From assembly GCA_043749245.1 (NCBI GenBank), contig JAYVDU010000565.1, positions 1-57,010 on the forward strand: a DNA stretch of 57,010 nucleotides, written 5' to 3'. Below are positions 1-57,010 of this stretch, piece after piece. The position numbers and the translations under genes were made by a program. The DNA comes from Bacteroidota bacterium (GTDB lineage Bacteria; Bacteroidota; Bacteroidia; B-17B0; Aurantibacillaceae). Numbering within the stretch: position 1 is the stretch's first letter; each line of letters begins with the position of its first letter. The notes beneath the pieces are model-generated. The model was not told the origin of the DNA. It saw only the letters and a list, made by a program, of their open reading frames with translations, and made no database searches.

Positions 1-195
1 GCTTATGAGCTATATACAAACCCTAAAAAATACTACGAGCGAGTTGGAAAAACAAAAACCTTAAAAGGATACGAAAAACAAATTCGTGAGAAACCTGTAC
101 TGTTAAAGAAAGCTACTAAAAAATCCTTCGACCTTCAAATCCCCTTAGATTCAGCTATTAAGCTCGATGCTATGAAATTGGGGGGCATATTATAA
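1..195 (+). CDS. 3' end of an unidentified chromosomal gene (partial, enters from the left edge)
   Basis: Frame 1 is open from base 1 to TAA at 193-195 (...KLDAMKLGGIL*). A strong hairpin follows. No family recognised. Confidence 0.4.
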   Translation, partial: AYELYTNPKKYYERVGKTKTLKGYEKQIREKPVLLKKATKKSFDLQIPLDSAIKLDAMKLGGIL

Positions 196-221
196 TAACG
201 TTTTTGTAAGTAAATAATATT

Positions 222-265
222 AAAACAAGAAAACCTAAACTATATAGTTTAGGTTTTCTTGTTTT
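222..265. terminator. Bidirectional intrinsic-terminator-like hairpin
   Basis: aaaacaagaaaacctaaac / tatata / gtttaggttttcttgtttt gives a 19-bp perfect stem with A/T runs on both sides. It lies between the partial gene and the att repeat. Confidence 0.6.
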
Positions 266-269
266 ATTC

Positions 270-285
270 TGTGGAGAATACCGGA
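270..285. repeat. attL: 16-bp direct repeat identical to the 3' end of tRNA-Ala at 48817-48832
   Basis: tgtggagaataccgga occurs at 270-285 and 48817-48832. The right copy forms the T-arm and acceptor 3' end of the tRNA. Confidence 0.75.
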
Positions 286-495
286 CTTTGCAGAGTTATT
301 TTTATTTAATTCATATTTACTATTTATTCCTTTATTCATAAGGCATATAGAGAATTTTACTTGAAATTTTATTTCTTATTTATTTCTTGTTTACTACTCT
401 TTTTGACCCCTACTCTGACCCCAAAGTGGGTATCTTTCTTTAAGAATAAACTATCTGTAGACTAACTTTGTAAATATAATATTAATACAATTGCA

Positions 496-1854
496 ATGAA
501 ACTAAAACTTAAAAGACCAGAACAAAAAGAATCTGTTTTAATGACAAGGATAATGATACATGGATTACCTATGAAGTTTTATACAGGTAAGACTATACAA
601 TGTAAAAATTGGTCTGAATCAAAACAAGAAGTTCTATCAAAAGAAGAAAATTACGAGTTAATAAACCTGTATCTTGATAATTGGAAAAGGGAGTTAAAAA
701 GAATTATTACAGAAATGCAAACCAATCAAATCAGACTTGACAAAGTCGAAATAGATAGCCAATTAGATAAATATTTCAAAAAAGAATTAGAATCTACGAA
801 GCAAGAAAATAAAATACATGATTTCATCAGTTTTATGGAATACTACAATGAAAAGAAGACAGATAGCAAAAGGAATTTACAAAGACTAAACCAAAATAAA
901 AAACACGTCATTTTAGCTTTTAATTTAATTACTAAGAAGCATTTATCTGAATGGGAAAAATTAGGCACTAAAGAAAAGTCAAGGACAACTCTAAAAGCAG
1001 ATTATAAATTACCTTTTGAAAACATTAACTTAAAATTTATAGAAAATTTTAGGCAGTATTTTATCAATACTACTTTTACAGTCAAAATAGATAGCCAATC
1101 TATAACACAACACTATAAAGTAAATTATAGAGATAAGCAAATAAATACCTTAAAGCAGTTTATTAGTACTGCTATGGATGAGGGCTATATTCAAAGATTT
1201 ACATGGAATAGTATAAAATCAGAAAAAAAAGATGTTGATACAATTTATACGGATTTTACAGAGATACAGAAGCTATATGATGAGCCATTAACCAAAGCTA
1301 CCGAAATATTAGTGAGGGATAAATATGTATTAAATTGTTTTTTGGGTATGAGATATAGTGATTTAAACAAATTAGAGCCTCATTTTTTTTCAAAGAAAGA
1401 AATAAAAGGAATAGAGTATTTAGTTTATACAGGCAGGGCTAAAAAAACCGACCATAAAATAGAATTTGCACTACATCCTATTGCACAAGGAATCTTAAAA
1501 AAATATGAGTACAATATTCCCAAGCTTTCAGCAAAAGAATTTAATTTGGTGCTGAAAATTATTACACATAAGGCAGGATTAAGAGGTTTGGAAAGAATAA
1601 GAGAAATTAGAGGAACTGAAATCATAGTAAAAGATATTCCTAAATATCAATTAATGAGTAGTCACGCAGGTCGTAGGAGTTTTTGTACGAATTTTTACAA
1701 TGAGGGTATTCCAATAGCCGCTATAATGAGTATTAGTGGACATCTGACAGAAATTGAATTTAGAAAATATATTAAAAAAGCTTCTGTTAGACTTGAAATA
1801 GTTGCCGAACAAATATCAGCCATAAAAGGAATTAGTCTTTCAAGGGTAGCATAA
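496..1854 (+). CDS. Tyrosine-type site-specific integrase (Bacteroidota phage-integrase family)
   Basis: C-terminal catalytic region contains SSHAGRRSFCTNF (H-x-x-R) and SISGHLTEIEFRKYI (H...Y). The N-terminal part is long, as in Bacteroidota integrases. It sits beside attL. Confidence 0.9.
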   Translation: MKLKLKRPEQKESVLMTRIMIHGLPMKFYTGKTIQCKNWSESKQEVLSKEENYELINLYLDNWKRELKRIITEMQTNQIRLDKVEIDSQLDKYFKKELESTKQENKIHDFISFMEYYNEKKTDSKRNLQRLNQNKKHVILAFNLITKKHLSEWEKLGTKEKSRTTLKADYKLPFENINLKFIENFRQYFINTTFTVKIDSQSITQHYKVNYRDKQINTLKQFISTAMDEGYIQRFTWNSIKSEKKDVDTIYTDFTEIQKLYDEPLTKATEILVRDKYVLNCFLGMRYSDLNKLEPHFFSKKEIKGIEYLVYTGRAKKTDHKIEFALHPIAQGILKKYEYNIPKLSAKEFNLVLKIITHKAGLRGLERIREIRGTEIIVKDIPKYQLMSSHAGRRSFCTNFYNEGIPIAAIMSISGHLTEIEFRKYIKKASVRLEIVAEQISAIKGISLSRVA

Positions 1855-1859
1855 AGTAA

Positions 1860-1892
1860 AGAGGTTGAATTGAAATTTACAATTCAACCTCT
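1860..1892. terminator. Bidirectional hairpin between convergent integrase and GNAT genes
   Basis: agaggttgaattg / aaattta / caattcaacctct gives a 13-bp perfect stem. Confidence 0.6.
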
Positions 1893-1899
1893 ATTAAAC

Positions 1900-2316
1900 T
1901 TAATTTACCTCTTTGTCATTATAACTATTCAATTCATTTTTTAAGTCTGATACATTAATAATCCAGTGTTTATTTTCTGAAACATTTTTGAAACCATATT
2001 TATTGGCAAAGTTAATTGCCTTTTCATTTGTTTGCTCAATTCCTATTTTTTCATAATTATATTTTTGAGCTTGATTTACTAAAAATGAAAGGAGTTTACG
2101 TCCATTTCCTTTTCTTTGTTCTTGAAAAGCTATACTTGCTATAACAAGGGTATCATCTTTCCATGGATTACAAATTGTTTTAAAACGAATGTACAATTCG
2201 ACTCTTTTTCTATTTACACCTAATGTATTACTATATCCTAACGTAGTAGGATCTGCTTTGTAATTAAAGTTGGTTTTTATAAACGAACTTAAATCATTTT
2301 GAAAATTTTGAATCAT
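1900..2316 (-). CDS. GNAT-family N-acetyltransferase
   Basis: Acetyl-CoA binding motif-A-like QEQRKGNGRKLLSFLV, then a YGF segment typical of GNAT. 138 aa. Confidence 0.75.
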   Translation of the reverse strand: MIQNFQNDLSSFIKTNFNYKADPTTLGYSNTLGVNRKRVELYIRFKTICNPWKDDTLVIASIAFQEQRKGNGRKLLSFLVNQAQKYNYEKIGIEQTNEKAINFANKYGFKNVSENKHWIINVSDLKNELNSYNDKEVN

Positions 2317-2502
2317 ATTTTTAAATTTTAAGGGTTTAAATAAAATTAAAGTATCTATTTGTCTACAGCAAATTATTTGTGTTAAAATTCAAATCGTCAT
2401 TTTTATATTTTTCAACTTTACATAAGAATAATGTTGTAACATAAAAATTATTGCAATGAATCTTTTTCTACCTTTGTCCTTCTTAAAAACAAAACCATGA
2501 CA

Positions 2503-2537
2503 AAAAAAAGAGGTAACAATTTGTTACCTCTTTTTTA
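2503..2537 (-). terminator. Hairpin downstream of the 570-aa ATPase gene
   Basis: aaaaaagaggtaacaa-t-ttgttacctctttttt, a GC-poor stem flanked by A and T runs. Confidence 0.45.
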
Positions 2538-2554
2538 TTTATATTAAAGCTTAA

Positions 2555-4267
2555 TCATTCTTTAATTAAATACTGACTAGCATGGTCGTAGATTAGCATT
2601 TCACCTGCGCCACCCCATCTGTTTTTATCATGCCCAGTTCTGATAACGCCATGCTCACCATATACCATGACATCGACAATATTTCGCCATTGCTCTTTAC
2701 CTTTGAACTCACCGTTTTTAATACCATGAGACACAATAATAAAAGATTGCTTGTTAAACTGTTCTTTTAATTTTAAAAACTCTGTTGTATCAATATCTAA
2801 GCTGTCTTTAGTATCTATGACTACAAAATCAAAGTCCGCAGGATTTAAGGTGTCGAGTTTACCTACTATACTATAATTATCCCCTGCCGAGATATTTAAT
2901 TGATTTAGTAATTTGGTAAAGGGAGGTGTATCAAACTGCTCGCCTGCAACATATAAAATCTTATAACCTAAAGTCGCCAAATGCTGAGTAAATAATAATG
3001 CAAAAGATGTTTTACCGCTACCACCACTACCATACACAAACAAATGAGTAGGTAAACAAATATCCCCTAACAAGGCTTTCCATTTATCACCCAAAGGAAC
3101 AGCATTATATTTTTTTTGTTTAACGTCATCCACACTCATTACCTGTGGTGTTTCTTCTACGCCATCTAATCCGTTCAAATGCTGTTTTTTATTTTTGGTA
3201 TTTTTTTGACAATCACAATTACAACCCAATGCACCATTTAAACCATTAAGCGTTTGCTGATGAATTTCTAAAGTTTCAACTTCTTTCGCTATTTCTATGA
3301 ATTTATTTAAAGCATTACCGACTTGCATCACATTGGAATAATAAGGGTCTGCTTTTGATATTTTATTAGTTTCAATAGCATCTAAAATTACGCCCAATAA
3401 TCTTTTAGCCTTATCTTTCGTTATATTTTTACCTTGTATGCTTATAAAGCGTTTTAAATACTGAGTAGATAACCTGATTCGGGCAGAGCCTACAATATCA
3501 GAAAATCGTTTAATGGTTGATGCCCCTAGTTCAAAGACTTGTTCATTACCCATCATACCATAAGCCGTTAGTAATTGTTTCTGTACCTGCATCACTTCGT
3601 TAGAATATTTAGATGTCTTACGGATGCGCTTTTCAATAATAGCTCTTTGTAAGGCATTGATAAAATTTAATATTTGAGTTTTGGTTCTGCTTTTTTCATG
3701 CAAGGATAAATAACGTTTTATAAATTTAATTTCGTCATCAATTCGTTCAAATGGCTTGCTATGGTCATAGCTAATCCGTACAGACGCAGACTTAGTTGCC
3801 CTACTTTCTGCTTTAATCTTTTTAGGTTTAGATTCGTTTTTAAGTTCATCGTAAATGGATTTTAATGAAAATGAAAAGTTGGTAGATTGATTTTTGATTT
3901 CATCTATAATTATTTTATGCTGTCGGATATTAATATGGTACTCTCCATTAGCAAGACCCATGTGACTTTTGTCAAGACTGTCGTAACTATCTCCTCTATG
4001 AACATAAGCCCTTATAAAATCTTTCGCATAACCTTTAGCGGTTGTTTCAGTGATTTCTTTTTGTGGTTTATGATTAAGTTGCTCATTTAGCAAAGCCACG
4101 TACTTATCAACCTTTACTTGTATGCCGACGTGTTGGTCGTAAAATTTCCACGTCGAATAGTTTTCGGTAGATTGTTGCACAAACAAAAACCCTTTTTTAA
4201 GATTTTCTGGCAGTTTTGAAAATGGAATGGTTTTTACCTTTTCAAAATAATTTTCTTTGGTTATCAT
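2555..4267 (-). CDS. Protein with C-terminal RecA/DnaB-fold P-loop ATPase domain (replication or packaging NTPase candidate)
   Basis: Walker A VYGSGGSGKTSFALLF and Walker B-like DFDFVVIDTKDS in the last ~170 aa. The N-terminal 400 aa are unrecognised. Carries LNGLNG and LNGLDG motifs at the domain boundary. Confidence 0.6.
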   Translation of the reverse strand: MITKENYFEKVKTIPFSKLPENLKKGFLFVQQSTENYSTWKFYDQHVGIQVKVDKYVALLNEQLNHKPQKEITETTAKGYAKDFIRAYVHRGDSYDSLDKSHMGLANGEYHINIRQHKIIIDEIKNQSTNFSFSLKSIYDELKNESKPKKIKAESRATKSASVRISYDHSKPFERIDDEIKFIKRYLSLHEKSRTKTQILNFINALQRAIIEKRIRKTSKYSNEVMQVQKQLLTAYGMMGNEQVFELGASTIKRFSDIVGSARIRLSTQYLKRFISIQGKNITKDKAKRLLGVILDAIETNKISKADPYYSNVMQVGNALNKFIEIAKEVETLEIHQQTLNGLNGALGCNCDCQKNTKNKKQHLNGLDGVEETPQVMSVDDVKQKKYNAVPLGDKWKALLGDICLPTHLFVYGSGGSGKTSFALLFTQHLATLGYKILYVAGEQFDTPPFTKLLNQLNISAGDNYSIVGKLDTLNPADFDFVVIDTKDSLDIDTTEFLKLKEQFNKQSFIIVSHGIKNGEFKGKEQWRNIVDVMVYGEHGVIRTGHDKNRWGGAGEMLIYDHASQYLIKE

Positions 4268-4279
4268 AATCGTTAGTAT

Positions 4280-4564
4280 TTAAAAATCCAAGTCGTCCGC
4301 TTTACTCATTAATTCTTTGAGTATATCGCTTTCGGTTTGTTGATTGATTTGAGTTTCAAATAGTGTATAAACCTTAACTGAAATAAAAGCATCAGTATGT
4401 TCAACTATTTTTTTATATCTATTTTGTTCGTTTTCTTTTGCATCCTGCCATAGAGCAAAGGTTTTTTCGTATTGACGAATAAGGTCAGCCAATTCGCCTG
4501 GCAATTTGTTGACTTGAACGTTGGCTTTATATAACCAATAGCTATAGCGTGGTGTGTAGCTCAT
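4280..4564 (-). CDS. Hypothetical protein
   Basis: 94-aa ORF, start/stop-coupled (ATGA overlap) to the upstream gene in a co-directional operon. Confidence 0.5.
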   Translation of the reverse strand: MSYTPRYSYWLYKANVQVNKLPGELADLIRQYEKTFALWQDAKENEQNRYKKIVEHTDAFISVKVYTLFETQINQQTESDILKELMSKADDLDF

Positions 4565-5517
4565 GAGTTTAAAAAATCGGAAATATCCTCAATAGTGTTA
4601 TTTATTTTATTGAGTGCTGCATCTTCACTAAACGTTCCACCAAAATAAAAACGATGCTTAGACGGTAAATTTTCGGTATATCCAGATTCTTCTAATAAGT
4701 TTCTTAATTGTGAGGCGTTCATCGGCAAACCTAAGCCAGAAGGTGTAGCCATATTGAAATTTTCAAAAGAGCAGATTACCCCTTTGAAAGCATCAAAGCG
4801 CATAAAGCGAGGGTCAGAGCTTAACAACGCAAGCACGTTTCTATCTAACGGTTCATCATATTGTTTAACAGGAACAATACACCCGATATATTTTTGTCTT
4901 GCTAAGTCAAGTGCAGAACCAATAACGATATTAATTTTGACTTTGATATTTGCCTTAATTAATAATTCAGCCATGATAACAGCCGATACCCCACCGTATA
5001 ACATTTCTTCGGCTTTCACTGAACCCGAAGCATCGCTGGAAATAAAAAACTCTACAGCGTGTTTGTCTCTTGATACTTCAGGGAAATAAGCAAACAGTTT
5101 TTTGGTGTTGGTTTTTACTTTTAAGTTATCAGAATACTCACTTTCTTTGGTTCGGTATAAAGACATAGCCGCTCTATCAAAACAAAACATTCCAAAACCT
5201 AAGTCATTAAATTTTAATTTTCTTGGTTGTAGTTTTTGAGTAATCGCAGGGTTTAGTTCATGGTTTACCTTTTGGTAAAGATTATCTAATAGTTCTGGGT
5301 CTTGATATTGTTTGATACCCTCTGCTAATTCTTTGTAAGTTGCTCCTGAGCCGAACCAATAATCATTGGCTTGAATCATTTTTTCAATATGGCTTTTGGT
5401 ATAGTTTACCTTATGTCCTGTGTTCTTAGGAGATAGATTAGCAAATGTTTCTTTAACCCATGCTTGATAATCCAAGAGGCTTTTAAAATCATCTTTTATA
5501 AGAGCGACTGGCTTCAT
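4561..5517 (-). CDS. vWA-like protein (partner of the adjacent AAA+ ATPase)
   Basis: MIDAS-like D-x-S-x-S in FFISSDASGSV. Overlaps by 1 nt the AAA+ gene upstream, the usual MoxR/CobS-vWA/CobT pairing. Confidence 0.5.
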   Translation of the reverse strand: MKPVALIKDDFKSLLDYQAWVKETFANLSPKNTGHKVNYTKSHIEKMIQANDYWFGSGATYKELAEGIKQYQDPELLDNLYQKVNHELNPAITQKLQPRKLKFNDLGFGMFCFDRAAMSLYRTKESEYSDNLKVKTNTKKLFAYFPEVSRDKHAVEFFISSDASGSVKAEEMLYGGVSAVIMAELLIKANIKVKINIVIGSALDLARQKYIGCIVPVKQYDEPLDRNVLALLSSDPRFMRFDAFKGVICSFENFNMATPSGLGLPMNASQLRNLLEESGYTENLPSKHRFYFGGTFSEDAALNKINNTIEDISDFLNS

Positions 5518-6836
5518 TAAAATTCAATAAATTGGGTTATGATTTTTTTTCTATACTCGTACTGTTCAAACAGTTTGGTATATCGAATTTTATCTTTCAC
5601 ATTGTTTTGTTGCAGTTTTGTAAAGGTTGATAAATAGCAGTCTAAGGCACTTTTAAACGTTTTACCCTCATTCGCTTGTATGCCATTTGGTTTATTGCTT
5701 TTTAAACGTTGCATTTCAAGAGCAAAGGCATCACGAGCTGTTTGCATAAAACGTAAGGATAATTGCGCTTCATATTTCAATTCTTCGATCACGCTTCTTA
5801 CTTTATCGCAAATGCTCCATAACATATCATTTTGTATGATTTGCCTTTCAATGGCAGGATTCTTTTCTACAAAATATACCGACCCCGAAAAGCGGTCTAA
5901 GAGCGACAAATCCTGTTTGTTGTTTGCACCATAACTCATACTTTCTTTATTGGGGTAAATATTACCTGTGGCAATACAAGCAAAATCTGGGTGTTTGGTA
6001 AAACTTTCTTTGCGTGCATTAAAAATAATAGCTTCACTTAACTTGGTTTTTGAAAGCGCATCATTAAATAAACCTGCTGTATTGGGGTCTATCTTAGGTA
6101 ATTCATCTAAGATTAACACCCAGCCATTTTTCCATGCTTCAATGAGTTTTCCCTCTACATAACCGTCCATTGTTTGACCACCTATAATTTCAGTAGGCGA
6201 AGTCCACTGTGAACAGTTAATGGTAATATATTGCCTGGCTAAAGCATTTCTACTGATTAAATTTTCTGCTGTAAAGGATTTTCCTGTACCTGCTCCGCCA
6301 ACTAAAAATACATTGTTGCCCATCATCAAATCATCTACCATTTGCTGAAATTCCTCAATGGGCGGTTTGGTAAAAGCGGGTAGGGTACGTTCGGGAAGTT
6401 CGTAACTCATGACGATTGGCAAAGAGGTAAATCGTTTTTGAACATCGCTGTCTAAATCACTGTAATGAATTTTTATTTTTTTTACGGATTCATTAACTAA
6501 TGCTTCGATGTGTTCTTTATCCTGTGTTTGCGAAACAGGATTATTAATATTGCCTTTTAGGATTTCAAACAATTGCTCAAACTCACTTTCCAAAGTACCA
6601 TTTGTTTTTTTTAAAGAACTTGGTTTGGTCGTTGCATTTTTAGGTTTGGTTGTATGTGTTTGCCCTTCGTGTCTTTCATCTATGGCTTTAAAATCCATGA
6701 GCATGGTATCTAAGTTTTGTGCAACTGTATTTTCAACAGTAAAGTTTTTACTTAAATTTTTCACCATATTAAAACGCTTGAGCGTATTTTGATCCGACTG
6801 TAAAAAATAAGCTGTGTGATTTTTCGACTGATACAT
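5517..6836 (-). CDS. AAA+ ATPase, MoxR/CobS (AAA_5)-like
   Basis: Walker A FLVGGAGTGKSF, Walker B VLILDELPK, sensor region IATGN...LLDRF. Confidence 0.8.
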   Translation of the reverse strand: MYQSKNHTAYFLQSDQNTLKRFNMVKNLSKNFTVENTVAQNLDTMLMDFKAIDERHEGQTHTTKPKNATTKPSSLKKTNGTLESEFEQLFEILKGNINNPVSQTQDKEHIEALVNESVKKIKIHYSDLDSDVQKRFTSLPIVMSYELPERTLPAFTKPPIEEFQQMVDDLMMGNNVFLVGGAGTGKSFTAENLISRNALARQYITINCSQWTSPTEIIGGQTMDGYVEGKLIEAWKNGWVLILDELPKIDPNTAGLFNDALSKTKLSEAIIFNARKESFTKHPDFACIATGNIYPNKESMSYGANNKQDLSLLDRFSGSVYFVEKNPAIERQIIQNDMLWSICDKVRSVIEELKYEAQLSLRFMQTARDAFALEMQRLKSNKPNGIQANEGKTFKSALDCYLSTFTKLQQNNVKDKIRYTKLFEQYEYRKKIITQFIEF

Positions 6837-6848
6837 GATTTCCTTATT

Positions 6849-8789
6849 TTAATGAATGTTCCAAACAGCAGGGTAGGTGATGTCTTTATCTGTTCCGTCC
6901 AATTCGTTTAAGTTTTGTTTCTTTTGTTTGAGTTCGATTTCCATTTTTAAAAGTTCGATTTCAGCTAAAGCTTCTAATTCGAGTTGTTCAATTTTATTCT
7001 GCATTTCATCGTCATTATTTTCTTCTTCTGTTTCTTCATCTTCTGTTTCTTCCAAATCGTCTATATCTCTAAATTCGATTAATGAAGAATCCTGATTGAT
7101 GGCTACAATGCGGACTGCGACCCCTGTTTGATTAAAGGCATCTTTAAATGCACCTTGTATTTTATCACTGACAAAAGCGTTAGTATTCATCAATAGTTCT
7201 CTAAACGCTTTTTCTTTTTGAAAACTTCTGAAAAACACACCCTCACTCATAATGGCAACTAAACGCCCTCCTTTGTTTAATAAGGATAAGGCGTGTAATA
7301 CATGGTCTATATCCTGCCCTTTTTCAAAAGGCGGGTTCATAATGATTTTATCAAATGTTTGGTGGAGGTTTAAAAAATCAGTTCCAACTAATTCATAACC
7401 TTTGAGTGTCAACAGCTCTCTTAAATTGTAATGGATTTCACAAGCAGATAATGTAACGGTATCATTAAATTGTTCTTGGATAGCGTCCAATATATCACCC
7501 TTCCCTGCGGATGGTTCTAAAATGCTCTCTCCTTTTTTTACTTCTGCTATACTGATTAGTTCATCAATTATTTTTTTAGGAGTAGGAAAAAAGCCATCAA
7601 TTTTTTGTGATTTGATTTTTATTTCCAGTTCTTCTATTTGACGTTGTTTCTCGCTTTGTTGTTGAACGGCTCGGTCTGAAAATTTCTTAATCAAATCAAG
7701 GCGTTGTACGTTCGCTATTGACCAATCGTAAATGCTATTAATACCTAAGGAACGAAAAGCAGTTAGTTGGTGGTCAAAAACACTTTGTAAATAATGAGCT
7801 TCGTGTTGTTTGCCGTATGTATCTGTGAACTTATTAATTAATTCTACTTGGGACTTCGTTTGTATATGTTGTAAAATATTAAATTCTTGGATTCTACCTG
7901 TTAGATGCGCTTTTGATAAGGCATATAATACATTTTGAATATTTAGTAAATAATATCCGTCTTGCCTCATACCAGAGGCTACTCGTAATCGTTTAGCGGT
8001 AGGTCGTTGCCTTGAGGTAGCAGAATTTAATTTGGCATCAATTTGTTTTTGCATCCCTTCTGCCATTGCTTTAAATTTCTCAGCTAAGGCTTTATTAGGT
8101 TTGCTTGTACTTGGTTTTTCTTCTGTGTTTGTGTCTTCGTTATTTTCGTTTTCTGTTTCTTCTTGTTCGCTTTCTTCTCCATCTTCCCCTATTATTTTAT
8201 TATAAAATTTTTTAAATTTTAATTGGTCATTATAAATAACGGCCTGTACATTGGTTTTACTTTCCAATTTTTTTTTATTCCAATAAAATTGTGGCGGTGT
8301 TCCACTCACCATAAATTCGGTGTAGTTGGTGAGCTTGTTATAAAAATCCATAGAGCGAATACTTGTCCAAAAATGACGTTTTTCATATTGGGTATCGTCT
8401 GCTTCTATTTCGTTGTCTATTAAATACGCTACTAATTCTCTTGCTTTAGGCGTGTCTATTGCATACCATATTGTTTGTTTTTCAGAAAACTGAAAATCAT
8501 GTTCTTTTAATTTTGTTCGTAATTCTTCGGTCGGACGCACCTTACCAAAACGTAATTCAATGCCATCTGGTGCTTTTTTTCCTGATTTAGAAGTACGGGC
8601 GTTATTGTATGTGATGTCAGGTTTAAATTTGATGACCCCCGATAATTCGTTATTCTCTTTATTGGCATTTAACTCTTTAGCATGAGAAAGCCTTGCCGCT
8701 AAATCTAAATCAAAATCGTCTTGTAATACCTCAGATAAGGCTTGTACAGGGGAATGGTTTTGATTATCAGGAGAAGACAAGGCTTTCAT
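6849..8789 (-). CDS. Large DNA N6-adenine methyltransferase with unassigned N-terminal domain and acidic tail
   Basis: AdoMet motif I ILEPSAGKGDIL comes before catalytic motif IV IIMNPPFEKG. There are acidic low-complexity stretches. C-terminus carries LNELDG. Confidence 0.8.
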   Translation of the reverse strand: MKALSSPDNQNHSPVQALSEVLQDDFDLDLAARLSHAKELNANKENNELSGVIKFKPDITYNNARTSKSGKKAPDGIELRFGKVRPTEELRTKLKEHDFQFSEKQTIWYAIDTPKARELVAYLIDNEIEADDTQYEKRHFWTSIRSMDFYNKLTNYTEFMVSGTPPQFYWNKKKLESKTNVQAVIYNDQLKFKKFYNKIIGEDGEESEQEETENENNEDTNTEEKPSTSKPNKALAEKFKAMAEGMQKQIDAKLNSATSRQRPTAKRLRVASGMRQDGYYLLNIQNVLYALSKAHLTGRIQEFNILQHIQTKSQVELINKFTDTYGKQHEAHYLQSVFDHQLTAFRSLGINSIYDWSIANVQRLDLIKKFSDRAVQQQSEKQRQIEELEIKIKSQKIDGFFPTPKKIIDELISIAEVKKGESILEPSAGKGDILDAIQEQFNDTVTLSACEIHYNLRELLTLKGYELVGTDFLNLHQTFDKIIMNPPFEKGQDIDHVLHALSLLNKGGRLVAIMSEGVFFRSFQKEKAFRELLMNTNAFVSDKIQGAFKDAFNQTGVAVRIVAINQDSSLIEFRDIDDLEETEDEETEEENNDDEMQNKIEQLELEALAEIELLKMEIELKQKKQNLNELDGTDKDITYPAVWNIH

Positions 8790-8799
8790 GCTTCAATCG

Positions 8800-9066
8800 T
8801 TAGTCAATGATGCGTTTACCTTTTTTGCGTTGGTAAGCCAAAATTGCTTTTTGTAATTTCAAAGGCAGTTTCTTTTTTTGTTTGTCAGTTAAACGGAATG
8901 TTCCATCTGTACCATTTAAACAGCCTTTTGATTTACGTTTTGCTTTTTCACGTTTACCGTCTTTACTTAGTACACTTCCTGATTTTGAAGTGCCTTTGGT
9001 TGCCAATAAATGCCCTGCTTCGCTGATGCGAAAAGAGGGTCGGCAATTGGTTTTTTTCTTTGTCAT
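8800..9066 (-). CDS. Small highly basic protein (possible DNA-binding/core protein)
   Basis: 88 aa, rich in K/R (KREKAKRKSKG, KQKKKLPLK). Contains LNGTDG. Confidence 0.5.
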   Translation of the reverse strand: MTKKKTNCRPSFRISEAGHLLATKGTSKSGSVLSKDGKREKAKRKSKGCLNGTDGTFRLTDKQKKKLPLKLQKAILAYQRKKGKRIID

Positions 9067-9094
9067 GATATTGATTTTTTAGATGTGGTGATAA

Positions 9095-9670
9095 TTAGAT
9101 ATACTTTAATAATTCTCGGTCGTCCCAACGATTAATCAACTTGCTATTTCCATTTGCCCATGTGGTAACATTAACATCGCCTTTGCGTTCTATCCGCTGA
9201 ATTGCCCACGCTAAATCACTACTAGCTGTTCCTATTGCGGCATAACCTTTATAGATAATTCCTACACCTCCATCATCCACTAACAAAGGTTCGTTAAGGG
9301 TTTGGTCGTTCATACTATTCAATACACCTTTTACATTTTGTAACTCCGTATTGATTCCGCCAAGTAATTGGATTTCTTGATTTTGTTTGGTTTCAGTTGC
9401 AGCACCTACTAAACCTGCGCCTCCCCCTGATGTAGATGGCAATAAGTTATTTATGGCATCTCGCAAAGCTTCTGCATTTGCTGTTATGGGGCTTGTAACA
9501 TTGGCAAATGGAATGTAGATGTTATACAACGCTCCCATACGAATATCTATCTTAATGATATTGGTTTTGATGACAGCTATTTCAACAATTTGTGATTTAG
9601 CAATATTTCTGATTTGTGCGCCAATGGTTAGTTTTATACTTGCTCCATTGTCTGTGATTGTTGTTTCCAT
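9095..9670 (-). CDS. Hypothetical protein (structural candidate)
   Basis: 191-aa ORF co-directional with the module. Beta-rich ends with a Gly-rich central linker SGGGAGLVGA. Confidence 0.5.
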   Translation of the reverse strand: METTITDNGASIKLTIGAQIRNIAKSQIVEIAVIKTNIIKIDIRMGALYNIYIPFANVTSPITANAEALRDAINNLLPSTSGGGAGLVGAATETKQNQEIQLLGGINTELQNVKGVLNSMNDQTLNEPLLVDDGGVGIIYKGYAAIGTASSDLAWAIQRIERKGDVNVTTWANGNSKLINRWDDRELLKYI

Positions 9671-9690
9671 AGTCTGATTGTTTTTAATGA

Positions 9691-9858
9691 TTACTTTTTT
9701 TTTGTGGTTACTTGTGCGATAATTTCACCTACCCATGCTCCTATAAAACCGCCTATCATTGTATAGGGAACGACATCTTTTTCATGCGTTCTCCCATAGT
9801 AATAACAAGCCAAAGAGCCAATGAGAGTGAAGGTGGATACCAATGTTTTTTCTTTCAT
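9691..9858 (-). CDS. Small membrane protein (55 aa, below the ORF-track cutoff)
   Basis: My translation: MKEKTLVSTFTLIGSLACYYYGRTHEKDVVPYTMIGGFIGAWVGEIIAQVTTKKK*. Two hydrophobic segments. It fills the gap between co-directional genes. Confidence 0.4.
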   Translation of the reverse strand: MKEKTLVSTFTLIGSLACYYYGRTHEKDVVPYTMIGGFIGAWVGEIIAQVTTKKK

Positions 9859-9894
9859 GCGTCGATAATTTGTTTGTTATTATTCTTATATATT

Positions 9895-10563
9895 TTAACG
9901 TTGCGAATGGATTAATAAAATACTTGTAGTGATCCCGCTTAAAATCAAAATGCCTCCCGACAATAATTTAACTTGTCTGCTTTTTTTCTTTTGCTGTTTG
10001 TAGGCAATGTTTATTTGATTCGTGAGGTAACTATTTTGTAAGGTCTGTTCCTCGTTAAAATCTCTTAACTGGGTTTCAATTTGTTTTTGTAATACCAATA
10101 TACTGTCCCTGTTGAGGATTCCTTTTTCAAGTCTAGCAATGGTCGTATCGCATTGTGTATCGCTACTATCCCTGATGCTACTTAGTTCATGGATTAAGGG
10201 TGTAATGGTGTCATTAATGCTACTGTCTTTTTTTGCAAAATAATGTATAGCGTTTTGCAATAGTACTTGAACAGAATCTGCTTTTTTGCGGTAGCTGTAT
10301 AGTTGTTGCTTGCTTTGTTGGGCAGATTGTTGAAGTGTTTTGTTTTTCTGTTGCAGTTCTGTTATTTTTTTTTCATAGGTCTGTACAAGAGCTTGTTTCT
10401 CTTTTCGCTCTTTTCGCCATTGACTTAGAAAGATAGTGTCCTGAGTTAAGGCGGGATTGTCGTCTGTTTTAGAGGATTTGCCGTTACAGTTGAATACGAA
10501 CAGGGTAATGATGATTAATACAAGTCCTGCAATGATGCCGTTTTTAATGTTTAGTGTTTTCAT
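9895..10563 (-). CDS. u-spanin-like protein: lipoprotein signal, coiled coil, C-terminal TM
   Basis: From internal Met: MKTLNIKNGIIAGLVLIIITLFVFNC (Cys-ended signal). Central region is Q/K-rich coiled coil. C-terminal TM is LLSGGILILSGITTSILLI. Directly downstream of the holin-like and lysin genes. Confidence 0.5.
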   Translation of the reverse strand: MKTLNIKNGIIAGLVLIIITLFVFNCNGKSSKTDDNPALTQDTIFLSQWRKERKEKQALVQTYEKKITELQQKNKTLQQSAQQSKQQLYSYRKKADSVQVLLQNAIHYFAKKDSSINDTITPLIHELSSIRDSSDTQCDTTIARLEKGILNRDSILVLQKQIETQLRDFNEEQTLQNSYLTNQINIAYKQQKKKSRQVKLLSGGILILSGITTSILLIHSQR

Positions 10564-10588
10564 TTTTTTGATGATTGTTTTAATGTGT

Positions 10589-10813
10589 TTATTTGGAATT
10601 ATCATTCGATTTTTTTTCAATGCTGTAACCGAAACAGCCTGTGGCAATTAAACTGACCATAGAATAAAACATATACTCAGGTGTAGTTATGTCAAACACT
10701 AATTGCGTGAGCCAACTGATAATAATTAATAGCATAGAAATAGCAATGACTAATTCCCGTAAGCTATATGAGCCTGTTTTATCTTTGAGGATGTTTTTAA
10801 AAAAGTCAAACAT
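10589..10813 (-). CDS. Holin-like small membrane protein
   Basis: 74 aa with two hydrophobic helices (LVIAISMLLIIISWLTQLVF, MVSLIATGCFGYS). Lies between the endolysin genes and the spanin-like gene. Confidence 0.5.
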   Translation of the reverse strand: MFDFFKNILKDKTGSYSLRELVIAISMLLIIISWLTQLVFDITTPEYMFYSMVSLIATGCFGYSIEKKSNDNSK

Positions 10814-10831
10814 GATTTCTATTGTTAAGGA

Positions 10832-11437
10832 TTAGGCAATTAATTTGTGATAGTTTGTTTTTAAATCATTTCTATAGTAGTATGCACCGAATAGGAGTAA
10901 CAATACACCTCCGACCAAAACATAAGGAGTAGCAGTCGTTTCTGTTGTTGATACTTTTTTTCCGTCCAACTGCTCTAAATGGTAAGCCTTGACGAGTGCG
11001 ATTAAGGCTTTACTATATGTTGGACTTTCAGAGTAACCTGCTTTTTGGAGAGCTTCAGCTTGGGTTTGTGGTGTTCGTGCGATAAATACACCGTGTTTTT
11101 TGTAGCGTGCGTTGTTGAGTAAAAATTGTGTGTGGTCTTTTAAACTATCTAAGACACTTGGATATACTCTGAACAAACTTACAGGCTTACCGTCTTTTGG
11201 TGTATTTAAGGCAACGCTTTTCCCTTTCCAATGTTTATCGGCTTTGATACCAAAATAATTATTCGCTTTTCTAACCGCTGTGCCTTTACCAATACCAAAT
11301 TTTCCATGCTCATCTTTACCACTACTTTCTATAATCATTTGTGCCATTTTGAGTGAGGGAAAAAACCCAGTTCCTTGTACGCTTTTGATAACATCATTAG
11401 CGTTTTTGGAAATAAAAGAATCTGTTTCCTTACTCAT
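10832..11437 (-). CDS. Peptidoglycan hydrolase, glucosaminidase (FlgJ/LytD-type) domain with C-terminal TM anchor
   Basis: MAQMIIESSGKDEHGK...NNYFGIKAD...FRVYPSVLDSLKDHTQFL matches the glucosaminidase domain pattern. C-terminal TM is YVLVGGVLLLLFGAYYY. Confidence 0.8.
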   Translation of the reverse strand: MSKETDSFISKNANDVIKSVQGTGFFPSLKMAQMIIESSGKDEHGKFGIGKGTAVRKANNYFGIKADKHWKGKSVALNTPKDGKPVSLFRVYPSVLDSLKDHTQFLLNNARYKKHGVFIARTPQTQAEALQKAGYSESPTYSKALIALVKAYHLEQLDGKKVSTTETTATPYVLVGGVLLLLFGAYYYRNDLKTNYHKLIA

Positions 11438-11450
11438 GGCACTGTTTATT

Positions 11451-11885
11451 TTAAATGATAGGTTGGTAATGTGCTAACCATGTTTTGACATCAAAACTTG
11501 GGCAGGCTTTGTGAACGTTTGGAAAATCTCGGTGCCCAACAACTTGTGCTTGTGGATACCTGTGAGTGAGTTCCACAATTTTATTGAACATAGTGGCTTG
11601 TTGTTTGATACTTCGGGTGTCTTTTGGTTTACCTAAATTATCGACCCCTCCAATGTAACTCAGACTGATGCATTCGTTATTATGGGCATACACGCCGTTA
11701 CTGTTTTTGCTTTCATCTAATAGCGGTATGATTTCTCCGTCCGCTTTAATGAGGTAATGATAACCTGGTGTATCTCCCCAGCCTTTTACTTCTTTCCAAT
11801 ACCGTTTGATACTTTCTACAGTAGCATTAGGTGATGTTGCTGTACAGTGAATGACAATGTACTTGACGTCTCTTGTTGTTTTCAT
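11451..11885 (-). CDS. N-acetylmuramoyl-L-alanine amidase (Amidase_2/PGRP, T7-lysozyme-like)
   Basis: IVIHCTAT...GYHYLI...VVGHRDF...KACPSFDV carries the Zn-ligand pattern of Amidase_2. Confidence 0.9.
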   Translation of the reverse strand: MKTTRDVKYIVIHCTATSPNATVESIKRYWKEVKGWGDTPGYHYLIKADGEIIPLLDESKNSNGVYAHNNECISLSYIGGVDNLGKPKDTRSIKQQATMFNKIVELTHRYPQAQVVGHRDFPNVHKACPSFDVKTWLAHYQPII

Positions 11886-11913
11886 AAATAGTGATTGTTT
11901 TTTTAATGAATGA

Positions 11914-12744
11914 TTAATGTTTTTTTACGGTCGTGCTTTCTACTAAAAAATAATGGTGTTTATTTTCAAAAAGCTTAAACGCACCACGCTTACAGACTTC
12001 CCGACCTAATACCATATTAGCAGGTACGGGAACACTTGTTCTAGGATTTTTCCAAACTTTAGTAGCTCTTGCTGTAATCAATAGTTGTTGTGGTACTCCT
12101 TCTAAATCACCTAACGTCCATTGATTGCCTTTTTGTTTCAAGCCTATACGTTTAAATTCAGTAAACAATAAATGGCGTTGGTTTTCAGTTTTAAACGTAT
12201 CTAACAAACCTGTTACGATTGTTTTTCTAACTCGACCTGTCAGTGAAAAAACGAAAAATTTATTGACCGTAATATATTCCTGTACAGTATGGATATATTT
12301 TAAGTATTTATAGGCTCTTGTAAAATCGATATTCAAATATGCCATTTGTAAGCCTTTGGCAAGCATCGCAGGCGTTAATTTGCTTTTAATACTATCCTTT
12401 ACCGTTTTTCTGAAATTTTTAATCGGGCTTACGATTTGTGAAATGTAACTTTTTGTAGAATCCTGTTCATTAGCAGGCGTAGCCTGCTCTTTTTTGTGAG
12501 TATTCGCCGTTTGGGTACTTGTCTTTTTTTTGACTTTTACGGTATTAGGGTGATAGGGATTTTCTGCATTAAAATCAGGGCTATCTGTATCAACAGGTTG
12601 TGTTTGCTTATGTTTTTTCCAGTAACTGATGCCGAAAAAAGTTAAAATAGTGGTTGCTAATAAACCAAGCCCTACTAAAAGGTATGTTCTTTTTTTAGAA
12701 CTTCCGTTTGTAGAAGTGCTGCTATTATTTGATGTTTTTGCCAT
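11914..12744 (-). CDS. Membrane-anchored hypothetical protein
   Basis: 276 aa with N-terminal TM YLLVGLGLLATTILTFFGISYW. Confidence 0.55.
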   Translation of the reverse strand: MAKTSNNSSTSTNGSSKKRTYLLVGLGLLATTILTFFGISYWKKHKQTQPVDTDSPDFNAENPYHPNTVKVKKKTSTQTANTHKKEQATPANEQDSTKSYISQIVSPIKNFRKTVKDSIKSKLTPAMLAKGLQMAYLNIDFTRAYKYLKYIHTVQEYITVNKFFVFSLTGRVRKTIVTGLLDTFKTENQRHLLFTEFKRIGLKQKGNQWTLGDLEGVPQQLLITARATKVWKNPRTSVPVPANMVLGREVCKRGAFKLFENKHHYFLVESTTVKKH

Positions 12745-12757
12745 GTATAGATGTTTT

Positions 12758-13498
12758 TTAGCCTTTGGGTTTTTTAACGATTAGGTTCATATAAGTGGAA
12801 TATTCCCAAAACTCCAACTCAGATTTAAGGTCGCTGATGAAACTGCTTTTGTATTCACGTTGATAAGCAATGCCCATTTTTATAAAATCTTTTTGTGTAG
12901 GGATCTCCATAAAAACTGTTTTGATTGCTTTTTCATCTGTGCCGGGCAAAAAGCTATACGTTTTATCAAAGGCGGATTTTAAACGCCTTGCCCAATTGAT
13001 ATAGAGGACATCTTTCGCAACTTTTTGCCCTGTTTTTTCTGGCTTGGATTCTTTAATGAACATCATCTCATCATATTCTGAGGATTCTAATTCATCTTTC
13101 ATATCCTGCAATAAGTTTGTATGAAACTGATTACTGTATTCTATCATTACCTGACTCCACTGCTCTTTACTTTTGAGCGTTCCCATCAGGTAGCGGAGTT
13201 TCACAAGGTCTGTTCCTGGTACACCATCATTTTCAAAAGCCATTTTTATTTGCTTGGCTATGGTTTGTGGCGAACCATCATTAAAACTTTTGAAGTCTGA
13301 TTTTTTTTCTTTGTGTTTTTTTATGCCACGGTTAATGAAAAAAAATCCTGCCCCTACAATTAAACTCACTGCAATACCATAACCTAACTTTTCTTTTAGG
13401 CTCATACCATCTTGTTTAGAGGATATTATCTGATTCGGGTATATCAATTCGTTCGTCATGCTTGACAGATAATTATAGTCCCAATGCTTTTTTAGCAA
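12758..13498 (-). CDS. Membrane-anchored hypothetical protein (start may be the Met at 13459)
   Basis: 246 aa with TM GYGIAVSLIVGAGFFFI. The longest ORF overlaps the upstream gene, so the internal Met is plausible. Confidence 0.55.
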   Translation of the reverse strand: MLKKHWDYNYLSSMTNELIYPNQIISSKQDGMSLKEKLGYGIAVSLIVGAGFFFINRGIKKHKEKKSDFKSFNDGSPQTIAKQIKMAFENDGVPGTDLVKLRYLMGTLKSKEQWSQVMIEYSNQFHTNLLQDMKDELESSEYDEMMFIKESKPEKTGQKVAKDVLYINWARRLKSAFDKTYSFLPGTDEKAIKTVFMEIPTQKDFIKMGIAYQREYKSSFISDLKSELEFWEYSTYMNLIVKKPKG

Positions 13499-13655
13499 AG
13501 GCAGTTTTTACAGGTTCGTTTTCTACCACATGAGCTAATCGTTCGAGTTCTCTGGTATTGAGCTTAGATGTCAATACCATGAGGGATTTCATTTTACTAT
13601 CGGCTTCCTGTTCACTGTTCGCACTAATGGCGATGTCATACTGATACTTTTTCAT
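13473..13655 (-). CDS. Small hypothetical protein
   Basis: 60-aa ORF co-directional in the operon. Confidence 0.4.
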   Translation of the reverse strand: MKKYQYDIAISANSEQEADSKMKSLMVLTSKLNTRELERLAHVVENEPVKTAFAKKALGL

Positions 13656-13726
13656 GTTGCTATGTTTTTGAATGAATATTTTCGTCTTTTATCTTGTATC
13701 TTTTATCATGTGCCCCCTTAATGGTA

Positions 13727-14593
13727 TTAAGCGGTTGTTGTTTTATTTTCCAACAGTTCCAAGATGGGTTCAATTTGTTTTTTGTTTTGGCTCAATCGGT
13801 CTAATATTTCAATGACATCGAAAATCTCTTGTTCTGTAAAACTTTTTTGGAGTTCACGAAACAACTCTAAAAAATGCACTTCGCTTTCAGTTAATGCGGG
13901 AGTTGCATTTGTTTTTTTAGTAAAAGTGGCTTCGGTGTCTTGTTGAGGAGTAGAGGGGAGTTGCTGCTGTTGAGTGTCATCGTCAATTATTTTAGCAAGA
14001 CCATCTAAGCCTGCAATCTTACCAATGAGGTGTGTATTTTTCCGTAACAAGCCATCTAAGCCATTCATCAAGAGTGTGCTCAAATCAATACCACCTATTT
14101 TATTACCATTGGCTTTGGCTTTCTCTATACCTTGTTCCAATAATTCCACATAACTATTTTGCTCTTCCAATTCGGTGTTTAATCCTGCTATTTCTGTTTG
14201 TAATTGTTGAATAATTTGTGATTCAGCTAGATATTTATCCCGGTTGGATTTGAGTTCGGTTACTTCATGTTTCGTAAGCATTTTATAAGAAACTCCGTCC
14301 AAGCTCATTTCTAAGGCTTCTTGTGAGCTTTTAGCTTTCATGCTAAACACGTATTGGTCGTTACGTGGTGATGTGCCTGTGTTATAAATCAGAATTTTTA
14401 TTTGCCTCGTGTCTGCGGTCATGTAATTTTCATAACCATCAAACTCATTAGGGTCATCCGTTTTTTGTACGGCTTTTAAACTATCCACAAAAATTTCGTA
14501 AAATTTTGGATTACCTTTTTGGGCTTGTGCTTCTAAATGAACTTTTAATCTGTCCACTTTTTGTTGGTCGAATTTGTCAAATTGTATTGGCAT
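13727..14593 (-). CDS. Coiled-coil protein (scaffold-like candidate)
   Basis: 288 aa with a central heptad-like stretch QQLQTEIAGLNTELEEQNSYVELLEQGIEKAK. Carries MNGLDG and AGLDG motifs. Confidence 0.55.
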   Translation of the reverse strand: MPIQFDKFDQQKVDRLKVHLEAQAQKGNPKFYEIFVDSLKAVQKTDDPNEFDGYENYMTADTRQIKILIYNTGTSPRNDQYVFSMKAKSSQEALEMSLDGVSYKMLTKHEVTELKSNRDKYLAESQIIQQLQTEIAGLNTELEEQNSYVELLEQGIEKAKANGNKIGGIDLSTLLMNGLDGLLRKNTHLIGKIAGLDGLAKIIDDDTQQQQLPSTPQQDTEATFTKKTNATPALTESEVHFLELFRELQKSFTEQEIFDVIEILDRLSQNKKQIEPILELLENKTTTA

Positions 14594-14672
14594 CTTTTTT
14601 AGTTTTTAATGGTTAATTTTTAATGTTGAATGGTTACGTGAATCTTTTGTTTTATGTCTCTTGTCTTTTATC

Positions 14673-14987
14673 CTAATTCCTTGGAATGACTTGTATAAAG
14701 CGAACGTGTTTGATGTCTGATGAATAATTGTAAAGGATTATTTTACCTTGATGTTCGTATTGCTGTTCACTAATATTACTTTCGCTTAAATCGTATATGC
14801 CAAATTCTGACTGTATGGATATATCGGCTACTTCATCTAATTGTATAAAAAATTGGTTATCCGCATCTATTTCTATGGTTTCCATTGACCGTAATACAAG
14901 GTGTTTGAACCGTAAAAAATAATTAGAGCCTACACCAATGTCATTCATGCGACGAGGGATATATTCTAAGGCTAATGCAATGGTCAT
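14673..14987 (-). CDS. Small beta-rich hypothetical protein (virion component candidate)
   Basis: 104-aa ORF, one of four consecutive small ORFs with alternating hydrophobic beta-strand-like patterns. Confidence 0.5.
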   Translation of the reverse strand: MTIALALEYIPRRMNDIGVGSNYFLRFKHLVLRSMETIEIDADNQFFIQLDEVADISIQSEFGIYDLSESNISEQQYEHQGKIILYNYSSDIKHVRFIQVIPRN

Positions 14988-14998
14988 GGTTCTTGGTT

Positions 14999-15466
14999 TT
15001 ATTTATTTTCAATCCAGACATATATCATTACGGTATAACTGTATGGCATTGGTAATAGTAATTGGTCTTTGTAAATTCCCTGAACGATGGTGATGTTGCC
15101 ATCAACCTTGATAGGGTCTTCAAATGAGTGTGTTTGATGTGTATATGGTGTAGGGCTAAATTTTCGTGATGTAAAATCGGTATGAATAAAATTTTGATAG
15201 AGTTTTAATTCTTGTGAATAAAAGATGTTCGCTCGTTCAAAGCTTTGTAATTTGAGCTCGCCTAAGAGGGTGTTTCTGTACATCTTCATAAACCCATCTC
15301 TGAGATTAAAAACAGGATGCGTTGGTAATGTTCCTGAATGCCACCTCATACTCATTTCAACGCCAATGATATTATGGGCTTGTCTTGGAATTTTTATATC
15401 AAAGACTTTGACCTGATTTGGAGAATCTATAAGCAGGCTTTTGATAATGACAATTTCTTTATTCAT
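14999..15466 (-). CDS. Small beta-rich hypothetical protein (virion component candidate)
   Basis: 155-aa ORF, co-directional. Confidence 0.5.
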   Translation of the reverse strand: MNKEIVIIKSLLIDSPNQVKVFDIKIPRQAHNIIGVEMSMRWHSGTLPTHPVFNLRDGFMKMYRNTLLGELKLQSFERANIFYSQELKLYQNFIHTDFTSRKFSPTPYTHQTHSFEDPIKVDGNITIVQGIYKDQLLLPMPYSYTVMIYVWIENK

Positions 15467-15499
15467 GTTTCTTCGTGTATGAGATTTTAAACCGAATGT

Positions 15500-15883
15500 T
15501 TAGATGTTACTTTCAATAAAACAGTACACATAAAGTGACACACGATAAGGTGTGAATTGACCACGACCATCTTCGTTATCCTGATAGGAGAACTTAATCG
15601 TCCCATTGCCCGGGCTTGTATTATCTAATTTATAATAGCGTTGATTAGGTGGAACGTTAATGCCTGACATTAAAAGTTTGCTTTCGTAATTGTCTGGAAA
15701 ACATTCATCTCCATTCATTTCAATTTTTTGCGAACCTCTGTAATACAATAAATCGTCTTTATCCGAAGTCAATAACATACCATTAATCGCTATAACGTTT
15801 TTATCTAACTCAAAGGGTTTACTGATGCTTTGATTGTTAGCGGTAATTTGTATATCAAATCGTTTTATTATTGGCTTTAACAT
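15500..15883 (-). CDS. Small beta-rich hypothetical protein (virion component candidate)
   Basis: 127-aa ORF, co-directional. Confidence 0.5.
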   Translation of the reverse strand: MLKPIIKRFDIQITANNQSISKPFELDKNVIAINGMLLTSDKDDLLYYRGSQKIEMNGDECFPDNYESKLLMSGINVPPNQRYYKLDNTSPGNGTIKFSYQDNEDGRGQFTPYRVSLYVYCFIESNI

Positions 15884-15904
15884 GATGCAAATTTTTTAAG
15901 ATTG

Positions 15905-15940
15905 GTGAATAAAGCCCGCAGTAAAATAGATACTGCGGGC
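15905..15940 (-). terminator. Strong hairpin directly after the 239-aa gene
   Basis: gcccgcagt / aaaatagat / actgcgggc gives a 9-bp GC-rich perfect stem. A T-run follows on the minus strand. Confidence 0.6.
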
Positions 15941-15952
15941 ATGGGGCTTTTA

Positions 15953-16672
15953 TTACGGAGTGGTAATCGTTCCGTGTAAGCCTAAATAGATATGCGTTTT
16001 GGGATCCATACCATCCGTTGTACCAAACTCAAAAGTTGCTTCTATTAATACGTCATCATGTATCAAGCGTGGATTTGCCAATTTGTAATAACCTATCGGC
16101 ACTTGGTTGTAGCTTGATGTTTTAAACAAGTTCATACTGCTTTCTGGCACGATGACTTTTTTATTGGCTTTGAGATTAAACTCTCCTGTGGCAATGGCAG
16201 GGAAATCCTCTATTTTACCATAAGGAGCTGACATGATTTTATCAACGGTAAGGTCGGCAGGCACACCAGCTAATACTATAATACCACTTACCAAAAAGGC
16301 TTGATTCTTTGGCAATTTTGCGCTTGATAAGGAATTTAAACCTATGGCTTTGGTGTCCTGTGTTTCAAACATCTTGACTGTTTTACTCGCTACTTTTTTA
16401 ATACTATATAAAATAGTATCGGCTAATCGTAACTCACCTTTCCTTACACCTTCTTGTATATGAGGTGGTAGTTCACCAAAAAACTTTTCCATTTCTCCTC
16501 TCGAACCTCTGCTTGGTGAAGGGTTTGACGTGAGCTTATTAATAAGTCTTTGACGTTTTATTGGGTTCATATTTCTTAATGCGCCTAGAAGCTCGTCGCC
16601 TTCTAATCCGTCGAGTCCAAACAACGCTCCTACGTTGTTGTATTCCTCTATTCCTTCCATGATGTCTAACAT
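15953..16672 (-). CDS. Hypothetical protein, candidate major structural protein
   Basis: 239 aa with a beta-rich C-terminal ~180 aa. The N-terminal 25 aa carry FGLDGLEG. A strong hairpin follows the gene. Confidence 0.5.
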   Translation of the reverse strand: MLDIMEGIEEYNNVGALFGLDGLEGDELLGALRNMNPIKRQRLINKLTSNPSPSRGSRGEMEKFFGELPPHIQEGVRKGELRLADTILYSIKKVASKTVKMFETQDTKAIGLNSLSSAKLPKNQAFLVSGIIVLAGVPADLTVDKIMSAPYGKIEDFPAIATGEFNLKANKKVIVPESSMNLFKTSSYNQVPIGYYKLANPRLIHDDVLIEATFEFGTTDGMDPKTHIYLGLHGTITTP

Positions 16673-16977
16673 TGTTTTTCGTTTTTTTGGTTATACTTTT
16701 TTGAATTATTTATTTTTAATATTTATTTGATATACTGTTGTTGAGTTTATTGAAACTTTACTTCCGAAACGGCATAGGATGTCCCCGTAAAGTCAAGTCT
16801 TTTTTTTGACGGTTAATTGTTGTAACTAAAATGTGTGTGAATGATTAAGCGTTGATACGCTAATTTTGTTTTATAAAAGGGAGGTAGTTACACCGATTAC
16901 ACTCGGTTCACTTATCGTTTATACATTTTTTAACCGTGAATGGATAACTACCGTCCCTTTGTTTTTTATAAGAGGAT

Positions 16978-17583
16978 TTAATAAATCTTATAATGCTCTG
17001 CTCCTGATACATCGTCATTTCCACCTGCAAATTGTTTGTTCTCAAATTGTTCGGCATGACGTTGGATTTCTCGCTCAATATCATCCAAACTACCCATGTC
17101 TAAAGAAGCATTGGGATTGAAATAAGTCGTCTCGCCTAAACCTTCCGCTCCATTGTCATTGTTGGTTTCCGTTTTCTTTTTACTGATAAGGTTTTTAATT
17201 TTATCTAAGTACAAGCGTTCTTTTAAATCCTGACCAAATGCTTTTAAACGTTCTTTTGCCCCATCAAATCCTTCAACGCCTTCAGCTCCTGTCCCGCTCA
17301 TTCCCTTAACAGCACCATAAGTACTACTGGCTAACATACCTGTTCCTAATGCCATTATTTTATTGGATTTATAATAATGACCTGCCATGATAACACCTAA
17401 GCCAAGAAGCAAAGAGGGTCTTCCAATAGCCACGCCTGCACCTGCACCAACGACCCCGACTACTCCTGTTTTGAGCATTTCTATTGCACTGTTTTTTATA
17501 TCGCCCTCTGTTTCAAGTTCGTTTTTTAAAAATGCCATGATTTTTGTTTTTTTATCATGGGCTTTGATTGCTATACTACTCAT
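16978..17583 (-). CDS. Gly-rich membrane protein
   Basis: 201 aa with TM-like segments GVVGVVGAGAGVAIG and LLLGLGVIMAG. Confidence 0.55.
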   Translation of the reverse strand: MSSIAIKAHDKKTKIMAFLKNELETEGDIKNSAIEMLKTGVVGVVGAGAGVAIGRPSLLLGLGVIMAGHYYKSNKIMALGTGMLASSTYGAVKGMSGTGAEGVEGFDGAKERLKAFGQDLKERLYLDKIKNLISKKKTETNNDNGAEGLGETTYFNPNASLDMGSLDDIEREIQRHAEQFENKQFAGGNDDVSGAEHYKIY

Positions 17584-17621
17584 GTGATAAATTTTTTATA
17601 GTGAATACTTTAGTTATGATT

Positions 17622-25716: not shown

Positions 25717-27270
25717 TTAATTTATTTTAAATAATTCCCCCACTTTAAATTCTTTCAAATTAGAAACAGCTTGATATTTTTGAATTTTCTCCATACTCGC
25801 TTTTAATTTTTGAGATTCTTTTTCTCCAATACCCATAAATTTAGACATCATTTTTAAATTAGATTTATCTTTTATATCAAACAATATAGCTGTTTCACAC
25901 ATTGTAGAAAAATCGAATGATGGTTGATTAAACTCTTCGATGCCTTGAGATAATAATACCACAGAAACCCCTTTAGAACGAATTTCACGCAATATTCTTT
26001 CTAACAACTCTTGAGATTTTTTTTGTTTAAAAATCACATGAGCTTCATCAATTAATAAAACATAACGCATGCTCTGAATATTGTTTTCAATAGGTGCGTT
26101 AGGCATATTCATAAATGTATTATAAATATAATTAATGATTAAAAACACAGATGTAAAACGTATTTCAGAAGGTAAATCACCAGATAAACTTAAATATACA
26201 TTTGAGTTTAAGAAATTCTTTTTAGGGTCAACTTTATTTTCAAATAACTCTAAATCACTTAAACTTTGAAGTATTTGAGATAATGAACTAGGCTTAGTCC
26301 CTTCAGAATTCAAAACTTCGACATATATATCTTTTAATGAAGGATAAACACCTGCCTTTTTACTATCAAATGCGGCGCGTGTTGCATCTTTTAATGTTTG
26401 TTGTTGTACTTTACCTAAGTTTGCATATTGTGAAATTATATCGACAAATTTATTAATGCCCATTATTTTATTCTTATCGTTTATGTTATCTATAAATGAT
26501 AATGGGTTAATTGGAAATGGCGTATGAGGTGCATCAATATATGAAGCTCCTGTTTTATCAAAGAAAGGTTTTAATGCTTTTTCATCTTCTTTTTTTAAAC
26601 CTTTAAAATCTAAGTAAATGAAATTTACTGCGCCTTTTGATTTATCAACTATTTGTTTAAGGAAACTATTTGCAAAATAAGTTTTACCTGTGCCTGAATT
26701 ACCCGCAATTGCAACGTGAGCATTGTTGTGAATTGATAAATCATTTAAGTTAAAATGAATTGGGGCATCTGTAGTTATATCTTTGCCAATTAATAATTTT
26801 ATTAACCCAGCGTAATGCGTTTTTGTAATTGTTTGATTATTATTTTTAACATGGTCTGGATTAAATGAAACTTCTTCCATGCCACCAATTCCTCTTTCGA
26901 TATTTTCAATTAAAAAATCAAGCCCAGTGTAATTTTTATTTACTTCAAACAACTTATAAATTAATTCTAAGCCGTTATCAATATGCATCTTTATGTATTT
27001 ACCAATATTTGGGTCGGTTTTATATAAGCCATATTGTTGGCAAATAATTGAAATGTAATAATCACGATATTTACCAAATAAAATATCGTCTTTGTATTCT
27101 TTTCCTTTACTATCCTTTAAATCTTTTTCTAAACTTAAAACCATACCTTTTGATATTGAGTATGAAAACGCAATTCTTGAAACATAATTTTCTGTCCCAA
27201 GATTCATTTTTTTAGTTAGCTCCTGAACTACTGCTTTATTGGCTTCTGATGTTCTTAAATTAATTAGCAT
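25717..27270 (-). CDS. dndE: DndE-like N-terminal domain fused to a HerA/FtsK-type P-loop ATPase
   Basis: N-terminus MLINLRTSEANKAVVQELTKKMNLGTENYVSRIAFSYSISKG resembles DndE. Then Walker A VAIAGNSGTGKTYF and Walker B YVLLIDEAH. Overlaps the dndD stop. Confidence 0.65.
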   Translation of the reverse strand: MLINLRTSEANKAVVQELTKKMNLGTENYVSRIAFSYSISKGMVLSLEKDLKDSKGKEYKDDILFGKYRDYYISIICQQYGLYKTDPNIGKYIKMHIDNGLELIYKLFEVNKNYTGLDFLIENIERGIGGMEEVSFNPDHVKNNNQTITKTHYAGLIKLLIGKDITTDAPIHFNLNDLSIHNNAHVAIAGNSGTGKTYFANSFLKQIVDKSKGAVNFIYLDFKGLKKEDEKALKPFFDKTGASYIDAPHTPFPINPLSFIDNINDKNKIMGINKFVDIISQYANLGKVQQQTLKDATRAAFDSKKAGVYPSLKDIYVEVLNSEGTKPSSLSQILQSLSDLELFENKVDPKKNFLNSNVYLSLSGDLPSEIRFTSVFLIINYIYNTFMNMPNAPIENNIQSMRYVLLIDEAHVIFKQKKSQELLERILREIRSKGVSVVLLSQGIEEFNQPSFDFSTMCETAILFDIKDKSNLKMMSKFMGIGEKESQKLKASMEKIQKYQAVSNLKEFKVGELFKIN

Positions 27271-29356
27271 CGCTGTACATTTTGTTATACGTTTTTATAA
27301 AACGTTTAGGTTCTACTTGCAAAAATTCCGAACTGTCTTCGTGAACATTAGTAATCAAATATGTTTTAGATATATTTGGTTCTAACATATCAAATTCTTT
27401 CTGCGTTAATTCTTTATTTATTAAAGGGAATATTACTACTTGGTCTGATACTTTAGGATAGAAGTGTTTTACGATGTTCTCTGAATGTTGTTCATCAAAT
27501 TTTTGCATTGGAGAATCAATAAATACAGGAAAGTCAATATTAGATTCTTCAACTAAACCACTTAATAGAGATGTAGCATACATTTGTTGTTCACCTTTAG
27601 ATAAAGTTTCTTTTTTAATTTCTTCCTTTCTGCCATTAAATAATCTTATATCAATATCATCTCCAATAATATCAACTTGAACTTTTTTCACAAATCCTTT
27701 TTTATGCATTAATGTTCCTAGTCCTTTTAAAATTTGTTTTTCGAGCGATACTTTTTTATTTTCTTTAAATTGTTGAATGAACTCTTTAAGGTTAGATATT
27801 TGAGCAGTAACAAGAGCATCTTTTTCTTTATTTACTTTCGATACATCTAATTTTTGAGCAATTTCTTGAATTTTTTTATTGATTTGAATTTTACTATTAC
27901 TTTTCTCTCCTTTTTCAAAAATCAAATCTTCACATTTTTTTTCAAGTTGAAAAATCTCATTATCTAAATTTTCTTTTCGACTGCGGTATTCTGCAATAAT
28001 AATATCTTCTGAATTAGCCTCTGCATCTCTTAACTTTTTTCTAACCAAATTCAATTCGTTTTTCGCTTGATTTACATCTCCTGTTATACGCTTAAACGAT
28101 TCTTTAAATGATAAACGGATGCTACTTAATAAGGCATTTAATTCGCTTTTTTCAGAATCTGAGTAATCATGTATTGTTTTGAAATCAGAGTTTAATTCAG
28201 GGGCATCAGCAAAAAAATGTTTTTTAATTAATTTCTCAAATAAATTTGCATAATATGTATGAACATTATGTTCTATGACAATTTCTGCGGGTCTTTTTTC
28301 ATTAAATAAATCATTTAAAACTTTATCAGTAGTTCCTTTAATATTTTCTTGTTGATATTTTTGCTTTTTAAAATTAGACTCATTTTCGACTTGTACTGCC
28401 ACATCAGAAAATTTAGAACCTGCAATTGCAAAAGGAATTATCTCGAATTGCTCTTTTAATTCAGCCATGTGGCTGTCTAATTTCGAGTTTAAATCAACTT
28501 CTTTTGAACGAAGTTTGTTTAATTCTTCAACCGTAATAGCACTACCTGCACGAATTAATTTCTCTTGAATATCGTTTGATTCTTTTCTTTTTTCAAGAAT
28601 TTGTTCTTTTGATTCTTTTATTTTAGTGTCGCTAGCATTATTTGATATATCAATCTTATCACTGCTTGCTTTTAAATTAACAAGTTCTTCTTTTTCTTTA
28701 TCGCTTGCTGAATCTTGACGAAGCTTTAATTGTAATTCTTCTAAATTACCTTTTAATTCCTCATATTTTTTAATGCCTAAAACCTCGCTATAAGCTTCAC
28801 TTAATTTTCTTCTTTGTTCAGGGGTATTTATTTCAGCAAGAGCTGTGATTTTTTCAGCATCAAAAAAGAAAAATTTTGCAATTTCCTTGGGCAAAATATA
28901 ATCACGAATAAAATATTCGGGCCCAAGTTCATTAGATAATTCACTTGGAATTCCATCAATTAAAATTTCAACAGTTTCTCCTGTTGTTGTTTCAATATCA
29001 TAAGTGCGTTTAATTTTTATTTCTTTACAAGGCAAGTCTGGAATATTTAACTTGTTAAATGTTATAGCTACATGAAACTGGGTTTCTCCTTTAACTTTGG
29101 CTAAACGGTTTAATGAATTTATAATATATTTATTATATCCGCCCTGATCCCCAATTTCTTTTAAATAAAGGTCGTCAACTTCCTGCATTTGTTTACCTTA
29201 TAAGCACCAAACCAGCGACATTAAAAAAGTTGTTTTACCAAAACCATTACGCCCACTGATTAGGAATATGTTTTTTGATTCTTCTGGGGTCAAATCAATA
29301 GTGTTAGAACCTTTATATATTCTAAAATTATCGAGTTCAATTTCTTTAATAAACAT
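27260..29356 (-). pseudogene. dndD: dndD (SMC/ABC-like ATPase) interrupted by an in-frame TAA at codon 53
   Basis: My translation from ATG 29356: MFIKEIELDNFRIYKGSNTIDLTPEESKNIFLISGRNGFGKTTFLMSLVWCL*GKQMQEVDD... The stop is at 29198-29200 and the frame continues unbroken to 27260. C-terminal LSKGEQQ signature and VFIDSP Walker B are present. Confidence 0.8.
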
Positions 29357-29902
29357 ATTATTTTTTCTTTTTATTATCTTTTAAATAAACATCCAACACA
29401 TTCTCTAAATGGTTAGCCTATTCACAATTTTTTTTTACAAAAATCTTTTTTGCCCTGTGCTTCCTTAATTTTAAAGAACGATTTTTTTTAATCACTACCG
29501 TAAATATACATAAAAATACTTTTAATTCGATGGTGGTGTGTGTGGTATGCGTAAATACCATTATTCTTTTGTTTGTCTTGTATCTCCTACTTTTGTATAG
29601 GTTTGTTCTCTTAGTAAATAAAAATCATGCAATTTATACACCGCTTAACTGCCTGTTTATAAATACGTTTTGCAATACACTAACATAAAATGACAACATT
29701 GGATATTAGCAAGTATCTATGTGTTAGTTTATCTTTGTAAAAAAATATACACCAATGACACATACATATTATCAAACCACAGATTCAGCTCCTACTACGT
29801 TTATGGGGTCGTTATTTTTATACTTGTTTAATTTTTATTCCCCTTCTTTTTTTACAATCAACACCCTTTAATGGTTTCAATTATACTGCAACGATTCCGA
29901 TT

Positions 29903-30748
29903 ATGAATATCTTAAAAAATTCTTATGGCGTAACAGCCGTTTTCAAACAAAAAGTGTCAAATTTCCTTACGAATGGTGGGTTTACAGGCTCTTCTCTTAA
30001 CCGTATACCACAACGCAAAGAACCCAAACTCAAAACCATAGCCGAACTTTTGCAACCAACACCAACTAATACCGAAAAAAAAGAACGATGTATGTCAAGC
30101 AGAACAAAGTCAAAAATCAGAGCGAAGACAATTGCATTTTCTAAACTCTACAAAAAATTAAGTTTTATGACTTTAACCTTTGTGAATGAGGTAAGCGACG
30201 AACAAGGTGTTTTAATGCTTCGTAAGTTTTTGGACAACATGAAAAAAAGAAAAAAAGATTTTCAGTATTTGTGGGTAGCTGAAAAGCAAATAAACAACAA
30301 GGTGTTTAAAGACAATATCCATTTTCACATCATCACCAATAAATATTGGGATGTGGCTAAGTGTTGGAAGTATTGGGTTGATTTACAACAAAAGCATGGC
30401 ATTGTACCGCGCCATGAACAGTTTAAGGCATCGTCAGCCTTTGATGTCAAAGGTTTAGTATCAAATAATATCAAAGGGATTTCAACTTACATCACTAAAT
30501 ATATTACCAAAAATGCCAGTACGTTTAAATGCCAAGTGTGGAACTGCTCTAAAAAAATATCAGCGTTATACACAGGGTTTTATTCTGACGAATCTTTTTT
30601 AGAAAATATTAAACGAGTGCCTGATATTAAAATTACAGAGGTTACAAAGGATTATTGTGATCTCCATTACATACCGCTTAATAAAACAACGATGCATTTT
30701 TACGATTCCATAGAACGCCAAAATAAAAAGATGTGGGGTAAAATTTAA
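29903..30748 (+). CDS. HUH rolling-circle replication initiator (two-tyrosine, phiX174 gpA/Microviridae-VP4-like motif set)
   Basis: Motif I SFMTLTF, motif II (HUH) NIHFHIIT, motif III STYITKYITKN (Y-x-x-K-Y-x-x-K). Confidence 0.8.
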   Translation: MNILKNSYGVTAVFKQKVSNFLTNGGFTGSSLNRIPQRKEPKLKTIAELLQPTPTNTEKKERCMSSRTKSKIRAKTIAFSKLYKKLSFMTLTFVNEVSDEQGVLMLRKFLDNMKKRKKDFQYLWVAEKQINNKVFKDNIHFHIITNKYWDVAKCWKYWVDLQQKHGIVPRHEQFKASSAFDVKGLVSNNIKGISTYITKYITKNASTFKCQVWNCSKKISALYTGFYSDESFLENIKRVPDIKITEVTKDYCDLHYIPLNKTTMHFYDSIERQNKKMWGKI

Positions 30749-30783
30749 AAACGATTCTAATTAACCCCATACTAGACAAATTC

Positions 30784-31845
30784 TTATTGTTCTTTGTAAT
30801 GGTATCGTGTGCCTTTCAGTGTTCCTGTTTTAAATATCAAGGCTTCATTAGTAAGATAAGTTAAATCTTTTTTTAAGGTATTACGAGAGTAATGTTTAAA
30901 TGCTTCTTCTACTTCGCTCATTTGCACTTTCTTTTTCTTTTTAACGAATGATAAGATTTCTTGTTGCCTCTCGTTTACATCTTTTTTAAACTTACTATAT
31001 TGCTCATATTTCGCTTCCAATCGTTGCGTGAGTGTTATTAAGCAATCCATAAAGAATAACATCCACTGATCTATTTTTTCCGTTTTCTTGTATCGGTTTT
31101 TCTGACCATCCATCAAAGCCCTATAATAATCATCTTTTCGTTCTTCTATAATATGCTCAAAGGAAACGTATTGTGTAAATTCATAACCCTGTTGCATTAA
31201 TAACAACGTGGTTAAAAGCCTTGATAATCGACCGTTTCCATCTTGATATGGATGTATCGATAAAAACTCATAAACGAAAGCTCCTGTTATCATAATGGGG
31301 TGCATATCTACTTTTTCAAAACGCTCATTAACCCACAACAATAACTCTTCCATTTCTTTTGCTGTTAATGCTGGGTCGGTTGTTTTAAAAATAGTTCGAT
31401 GTGTCCCGTCAGGATAATTAGCTACAACTTGATTAGATAAGCGTTTATATTTGCCTTTATGGCTTTGGTCTTTGCCACTATGTTTTAATAAGATGCCATG
31501 TAGTTGATGTATATATCTTTCTGATAAAGTAATGTCTTTATAATTATCAAGTATTATGTGTAAGGTTTCGTAATAGCCGACAACCTCTTGTTGTTCTCTT
31601 GTGGTGAGCTTTGTTATTTTTACCGACTTCAATAATTTTTCTACTTCTGCATCTGTTAGGGTTGCCCCTTCAATACGAGTAGATGAGCCTATACTTTCTA
31701 TGGTCGCTATTTTTTTGAGTTCTTTTAAATGTTTGCTATGTTTTAATTCTATGGTTTCCCAATTCCCTCTAAAACGGTCAATGATACCTAACTGTTTCAT
31801 GATGTGCTGAAAAGTATCGCCTGTAAATTCTAATTTCTGTTTCAT
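30784..31845 (-). CDS. Fic-family protein with N-terminal autoinhibitory helix
   Basis: Fic active site HPYQDGNGRLSR. Inhibitory (S/T)xxxE(G/N) motif occurs as SSTRIEGA near the N-terminus. Confidence 0.9.
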   Translation of the reverse strand: MKQKLEFTGDTFQHIMKQLGIIDRFRGNWETIELKHSKHLKELKKIATIESIGSSTRIEGATLTDAEVEKLLKSVKITKLTTREQQEVVGYYETLHIILDNYKDITLSERYIHQLHGILLKHSGKDQSHKGKYKRLSNQVVANYPDGTHRTIFKTTDPALTAKEMEELLLWVNERFEKVDMHPIMITGAFVYEFLSIHPYQDGNGRLSRLLTTLLLMQQGYEFTQYVSFEHIIEERKDDYYRALMDGQKNRYKKTEKIDQWMLFFMDCLITLTQRLEAKYEQYSKFKKDVNERQQEILSFVKKKKKVQMSEVEEAFKHYSRNTLKKDLTYLTNEALIFKTGTLKGTRYHYKEQ

Positions 31846-31910
31846 GGTTATGTGCTTTTTATGGATATATCCAAAACGTATCCAAATATATCCAAATATA
31901 ATTTAAAATA

Positions 31911-32819
31911 TTAACTAAAAGGGTGATGCTTTAAGAGTGTATCGGTTAAGCTGTCGATTTCTTGTAGTTCAAATTTCTCGGTGCTACTAATGTATTTGTG
32001 TCCTGCCATATACTGTGCTTGTCTTTTGCCATATACTTTTATCCAATGGATAATAATACTGGTTCGTAGTTGTGATGCGTTGTGTACTTTTTGATTGATG
32101 CCTTTTAATTCGTTAAGGATACGATACAGGTGATTGTCGATGTTGCCGATAAATAGCGATTGGTTGTTAGTTGTTTGTTTTTGGTTGTTGGAGTTTTGTA
32201 ATTGTGGCAATCCTTCGTTGATGTATTTATAAAGTTGTAATATTTGATTGGGATACAATTTTAATTCTCTTGATGCACCACGCTTACACTTTGGTATATA
32301 GATAGTGCCATCGTTTAAATTAATGTGATCTAAGCTCATTTTAGCTATCTCGCCACTAATTGCGCCTTGCCATATTAATAAGCCTGTTAAAACGTTGTTT
32401 CTTTGCTTTACAAAAGGTGTTGTTGGATTATTTGTTTTTGGTTGTTGAAGCTTTAAGTACTGATTATATAATTGCTCAAGCTCTGTGTAAGATAAAATGT
32501 TTTGTGTAATGGTTTTTAGTTCGCCTTTTAGTTTTATTTTTTTGGTTGGATTTCTTTCAATGATACCAATGTGTTTGAGGTATTCGTAATATTTGCTTAG
32601 GCTGTTTAATCTTAGTTTAATGGTTTGTACTTTGATGTTATTGGTTTTTTGTTGTTTGATAAAGTTGAGTAATTCTAAGTAAGTGAGGTTATCTATGCTT
32701 GTGTATTGTTCCTGTGTTGCCCATGAATGAAAGCGTTTCATATTATTGATGTGTTCGCTAATGGTTCGTTGGCTTAGTTTTTCGGTTTGTAAATAGCTTG
32801 TGTAGCCTTCTAATTTCAT
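31911..32819 (-). CDS. Tyrosine-recombinase-fold protein with degenerate active site
   Basis: Start moved to MKLEGY (32819). Catalytic Arg box reads GAISGE, not G-x-R-x-x-E. The C-terminal box reads AGHKYISSTEKFE, with Phe where the nucleophile Tyr is expected. Confidence 0.65.
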   Translation of the reverse strand: MKLEGYTSYLQTEKLSQRTISEHINNMKRFHSWATQEQYTSIDNLTYLELLNFIKQQKTNNIKVQTIKLRLNSLSKYYEYLKHIGIIERNPTKKIKLKGELKTITQNILSYTELEQLYNQYLKLQQPKTNNPTTPFVKQRNNVLTGLLIWQGAISGEIAKMSLDHINLNDGTIYIPKCKRGASRELKLYPNQILQLYKYINEGLPQLQNSNNQKQTTNNQSLFIGNIDNHLYRILNELKGINQKVHNASQLRTSIIIHWIKVYGKRQAQYMAGHKYISSTEKFELQEIDSLTDTLLKHHPFS

Positions 32820-32857
32820 AGTAGATAAAGGATTAATGATGTAAGATGAATGATTGA

Positions 32858-33856
32858 TTATAATTGTGTGAGATTGCTTCGTTCCTCGCAATGACGCACT
32901 ATGTGAGTATATATTTGAGTTGATTCTAAACTACTATGTCCTAAAAATTTTGCAATGTCTTCTATTTTCATCCCGCTTTGTAAAAGGTGTGTTGCAATGG
33001 AGTGGCGGAATGTGTGTGTTGCAAAATCTTTTTCTATGCCTGTGAGTTCTTTTAAATAAGCGAAGCGTTGATAAAACGCATTCATGCGCTTGCCTTGCTG
33101 ATTAAGGAAAAAGGCTTCATCATCTGTGTTTTGTTTTTTATTTTTTATGTTTAGTTTTTTGTTTTTATAACTGCCGATGATATATGTACCGTTATTCATT
33201 AAAAACCATTCTCGCCCCTGTTCTAAATAATCTTTGATGTCTTGTAAATGTTTGCTTGCGATTGGTACATAGCGTTGTTTGTTTCCTTTGGCTTTTCTTA
33301 CGAATACTAAACCTTTATAAGTATCTATATCATATATATTTAAGCGTGTGCCTTCGTCTTTGCGTAATCCGCAACCATAAAACAGGGCTATGATGGCTCT
33401 ATCTCGCTGTCCTATTGCAAGTGTATTTTCTCGATGTGGTGTAAAGGTTGCTTCATACAAAAGTTTTATTTCTTCTTTGGTTAAAATTGTTTTTTCTAAA
33501 CTCGTTGATACTACTCGCTTTGGCGTGATGTCTAAAATATGTTTATCGGTGGCGTTGATATATTTTGCAAAGGTATTTACGGCGTTGATTATTTTATTTA
33601 TACTGCTTGTGCTTAATCCTGTGCCTGTTCGCGCGCTCTTACGTGTTTTGATGTATGTAATAAAATCGTATGTTCTTTTAGCTGTTACTTGATTGATTTG
33701 AGTTATATTTTTTTCTTGTAAGTAATATAAAAATTCTCGTACGTGTATTGGCCACGAGTTCGTGGTGGTTTCGGAGTAGCCTATGATTGCTAACCACTCT
33801 TTAAAGCTTTGTTCTAAATAAATGAAGGATGTGTTTGTGAGGGTTAAGTGTTTCAT
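32858..33856 (-). CDS. Tyrosine recombinase (XerC/D-like), canonical active site
   Basis: GCGLRKDEG (Arg I), THTFRHSIATHLL (H-x-x-R), LGHSSLESTQIYTHI (His, Tyr). Confidence 0.9.
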   Translation of the reverse strand: MKHLTLTNTSFIYLEQSFKEWLAIIGYSETTTNSWPIHVREFLYYLQEKNITQINQVTAKRTYDFITYIKTRKSARTGTGLSTSSINKIINAVNTFAKYINATDKHILDITPKRVVSTSLEKTILTKEEIKLLYEATFTPHRENTLAIGQRDRAIIALFYGCGLRKDEGTRLNIYDIDTYKGLVFVRKAKGNKQRYVPIASKHLQDIKDYLEQGREWFLMNNGTYIIGSYKNKKLNIKNKKQNTDDEAFFLNQQGKRMNAFYQRFAYLKELTGIEKDFATHTFRHSIATHLLQSGMKIEDIAKFLGHSSLESTQIYTHIVRHCEERSNLTQL

Positions 33857-33897
33857 GTTTTTTTAGGGGTGTGTAGTACTTTTGGTGTTTTATACAA

Positions 33898-35493
33898 CTA
33901 CTTCGCTTTTTCCTTTGTTGGCTTGGCTTTAAGTGGTTGTACTACCGATACAACCGCTTGCAACTGCTTAACTGCTTGGAGGCTTTTGGCATGACTTTGT
34001 TCTAATACTTTTTGTATGTGTTCTTCTAATACTTTGTATTCGTTGGGATTAGTGATACTATATGTAAATCCTTTTTTTTGATTGCCTGTATTTTTTTTGA
34101 TGTAACCGTTTTGTATTAAGCTTAACATGTGTTGCTTTTGGCTGTTGACATTGAGTTTATAGTGTTGCCGTACTTCTTTGGTTTTAAATTCAATATGTTG
34201 CTGTTCTTTTAAATATGTTTTTAGTAGTTCTAAATAGTTACGTGTGGCTCCGTTTAATTCATCTGACTTGCGTAATAAAATATGTTTGATTAATTCGTTG
34301 GCTTGCTGTATGTCTTCTATTGTAGTGGTAATAAAGATTTCGCCTGTGTCGGTGTTTACTTCTTCTTGCCGTTGGTATTGATTGTAAAACGTAATAGCTT
34401 CTATAAATTGTAAGTAGTGTGCATTGGTGCGACGCTTTTTAAATACTTCGTTTGGGAGTTGTAAATATTCGGCATAGGGATTTATAATGGTGACGGACTT
34501 TAACAGGCGTTGCGCATTTTGTAATAAATTTTTGGCTTTGTGTTCTTCTTCTTTATCTATTTTGCCTGCATAGCTCTTGCGTTGGTAATCCATAATTTTT
34601 GCGTCTTGCGCTTCGCTATCGTCTAAGTATATAAGGAATGAACGGTTTGCGTTGTCTTCGTATATCTGTTCGTCTGTTGTACATGAGCCAATGCAAACAG
34701 GGCCTTCTACTTTTTTAGTGATCGTAATGGTATCGCCTTTGCTATTTTTGTGTGATACTTCTTTGATGATGTATTTTTTAGATTGCAGTTCTCTGATTGG
34801 GTACATCGAGCTTTCAGCGCCTGTTAAGTCTTCGAGTAATATTAGTTTGTGTTTTAAAATGGTTTGTTCTTGATAGTAAAAACTATTAGGTGATAAGGCG
34901 GTGATTTCTTTTTTATCTTCTTCGGGGATGCATTGCGCTACTTTTTCTTGTAAATAACTCTTTCCTGTTCCGCTACTAGCAAGGGATATAATGTGTAGTG
35001 GGTTTTGTAGTTTGCGAGTTGTGAAAATTAGATACATAATGATGCGATTTGTTTCTTCGCCTACGATGCCAGAACGACCTAAGTAGTCAGATGTTAGATG
35101 TAAGAGGTTGTGTGTTTGTAAAAATTCTTTGGCTTCTTTAATTTCTTCTTCTGTGAGGGTTTTTGTTTTGATTTGTTGGTTTTTGGATTGCTCAATTTCT
35201 TTTAAACGATAGGCTTCGAGTTCATTAATTAAATTACCTATGGCTTTTTGTATGTATTGTATGCCTACTTCCAAGCCTTCGGCTGTTGTTTTGCAAAAGC
35301 GTTGTAGCGCAGAGTTGTTGTACAAATCAAGCGTATGGCGTTGCTCGCTATTAAAGTGCTTTACTTTGATGGTGGCTCGCATGTTGTTCATCACATCTAA
35401 CTTGATGCCTCCTAATACTTCAAAATGGATTTGTTCGTGGGAGTATAATAGGTGTTCGGGGTTGGTGGTGTTTAAGGTGGGGTTGGATTGCAT
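33898..35493 (-). CDS. P-loop NTPase, primase/helicase-like (D5/P4-type candidate)
   Basis: Walker A LASSGTGKSYL and Walker B-like KLILLEDL. Context is next to recombinases and a divergent XRE regulator. The family assignment is not verified. Confidence 0.5.
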   Translation of the reverse strand: MQSNPTLNTTNPEHLLYSHEQIHFEVLGGIKLDVMNNMRATIKVKHFNSEQRHTLDLYNNSALQRFCKTTAEGLEVGIQYIQKAIGNLINELEAYRLKEIEQSKNQQIKTKTLTEEEIKEAKEFLQTHNLLHLTSDYLGRSGIVGEETNRIIMYLIFTTRKLQNPLHIISLASSGTGKSYLQEKVAQCIPEEDKKEITALSPNSFYYQEQTILKHKLILLEDLTGAESSMYPIRELQSKKYIIKEVSHKNSKGDTITITKKVEGPVCIGSCTTDEQIYEDNANRSFLIYLDDSEAQDAKIMDYQRKSYAGKIDKEEEHKAKNLLQNAQRLLKSVTIINPYAEYLQLPNEVFKKRRTNAHYLQFIEAITFYNQYQRQEEVNTDTGEIFITTTIEDIQQANELIKHILLRKSDELNGATRNYLELLKTYLKEQQHIEFKTKEVRQHYKLNVNSQKQHMLSLIQNGYIKKNTGNQKKGFTYSITNPNEYKVLEEHIQKVLEQSHAKSLQAVKQLQAVVSVVQPLKAKPTKEKAK

Positions 35494-35658
35494 AATATAG
35501 GTTACTTTAATTGTTGATAATTTTAGATATAGTACTTATTGGTGACAAATATAATACATAGGTTTTAATCAAACAACACCTTTAGGATTTGCATAGCATA
35601 AATAAGTGTCTTATTTTTGCTTTTAATACCGCTTTAAGGTGTTTTTAATTACTTATTT

Positions 35659-35991
35659 ATGACTTTTGGAGAACGTATAACATACCAACGCAAGCAAAAA
35701 AAATGGTCGCAAGATGATTTAGCCAAAAAAATTGGCACCTCTGCGCCTATTATTGGGCGCTATGAGCGTGATGAGATTAAGCCTTCTATTGAAGTGGCTT
35801 CAAAGATTGCTGAGGAATTAGATGTTACTATTGATTACTTAATTAATGGGACTGCTATTTTACTTGATAAACATAATATCGAACGTTTACAGGATATACA
35901 AAAGTTGAACGACGACGATAAACAACATGTTTTAACTACGCTTGATGCGCTTTTAAGAGATGCTAAGGCTAGGAAGGCGTATGCTAAATAA
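35659..35991 (+). CDS. XRE-family HTH transcriptional regulator
   Basis: WSQDDLAKKIGTSAPIIGRYERDEIKPSIEVASKIAEEL is a canonical Cro/C1 HTH. Confidence 0.85.
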   Translation: MTFGERITYQRKQKKWSQDDLAKKIGTSAPIIGRYERDEIKPSIEVASKIAEELDVTIDYLINGTAILLDKHNIERLQDIQKLNDDDKQHVLTTLDALLRDAKARKAYAK

Positions 35992-36033
35992 TTATATACT
36001 TAAAAATTATTTACTTAAAACCGTTTGAACAAT

Positions 36034-36321
36034 ATGAAAATACTACATTATATACAAGAAAACAGACTAGCGTTTTGGATTTCGTTATTTTATGTGATTT
36101 TAGGGGGTATTGCGGTTTGCTCAACAAATCCTGATGATCTATTATATAGCGAATTACTTGATTGGGTATGGTTAATTACTTTACCTGTAAATATGATTAG
36201 TTTAGCGTATGATTTTACTAGTGGAAGAAACTATTTTGTAATAATAATAATTCAAATAGTAATGTTTATTCCAACATTTATAATTATTTCAAAACTAATA
36301 GCTATAAAAAGAAATAAGTAA
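36034..36321 (+). CDS. Small multi-pass membrane protein
   Basis: Three hydrophobic helices (FWISLFYVILGGIAVC, WVWLITLPVNMISLAY, FVIIIIQIVMFIPTFIIISKLI). ATG at 36034; the track start is a TTG. Confidence 0.45.
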   Translation: MKILHYIQENRLAFWISLFYVILGGIAVCSTNPDDLLYSELLDWVWLITLPVNMISLAYDFTSGRNYFVIIIIQIVMFIPTFIIISKLIAIKRNK

Positions 36322-36369
36322 ATAGTGTAAAAAAATAGAAAGAGAAAATTGTTATAATTCAAACTTTGT

Positions 36370-36864
36370 TTATTTAAATATAATTGAATTCACACTATGG
36401 GTAAACTCATCTTCATAATTATTAAAATTACCTTCTATAGTATTATATGTAATAACAAATAAATCTCCTTCAATAATGGTACTGATCGAATAACTTAAAA
36501 ACACCATTTGTGATGATACAATTCTTTTTAAAAAACGTACTCCTTTAAATGACGAATAATTAATTTCTTTAACCTCTTCTATTTTACTTTTAGAATCAGA
36601 GAAACCATTTTTATATTCTTCGGATTTTAGAAATTCGTAGTTTGTTATAGGTGATTTTGCTCTAATTATATTTATCAAATATTTAACCGAAGAATCAGGA
36701 TTCATTATTGTAAATAAATCCTGATAGCCAGTATTTGTATGATCTATTTGATGTTTATATATTTTCTCTATATCAATTTTCAACTTATTTTGCACACAGT
36801 CTACTGTAAGATATTTATCAGAGTTTAGAACAAAAAAAGTTATGCAAAAAAAAAGATATTTCAT
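36370..36864 (-). CDS. Candidate immunity protein for the upstream RHS-type C-terminal toxin
   Basis: 164-aa ORF 37 nt downstream of the toxin-bearing ORF on the same strand. This is the standard rhs-CT/immunity position. No family recognised. Confidence 0.4.
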   Translation of the reverse strand: MKYLFFCITFFVLNSDKYLTVDCVQNKLKIDIEKIYKHQIDHTNTGYQDLFTIMNPDSSVKYLINIIRAKSPITNYEFLKSEEYKNGFSDSKSKIEEVKEINYSSFKGVRFLKRIVSSQMVFLSYSISTIIEGDLFVITYNTIEGNFNNYEDEFTHSVNSIIFK

Positions 36865-36901
36865 TTTTAATAAGTTTAGTTAATAATTTATTTAAATATT
36901 T

Positions 36902-39121
36902 TTAATGAGGCGCCCAATTATTTACACTTTCGATGCCTTTTGATGTTTCATATTTAACATCACTTATAAAGTCAGCTATATCATTATAAATATTTGTAGG
37001 AGTATCTTTAACCACAATTAATACCGCTTTAACTACTAATAAGTAATTTGAAACAATAATAACAGTAGCAGCTCTCTTTCCTGTTGTTCCAATTGTTAAT
37101 GGCTTTCCTTCATATGTGTTTGGTTTTGCTCCGGCAATTGGTAAAATAACATAATTTTCTACAACTTTAGCTACTCCCTTTAAACCAACAATTCCTAATT
37201 CTAAATCACCCTTCAAATTTCCCGCAGTTCGATGTGTCCAATCGCCACTTGTTTGATCATGAGGTTTACCTCCATACTCATCAATATAATCATTTCCTTT
37301 CGGTGTGAAAGTTTCTGTACCATCGTTATGTTTTGGATTATTTTCAGTACCCAAATAGACAGAGCCCATACGGTTTTTACCCACAGTGGCAGGGTTTACT
37401 GCTTTTGGATCTGGTGTCTTTGCAGAATTTTCTGCTTTTTTGTCTTTAGTAGACGTTTTAGTTTCTGTTTTATTTTTCACCTTACTACTTTCCAACCCTT
37501 CTAAATCAACCGCTAGTATTGGATTATTTGAAGCAAATTGATACGTTGAATAAAAAGGGAATTCTTTAAACATTGGATCAATACTCCAGAACTTGCCTAA
37601 TCGTGGATCATATCCTCTATATTTAAAATCTATGTGATTTCCATCTCCACTAATTTCATCATCTTTTTCTTGTTTATTAAATGAATAACGATATTTAGAA
37701 CTACTGAACGTCCTTCCGACTAACGGTGCGCCAAATGGAGTGTAATCAGTGGCATTAACCACATCAGGAAGAAAAAAATCAATCACGTTATCTCCGTTAT
37801 TATCTACTGCAATTTTCCTATCAGATAGAACTGTAAGTACATTCCCTAATTCATTCAACAACCCACGTTTACGGAGCATTAATGTTTTGGCTTTTTGTAT
37901 AGCTAACATGTGTTGTATTAGCTCTACTTGGTCTCCAGAATCATTACACGCTTTAGAAAGAAGTTCTGCTTCCTTTTTATATTTTTCATCGTGTTTTCCC
38001 ATTTTCATATCTTTATTATAGATTTTATTATATATATCAGAAACTTTATATGTGTATATACCGTCCCTATACCACTGTATTTGTATTGCTATCAGTTCTT
38101 GATTAGTAATTAACTGTGTGCCTGGTTGTTCTTTATTAATTTCATCTTGAGCTTTTAAAACACTTTCCAAAATTTTAGCTCTAATGTTTGGCTTATAAGG
38201 GCCGTATTGTCCCTCTAATAATTGGCGGTTACCTCTACCAAATTTTTCTCGATACTCCTCTTTATTATCTCTCGATTCAACCAAAAAATCTCGTATTTCA
38301 GATAATGGTTCCATCCATGCTTCGCCATTTTCTATTAGTGCATCCATTGATTTGTCTTTTGAAACAACTGTACAAACCCAACACCCAAAACGACTACTGC
38401 CACATGATGGAGTAGTTTCATCGATAACTAGAGGGCAATCACCACTATTAGCATTGCGATACAAAGTAACTAATTCCTTATGAGTACCTCCCCAAGGTGG
38501 AGAAACTTGCATCAAATATTGCCATAATTCATTAGTCGTAATGTCCTTTATTGGAGCATATACAAAAGCATTAGGTAGAACGTGCTTTCTTAAACGCTGC
38601 CCTTTAATTTCGTGTTTTTTTATTGAACGAGCTCTTGTAGCACTTTCCGCCGAACGTGTACCTAATAAAATAATTGCCTCCCCTTTTTCACTAATTTTTT
38701 CAGTAATAAAACGAGTAGTTGGATTGATTTTTAAACGTTCGGTACACCACCTAAACATATTCGTTGGGGCAGGATAACCTTTGCCAGCAACATTTAACCA
38801 AAAAGTATCTTCCAATCTAGGTCTTGTTCTTTCAACCCTAATGGGTAATCCTTGTTCTACTGCTGATTTTTCAACTCTTTTCAAAGTTCTTTCAATAAAA
38901 TCAACTATTCTAGGATTTTCAACTAATGTGTCGTTACAAACCACATAAATATCGCGTGTCCAAGCAACATCTTTAATTTTAGATAAAGCGTTCCAAACTA
39001 ATTGTAACAACAGAGTTGAATCCTTTCCACCACTAAAACCAATAATCCAAGGACGAGGGTCATCATCATGAAGATACTGGTCAATAATTTCGGATTCTAT
39101 ATATTCGATATTAAGATTCAT
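36902..39121 (-). CDS. dndC: Chimeric ORF: DndC (PAPS-reductase/PP-loop sulfurtransferase) fused in frame to an RHS core fragment and C-terminal toxin domain
   Basis: aa 1-~430 are DndC-like, with PP-loop FSGGKDSTLLLQ and Cys cluster CGSSRFGCWVCT. aa ~455-545 are DYTPFGAPLVGRTFSSSKYRYSFNKQEKDDE...YRGYDPRLGKFWSIDP...NNPILAVDLEGLE, an RHS repeat-associated core ending in a DPxGL-like motif. aa 546-739 are an unassigned CT domain. Confidence 0.8.
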   Translation of the reverse strand: MNLNIEYIESEIIDQYLHDDDPRPWIIGFSGGKDSTLLLQLVWNALSKIKDVAWTRDIYVVCNDTLVENPRIVDFIERTLKRVEKSAVEQGLPIRVERTRPRLEDTFWLNVAGKGYPAPTNMFRWCTERLKINPTTRFITEKISEKGEAIILLGTRSAESATRARSIKKHEIKGQRLRKHVLPNAFVYAPIKDITTNELWQYLMQVSPPWGGTHKELVTLYRNANSGDCPLVIDETTPSCGSSRFGCWVCTVVSKDKSMDALIENGEAWMEPLSEIRDFLVESRDNKEEYREKFGRGNRQLLEGQYGPYKPNIRAKILESVLKAQDEINKEQPGTQLITNQELIAIQIQWYRDGIYTYKVSDIYNKIYNKDMKMGKHDEKYKKEAELLSKACNDSGDQVELIQHMLAIQKAKTLMLRKRGLLNELGNVLTVLSDRKIAVDNNGDNVIDFFLPDVVNATDYTPFGAPLVGRTFSSSKYRYSFNKQEKDDEISGDGNHIDFKYRGYDPRLGKFWSIDPMFKEFPFYSTYQFASNNPILAVDLEGLESSKVKNKTETKTSTKDKKAENSAKTPDPKAVNPATVGKNRMGSVYLGTENNPKHNDGTETFTPKGNDYIDEYGGKPHDQTSGDWTHRTAGNLKGDLELGIVGLKGVAKVVENYVILPIAGAKPNTYEGKPLTIGTTGKRAATVIIVSNYLLVVKAVLIVVKDTPTNIYNDIADFISDVKYETSKGIESVNNWAPH

Positions 39122-39260
39122 AAGGTTGAAAAATAGGGAAAATAAATGAATTTATCACTCTATTATTATCTTATTTAATACTAAAATTTCAAATAAAATT
39201 TAGTATTTGTTAATACTTCTGTAAAAAATATTAATTTGTGCCCTTATGTGGAGAATGGTT

Positions 39261-40067
39261 CAGAAAGAAATACGTTGCCCTAAATAGTTTGCAATTTCTA
39301 TTGTAGCATTTTGTAATTGATTTTGCTCATCAACAATATTTAAAATAGAGTTAGTTGGATTAGGGGTAAACATTTACAGCATAGTCACGTACTAACTCAT
39401 TAATACCAACTACATCCGTGCAATTTAAAGAGACTGGTTTATGATACAACGTAAAACTATTATCTGAATAACATCTGAAATCGCCATTGACATAAAATCC
39501 AACATCAGTAGCCATAGTTGACTTTTCTATATATGCTGGGTTTAGAAAATACCGAATACTCCCCAATTTTTCGTAAACCGTATCATTATAAGTTGTTACA
39601 GTTGCTGTAGGCCAGCCACCCACTTGATAAGATAATATTAATTTTTTTAAACTAACAGTATTGATAATCACGTGTCCTATATCTAAAACAGTTACATACC
39701 TGCGTGTTACATCCAAATTAGGATCTCCTATTCTTACACGTAACCACTTATCACCAATTATTGCATTAAAATTAAAAAGTGTATCTATATTACCATTAAA
39801 AAGAGTTACTAATTTATTATTATCGTTAAGTAAAATGAGGGGGTAATTTGTAACAAAACCATTCCCATAACGAACCGTTTTTAATTTTTTATAGGTTATT
39901 GTATTAATTATTGAATCGCTCACATAATTTAATTTTAAATAGCTGTACAAAAAGGGTGGACCTTATTGATGTCCATAATGCCACTCGGCACCTGACGTGC
40001 TCCACATTTGTGCCTTACTGGCAAATAAAGTTGATACAAAAACAATTAATAGGAGCGATTTTTTCAT
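39261..40067 (-). pseudogene. Decayed T9SS-secreted protein gene (in-frame TAA, frameshift, truncated CTD)
   Basis: MKKSLLLIVFVSTLFASKAQMWSTSGAEWHYGHQ* has its stop at 39963-39965, in frame with the 196-aa ORF. At the G4 run 39363-39366 a 1-nt shift would restore VYPNPTNSILNIV..., the start of a T9SS sorting domain, which breaks off again at 39261. Confidence 0.65.
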
Positions 40068-40244
40068 AACTTTTAATTTTTAAAGAATTAATTAATTATG
40101 AGTTTATGAGTGTATAAAATAATGTTTCCTGAGGTAACTGCAACCATATAAAATATTATGTAAATACATTTATAAAAAAAATACTGTTATCTTCTTAAAA
40201 ACATTAACAGAATTATTAGATAAATTTTAAACAGGCTCTAAGCT

Positions 40245-40988
40245 CTACTTAAATTTTATATTAGCTTTTACAACTTCGTAACCTGTTCGGAAATTGTAGT
40301 TTTTCCCATTGATAACCTGCACATTGTTTTTATAAAAATTAATAACTAACGACACTGTTTTGCCTGAGCCAATAGTAGCTAAATCAGATGCTGTGAAATT
40401 TAATGTAGTTGGAGTATTTGTTAATTTTTGTATACTAGTTAAAGTAACTGGATTTGTCATTGTTGCAAAATAGGTTTCTACTATATCAGCACCGCTATAA
40501 TTAGTTAAGGGAATTGATATCCCACTTGCTATCACAAACGAATCGGCAATAGCTGCGTAACCTGTATAAGTAGGATAAGGCGTTGTATTAGAAAAACTAA
40601 AACTTGGCACAGCACTAGAACCTGTTACAATCCAATTATGGGGTGTACTATAGGTGTTTGTGGTAGAATCGCCATAATAATATTGTGCACCATAAGCATC
40701 TTTCTGAAACGTAGTTCCGTTTAAACTTACGTTACCCATATCTAATAAAGAACCTACCATTGGGTCGTCGTTTACTAATGTTGTATTTGAGATATAAGCA
40801 TTACTAAAATTGGCTTGATTGCTAACTAAGGTATTAGTTATAATAGTTGATTTACGGCTCGAAAAAACAGCATAGTTACCTGTAGTTGTACCGCCACCTC
40901 CGCCAGTAGTTGTAGGTGCAGGCGTTTCTGTTTTTTTACAGGCAATTAGACTTAATAAGCCTATACATAAGATGGAAATTTTTTTCAT
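40245..40988 (-). CDS. Lipoprotein, paralog of the next gene
   Basis: Lipobox LLSLIACKK. Thr/Gly linker TTTGGGGGTTTG. C-terminal ...INGKNYNFRTGYEVVKANIKF is similar to the neighbour. Confidence 0.7.
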   Translation of the reverse strand: MKKISILCIGLLSLIACKKTETPAPTTTGGGGGTTTGNYAVFSSRKSTIITNTLVSNQANFSNAYISNTTLVNDDPMVGSLLDMGNVSLNGTTFQKDAYGAQYYYGDSTTNTYSTPHNWIVTGSSAVPSFSFSNTTPYPTYTGYAAIADSFVIASGISIPLTNYSGADIVETYFATMTNPVTLTSIQKLTNTPTTLNFTASDLATIGSGKTVSLVINFYKNNVQVINGKNYNFRTGYEVVKANIKFK

Positions 40989-40999
40989 TGTTTTTTATT

Positions 41000-41728
41000 T
41001 TAATTAATAATTGTTACCCCAGCCTTTACAAAGCTAAACATATTTCGGAATAAATATTTTTTGCCTGCAACCGTTTGATAATTGTAATTAATGGCTTCTA
41101 TTTTAACTACCGCGTTAGTACCGACAAGCAAAGGACTAAACATAGATGGCGTTAAATAATATTTGTTAGCATAATTGGGTGCTTGTAACGCAATATAATT
41201 TGGCGAAGATGCATTGTTGTTATCATTAACAGTTATTCGTATACTATCTGCATGTAATATATTATTAATGGTAACAAAAAGTGTGTCCGATTTTTTTAAC
41301 GTATTGCTAACCATACTTTGATTAATAGTAAAACTAGGAAAAACCCCATTATATAAAAAATTCATATTGGGTATTGCGTCATGTCCACTCACTTTCCAAT
41401 GTTGTTCTGTAAAATTATCATCACTGTCTTCTGTGTCAGAATAGAATTTTTTAACATTGTCATAATTTAATGGCTCATTATTAAATTTTACATTCCCTGC
41501 TTTACTAAAAACCGTTGTTGGTATAGTTAAACTAGGCGTATAAGTAAAATACGCCGCCATACCATAGCCTGTAATTAAGAGGTTATTATTACTATTATTA
41601 CTGGTATTATAATGATTTGTTTTATCAATAATAAATACACCGTTTATTAAATTGGATGAGGCAGTTTGAGCTACTAATCTCATAGCAACTATCGTTGCCA
41701 TACCGATAATTATTAATTTATTTCTCAT
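41000..41728 (-). CDS. Secreted protein, paralog of 40245-40988
   Basis: Signal peptide MRNKLIIIGMATIVAMRLVAQ. Shared blocks GNVKFNNEPLNYD / GNVSLNGTTFQKD and HWKVSGHDAIPNMNF / NWIVTGSSAVPSFSF. Confidence 0.7.
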   Translation of the reverse strand: MRNKLIIIGMATIVAMRLVAQTASSNLINGVFIIDKTNHYNTSNNSNNNLLITGYGMAAYFTYTPSLTIPTTVFSKAGNVKFNNEPLNYDNVKKFYSDTEDSDDNFTEQHWKVSGHDAIPNMNFLYNGVFPSFTINQSMVSNTLKKSDTLFVTINNILHADSIRITVNDNNNASSPNYIALQAPNYANKYYLTPSMFSPLLVGTNAVVKIEAINYNYQTVAGKKYLFRNMFSFVKAGVTIIN

Positions 41729-44109
41729 TATTCTTTAATTATTTTCTGAGTTTTGTTAGTACCATTGGTCGTTGTAAATTTTAAAATATACGTACCGGCA
41801 GCATACGAACTTAAATCAATACTAACTCCCGAATCCATTTGTTTTAATGCATTATTGCTATAAACTATTTTACCACCCAAATCCATCACGGTGATAAATC
41901 CTGTTTCGTTATCCGCTAATAAAAAATAGGCGCTTACTTCATCTTTAGTCACTGTAGGCTTTACAAATAACTCTCGGCTATAATCAGGGTTAGCCGTTTT
42001 TAACATAGTCTCTAGTGGTGTTTCTTCTGTCGGTAATTCTGTAATTAAATTTTGATCATGCTCGGTTACAGGTTCTGTATTTAAAACAGCCATTTGCTCA
42101 GGGTAGTTAACGGTATGAAATCTTACGCCATTAGCGTAACTATCGTCAGCCATGCTGTTAGATTCTTGCCCGGAACTATCAGCGCCATTAGCCATTCTAA
42201 ACACACCAACATCAGCAGCGCAATCAAATTTTTGAATGTAGGCATGAAAGTTAGGTCCCGAAGTTGTGCTGCCGTTACCTGTAAGCTGAAAGCCTGAACC
42301 AAAATAAATAGTTTTACCTGCGCGCCATACCGTTGGGCTAAAACAAGCAACTGTTGTATTTTGAGCATCAATAGTTTCGTAGGCATTTACATTATGACAT
42401 GGCAAACCATTTTGATTATAAATTTTAATATCACTTAAATCTGTCATTGTATTCTCATTATTATATAAATAATATAAATTATGGTACAGCATAAAATCAA
42501 TTCCATTATATTCGCCTGTTGGATATGAATTAGTACCTAATAATGTAGGATTTGTGCCCCTCCTATTAGGATGATCACATCTATTATCTGAACTCCAGTG
42601 ATAAGTTGATTGGTTATTTCCAAAATTATAAATACCATCGCAAGGCGCTACATTTATTAAATACTCAAATGAATAATTTTGATTCGGAACATAAGCTGGC
42701 AAATCATGTAAGAGAGCATGGGCAATAGGACCATGATCGAGAGGAGCCTCGTCTGTATAAGCATTTATGCTAATTGCCGAATTTGTAATATTTTGAATGG
42801 ATGCAGGTATCGTGTAATTTATAGCAATGGTTACTAATTTCCAGATCCATCCGAATATAACGCCAAACCAACCATGAACATAGGTTGATATAGTTTGTTG
42901 TATAAATTGGGCAGGAATATTTGCATATACGCAATTACAAATAGCCGCTAAATTTACATTAAATGCTCTTGAGTCCATACCTAAGTATTGATTACCAGCG
43001 TTATAAATAGGTACATCAGCTAATGTATTCCATACATCAAAACCAATTGTTTGTGAATAATTATTGTGATAAGTACTTCCCCCAGTTGGCACACCAAGTG
43101 TATTATTCATAGGCATGGTGTAGCTATCACTTGTAATAAAACTCTCACCTTCGGCTAAAGGGTAACCATAAGTAGTAGCATTATCGCCAGTTGAAACATT
43201 ATTACAATTGACAGGGTTTTTAATATGCCAGCCTGTAGCCAAAGAACCAGTACAACTGCTGCCATCTGCAATATTTTTAGCATCTCTAATATGATCTATA
43301 ATGCGTTTAGCTTGTTTACGTGCTTGTTCTCTGATGCTTGTTTCTCCTGTGTATGGAAAAGCAGCTGTGCCATCGGTGACGCTTGACCCTACAAATTTAT
43401 TGACGAATGCTAAGCCCAATAATAAATCGTAAGCTTGATCTTGACTTTCAGCAAAAAGACCAGCTCCTGTTTCAGCCCATCCACTCCAACTACTTTCAGT
43501 TTTAAACATACCTGTTTGACAATTGGAATGAAAACCATGATCGCCTGACTCAGCAGTATTAGGTTCTGGATCATTTCCTGGGCCAACTGTCCAGGGTAAT
43601 ACATGGGACGGATTTCCATCCCATGTATTATAGTAATTAAAATGGTCATAATTATTAAATACAAAATTTTTAGGAATATCATCTCTTACAAAAAAACCAT
43701 TAAGTGTATTTGTTCCATTAACCGTTGCTCCTTCTGCTTTATAATCTACTCTGTCAAAAGCATTCAGTGCGCAAAATAATTCGTGCTTCACTTTATCCGT
43801 GTTTTGAAAATGTTTAACCAACAAGGCATATTCTGTGGCTAATTGTGCAATATATAACCCTAGGGTAGAAGTTCCGTCCCCTATTTTCATATTTGACCTC
43901 ACATCAGGGCTAGTAAAACCAGAACTTGTTGATCCCCTCTGATTAAAGGGGAAGCTCTCACCATCACCTATACCAACTTTTACAAAATCATTATTAAGGC
44001 GTGATTTATACCACCAATATTTGCGATGATTATCCGTTGTAGTTTGAGCAAAAGTTGCATTACTGATAATAATTATCAATAACACATTAATTTTCAAAAG
44101 TAATTTCAT
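41728..44109 (-). CDS. Large T9SS-secreted protein of unknown function
   Basis: Signal peptide MKLLLKINVLLIIIISNATFAQ. C-terminal ~80 aa (VSAYFLLADNETGFITVMDLGGKIVY...AGTYILKFTTTNGTNKTQKIIKE) matches the T9SS sorting-domain pattern. Confidence 0.8.
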   Translation of the reverse strand: MKLLLKINVLLIIIISNATFAQTTTDNHRKYWWYKSRLNNDFVKVGIGDGESFPFNQRGSTSSGFTSPDVRSNMKIGDGTSTLGLYIAQLATEYALLVKHFQNTDKVKHELFCALNAFDRVDYKAEGATVNGTNTLNGFFVRDDIPKNFVFNNYDHFNYYNTWDGNPSHVLPWTVGPGNDPEPNTAESGDHGFHSNCQTGMFKTESSWSGWAETGAGLFAESQDQAYDLLLGLAFVNKFVGSSVTDGTAAFPYTGETSIREQARKQAKRIIDHIRDAKNIADGSSCTGSLATGWHIKNPVNCNNVSTGDNATTYGYPLAEGESFITSDSYTMPMNNTLGVPTGGSTYHNNYSQTIGFDVWNTLADVPIYNAGNQYLGMDSRAFNVNLAAICNCVYANIPAQFIQQTISTYVHGWFGVIFGWIWKLVTIAINYTIPASIQNITNSAISINAYTDEAPLDHGPIAHALLHDLPAYVPNQNYSFEYLINVAPCDGIYNFGNNQSTYHWSSDNRCDHPNRRGTNPTLLGTNSYPTGEYNGIDFMLYHNLYYLYNNENTMTDLSDIKIYNQNGLPCHNVNAYETIDAQNTTVACFSPTVWRAGKTIYFGSGFQLTGNGSTTSGPNFHAYIQKFDCAADVGVFRMANGADSSGQESNSMADDSYANGVRFHTVNYPEQMAVLNTEPVTEHDQNLITELPTEETPLETMLKTANPDYSRELFVKPTVTKDEVSAYFLLADNETGFITVMDLGGKIVYSNNALKQMDSGVSIDLSSYAAGTYILKFTTTNGTNKTQKIIKE

Positions 44110-44608
44110 AGGTATTGTCATTATAAGTTGTTTTAATTTTTGATTTTTTTCCATTTTTATCTAAATAAACTATTTGCCAAACAACTTCGCCACTTCTATT
44201 TTTAATAAAAATCTGTTTGTTATAATAGTATGGCAGTGGAGTTCCGCCAATATTGATGCTTTTTTTGTCACTACTCCATGTATAGCTTAAATTTCCATCA
44301 AATAAATCAGAAGAAACACTATAATAATTAGCCGCATGTCCCGAAATTGTAAATTTTTCAGTTTTAACATCTCTAACTGGATTTCCATAAGGATAAACTG
44401 CATTAGGTATAACAGGTGCATAATATAAATTTAGCAAATCTAAGCTATCAATACCATTTACTACATAAGCAGTAATATGTCCATTTATAACTGGTATATC
44501 GGTAGGGTTCTTAAACCAAACCGTATTTTCAGGATATTTTTTACAAGTCGTCAATAAGCTAATAATTGTTATTACTGCTAGGATGGTTAATATGGCTTTT
44601 ATTTTCAT
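44087..44608 (-). CDS. Lipoprotein
   Basis: Lipobox ISLLTTCKK. 173 aa. Overlaps the start of the downstream T9SS gene. Confidence 0.7.
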   Translation of the reverse strand: MKIKAILTILAVITIISLLTTCKKYPENTVWFKNPTDIPVINGHITAYVVNGIDSLDLLNLYYAPVIPNAVYPYGNPVRDVKTEKFTISGHAANYYSVSSDLFDGNLSYTWSSDKKSINIGGTPLPYYYNKQIFIKNRSGEVVWQIVYLDKNGKKSKIKTTYNDNTYEITFEN

Positions 44609-44644
44609 GAGTTTAGTTTTTGGTTTATATAAATATAAGCAAAA

Positions 44645-45592
44645 CTATTTTTTAATTTCTTTTTTAAGCGCGTCTATTTCTTTTTGTTGTTGCACTATGT
44701 ATAAGGTTAACTCTTCTATTTTTTGTAATAAAATAGCATCCATTTCGGCCGTATTAATACCGTTGGTTTTTACCTCCTGTTCGCTTGGCACAGATGGTAA
44801 GTGTTTATTAGTGTTATAAAAATGTTCTACTTCTGCTAATGGCAATAGTTTGTAATTGGTATCAAATACAAAATCAGCCCATTTAGTGGGATCAACCACT
44901 ACCAGTTCTTTACAAGCCAGTTTGCCATCAAATTGAAACCCACTATTAGCATGTATGTGGGTAGCTTGTATGTGTTTCGTTCCAAAAAATATTTGTCCAT
45001 TATTTTTAACGCTCATGCGTAAAATGTTATTGGTTCTAATATTAAAATCAAAATTTTCAATAGTTCCTATCCATCGGTTGTTACTGTTTACATGATTACC
45101 ATAAGTTTGCCATGTAAAAGGAATAACAGGAGGTGTTGGGCAAGGGCTAGCGTCTAATACGTTTTCTAAATTTTTAACTTGAAATGCATCTAAAGAAACT
45201 AAATGCTGAGTGCCAGTAGGTGTTGTTTGTGTCATTAACAATTGCAAACAAGGATCAGGAGCCACAGTTAGGTTTGCAAAATTAACCGACCCAGAAATAT
45301 TTAAATTAGCAACAGAAGTAGTACCCGCAACTTTCATATTGCCGCCAACTATAGCATTACCATCAATTAAAATATCCTTTAATGCACGCATGGTGTCTTT
45401 AGCTATCACTTCGCCAGTTGCTGTTACATCCCCAATAGCAGACACACTTCCTTTGGTAGAAATATTATTTATTACATGTAAGGAATCACTTACCTTTAGG
45501 TTACCCGTAATAGTAGTTGTTGTTACTGTTTGCGCCTATGAAGCTACGCTCATGGCTAAGCAAGCTATGGCAATGGAAAGTTGTTTTTTCAT
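44645..45592 (-). pseudogene. Secreted protein with tail-fibre/endosialidase-chaperone-like C-terminus, interrupted by in-frame TAG at codon 19
   Basis: MKKQLSIAIACLAMSVAS*AQTVTTTTITGNLKV... has its stop at 45536-45538, in frame with the 266-aa ORF. C-terminus is WADFVFDTNYKLLPLAEVEHFYNTNKHLPSVPS...LLQKIEELTLYIVQQQKEIDALKKE. Confidence 0.65.
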
Positions 45593-45780
45593 AAATAAAT
45601 GTTTAATAATTATTTTGTTCCAAGATTTCTAAAAAATTCGTCGATAGCCAAACAAAAAACCATGTTTCGTACACCCTATATGGTTGTAAAATGAAAAAAA
45701 GTAAGAATAAATGAAGAATGTTGAACTTTTATTCTTTTTATAATGTGTTATACCATAAATTAGTGTGCAAAATATATTGT

Positions 45781-46176
45781 ATGGAAAATTATGTAAATGT
45801 TCAATTAGGGCAAAATTTAAAAAATTTGCGTGAAAAAAATAACGTGAAGCAAATAGAAGCCGCAGTATTATTTGGGGTTACACAACAAAATTACAGTAAA
45901 ATAGAATGCGGAAAAGTAAATTTTTCAGATAAGATTTTAAATACTATTTGTAGCTCTTTTAATGTTACTCCAAATGACTTTTTAAATTATCAAAATATCA
46001 TTTCCTCGATAAAAACAGCAGAAAACAAAGATATTGATAAAGCATTAATTGACCAGCTAAAATGGCGGATAAAGATGCAAAATTTAAGGATAGCAGATTT
46101 AGAAATTGAAGTAAGGCAATACAGAAGAAATTTTATTGTTGGTGATGACGGCCCACCAATTTATGTGATGATATAA
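45781..46176 (+). CDS. XRE-family HTH regulator with C-terminal coiled coil
   Basis: LGQNLKNLREKNNVKQIEAAVLFGVTQQNYSKIECGK. Start moved to MENYVN at 45781. Confidence 0.8.
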   Translation: MENYVNVQLGQNLKNLREKNNVKQIEAAVLFGVTQQNYSKIECGKVNFSDKILNTICSSFNVTPNDFLNYQNIISSIKTAENKDIDKALIDQLKWRIKMQNLRIADLEIEVRQYRRNFIVGDDGPPIYVMI

Positions 46177-46611
46177 TCATGGTTTTATATCATTATCTAA
46201 ATCATCTATGATTTTTTTTCTCTTAATTTTCCAAATATAAGATTCGTAACCTAATTTTATGGCATCGTTCAATTCTTCTTCATTCCAAGGTTTTTCCATC
46301 GACCTAAAAACATAGCCTTTCTTAATAGCCTCTTTAATTTCTATAGTTTCGTTAAAGGCTGTCATAATAATTCGAGTTTGCTCAGGATATTTTTTTACAG
46401 ATTCAGCCAATAATTCTGTTCCTAGTTTTGTGGGCATTCGTTGGTCTGTAATTAAAACATGAATATCCTTCACATTATCTAATATTGCTTCTGCTTCTTT
46501 AGCCGAAATAGCGGTAAACACAGTATAAAACCTTCTAAAATAAGAAGTAAAGCCTGTTAAATTTCCTATCTCATCATCAACATAGAGAATATTTATATTT
46601 TGTTTTTCCAT
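46177..46611 (-). CDS. Stand-alone response-regulator receiver domain protein
   Basis: ILYVDDE, phospho-acceptor context VLITDQRMP, conserved Lys in MEKPW. Start moved to MEKQNIN at 46611. Confidence 0.8.
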   Translation of the reverse strand: MEKQNINILYVDDEIGNLTGFTSYFRRFYTVFTAISAKEAEAILDNVKDIHVLITDQRMPTKLGTELLAESVKKYPEQTRIIMTAFNETIEIKEAIKKGYVFRSMEKPWNEEELNDAIKLGYESYIWKIKRKKIIDDLDNDIKP

Positions 46612-46677
46612 AAATTTAAGAAAGTTAAAAAAGAATAAAAATAGAGTTTTATTTCGGCTCTTCGACAAAAACAGTGG

Positions 46678-46693
46678 TACCGATATATCGGTA
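46678..46693. promoter_or_regulatory. Perfect 16-bp palindrome upstream of the receiver gene (operator candidate)
   Basis: taccgatatatcggta is self-complementary and lies ~70 nt upstream of the likely start at 46611. Confidence 0.3.
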
Positions 46694-47015
46694 TTATTTT
46701 TTTATTATCTTTTGCTTGACCAAAAGATACAAAAGTCAAGGCGTAAAGCCATATCCATTTTTTCTTCGCTCAAAAAGCCTTCGTAGCACCGCCAGAAAAA
46801 TATGTATATCGCTCCTTTTATTCATGTTTATTTATTTTACCTTTCGGGATAAATGAGTGCTTCGCAATTCGCCAAAACCTACCGCACACTTACCAACGTA
46901 TAAGTTAGTTTATTTAACTCAATTCCACTGAAAATATCGAAGAACCTTTATTTCTCACCTTACTAATCAAAATAGTTTAAATTTTAGAATCTTATGCTTT
47001 TATTAATAAAATACG

Positions 47016-47420
47016 CTAAATAGCTAAAGGTTTTTCAATAAATCTTATATTTCTTTGCTCTGCTTTTTCTTTATGTAAAGGGTCAAGTGAAGCCGAAAGC
47101 AAACATATATCGCCATGTTTTTTATGTAAATCTAATGAACGGAACATATCTATAAATTCAAAGCCGTCTTTTATAGGTAAATAAATCTCTACGAAAATAA
47201 GTTCGTATTTGATGTCTGTTTCTTTGAGATAAACTAAAGCCTTATCAGCAAATCTGAAAGACATAACATTTGTAGCACCGTGAATTTCTAAAAGTTTGTG
47301 GTTTACAAAATTGTCGATGTGATTATTATCAACGAAAATAACTGATTTAATTTCATCAGAAAAATTAAATAATCCGTTTAGTTTTCCCCAATTACTTGAA
47401 GGAGTTAAGTTTGTTTTCAT
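47016..47420 (-). CDS. Atypical (pseudo-)receiver domain protein
   Basis: Receiver-like layout, but the acidic pocket reads VIFVDNNH and the acceptor position reads LIFVEIYLPIKDGFEF (Glu instead of Asp). Conserved Lys in IEKPL. Confidence 0.55.
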   Translation of the reverse strand: MKTNLTPSSNWGKLNGLFNFSDEIKSVIFVDNNHIDNFVNHKLLEIHGATNVMSFRFADKALVYLKETDIKYELIFVEIYLPIKDGFEFIDMFRSLDLHKKHGDICLLSASLDPLHKEKAEQRNIRFIEKPLAI

Positions 47421-47922
47421 GTTTTTACCATTAAACTCCCTTAAAATAGGGAGCATGTTACCGACTAATTCTACTCAAAGGGGCTCTGGTAAGCCTAACC
47501 GAATAGAAAATAGAAAGAATAACACGCCCGTGCCGTGTTGCTCAAACTGTTTTTTTGTCGACTTAAAAATTTACCAGATTCCTTAGACAAAAAAATATTG
47601 CACAACGCAATTTTTATAATTTATAGTACAACGGTATAACAAAAATGTATTGGATTAATGAAAATGAGATGATTTTTTTTGAGTATAAAACAGGTGCACA
47701 AAAACTCCTCGATAAGAACACATTGTTTATCGAAGATATCACATGACTCCCTGACCAATCCACAAATAATTTTTTATTGACATGATATCAATTCTATTAT
47801 TTTGTGAAATCAAAATAAAGTAATCTCAATCAAACTGAATATAAAATAATAAAAAGTGAGTGGTGTTAAAATCATCACGTACTAATTTTGTATACAATTT
47901 AAGCAAAAAACTTTTTTAAATA

Positions 47923-48174
47923 ATGGAAATGATTAGATTAGAATATAACGAATATCAAGGGGGCTTCCATTTTAACTCTGGTTTACGAGAGCCCAATACA
48001 TTAGGTTGGATTACAATTTGCAGTAGCCTTTCTCGTAAACAATGTGTAGAGTTTACAGATTTAATATTAGAAAAATATCCTGCAATCAACTTTGAAAATA
48101 AAAGTAAAAATTCCGTTGATTATCCAAACCTAAAATTAATAAAACAAGAGTTTGTTGATTTTCTATTGACATAA
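47923..48174 (+). CDS. Small hypothetical protein
   Basis: 83-aa ORF preceded by a TAATTTTG (-7-like) element at 47883-47890. Confidence 0.45.
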   Translation: MEMIRLEYNEYQGGFHFNSGLREPNTLGWITICSSLSRKQCVEFTDLILEKYPAINFENKSKNSVDYPNLKLIKQEFVDFLLT

Positions 48175-48284
48175 GATAAGAAATGTTACACAAACAAAAG
48201 TAAATCAACAAAAAGTAAAAAAAAAGTGGGTGATACTTACATCTAAATTAAATAATTTTAGTTTATAATTTAAGCAATAAGCAA

Positions 48285-48623
48285 ATGGAAGGTTTATCAA
48301 TTATAGAGGGTCAAACACTTAGGAGGTGGGAACAAAGATTATTGAATATAGAGCAAAATCAATTAGCTATTATGAAACTAATACAGTTTTTAATGCCACC
48401 TCTCACTCAAAGTCATATTCCTGATTTTATTTCAATTGCTGATGCCAGTAAAAAATACCATGTTAGTAGAGTAACAATCAACAATAAAGTTAAGTTATTT
48501 GAAAAAATGAATGATAGAGAAATAGATAGATTACAATCAGGGAAATATTATTTAATAAATGAAGCAGAGTTGCAAAATGCACTCAGACTAAAATCTTTAA
48601 TTCAACATAAATTTAACACATAG
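48285..48623 (+). CDS. HTH protein, excisionase/MerR-like (Xis candidate)
   Basis: ISIADASKKYHVSRVTINNKVKLF is an HTH_17-like motif. It lies next to attR at the opposite end of the island from the integrase. Confidence 0.55.
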   Translation: MEGLSIIEGQTLRRWEQRLLNIEQNQLAIMKLIQFLMPPLTQSHIPDFISIADASKKYHVSRVTINNKVKLFEKMNDREIDRLQSGKYYLINEAELQNALRLKSLIQHKFNT

Positions 48624-48650
48624 ATTTAATTTATTTATAGGATAATGTTT

Positions 48651-48689
48651 AAAAAGTCAAGCAGGTTTTGCTTGACTTTTTGATTTTTT
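48651..48689 (+). terminator. Intrinsic terminator after the Xis-like gene
   Basis: aaaagtcaagc / aggtttt / gcttgactttt, followed by a T-run. Confidence 0.55.
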
Positions 48690-48780
48690 AATTACCATGT
48701 AGAGTTACTAATATAAAAGTTATTAACAGCAAAAATTGCTAAGTCTAATTTCTGACCCCCAACTTGCCCCCGAAAATAAA

Positions 48781-48805
48781 AAACCCCTGTATTTACAGGG
48801 GTTTT
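48781..48805 (-). terminator. Island-borne hairpin just downstream of the tRNA-Ala 3' end
   Basis: aaacccctgta-ttt-acaggggtttt, with a GC core stem and a T-run on the minus strand. Confidence 0.5.
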
Positions 48806-48816
48806 CATCTATTTAA

Positions 48817-48832
48817 TGTGGAGAATACCGGA
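48817..48832. repeat. attR: 16-bp direct repeat inside the tRNA-Ala 3' end
   Basis: Identical to 270-285. Confidence 0.75.
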
Positions 48833-48892
48833 TTCGAACCGGTCACCTCTTCACTGCCAGCGAAGCGCTCTAGCCAAATGAGCTAATCCCCC
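48819..48892 (-). tRNA. tRNA-Ala (anticodon GGC)
   Basis: Manual fold of GGGGGATTAGCTCATTTGGCTAGAGCGCTTCGCTGGCAGTGAAGAGGTCACCGGTTCGAATCCGGTATTCTCCA. Anticodon loop is CTGGCAG. The G3:U70 Ala identity pair is present. T-loop is TTCGAAT. CCA is not encoded. Confidence 0.9.
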
Positions 48893-48975
48893 TTTTTTGA
48901 AATTCAAAATGTGAAATTAAAAATTTTAAATGATTACTAAAAATTTAAAATCTAACATTTATAATTTAAAATTAT

Positions 48976-51855
48976 TTAAAGTTTCGCTTTAATCTCAACC
49001 ATATCATATCCTTCAATAATATCATCAACTTTAATATCATTAAAGCCATCAATATTTAATCCACACTCATAACCCGTAGTTACTTCTTTAACATCGTCTT
49101 TAAAGCGTTTTAAAGAACCTAAGCCACCAGTATGAATTACAATACCATCACGGATTATACGTATTTTAGTATTACGCATGACTTTGCCATCTAATACATA
49201 ACATCCTGCAATTGTACCAACTTTAGTAATGTTAAATACTTCTCTAATGATAATGTTACATACAATTTTTTCTTCAAATTCGGGAGCCAACATACCTTCC
49301 ATCGCCGCCTTAATTTCATTGATAGCATCGTAAATAATAGAATATAAACGAATATCAATTTCTTCGGTTTCTGCTAATTTACGAGCCGTTACAGAAGGAC
49401 GAACTTGGAAGCCAACAATAATAGCGTTAGAAGCACTAGCCAACATAACATCTGTTTCGCTGATAGCACCAACCGATTTATGAATAATATTTACTTGTAT
49501 TTTTTCAGTAGATAATTTTAATAACGAGTCAGATAAGGCTTCAATAGAACCATCCACATCACCTTTTACAATTAAGTTTAATTCTTTGAAATCGCCTATT
49601 GCTAAACGTCTTCCAATTTCATCTAATGTAATATGTTTTTGTGTACGAATTCCTTGCTCACGTTGCAACTGTAAGCGTTTATTAGCTAATTCACGAGCTT
49701 CGCGTTCATCAGACATCACATTAAATTTATCACCTGCTGTAGGAGCTCCATTTAAGCCAAGTAATTGAACCGGCATAGATGGGCCTGCTTCTTTTACATT
49801 AATACCATGTTCGTTGGTCATGGCCTTAACTCTACCACTATAACAACCTGCTACAACAATATCACCAACACGCATCGTACCTTTTTGAACGATGATATCA
49901 ACTACGTGACCACGTCCTTTATCTAATTTTGCTTCAATAACCGAACCTGATGCACGAGCTTTTGGGTTTGCTTTTAAATCTAATAACTCAGCTTCCAAAA
50001 CAACTTTTTCTAACAACAATTCAATGTTTTTACCCATTTTTGCTGATATCTCCTGACATTGTACTTTTCCACCCCATTCTTCAACTAAGATATTCATAGC
50101 TGATAAAGCTTCACGTATTTTATCAGGATTAGCGCCTGGTTTATCAATTTTATTAATCGCAATAATCATTGGTACACCTGCTGCTTGCGCGTGATTAATG
50201 GCTTCTTTCGTTTGAGGCATGACGCTATCGTCCGCTGCTACTACAATAATAACAACGTCGGTTACTTTAGCACCACGGGCACGCATTGCGGTAAACGCCT
50301 CGTGGCCTGGAGTATCTAAAAAGGTAACCGATTTACCACTTTCCATTTTCACATTATAACTTCCAATATGTTGTGTAATTCCACCTGCTTCTCCAGCTAA
50401 CACATTTGATTTACGGATGTAATCCAATAAAGACGTTTTACCATGATCTACGTGTCCCATAATGGTAACAATTGGTGGGCGTTCTATTAAATCCTCTGGA
50501 TTTTCAGCTTCTTGTTCATCAATTGCTTCTTGAACTTCAACACTTACAAATTCTGTTTTAAATCCAAACTCTTCCGCTACAATTGCTAGTGTTTCTGCAT
50601 CTAATCGTTGATTGATTGATACAAATAAACCTAAGCTCATACATGTAGAAATAATTTGAGTTACCGAAACATTCATCATTTGTGCTAATTGATTAGCTGA
50701 CACGAATTCTGTTACTTGTAATGTTTTCTTTTCTAAATCTGTTTGCTCTTGTGCTTCAACCATTTTATCCCTTACATCATCACGTTTATCACGACGATAT
50801 TTAGATGTTTTGGATTTAGAACCTTTATTACTTAAGCGAGCAAGCGTTTCTTTAATTTGTATTTGTATTTCTTCGTCCGTTAAAGCTGGTCTGGCTTCAC
50901 GAGGAGTATTTAAAGGCTTTCTAGCTCTTGGATCACCATATTTTTCTTTGGCTTTATCCTTAGCTATTTGAGCTTGTTCAGTACCTACTTTTTTAATTTC
51001 TTCAGGACTTAAAACGCCTTTACGAATACGCTTACGTTTTTTCTTATCAGCTAATGATCCACCAGCCGGAGCACCAGATCCTTTTTTGACTTCTTTAATT
51101 ACAGGTAATTCTATTTTACCCATAATTTTTGGCCCTTCTAATTTTTGATAAACCGTTTCGTGAAATACTTCTTTCGGTTCTTCAATGATTGCGGGCTCAA
51201 CGATAGCTAGAGTTTCTGCAACAGGCACAGCAATTACTTCTTCAACTACCTCTTCTTTTTTCTTTTTACCTTTAAGGGCTTTTGCTTCCTTTTCAGCTAT
51301 TTCTTCAGCTTTTTTCTCGTCTTCTTTTTCCTTCTTTGTTTTTTTATCAGGTTTAGTTTTCTGATTTAAAGTACTTAAATCAACTTTACCTAATACTTTA
51401 GGCCCAGTTATGGTGTTATTTACTTCTTTAACTTCTTCAATAATTTCAGGTGTTGCAGCAACTTCTGCAGCTTTCTTCGAAGCAGCAATCGCAGCTTCTT
51501 TTTTCTTTTCCTCTGCAATTTTTAAGTCCTCAGCAGCTTTAGCCGAAGCCATGGCAGCGTCTTTCAAGCGTTGCTCTTCAGCTTCACGCGCTTTAATTGT
51601 TTTAATATCTTCAACAATAAAAGTTTCGCGTTTTATTTTAGTTAAGTTTAAGCCAACATGTTGAGCTTCTTCTTTAGCAGATTTATCTCCAGAAAACTCC
51701 TTTGATAATAAAGTATATTCTTCATCACCAATTTTAGCATTCGGATTATTTTCTACTGGGCGCCCCTTAGCAGCAAGGAATTCAGCAATTTTACCCAACG
51801 ATAAGTTGAATTCTTTTGCTACTTTGCTTAATCGCATTTGTTTTACGTCTGACAT
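48976..51855 (-). CDS. infB: Translation initiation factor IF-2
   Basis: GTPase motifs [25 protein letters not shown]. 959 aa. Downstream of nusA. Confidence 0.97.
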
Positions 51856-51975
51856 ATTTTTTAGTTTCCTTGTCTTTTTTTTAGCGTTTAAATAAATTCA
51901 AACACAGTAATAATAGTTCAAATATGCCTTTTTATCTTTGTAAAAGAAGGCTAACTTTTTATGCTTAACAATTTA

Positions 51976-53238
51976 TTAATCCTCAAATTCAGATTGTAAT
52001 ACTTGTTTCACTTCATTAATCGCTTCTTCTGTCAAGCCCGTACGACGAGACAATTCAGTAACATCTAATTCTAATACAGATTTAGCTGTATCACAGCCAA
52101 TGGCTTGTAACGCTTGAATAACAGAGGCTTCAATTTCATCAGAAAATTCTATCAAGTCAACGTCATCAATGTCAGTAGCAGCTTCATCACTATCACGGAA
52201 TACATCTATTTCGTAACCAGTTAATTTTCCTGCTAATTTGATGTTGAAACCACCTTTTCCGATAGCTAATGAAATTTGATCAGGTCTCAAAAATACTTCA
52301 GCACGTTTGGTGTCTTCATTCAGTTTAACTGAAGTTACTTTAGCCGGACTTAAAGCACGTTGAATTAATAATTCAGAATTAGAGGTGTAGTTAATTACAT
52401 CTATATTTTCGTTTTTCAATTCACGAACAATACCGTGGATACGAGAACCCTTCATACCAACACAAGCTCCAACCGGATCAATACGGTCATCATAAGATTC
52501 TACAGCCACTTTAGCTCTTTCTCCTGGTTCACGTACAATTTTTTTAATAGTAATTAAACCGTCAAATACTTCAGGAACTTCCATTTCAAATAAACGCTCC
52601 AAAAATGTTGGTGCTGTGCGAGACATGATAATGGAAGGCGTTCCGTTTTTTAATTCTACTTTATAAACAACCGCTTTTACACTGTCGCCTTTTTTGAAAA
52701 AATCAGAAGGGATTTGCTCCGTTTTTGGTAACAATAATTCATTGCCTTCATCATCCAACAACATAATTTCTTTTTTCCAAACCTGATATACCTCTGCATT
52801 GATAATATCTCCGATACGCTCTTTGTATTTGTTATAAATACCTGCTTTTTCTAATTCAAGAATTTTTTGAACTAAATTTTGACGAACCGATAATACATTA
52901 CGACGGCCAATCTCATCTAATTTCACTAATTCAGTAACCTCTTCACCGATTTCAAAATCAGGCTCAATTTTATGAGCATCCGTTAAACTAATGTGTTTGT
53001 TCTCATCAAAATCAAATGAATCTTCAGCAAACTCATCGTCAACAATCGTTCTGTTTTTATAAATTTCTATATCTCCTTTATCAGGGTTTACGATAATATC
53101 AAAATTTTTATCCGAACCATATTTTTTGATTAACATCGTACGAAATACATCTTCAATAATGCTCATTAACGTTGCTCTATCGATGTTTTTGTCTTCTTTG
53201 AATAACGAGAATGACTCAATTAAATTTACACTTTCCAT
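51976..53238 (-). CDS. nusA: Transcription termination/antitermination factor NusA
   Basis: S1 and KH-domain sequence (GACVGMKGSRIHGIVREL, AIGKGGFNIKLA). rimP-nusA-infB order. Confidence 0.97.
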   Translation of the reverse strand: MESVNLIESFSLFKEDKNIDRATLMSIIEDVFRTMLIKKYGSDKNFDIIVNPDKGDIEIYKNRTIVDDEFAEDSFDFDENKHISLTDAHKIEPDFEIGEEVTELVKLDEIGRRNVLSVRQNLVQKILELEKAGIYNKYKERIGDIINAEVYQVWKKEIMLLDDEGNELLLPKTEQIPSDFFKKGDSVKAVVYKVELKNGTPSIIMSRTAPTFLERLFEMEVPEVFDGLITIKKIVREPGERAKVAVESYDDRIDPVGACVGMKGSRIHGIVRELKNENIDVINYTSNSELLIQRALSPAKVTSVKLNEDTKRAEVFLRPDQISLAIGKGGFNIKLAGKLTGYEIDVFRDSDEAATDIDDVDLIEFSDEIEASVIQALQAIGCDTAKSVLELDVTELSRRTGLTEEAINEVKQVLQSEFED

Positions 53239-53249
53239 TGTTTTGGTTT

Positions 53250-53714
53250 TTAAAATGGTAATACTGATTTTGTTTCTTTGGTTTGTTTATATGTTAAAGT
53301 AATGTTTTCTATTACGGTGTGATTGCCTTTTCCCACTGCTTTTTTCTCTCTACGTGTTTCTTCAATCACAAATTCATTTTCATCAGCACTCACTAAAATA
53401 CCCTCGTGTTTTACGCCTTCGGTAGTTTTTATTGATACTTTAGTTCCGATATATTTTTTATACTGAGGTAATACTTTAAAACTTTCGGTAGCGCCTGGCG
53501 AAGAAACTTGTAGTTCGTAATCTTCTTTTTCTCTATCTAAGTTTTCTTCGATAAAACGACTTAATGCCACGCAATCAGCTATTAATATATGATTTGGAGC
53601 ATCAATATACGCTTCAATTTTATTACCTGCTAGTACTTTTATGTCTACAATAAATTTATCTGTGCCTTCAAAATGGCTTTCAATTAAATCTATAATCGTT
53701 TGTTTCTTAATCAT
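53250..53714 (-). CDS. rimP: Ribosome maturation factor RimP
   Basis: 154 aa, immediately upstream of nusA. YELQVSSPG motif. Confidence 0.9.
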   Translation of the reverse strand: MIKKQTIIDLIESHFEGTDKFIVDIKVLAGNKIEAYIDAPNHILIADCVALSRFIEENLDREKEDYELQVSSPGATESFKVLPQYKKYIGTKVSIKTTEGVKHEGILVSADENEFVIEETRREKKAVGKGNHTVIENITLTYKQTKETKSVLPF

Positions 53715-53831
53715 AATTTAGTAAAATAAAAAAGGGACTTATTCGGCCCCTTCAATTTTCTATTTGCGACGACAAATGTAAGCCTTTTATTTAGAAATAC
53801 AAATTAAATTTAACGTAACTTACTTTTTTAT

Positions 53832-54233
53832 ATGCCGTTTAATCCAATAAGTAGTCCCTGTAAAGTAAGTTTAATCGCTTTGAAATCTTATCGTAGCTTA
53901 ATTAAAGATGGACAAAGCATAATATTTGTCGCTATTAAAACTACAAAAAAAACAATCAGAAGAGGAAATTTAACAGGATTAAGTTTCTTTTTAGCAAGTT
54001 CTCTTTTAAATCAGGTAAAAGCAGGTAACAGTGTTGTTGATGCGTTTAAAAAATCAGTTGAAGGAGATGGAATCATTAGTGTTTACATTATCGGTGGTAT
54101 TTTAGGCTTCGGAATACTAGGTTACTTTATTGTTACCAAATTGTCTAAAAATTCAGAAAAAGAGAGCGAAACACGAAAATATACCAAAAATCGCGCCCCA
54201 AGAAATCATCATCAACATCGCGCAATAAAATAA
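53832..54233 (+). CDS. Hypothetical membrane protein (weak call)
   Basis: 133-aa ORF with one clear TM (ISVYIIGGILGFGILGYFIV) and a basic tail. No family recognised. Confidence 0.3.
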   Translation: MPFNPISSPCKVSLIALKSYRSLIKDGQSIIFVAIKTTKKTIRRGNLTGLSFFLASSLLNQVKAGNSVVDAFKKSVEGDGIISVYIIGGILGFGILGYFIVTKLSKNSEKESETRKYTKNRAPRNHHQHRAIK

Positions 54234-54403
54234 ATAACGTGTTTTTTTGATTCTTTACTTTACGTTGAAAATCGTTTTTTGTCAAACACTAAAAATCAAA
54301 TTTTGTTTAAATATTTGATAAACAGTTAATTACTTCAATCCTTTTTTTTTTGATATTTGGTTGATACAGTTATCTTTGTTGCGAATTTAAAAACCAAAAC
54401 ACA

Positions 54404-54643
54404 ATGTCAGACATTTCAACAAAAGTAGTATCTATTATCGTAGATAAATTAGGTGTAGAAGAAAAAGAAGTAACTCCAACAGCAAGTTTCACTAATGATT
54501 TAGGTGCAGACTCTTTGGATACAGTAGAATTAATTATGGAATTTGAAAAAGAATTTAATATCGCTATTCCAGATGATCAAGCTGAAAAGATTGCTACAGT
54601 AGGAGATGCTATTTCTTATATTGAAGCAAACGCAAAAAACTAA
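54404..54643 (+). CDS. acpP: Acyl carrier protein
   Basis: Phosphopantetheine site [16 protein letters not shown]. 79 aa. Upstream of fabF. Confidence 0.97.
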
Positions 54644-54672
54644 GAACTCACTTTTAATCAAATTTATTTTTT

Positions 54673-55926
54673 ATGCAATTTAAGCGCGTAGTAGTTACGG
54701 GACTTGGTGCTGTTACACCATTGGGCAGTAATATCAACGATTATTGGACCAATTTAATTAATGGCGTATCAGGTGCTGCACCTATTACACGTTTTGATGC
54801 ATCTAAATTTAAAACTCAATTTGCTTGTGAAGTAAAGGGTTTTAAATTAGAAGATTATTTTGATAGAAAAGAGTCTCAACGTTTAGATGCTTTCTCTCAT
54901 TACGGAATTGCTGCGTCTGTGCAAGCGGTGGCCGATTCTGGCATAGATAAAGAAGGTATTGATAAAAATGAAATTGGTGTTATTTGGGGTTCTGGTATTG
55001 GTGGTTTAGATACTTTTCAGGCAGAAACCTTTAATTTCGCTAAAGGAGATGGAACGCCTCGTTTCAATCCGTTCTTTATTCCAAAAATGATTGCTGATAT
55101 ATGTTCTGGACATATATCTATACGTTTTGGTTTTAGAGGACCAAACTTCACAACCGTTTCGGCTTGCGCTTCTTCAACTACAGCGTTAATCGATGCGTTT
55201 ACCTATATTAGATTAGGTAGAGCAAACGCCATTATTGCGGGAGGTTCTGAAGCTGCAATTAACGAAAGTGGTATTGGTGGTTTTAATGCTTGCCAAGCGA
55301 TGAGTATGCGTAATGATAGCCCAACAACAGCATCTCGTCCTTATGATAAAGATCGCGATGGGTTTGTGTTAGGCGAAGGCGGTGCTTGTTTAGTATTGGA
55401 AGAATTAGAACACGCTTTAGCGCGTGGCGCTAAAATTTATGCTGAAGTTATTGGTGGTGGTATGAGTGGAGATGCTCATCATATTACAGCTCCTCATCCT
55501 GAGGGATTAGGCGCAACGCTTGTTATGCAGCGTGCGTTGAAGGATGCAGAAATTTCTGCAAATGATGTTGATTATATTAACACACATGGCACTAGTACAC
55601 CATTAGGTGATACAGCAGAGCTTAAAGCCATTGCCAATGTTTTTGGAGAACAAGCATACAAAATGAACATTAGTTCTACTAAATCCATGACTGGCCATTT
55701 ATTAGGTGCTGCAGGCGCTTTAGAGGCTATTGCAACCGTTTTAGCTGTGCAAAATGATATTGTACCTCCTACAATTAATCATGTAACAAAAGATCCCGAA
55801 ATTGATCCAAAATTAAATTTGACTTTTAATAAAGCTCAAAAACGTAAAATCAATATTGCCATCAGTAACACCTTTGGTTTTGGCGGACATAATGCCGCTG
55901 TTGTTATCAAAAAATATACTGCTTAA
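54673..55926 (+). CDS. fabF: 3-oxoacyl-ACP synthase II
   Basis: Active-site Cys in TVSACASST, His motifs HITAPHP and NTHGTSTPLGD, C-terminal FGFGGHNA. Confidence 0.95.
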   Translation: MQFKRVVVTGLGAVTPLGSNINDYWTNLINGVSGAAPITRFDASKFKTQFACEVKGFKLEDYFDRKESQRLDAFSHYGIAASVQAVADSGIDKEGIDKNEIGVIWGSGIGGLDTFQAETFNFAKGDGTPRFNPFFIPKMIADICSGHISIRFGFRGPNFTTVSACASSTTALIDAFTYIRLGRANAIIAGGSEAAINESGIGGFNACQAMSMRNDSPTTASRPYDKDRDGFVLGEGGACLVLEELEHALARGAKIYAEVIGGGMSGDAHHITAPHPEGLGATLVMQRALKDAEISANDVDYINTHGTSTPLGDTAELKAIANVFGEQAYKMNISSTKSMTGHLLGAAGALEAIATVLAVQNDIVPPTINHVTKDPEIDPKLNLTFNKAQKRKINIAISNTFGFGGHNAAVVIKKYTA

Positions 55927-55935
55927 TTTATTGTT

Positions 55936-56676
55936 TTGGAAAAGCTTTTATCTATTTTCACCTCCTTTTCTAAGGAAGACAAAGAGTTTAAACAAAAGCT
56001 TAAAAATATTTTAGGATTTTCTCCTAGTAATTTGGCATTGTATAAACAAGCCTTCAGGCATAGCAGTTCAAAAAAAGAAATTACAGAACACATACAAAGT
56101 AACGAGCGCTTAGAGTTTTTGGGCGATTCGATTTTAGGAGCAGTTGTGGCCGAACATTTATTTAAATTATTTCCTACAAGGGATGAAGGTTTTTTGACAC
56201 AAATGCGAAGTCGTATTGTGAATGGGCAGCATTTATTAGTGTTAGCAAGAAAATTTGGATTAGATGTTTTATTACAATCACGTTTAACAAAAAAAGAAAA
56301 AGTTGATTCATCTGCTTATGGCGATGTGTTTGAAGCTTTTATTGGCGCCATTTATTTAGATAAAGGTTATGAGTTAACTAAACAATTTATATTAAATGAT
56401 GTGATTAGAAATCATTTAGACATTAATGAGTTGTTGCAAAATAATACAGATTATAAAACTCAATTTCAAATATTAATGCAACGACAAAAAAACACCTTTG
56501 CATATACAATTATTAAGGAAGGAGATAGTGGTAGAGAAAAAACATATACGGTTGAATTGTCCATTAACGGTGAGCCACAAGCAACGTTTGAACACAAGTC
56601 GAAAAAAGTAGCTGAGCAAAAAGTGGCTCAAGTTGTTTTAGAGCAGTTGGGAGAACAGAAAATAATATCAAATTAA
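55936..56676 (+). CDS. rnc: Ribonuclease III
   Basis: Signature NERLEFLGDSILG plus a C-terminal dsRBD. TTG start in the track; the exact start is uncertain. Confidence 0.93.
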   Translation: MEKLLSIFTSFSKEDKEFKQKLKNILGFSPSNLALYKQAFRHSSSKKEITEHIQSNERLEFLGDSILGAVVAEHLFKLFPTRDEGFLTQMRSRIVNGQHLLVLARKFGLDVLLQSRLTKKEKVDSSAYGDVFEAFIGAIYLDKGYELTKQFILNDVIRNHLDINELLQNNTDYKTQFQILMQRQKNTFAYTIIKEGDSGREKTYTVELSINGEPQATFEHKSKKVAEQKVAQVVLEQLGEQKIISN

Positions 56677-56796
56677 TGATTATAAAAAAAGGAAAAAAAG
56701 TTTTATTTTTTTAAAAAAAAATTTTGTCAAATTAAAAAAACAATTACCTTTGCATCCCAATTAAAAAGTTGGTAGTTCATTAATATAAAATTTCAA

Positions 56797-56869
56797 GCGA
56801 AAGTAGCTCAGTTGGTAGAGCGTAACCTTGCCAAGGTTAAGGTCGCGGGTTCGAGACCCGTCTTTCGCT
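56797..56869 (+). tRNA. tRNA-Gly (anticodon GCC)
   Basis: Manual fold: acceptor GCGAAAG/CTTTCGC, anticodon loop TTGCCAA, T-loop TTCGAGA. Confidence 0.9.
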
Positions 56870-56886
56870 CAATAATTCTCTAATAT

Positions 56887-56970
56887 GCCCTGGTGGTGGA
56901 ATTGGTAGACACGCAGGACTTAAAATCCTGTGTCTTCGCGGACGTACGGGTTCAAGTCCCGTCTGGGGTA
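56887..56970 (+). tRNA. tRNA-Leu (anticodon TAA), class II with long variable arm
   Basis: GCCCTGGTGGTGGAATTGGTAGACACGCAGGACTTAAAATCCTG... Anticodon loop is CTTAAAA, variable arm TGTCTTCGCGGACGT, T-loop TTCAAGT. My fold of the acceptor stem has three G-U pairs. Confidence 0.8.
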
Positions 56971-57010
56971 CTACTTCAAAGTACTAATGTTTGGTAGAGT
57001 TAGAAGGAAA

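Follow-up and report, generated by a model that had tools for sequence, protein, structure and literature searches.

The window, by which we mean the whole 57,010-bp stretch of DNA analysed here, encodes a 517-residue protein that is, judged by its sequence, an orthologue of DndEi, the "extended DndE" of Bacteroidota dnd clusters, in which a DndE domain is followed by a HerA/FtsK-class ATPase. Taken as a whole, the explanation that this orthologue acts as a motor on the modification side of the dnd system, and that the system in the window is probably dead, appears to us very likely. The DndE-ATPase fusion, to which an earlier note on this DNA had drawn attention, is already known, with a name since 2013 and a biochemistry since 2016. 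A 2018 review (PMC6435447), which credits Barbier 2013 and Zheng 2016, names DndEi for Riemerella anatipestifer ATCC 11845, Flavobacterium indicum and Kordia algicida OT-1, and dndEi is also mentioned in Prevotella and Bacteroides (PMC7464106). The correct label is useful, as annotation pipelines would call the protein a "DndE family protein" or a "HerA-like helicase", and its neighbour "PbeC".

The dndEi gene and its surroundings are listed in Table 1. The coding strand is the minus strand; translated from the plus strand, the same interval is riddled with stop codons. The peptides quoted in the earlier note, including MLINLRTSEANK, are all found in the minus-strand frame, and the single fused polypeptide that it described corresponds to one uninterrupted ORF. 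Matches in Pfam, PADLOC and NCBIfam support both domains. Moreover, the ORF is intact, and at all positions without variation among 15 aligned orthologues (alignment A1; 66-85% identical to the window protein) it encodes the shared residue. Alignment A1, the AF2 model, the profile search of the PDB and the search of 50%-identity clusters were made with a 516-residue query without the initial Met, and residue numbers taken from this query are those of the full protein minus one.

Table 1. Features of the dndEi locus, with positions in the window and residue numbers of the encoded proteins.
Feature	Position	Strand	Remarks
dndEi	25717..27270	-	single 517-aa ORF, ATG start; DndE domain, then predicted HerA/FtsK-class ATPase
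DndE DNA-binding domain	26944..27258	-	aa 5-109; PF08870, PDB 7X4E; DSKGKEYKDD motif (aa 53-62), invariant columns in alignment A1
Predicted HerA/FtsK-class ATPase part	25753..26802	-	PDB 7ES4 (DptH C-domain); Foldseek matches
Walker A, GNSGTGKT	26680..26703	-	aa 190-197; invariant in 15/15 aligned orthologues
Walker B, VLLIDEAH	26038..26061	-	aa 404-411; D and E invariant in alignment
Candidate arginine finger LREIRSKG and sensor-1 Gln LLSQG	25942..25992	-	aa 427-434 and aa 439-443; invariant
dndD-like ABC ATPase gene	27260..29356	-	TIGR03185 DndD, E=9e-63; in-frame TAA 29198-29200; stop overlaps dndEi start
dndC	36902..39121	-	aa 15-430, TIGR03183; in-frame read-through into Rhs-associated core and C-terminal region of inserted element
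Mobile insertion	29405..37845		8,441 bp; between dndC body and its last ~48 nt
GIY-YIG (URI) nuclease-like gene	25181..25711	-	176 aa; first cassette gene; GIY aa 66, YVG aa 89, R aa 99
DGQHR/DndB-like (ParB superfamily) gene	23889..25169	-	426 aa; second cassette gene
Two uncharacterised trailing genes	22807..23879	-	86 aa and 267 aa; no family matches
iscS/dndA-type cysteine desulfurase gene	21616..22794	+	convergent; PADLOC DndA and SspA, E ~1e-166; Aminotran_5, E=3e-86

In full-length alignments, F. indicum WP_014388836.1, annotated as [quoted passage not shown], shares 73% identity with the window protein, and its counterpart in K. algicida OT-1 (locus L076) shares 55%. The genes of this K. 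algicida locus follow the order dndC-dndD-dndEi-URI (GIY-YIG)-DGQHR that is also found in the window. These full-length identities to the named DndEi proteins of F. indicum and K. algicida assign the window protein to DndEi. The DndEi proteins of Riemerella, F. indicum and K. algicida share the two-domain architecture and the length of the window protein. The DndEi operon, dndC-dndD-dndEi with dndA, is likewise the same, except that dndC and dndD of the window are disrupted; the protein itself is no different.

The N-terminal domain is a member of the DndE family. PF08870 of Pfam matches it with an E-value of 2e-20 and a score of 73.6 bits (gathering cut-off 25), spanning profile positions 2-108 of 111, and a profile of the 15 orthologues matches the solved DndE of Natronorubrum bangense (PDB 7X4E) with an E-value of 2e-6 over query residues 23-105. 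The earlier note had described the first ~130 residues as DndE-like and proposed a profile search of this half, which thus returned significant matches. The NCBIfam DndE equivalog TIGR03184 matches the same stretch with 40.7 bits, under its cut-off of 71.85, and the window protein, which is not a small stand-alone protein either, lies outside canonical DndE. Canonical DndE (E. coli; N. bangense 7X4E) is homologous to the N-terminal ~110 residues, and its gene takes the same position after dndD, but it has only ~110-135 residues and no ATPase, compared to 517 residues and an ATPase in the window protein.

Structure prediction, another check that had been suggested, gave an AF2 model, built from 15 close homologues, with a mean pLDDT of 66.5. 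The ATPase region, with pLDDT mostly 70-90, adopts a fold like that of PDB 7ES4, whereas the DndE half is of low confidence (pLDDT 50-70), too low for its fold to be read from the model; the double ribbon-helix-helix fold of DndE is taken from the literature.

Structural similarity search using Foldseek with this model placed the C-terminal domain of DptH (PDB 7ES4) at the top, with an E-value of 2.5e-15 and a target-normalised TM of 0.78, followed by VirB4 (4AG5), HerA (4D2I), Sir2-HerA, TrwB, TdpAB and FtsK. The 15-orthologue profile also matches 7ES4 in the PDB, with an E-value of 7e-15 over query residues 162-491, and the DndH C-terminus of PADLOC matches the ATPase half with an E-value of 8e-33. 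The closest solved relative of the ATPase is thus the C-terminal motor of DndH/DptH, by sequence as well as by fold, in agreement with the link that the earlier note had drawn between this ATPase type and DndH/DptH. Pfam gave AAA_10 at residues 181-494 of the C-terminal half, and also FtsK_SpoIIIE, TrwB, HerA_C and DUF87 (weak matches).

The Walker A (AGNSGTGKTYF) and Walker B motifs on which a HerA/VirB4/FtsK class had been proposed are both present. According to Rakesh et al. (PMC10853773), two features are diagnostic of HerA/FtsK rather than RecA ATPases, namely an arginine finger shortly before core strand 4 and a sensor-1 Gln at the end of this strand. The arginines of LREIRSKG and the Gln of LLSQG are invariant among the 15 orthologues, and align with the R and the Q of EGREYG...LSTQE in the DptH C-domain. 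Given this pattern and the P-loop fold matches, the C-terminal half of DndEi is assigned to the HerA/FtsK/VirB4-class ATPases, with its predicted catalytic motifs intact. The same authors (2024) class the DndE-fused ATPase as HerA/FtsK, within a "clade-3" shared with some DndH motors, and describe both the fusion of HerA/FtsK to DndE beside a DndD-related ATPase and the repeated capture of HerA/FtsK domains in Dnd-related proteins (PMC10853773). The ring ATPases HerA, VirB4, TrwB and FtsK, including Sir2-HerA, DUF4297-HerA and TdpAB, are of the same P-loop fold class (Foldseek E-values of 1e-10 to 1e-5), but share only 10-17% sequence identity with the window protein. Neither a HAS-barrel nor an FtsK-gamma domain was identified in the window protein, in which the DndE domain occupies the N-terminal place.

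Despite the similar motor, the window protein is not a DndH/DptH. DndH is a restriction-side protein of ~1700 residues and eight domains, encoded together with dndF and dndG, and only its last ~350 residues match the window protein, at residues ~157-500. The two motors have the arginine-finger and sensor-Gln pattern in common, whereas the remainder of DndH, including its inactive methylase and its REase, has no counterpart in the window protein. PADLOC alignments to DndH begin at residues 13-24, as if DndH contained a DndE-like segment. We rejected this reading because the 7ES4 profile match starts at about residues 150-160, as do phmmer alignments with full-length DndH; DndH-size proteins (1700-1870 aa) match only query residues ~156-504, and the DndH domain list of Rakesh et al. 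is without DndE (PMC10853773).

For the genomic context, loci were compared using tblastn with the window proteins, and all ORFs of 80 loci and the window (81 in total) were clustered. In all 80 loci, and in the window as well (81 of 81), the gene immediately upstream of dndEi encodes a dndD-like ABC ATPase (~698 aa), and across loci the stop of this gene overlaps the dndEi start. Further upstream, dndC (~440 aa, with a PAPS-reductase domain) is found in 74 of 81, and a convergent iscS/dndA gene takes the same position as in the window in 43 of the 80 loci. The window has dndC, dndD and iscS/dndA, in an order that recurs in 74-80 of 80 related loci, and a second, stand-alone dndE is present neither in any of the 80 loci nor in the window. 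Altogether, dndEi sits in a dnd modification cluster, in the slot of dndE, although dndC and dndD of the window are disrupted.

PADLOC labels the dndD-like neighbour of the window as PbeC, with an E-value of 1.6e-167. We rejected this label for want of the CxC motif. Neither CxC nor CxxC occurs in any of 65 full-length dndD-like neighbours, which places them in the DndD clade and not in the CxC/Pbe clade as defined in PMC10853773, and the label appears to be an annotation artefact. The Pbe system resembles the present locus in that PbeC, an ABC ATPase of CxC type, is paired with a DndE-family protein, PbeD, just as dndD is paired with dndEi. They differ in that PbeD is small (152 aa) and has no ATPase, and in that the Pbe system possesses a CxC Zn-hook at the coiled-coil apex and the HKD-SF2 helicase PbeA, neither of which belongs to the window locus; no PbeA-like gene was found in the loci.

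Downstream of dndEi, the window carries a cassette of a nuclease-like and a DndB-like gene. The 176-residue product has weak Pfam and NCBIfam matches to GIY-YIG/UvrC/intron-endonuclease families, and the 426-residue product matches TIGR03187 (DGQHR) with 76.9 bits against a cut-off of 58.85 and Pfam DndB with an E-value of 4.5e-20. The two trailing genes, searched against Pfam, PADLOC and NCBIfam, gave no family match, and their types recur rarely (the 86-residue type in 3 and the 267-residue type in 6 of 81 loci). A linkage between the fusion and GIY-YIG/DGQHR genes, which the earlier note had proposed to survey, is found in part of the family: the GIY-YIG family (cluster C5) is present in 23 of 81 loci, and 22 of these 23 were scored with the DGQHR gene alongside it, the pair lying directly downstream of dndEi.

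Over the 80 loci and the window, with annotation by Pfam, the cassettes comprise a small membrane-type protein with a DndB-like protein (26 loci), the GIY-YIG and DGQHR/DndB-like pair (22, including the window), an unannotated pair of clusters C10 and C13 (11), a GHKL ATPase with Methyltransf_35 (6), and a ParB_N protein with two unknown genes (4). These cassettes of two or three genes are interchangeable downstream of dndEi: different ones follow DndEi proteins that share as much as 90-96% identity, as in loci L009 and L013, whose DndEi proteins are 96.3% identical.

DndEi is proposed to act in modification. The protein, whose gene occupies the DndE slot of the dndC-dndD-dndEi operon with its convergent iscS/dndA, would hold or tether DNA through its DndE domain. 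The motor, which by analogy with other HerA/FtsK ATPases probably forms an oligomeric ring, would spend ATP on unwinding DNA, or on translocating it, at the recognition motif. Once the DNA is opened or moved, DndC, DndD and a persulfide derived from IscS would place sulfur in the backbone in exchange for oxygen. As summarised in the 2018 review (PMC6435447), the extra domain of Riemerella DndEi has ATPase and helicase activity, a helicase-dead form loses PT modification, and unmodified DNA carrying GAAC/GTTC, the PT recognition site, strongly stimulates the ATPase. Domains, orthology, gene neighbourhood and conserved motifs are observed here; the Riemerella properties (ATPase, helicase, requirement for PT modification and response to GAAC/GTTC) may hold for the window protein by analogy. 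The helicase of the 2016 description and the HerA/FtsK dsDNA translocase of the 2024 classification are two different mechanisms.

The earlier note had instead suggested that the fusion reads modified sites and blurs the division between modification and restriction. In such a restriction-side or dual device, the DndE domain would sense modified or nicked sites and the motor would feed the nuclease encoded downstream (GIY-YIG with DGQHR), forming a self-contained system without DndFGH. The proximity of the ATPase to the DndH/DptH motor is consistent with this idea, and so are three further points: the 57,010-bp window has no ORF of DndH length, the longest (959 aa) encoding IF-2; in most loci, the genes directly after dndEi form a nuclease-like or ParB/DndB-like cassette; and HerA rings serve as effector platforms in Sir2-HerA, DUF4297-HerA and TdpAB, which are among the fold matches. 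Nevertheless, we regard a restriction-side or dual device as unlikely, because the published role is on the modification side, where the motor is needed for modification itself and responds to the unmodified motif (PMC6435447), and because dndEi stays constantly in the dndC-dndD-dndE slot with swapped cassettes behind it. The exchange of cassettes between nearly identical DndEi proteins argues against a co-adapted interface between DndEi and an effector, and it is dndD, rather than the cassette, with which dndEi is coupled in translation.

With DndEi read as a modification-side motor, mechanistic interest is confined to the fast-swapping cassette, whose exchange is quantified here. Besides its role in modification, the DndEi ring might conceivably serve as a docking or activation platform for whichever cassette follows, a speculative notion to which we give little weight. 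It would cover the GIY-YIG and DGQHR pair, the membrane protein with the DndB-like protein, the GHKL and methyltransferase-like pair, and the ParB-like trios, and may be likened to the HerA rings that license Sir2 or DUF4297 effectors. If true, a dndC-dndD-dndEi core and a swappable effector would make up a complete PT-based defence without DndFGH.

A further alternative is that the ATPase half is a non-catalytic scaffold with no motor activity, which only brings DndE into oligomers and keeps DndC and DndD in place. HerA/FtsK domains have indeed been "captured" repeatedly in Dnd-related proteins (PMC10853773), and canonical DndE already oligomerises (PMC6435447). However, none of the catalytic elements (Walker A, Walker B, arginine finger and sensor Gln) varies among the orthologues, and both ATPase and helicase activity are reported for the Riemerella orthologue (PMC6435447); we therefore consider a scaffold without motor activity very improbable.

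Full-length relatives of the window protein are abundant. A search of 5.8 billion protein clusters gave 992 matches at E<=1e-5 among the candidates scored, and the best 120 of these 992 are all 511-524 residues long, align over 98-100% of the query and contain PF08870 as well as PF12846. Among 1.84 billion representatives of 50%-identity clusters, 854 matches were found at E<=1e-3, many of which are 500-540 residues long and align end to end, with identities down to ~25%. One of these clusters is named "DndE family protein [Hydrogenophaga sp.]", from which it follows that the architecture is not limited to Bacteroidota. The phyletic survey that the earlier note had called for, in which each GTDB species was represented by one genome, identified 176 species-representative genomes that encode a relative; the best 80 of these 176 loci were fetched, nearly all from Bacteroidota, and dndEi is a single ORF in all 80. 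That the ORF is an artefact of adjacent dndE and ATPase genes fused by a sequencing or assembly error, the objection that the earlier note had raised against its own reading, is motivated solely by the small, stand-alone nature of canonical DndE and found no support, and it is refuted, with next to no probability left, by the same one-ORF architecture and length in the best 120 cluster relatives and in 80 independent genomes, complete isolate genomes among them, and by a linker that aligns without frameshifts.

The system to which this intact protein belongs has probably become non-functional in the window, with dndC split and dndD interrupted by a premature stop, and the locus is probably a recently inactivated remnant. 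In dndD, the stop takes the place of a Tyr found in 65 of 65 full-length relatives, and the translated window sequence is "WCL*GKQ". The TAA, which follows codon 52, cuts off a 52-residue Walker A segment from the remaining 642 residues; it was read from assembled contigs only, so that an error of the consensus is possible. The dndC ORF matches TIGR03183 with a score of 445.8 bits (cut-off 290.4) and continues into TIGR03696 (Rhs_assc_core, residues 460-543) and a ~195-residue unannotated tail. The window makes up a complete contig of chromosomal Bacteroidota DNA, encoding IF-2, NusA, FabF and a T9SS sorting-domain protein, with a GC content of 33%.

The insertion that splits dndC was mapped by blastn against the closest intact locus, L053, whose DndEi is 85% identical to that of the window. 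Its genes encode an Rhs tip, a 164-residue ORF, an HTH_3 protein, a 531-residue ORF, two tyrosine recombinases, a Fic/DOC protein and a rolling-circle-type Rep. The label "recombinase-in-trio" was not adopted for the insert, because the 531-residue ORF beside the two tyrosine recombinases has no family match. A search of the insert for terminal repeats gave nothing convincing, but only a 4-nt overlap at the junction and an imperfect ~13-nt repeat, TTAGRGAATGT. The public runs that contain the window DNA are labelled sediment metagenome. The insert reaches a word depth of ~40x in runs X1 and X2, compared to ~21x for its flanks. In run X3, positions 29404 and 37846 are directly joined on a contig of a related strain, which represents the empty site.

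Among the 80 fetched genomic loci that harbor dndEi relatives (L001-L080), at least five interchangeable cassettes, each of two or three genes, occupy the slot directly 3′ of dndEi. These cassettes consist of GIY-YIG and DGQHR genes, genes of a membrane protein and a DndB-like protein, members of the ORF clusters C10 and C13, GHKL and Methyltransf_35 genes, or a ParB_N gene accompanied by two unknown genes. Different cassettes adjoin DndEi proteins that are 90-96% identical to each other. The two genes that close the dnd cluster of the window gave no family matches, and recur sporadically at the same position, the 86-aa gene in 3 and the 267-aa gene in 6 of the 81 loci (the window included).

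Features of the window within and outside the dnd cluster
Feature	Position	Strand	Remark
Integrase-like protein gene	within 496-8789		Arm-DNA-binding and SAM-like domains
AAA_24 protein gene	within 496-8789		left end
AAA_5 (McrB-like) ATPase gene and partner	within 496-8789		left end; partner of 318 aa
N6-methylase-domain protein gene	within 496-8789		left end; 646 aa
Two genes, 86 aa and 267 aa	22807-23879	minus	end of dnd cluster
dndD-like ABC ATPase gene	27260-29356	minus	PADLOC label PbeC, E=1.6e-167
In-frame TAA in dndD-like gene	29198-29200	minus	context WCL*GKQ
Mobile element, 8,441 bp	29405-37845		inserted ~48 nt before dndC end
Orphan Rhs-associated core domain with C-terminal region	36902-37845	minus	at element's end; C-terminal region of ~195 aa, unannotated
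164-aa ORF	36370-36864		after Rhs-bearing ORF

The mobile element in dndC has a depth of ~2-fold that of its flanks in two public sediment-metagenome runs (X1 and X2), and an empty-site contig is present in a third run (X3). It encodes two tyrosine recombinases, an HTH protein, Fic/DOC, Rep and a 531-aa ORF of unknown type, with no clear terminal repeats found. At the Rhs end, DndC, the Rhs-associated core domain and the C-terminal region are now joined in frame, forming a 739-aa ORF. This C-terminal region is possibly a toxin tip, for which the 164-aa ORF could be the immunity gene.

The TAA within the dndD-like gene, which is seen in assembled contigs only, cuts a 52-aa Walker A segment off from the other 642 aa; all 65 full-length relatives have a Tyr at this position. 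The PbeC label of this gene was rejected, as the CxC motif, the defining mark of the Pbe/CxC clade, is missing from the family, and PbeA is absent nearby. Such a call represents an annotation pitfall for defence-system finders.

Bacteroidota-like dndEi genes of 57-72% identity were also found in five loci (L005, L021, L036, L049 and L069) from MAGs labelled Bosea, Roseobacteraceae, Hyphomicrobiales, Woesearchaeota and Acidaminococcaceae. The contigs that carry them include several of only 4-14 kb, but the one assigned to Bosea extends over 52 kb. Their presence under non-Bacteroidota labels probably reflects binning contamination rather than transfer. In addition, the left end of the window may be a further defence or mobile island.

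Follow-up and report, generated by a model that had tools for sequence, protein, structure and literature searches.

The 739-aa ORF on the minus strand at 36902..39121 of the window (the whole 57,010-nt stretch of Bacteroidota DNA analysed here) carries DndC(1-425) in frame with an RHS core and a toxin domain. This chimera is very probably an accident, formed when an integrative element (29405-37845) entered the end of dndC via an attachment site located in the element's own RHS module. The insert is 8,441 bp long and is flanked on both sides by dndC sequence. A previous sequence-only reading had considered that an RHS-toxin cassette was grafted alone onto dndC; the cassette proved to be one end of the complete 8.4-kb element, and that reading had overlooked the displaced dndC tail (29358-29404), the remaining dnd cluster (21.6-29.4 kb) and the mobile-element genes in between. 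The features of the region are the following.

37846..39121, minus strand: dndC body, codons 1-425, PP-loop and Cys cluster intact (TIGR03183; 94% identity to the 439-aa P0001)
37839..37849, minus strand: junction core TTAGGGAATGT, from dndC body to element start (element sequence from 37845 downward)
37490..37845, minus strand: RHS fragment with GNVLTVLSDRK, last YD repeat, Rhs-associated core and VDLEGLE (full-length TIGR03696; homologs P0123, P0126 and P0212)
36902..37489, minus strand: linker, C-terminal toxin domain and stop (rare family; invariant H-D pair and hydrophobic helix in alignment A2)
36370..36864, minus strand: 164-aa candidate immunity protein (67-71% identical genes directly behind homologous toxins in loci L081 and L083)
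36025..36321, plus strand: 98-aa hydrophobic, membrane-like protein (57-59% identical neighbours in L081 and L083)
35659..35991, plus strand: Xre-type HTH regulator (PF01381 at 1.2e-16; position conserved in most copies)
33898..35493, minus strand: P531, P-loop backbone protein and family marker (55% identity to the L002 protein)
32858..33856, minus strand: IntA, XerC/D-like tyrosine recombinase (PF00589 at 7.5e-36; TIGR02224/02225)
31911..32891, minus strand: IntB, second XerC/D-like recombinase (44% identity to L002 IntB)
30784..31845, minus strand: Fic/DOC-HTH cargo gene (PF02661 at 1.5e-15)
29903..30748, plus strand: rolling-circle Rep-like cargo gene (PF23343; phrog_3419)
29398..29408, minus strand: junction core TTAGAGAATGT, from element end (..CE, stop, ANHL) to dndC tail (element end at 29405)
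29358..29404, minus strand: displaced dndC 3' end, ..ENVLDVYLKDNKKKK and stop (matches the C-termini of P0001-P0004)
27260..29356, minus strand: dndD, interrupted by an in-frame TAA (codon 53, 29198-29200)
21616..27270: other dnd genes, namely DndE-AAA fusion, 176-aa GIY-YIG-like protein, DndB/DGQHR, 267-aa ORF and IscS/DndA-like protein (plus strand), in the order of L001

The DndC-RHS-toxin ORF and the 164-aa ORF downstream of it, both described in the sequence-only reading, are real, and the profile matches agree with the ORF coordinates. Residues 15-430 matched the DndC family TIGR03183 with 445.8 bits (cut-off 290.4 bits; profile positions 6-445 of 447) and residues 460-543 matched the Rhs-associated core TIGR03696 with 45 bits (cut-off 32.5 bits; profile positions 1-76 of 76). 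All the motifs quoted previously were located in the ORF: SGGKDS of the PP-loop at aa 30-35, CGSSRFGCWVC (CxxxxxxCxxC Cys cluster) at aa 240-250, DYTPFG at aa 459-464, YRYSFNKQEKDDE at aa 477-489, YDPRLGKFWSIDP at aa 504-516, VDLEGLE at aa 538-544 and the hydrophobic segment at aa 684-704. The switch from DndC to RHS also exists, although its position is aa 424-426 (nt 37846/37845) and not aa 435-455 as had been proposed. The DPxGL-type terminal motif, where cleavage is predicted, is kept as DLEGLE or ELEGLE in every homolog covering it (alignment A2). Upstream of the RHS core there is a single YD repeat (DYTPFG) and the rest is all DndC; profile searches detected neither a long YD-repeat shell nor an N-terminal delivery or secretion domain in this ORF. 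Considering this lack of a delivery domain and of an RHS shell, we infer that the chimera is not a weapon.

The toxin domain belongs to a family of nine representative clusters, among them the 3068-aa RHS protein P0242, which carries the toxin at its tip. One of the nine members gave a hit to PF08398 (phospholipase A2-like) at E = 0.01, and the window copy gave none. The AF2 model of the domain, built from the 9-sequence alignment, had a mean pLDDT of 46, too low to be of use, and the PDB sequence search with the domain returned noise only. The "immunity-like" character attributed to the 164-aa ORF gained support from the related genes found behind homologous toxins in L081 and L083; profile searches with this protein gave no known family, and judged from its gene neighbourhood the 98-aa protein would be an equally good immunity candidate. 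Any toxin produced would be kept harmless by the immunity genes that were inserted along with it. Recombination activity, expression of the chimera and toxicity are spoken of here as we infer them from the sequence.

The displaced tail of dndC (~15-16 codons plus stop) lies 8.4 kb from the body and stops 1 nt short of the dndD ATG. Body and tail together give a 440-aa DndC ending in ..ELENVLDVYLKDNKKKK and a stop, which resembles the 439-aa homologs, and the reconstructed dndC region aligned with the empty-site locus L080 in a single collinear HSP of 3,427 nt with 85% identity. In the uninterrupted relatives L001 and L080, dndD starts at most 2 nt after the dndC stop; in the window the native DndC C-terminus and this direct linkage are absent, the ~15-16 C-terminal residues being swapped for 314 foreign ones and dndD lying 8.4 kb downstream. 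By comparison with the dndBCDE phosphorothioation system, the N-terminal 425 residues are those of a typical DndC and the dnd cluster around them is a variant but otherwise typical one; the C-terminus is foreign, the operon is broken in two and dndD contains an interruption. Since dndD contains a nonsense codon, the phosphorothioation operon has probably lost its function; dndD is split likewise in the independent contig L087. The fusion itself would be an insertion scar, which probably killed this operon, and not a new design for toxin delivery.

When the ends of the element were joined in silico, a continuous RHS sequence was obtained (..CE, stop, ANHL/GNVLTVLSDRK..), in which a TAG stop precedes the crossover by four codons and there is no start codon. 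Taking into account that both ends join in this way, the element would have entered as a circle, recombining at the attachment site inside its own RHS module, with core CATTTAGGGAATGT. In the relatives, the family occupies the equivalent conserved stretch, immediately before the RHS core in large genes for polymorphic toxins; the tip and immunity genes that arrive would take the place of those already there, keeping the reading frame, and the former tip would become a downstream orphan. In the source genome, the weak look-alike site TTAGAGAATGT of dndC would have been used in place of an rhs site, the outcome being the in-frame DndC(1-425)-RHS core-toxin chimera and an insert that parts dndC from dndD and dndE. 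There is no full-length rhs gene within the 57,010-nt window, and the natural target in the source genome was therefore not seen.

The two junctions have TTAG in common, and the insert lies between two copies of TTAG(G/A)GAATGT. The sequence TTAGNGAATGT has exactly two matches in the window (0.19 expected by chance), one at each junction and both on the same strand. The 14-mer CATTTAGGGAATGT is a mark of window-type junctions; it was found in 13 of 83 loci, in every case on the strand of the element. The predicted attP junction is ..CCATTTAG/GGAATGTACTT and the predicted attB junction is ..GAATTAG/AGAATGTGTTGG, while CATTTAGGNAATGT upstream of an RHS core in a large ORF would be a putative sequence mark of rhs targets. 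The dndC site matches 10 of the 11 core bases; it had a matrix score of 9.7, while genuine sites reached 25.5 or more, and ranked from 1st to 60th of ~97,000 positions, varying with the matrix settings. The matrix scan ruled out dndC as a strong, preferred target, and the site is a weak pseudo-site. It reads L-E-N-V, in frame with the L-G-N-V of the element, and the frame of the fusion was preserved because these L-x-N-V codons are common to both sites.

Regarding the proteins of the element, the catalytic Tyr is present in IntA (LGHSSLESTQIYTH), as in 74 of 74 copies. In IntB it is replaced by Phe (TTT, 31971-31973), the Tyr being kept in 75 of 77 family members, and for this reason the copy in the window may be stuck. 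P531 is 30-34% identical to plasmid proteins annotated as toprim/CHC2 primase, which makes a replication function probable. No phage relatives of the element backbone were found.

Considering that the dndC site matches real sites poorly, microhomology-driven recombination on the target side was kept as a rival explanation: a circular or replicating element would have been inserted by a RecA-independent illegitimate or microhomology-mediated event, without catalysis by IntA or IntB. The common bases are just 10 of 11, the score is far under that of real sites and IntB lacks its catalytic Tyr, all of which would fit. However, the element-side breakpoints lie exactly inside the family 14-mer, where RHS homology starts in circular relatives, a place seldom hit if an 8.4-kb circle broke at random, and there is neither deletion nor duplication beyond the common TTAG; we regard this route as unlikely. 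Still less probable is that selection has kept DndC-RHS-toxin as a functional architecture, such as an abortive toxin linked to defence that is expressed and then freed by RHS self-cleavage. It would account for the kept frame, the complete core with its DLEGL motif and the candidate immunity genes behind it, but the frame is already explained by the common L-x-N-V codons, the native dndC tail is still present 8.4 kb away, dndD is broken, and the RHS shell and delivery domain are absent. The 120 best DndC homologs are all 433-480 aa long and none has an RHS extension; likewise, none of the 120 best homologs of the RHS part carries a DndC domain. Of the two alternatives offered in the sequence-only reading, the unusual toxin-delivery or expression arrangement is thus left without support, and the recombination scar was the right one, with the dndC tail displaced and the native DndC rebuilt from body and tail.

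An assembly chimera between the dnd locus and an unrelated rhs or mobile-element contig was also considered. A repeat-like element breaks short-read assemblies, and many relatives lie on 5-9 kb contigs. The independent Logan contig L086, 100% identical to window 37075-29405, stops at the junction, exactly at 29405 (..CCATTTAG), and for the window's copy the assembly-graph break sits exactly at the core. The near junction (dndC body to RHS) had no independent assembly, the neighbouring contig stopping short of dndC, and two metagenome scans, with the element end and with the exact dndC site, occupied or empty, gave no matches. A mis-join, however, creates one false junction, and here two reciprocal junctions restore dndC base for base; the far one recurs in L087, an independently assembled contig, which spans element end, dndC tail and dndD and overlaps L086 by 30 nt. 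An assembly join at ~37.8 kb, which the sequence-only reading had named as a caveat, is at odds with these junctions, and we give such an assembly chimera hardly any credit.

Integration of the element through its attachment site was considered in the light of its relatives. By means of P531, 90 related copies were found in 76 Bacteroidota loci, and no published description of the family was found in the literature. Their usual site is the 3' end of large genes ending in an RHS core, with the displaced old tip downstream. A co-oriented RHS core was located within 4.5 kb upstream in 39 of 48 copies, 14 of which had it in an ORF of 900 aa or more (maximum 2811 aa), and in 30 of 38 another RHS core followed IntB within 5 kb; nearly all the cores (96/97) were co-oriented with the element. 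Pfam RHS repeats were missing from some host ORFs, L052 having LRR and laminin-G and L008 no family. The gene order of the window is seen in L081 (CT, 165-aa, 98-aa, HTH, P531, Int, Int, cargo). Junctions were compared by self-BLAST and YD-anchored analysis, and the family has at least three types. At element-end junctions a stop lies 2-7 codons upstream of NHLGNVL (L022, L077, L079, L029), and at host junctions 957-2385 residues lie upstream of the YD anchor (L008, L018, L063). A start-less module was rejected as a family-wide rule, given that 7 of ~46 downstream modules carry an ATG and the leader MGCLKLSY. In tandem arrays a short core is common to every junction (38 bp in L030, an F. covae chromosome), and four relatives (L017, L022, L077, L084) are ~8-kb contigs with identical termini. 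The size of the element in the family is ~6.5-11 kb. On balance we lean towards a widespread, apparently undescribed "tip-swapping" family of Bacteroidota, whose circles of ~6.5-11 kb carry a XerC/D-like pair and an att site inside the RHS-core/toxin module, and whose integration would swap toxin and immunity and orphan the old tip.

Several known systems resemble this element in part. In tRNA-gene islands and other integrative elements or prophages, the target gene's 3' end is part of attP, and secondary (pseudo-att) sites are occasionally used. The likeness lies in tyrosine-recombinase integration at a short core with a replacement 3' end supplied by the element, which leaves the target gene intact in those systems; here the supplied 3' end is unlike the one it replaces, since it brings a new toxin along with new immunity genes, and integration therefore alters the gene product instead of restoring it. 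Integron cassettes are promoter-less, often start-less, and are expressed only once inserted site-specifically at an expressed platform. The dependence on the insertion site for expression is similar, but here neither a resident intI/attI platform nor attC hairpins exist, the cassette brings its own recombinases and it would be expressed via an in-frame translational fusion; membership of the integrons was ruled out on architecture.

Another close comparison is with orphan rhs-CT/immunity cassettes and the C-terminal displacement of Rhs proteins, as described by Jackson et al. (2009, PMC2935791) and, for polymorphic toxin systems, by Zhang et al. (2012, PMC3482391); the displacement model included a predicted circular intermediate. 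In displacement, too, a core fragment, a variable tip and immunity genes replace the resident tip, the old tip lies downstream and arrays occur in related loci; the present element differs in that it encodes its own XerC/D-like pair and a replication-type protein and has a defined att core, and in the window the cassette landed in a non-rhs gene. Like an orphan cassette, it has core fragment, tip and immunity genes without its own translational start, but there is no same-clade full-length rhs gene upstream in the window. XerC/D-linked polyimmunity loci are known (PMC3482391), and the rAID islands of Bacteroidales, considered defensive, consist of one recombinase followed by at least two orphan immunity genes arrayed in one orientation, with conserved motifs between them (PMC12247911). 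Both share with the element the Bacteroidota host and a tyrosine recombinase beside toxin/immunity material derived from Rhs-type effectors. Unlike rAID islands, this is a discrete element of ~6.5-11 kb with two recombinases and one toxin tip, inside the toxin gene itself; with two recombinases and no immunity array in the window, rAID membership was rejected.

If the tip-swapping family is real, it would be the integrase-bearing circular intermediate missing from the C-terminal displacement model, and the window would show in addition that an unrelated host gene can receive a toxin from an element of this kind. The element appears to do by site-specific recombination what has been ascribed in rhs biology to homologous recombination since 2009; if confirmed, this would be a concrete mechanism with named recombinases and a 14-nt core, and would explain the fast turnover of polymorphic toxins in Bacteroidota. 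For annotation, it should be borne in mind that in-frame chimeras with RHS cores can arise as by-products of such elements. A possible use is as a tool for in-frame C-terminal tagging or swapping in Bacteroidota, and culturable carriers are found in Flavobacterium covae, F. jejuense, F. gawalongense, Aquimarina muelleri and Arenibacter catalasegens.

The sequence-only reading had described a dndC fused in frame to an RHS core and a toxin, with an immunity-like gene downstream. Both ORFs, of 739 aa (36902..39121, minus strand) and 164 aa (36370..36864, minus strand), are present. Residues 15-430 of the fusion ORF match TIGR03183 (445.8 bits, profile positions 6-445 of 447), residues 460-543 match the complete RHS-associated core family TIGR03696, and all the motifs quoted in that reading were found. 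The switch from DndC to RHS is also real; its place had to be corrected to residues 424-426.

The minus strand directly upstream of dndD reads ..HLENVLDVYLKDNKKKK*, its stop codon separated by 1 nt from the dndD ATG, and intact DndC relatives end in ..ELENVLDVYLTEKKKK (P0001, 439 aa, 94% identical). A 440-aa DndC resulted when the dndC body, which ends in GAATTAG at 37846, was joined to this displaced tail, and the rejoined dndC-dndD aligned with the uninterrupted dnd locus L080 as one 3,427-nt HSP at 85% identity. dndC adjoins dndD in L080 and in a second uninterrupted locus, L001, where the same genes come next. Because of this reconstruction, collinearity and adjacency, the 8,441 bp at 29405-37845 are a clean insertion, with the following gene content.

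Genes of the insert in the direction of the fusion ORF, with orientation relative to it
RHS fragment and toxin, same orientation
164-aa ORF, same orientation
98-aa membrane protein, opposite orientation
Xre-type HTH, opposite orientation
531-aa P-loop protein P531 (33898-35493), same orientation
IntA and IntB, two XerC/D-like tyrosine recombinases, same orientation
Fic/DOC gene (30784-31845), same orientation
Rolling-circle Rep-like gene (29903-30748), opposite orientation

Plasmid proteins with toprim or CHC2-zinc-finger primase annotations (Aureispira, Aureibacter, Leptospira and Ralstonia megaplasmids) match P531 over parts of their length at 30-34% identity, and no phage matches to P531 were found. 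IntA is intact. IntB carries Phe (TTT) at the catalytic Tyr position (codon 307, 31971-31973, minus strand), which is Tyr in 75/77 relatives, so this copy may be unable to complete recombination. The cargo between IntB and the element end varies by copy: the Fic/DOC and Rep-like genes in the window, ParE-type toxin-antitoxin pairs in the relatives L002 (4106-4674) and L081 (5939-6519).

The remaining dnd genes were located at 21.6-29.4 kb by Pfam and NCBIfam scans: dndD, a DndE-AAA fusion, a GIY-YIG-like 176-aa protein, a DndB/DGQHR protein and, on the other strand, an IscS-like gene. In dndD (27260-29356, minus strand) a single in-frame TAA at codon 53 (29198-29200, ..LVWCL*GKQ..) replaces the TAT (Tyr) of relatives; no other stop interrupts the 698-codon frame. 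The stretch 21616-27270 is a variant dnd cluster, in which DndE is fused to an FtsK/HerA-like AAA ATPase (517 aa) and is followed by the GIY-YIG-like and DGQHR/DndB-like proteins, IscS being divergent; this layout also occurs in L001 (13408-18119).

The sequence TTAGNGAATGT has exactly two matches in the 57-kb window, on one strand and at both junctions, where 0.19 were expected. The far end of the element reads ..KKNCE*ANHL and the near end GNVLTVLSDRK. Joined, they give (Y)EL(S/A)NHLGNVL, found in RHS homologs upstream of the last YD repeat (P0123, P0126, P0212), and since this RHS motif is restored, the inferred mode of entry is integration of a circle at a site that the element carries within its RHS module. 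In its circular form the window copy has no start codon for the toxin frame, which a TAG closes four codons before the crossover. The junctions read GAATTAG/GGAATGT and CCATTTAG/AGAATGT, which places the exchange inside the shared TTAG or immediately beside it.

An independent assembly (Logan, run SRR23617243), which also holds the IF-2 gene of the window (L085, 99.98% identical), was used for comparison. Window 37075-29405 is matched at 100% identity by contig L086, which terminates exactly at ..CCATTTAG; contig L087 begins 30 nt (k-1) earlier and extends through the dndC tail into dndD, which is split there too. Both the far junction and the nonsense codon in dndD are thereby confirmed. That the unitig breaks at the far-junction node suggests that reads also continue from it in a second way, e.g., into a circle, a tandem or another copy. 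For the near junction (dndC body to RHS) the source is the window assembly. At its other end L086 stops within the toxin gene, where the hydrophobic segment begins (37075); strain variation or another, diverged copy of the toxin 3′ end may be the reason.

Target matrices derived from 19 type-1 sites in other loci were scanned over the window minus the element. The dndC site ranked 1st to 60th of about 97,000 positions, depending on matrix width and pseudocount, and scored far below real sites at every setting. It is a weak pseudo-site, and integration into dndC was probably a rare event. The fusion is in frame because dndC and the element RHS both read the core as L-x-N-V.

In locus L002 the best full-coverage toxin homolog, P0123, sits next to two recombinases and a 508-aa homolog of P531 with 55% identity, and gene order in L081 is that of the insert, 165-aa and 98-aa genes included. 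A search with P531 against species-representative genomes gave 219 confirmed matches, from which 76 loci were kept (Flavobacteriales, Chitinophagales and other Bacteroidota); the window itself has T9SS sorting domains and Bacteroidota relatives. Mapping of all loci gave 90 element copies. A co-oriented RHS core lies ≤4.5 kb upstream in 39/48 copies with at least 3 kb upstream, 14 of the 39 within ORFs of 900-2811 aa, and a second core, usually in an ORF of 300-400 aa, lies on the downstream side in 30/38 copies with at least 5 kb downstream of IntB; 96/97 RHS cores are co-oriented with the element. Long host ORFs carry RHS and TSP3 repeats (L027), LRR, fn3 and laminin-G domains (L052) or no Pfam family (L008); what the host genes have in common is very great length and a 3′-terminal RHS core. 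There are at least three junction types.

Junction types and loci
NHL/GNVL: window, L008, L018, L022, L029, L063, L077, L079
..KKRI.YYPFG: L010, L013, L021, L027, L030
..YYPFGLTMSGISSK: L023, L039, L067, L074

Upstream of the RHS homology, element-end junctions show stops or unrelated sequence after a few codons; host junctions have hundreds to thousands of residues there. The core CATTTAGGGAATGT is kept to the base, wobble positions too, in 13/83 loci, always on the element's strand; two matches are located at contig ends. Tandem arrays occur in L023, L030, L043, L047, L053, L055, L068 and L074; on the F. covae chromosome (L030) the repeat is 6,555 bp and a 38-bp core is common to all three junctions. 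Four contigs of ~8 kb have identical termini (57-127 nt), as expected of circles or tandems.

In some RHS modules just past the element recombinases the reading frame opens with an ATG and the conserved leader MGCLKLSY..., which the end of the element encodes (L011 14798, L036 4922, L038 7709, L047 14854, L048 9613, L066 5506, L076 6326; also L084 5873). Integration would thereby supply the displaced old tip with its own start codon. The window copy has only a degenerate, stop-containing version. L063 holds three type-1 sites (2771, 13586, 18186) yet a single element; the second and third have an element-type left arm in common (..AGTGTGCAGTTAGGTAAC), as if an orphan array had been built up by one integration after another.

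A circular intermediate was proposed for rhs tip displacement by homologous recombination (Jackson et al. 2009, PMC2935791), XerC/D was noted only beside polyimmunity loci (Zhang et al. 2012, PMC3482391), and integrase-like genes near Rhs loci were remarked on in bee-gut Proteobacteria (Steele et al. 2017). The architecture of rAID islands (PMC12247911) differs from that of the window element. No description of a recombinase-bearing element targeting RHS cores was found in the full-text literature searched, which takes in few subscription journals; novelty of the family is provisional.

The toxin family is rare (9 representative clusters), with invariant Y, NP, D and H-D residues; one of the nine members weakly matches the parvovirus-type phospholipase A2 domain PF08398 (E = 0.01). 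The toxin domain of the window is also the tip of a 3068-aa RHS protein, P0242, its natural place. The 164-aa and 98-aa proteins have counterparts (67-71% and 57-59% identical, respectively) beside homologous toxins in the relatives L081 and L083, and either could be the immunity factor. G+C falls to 22-27% at 36000-37200 (98-aa and 164-aa genes, toxin 3′ end), versus 33% in the window and in the whole element, which fits a recently exchanged cassette.
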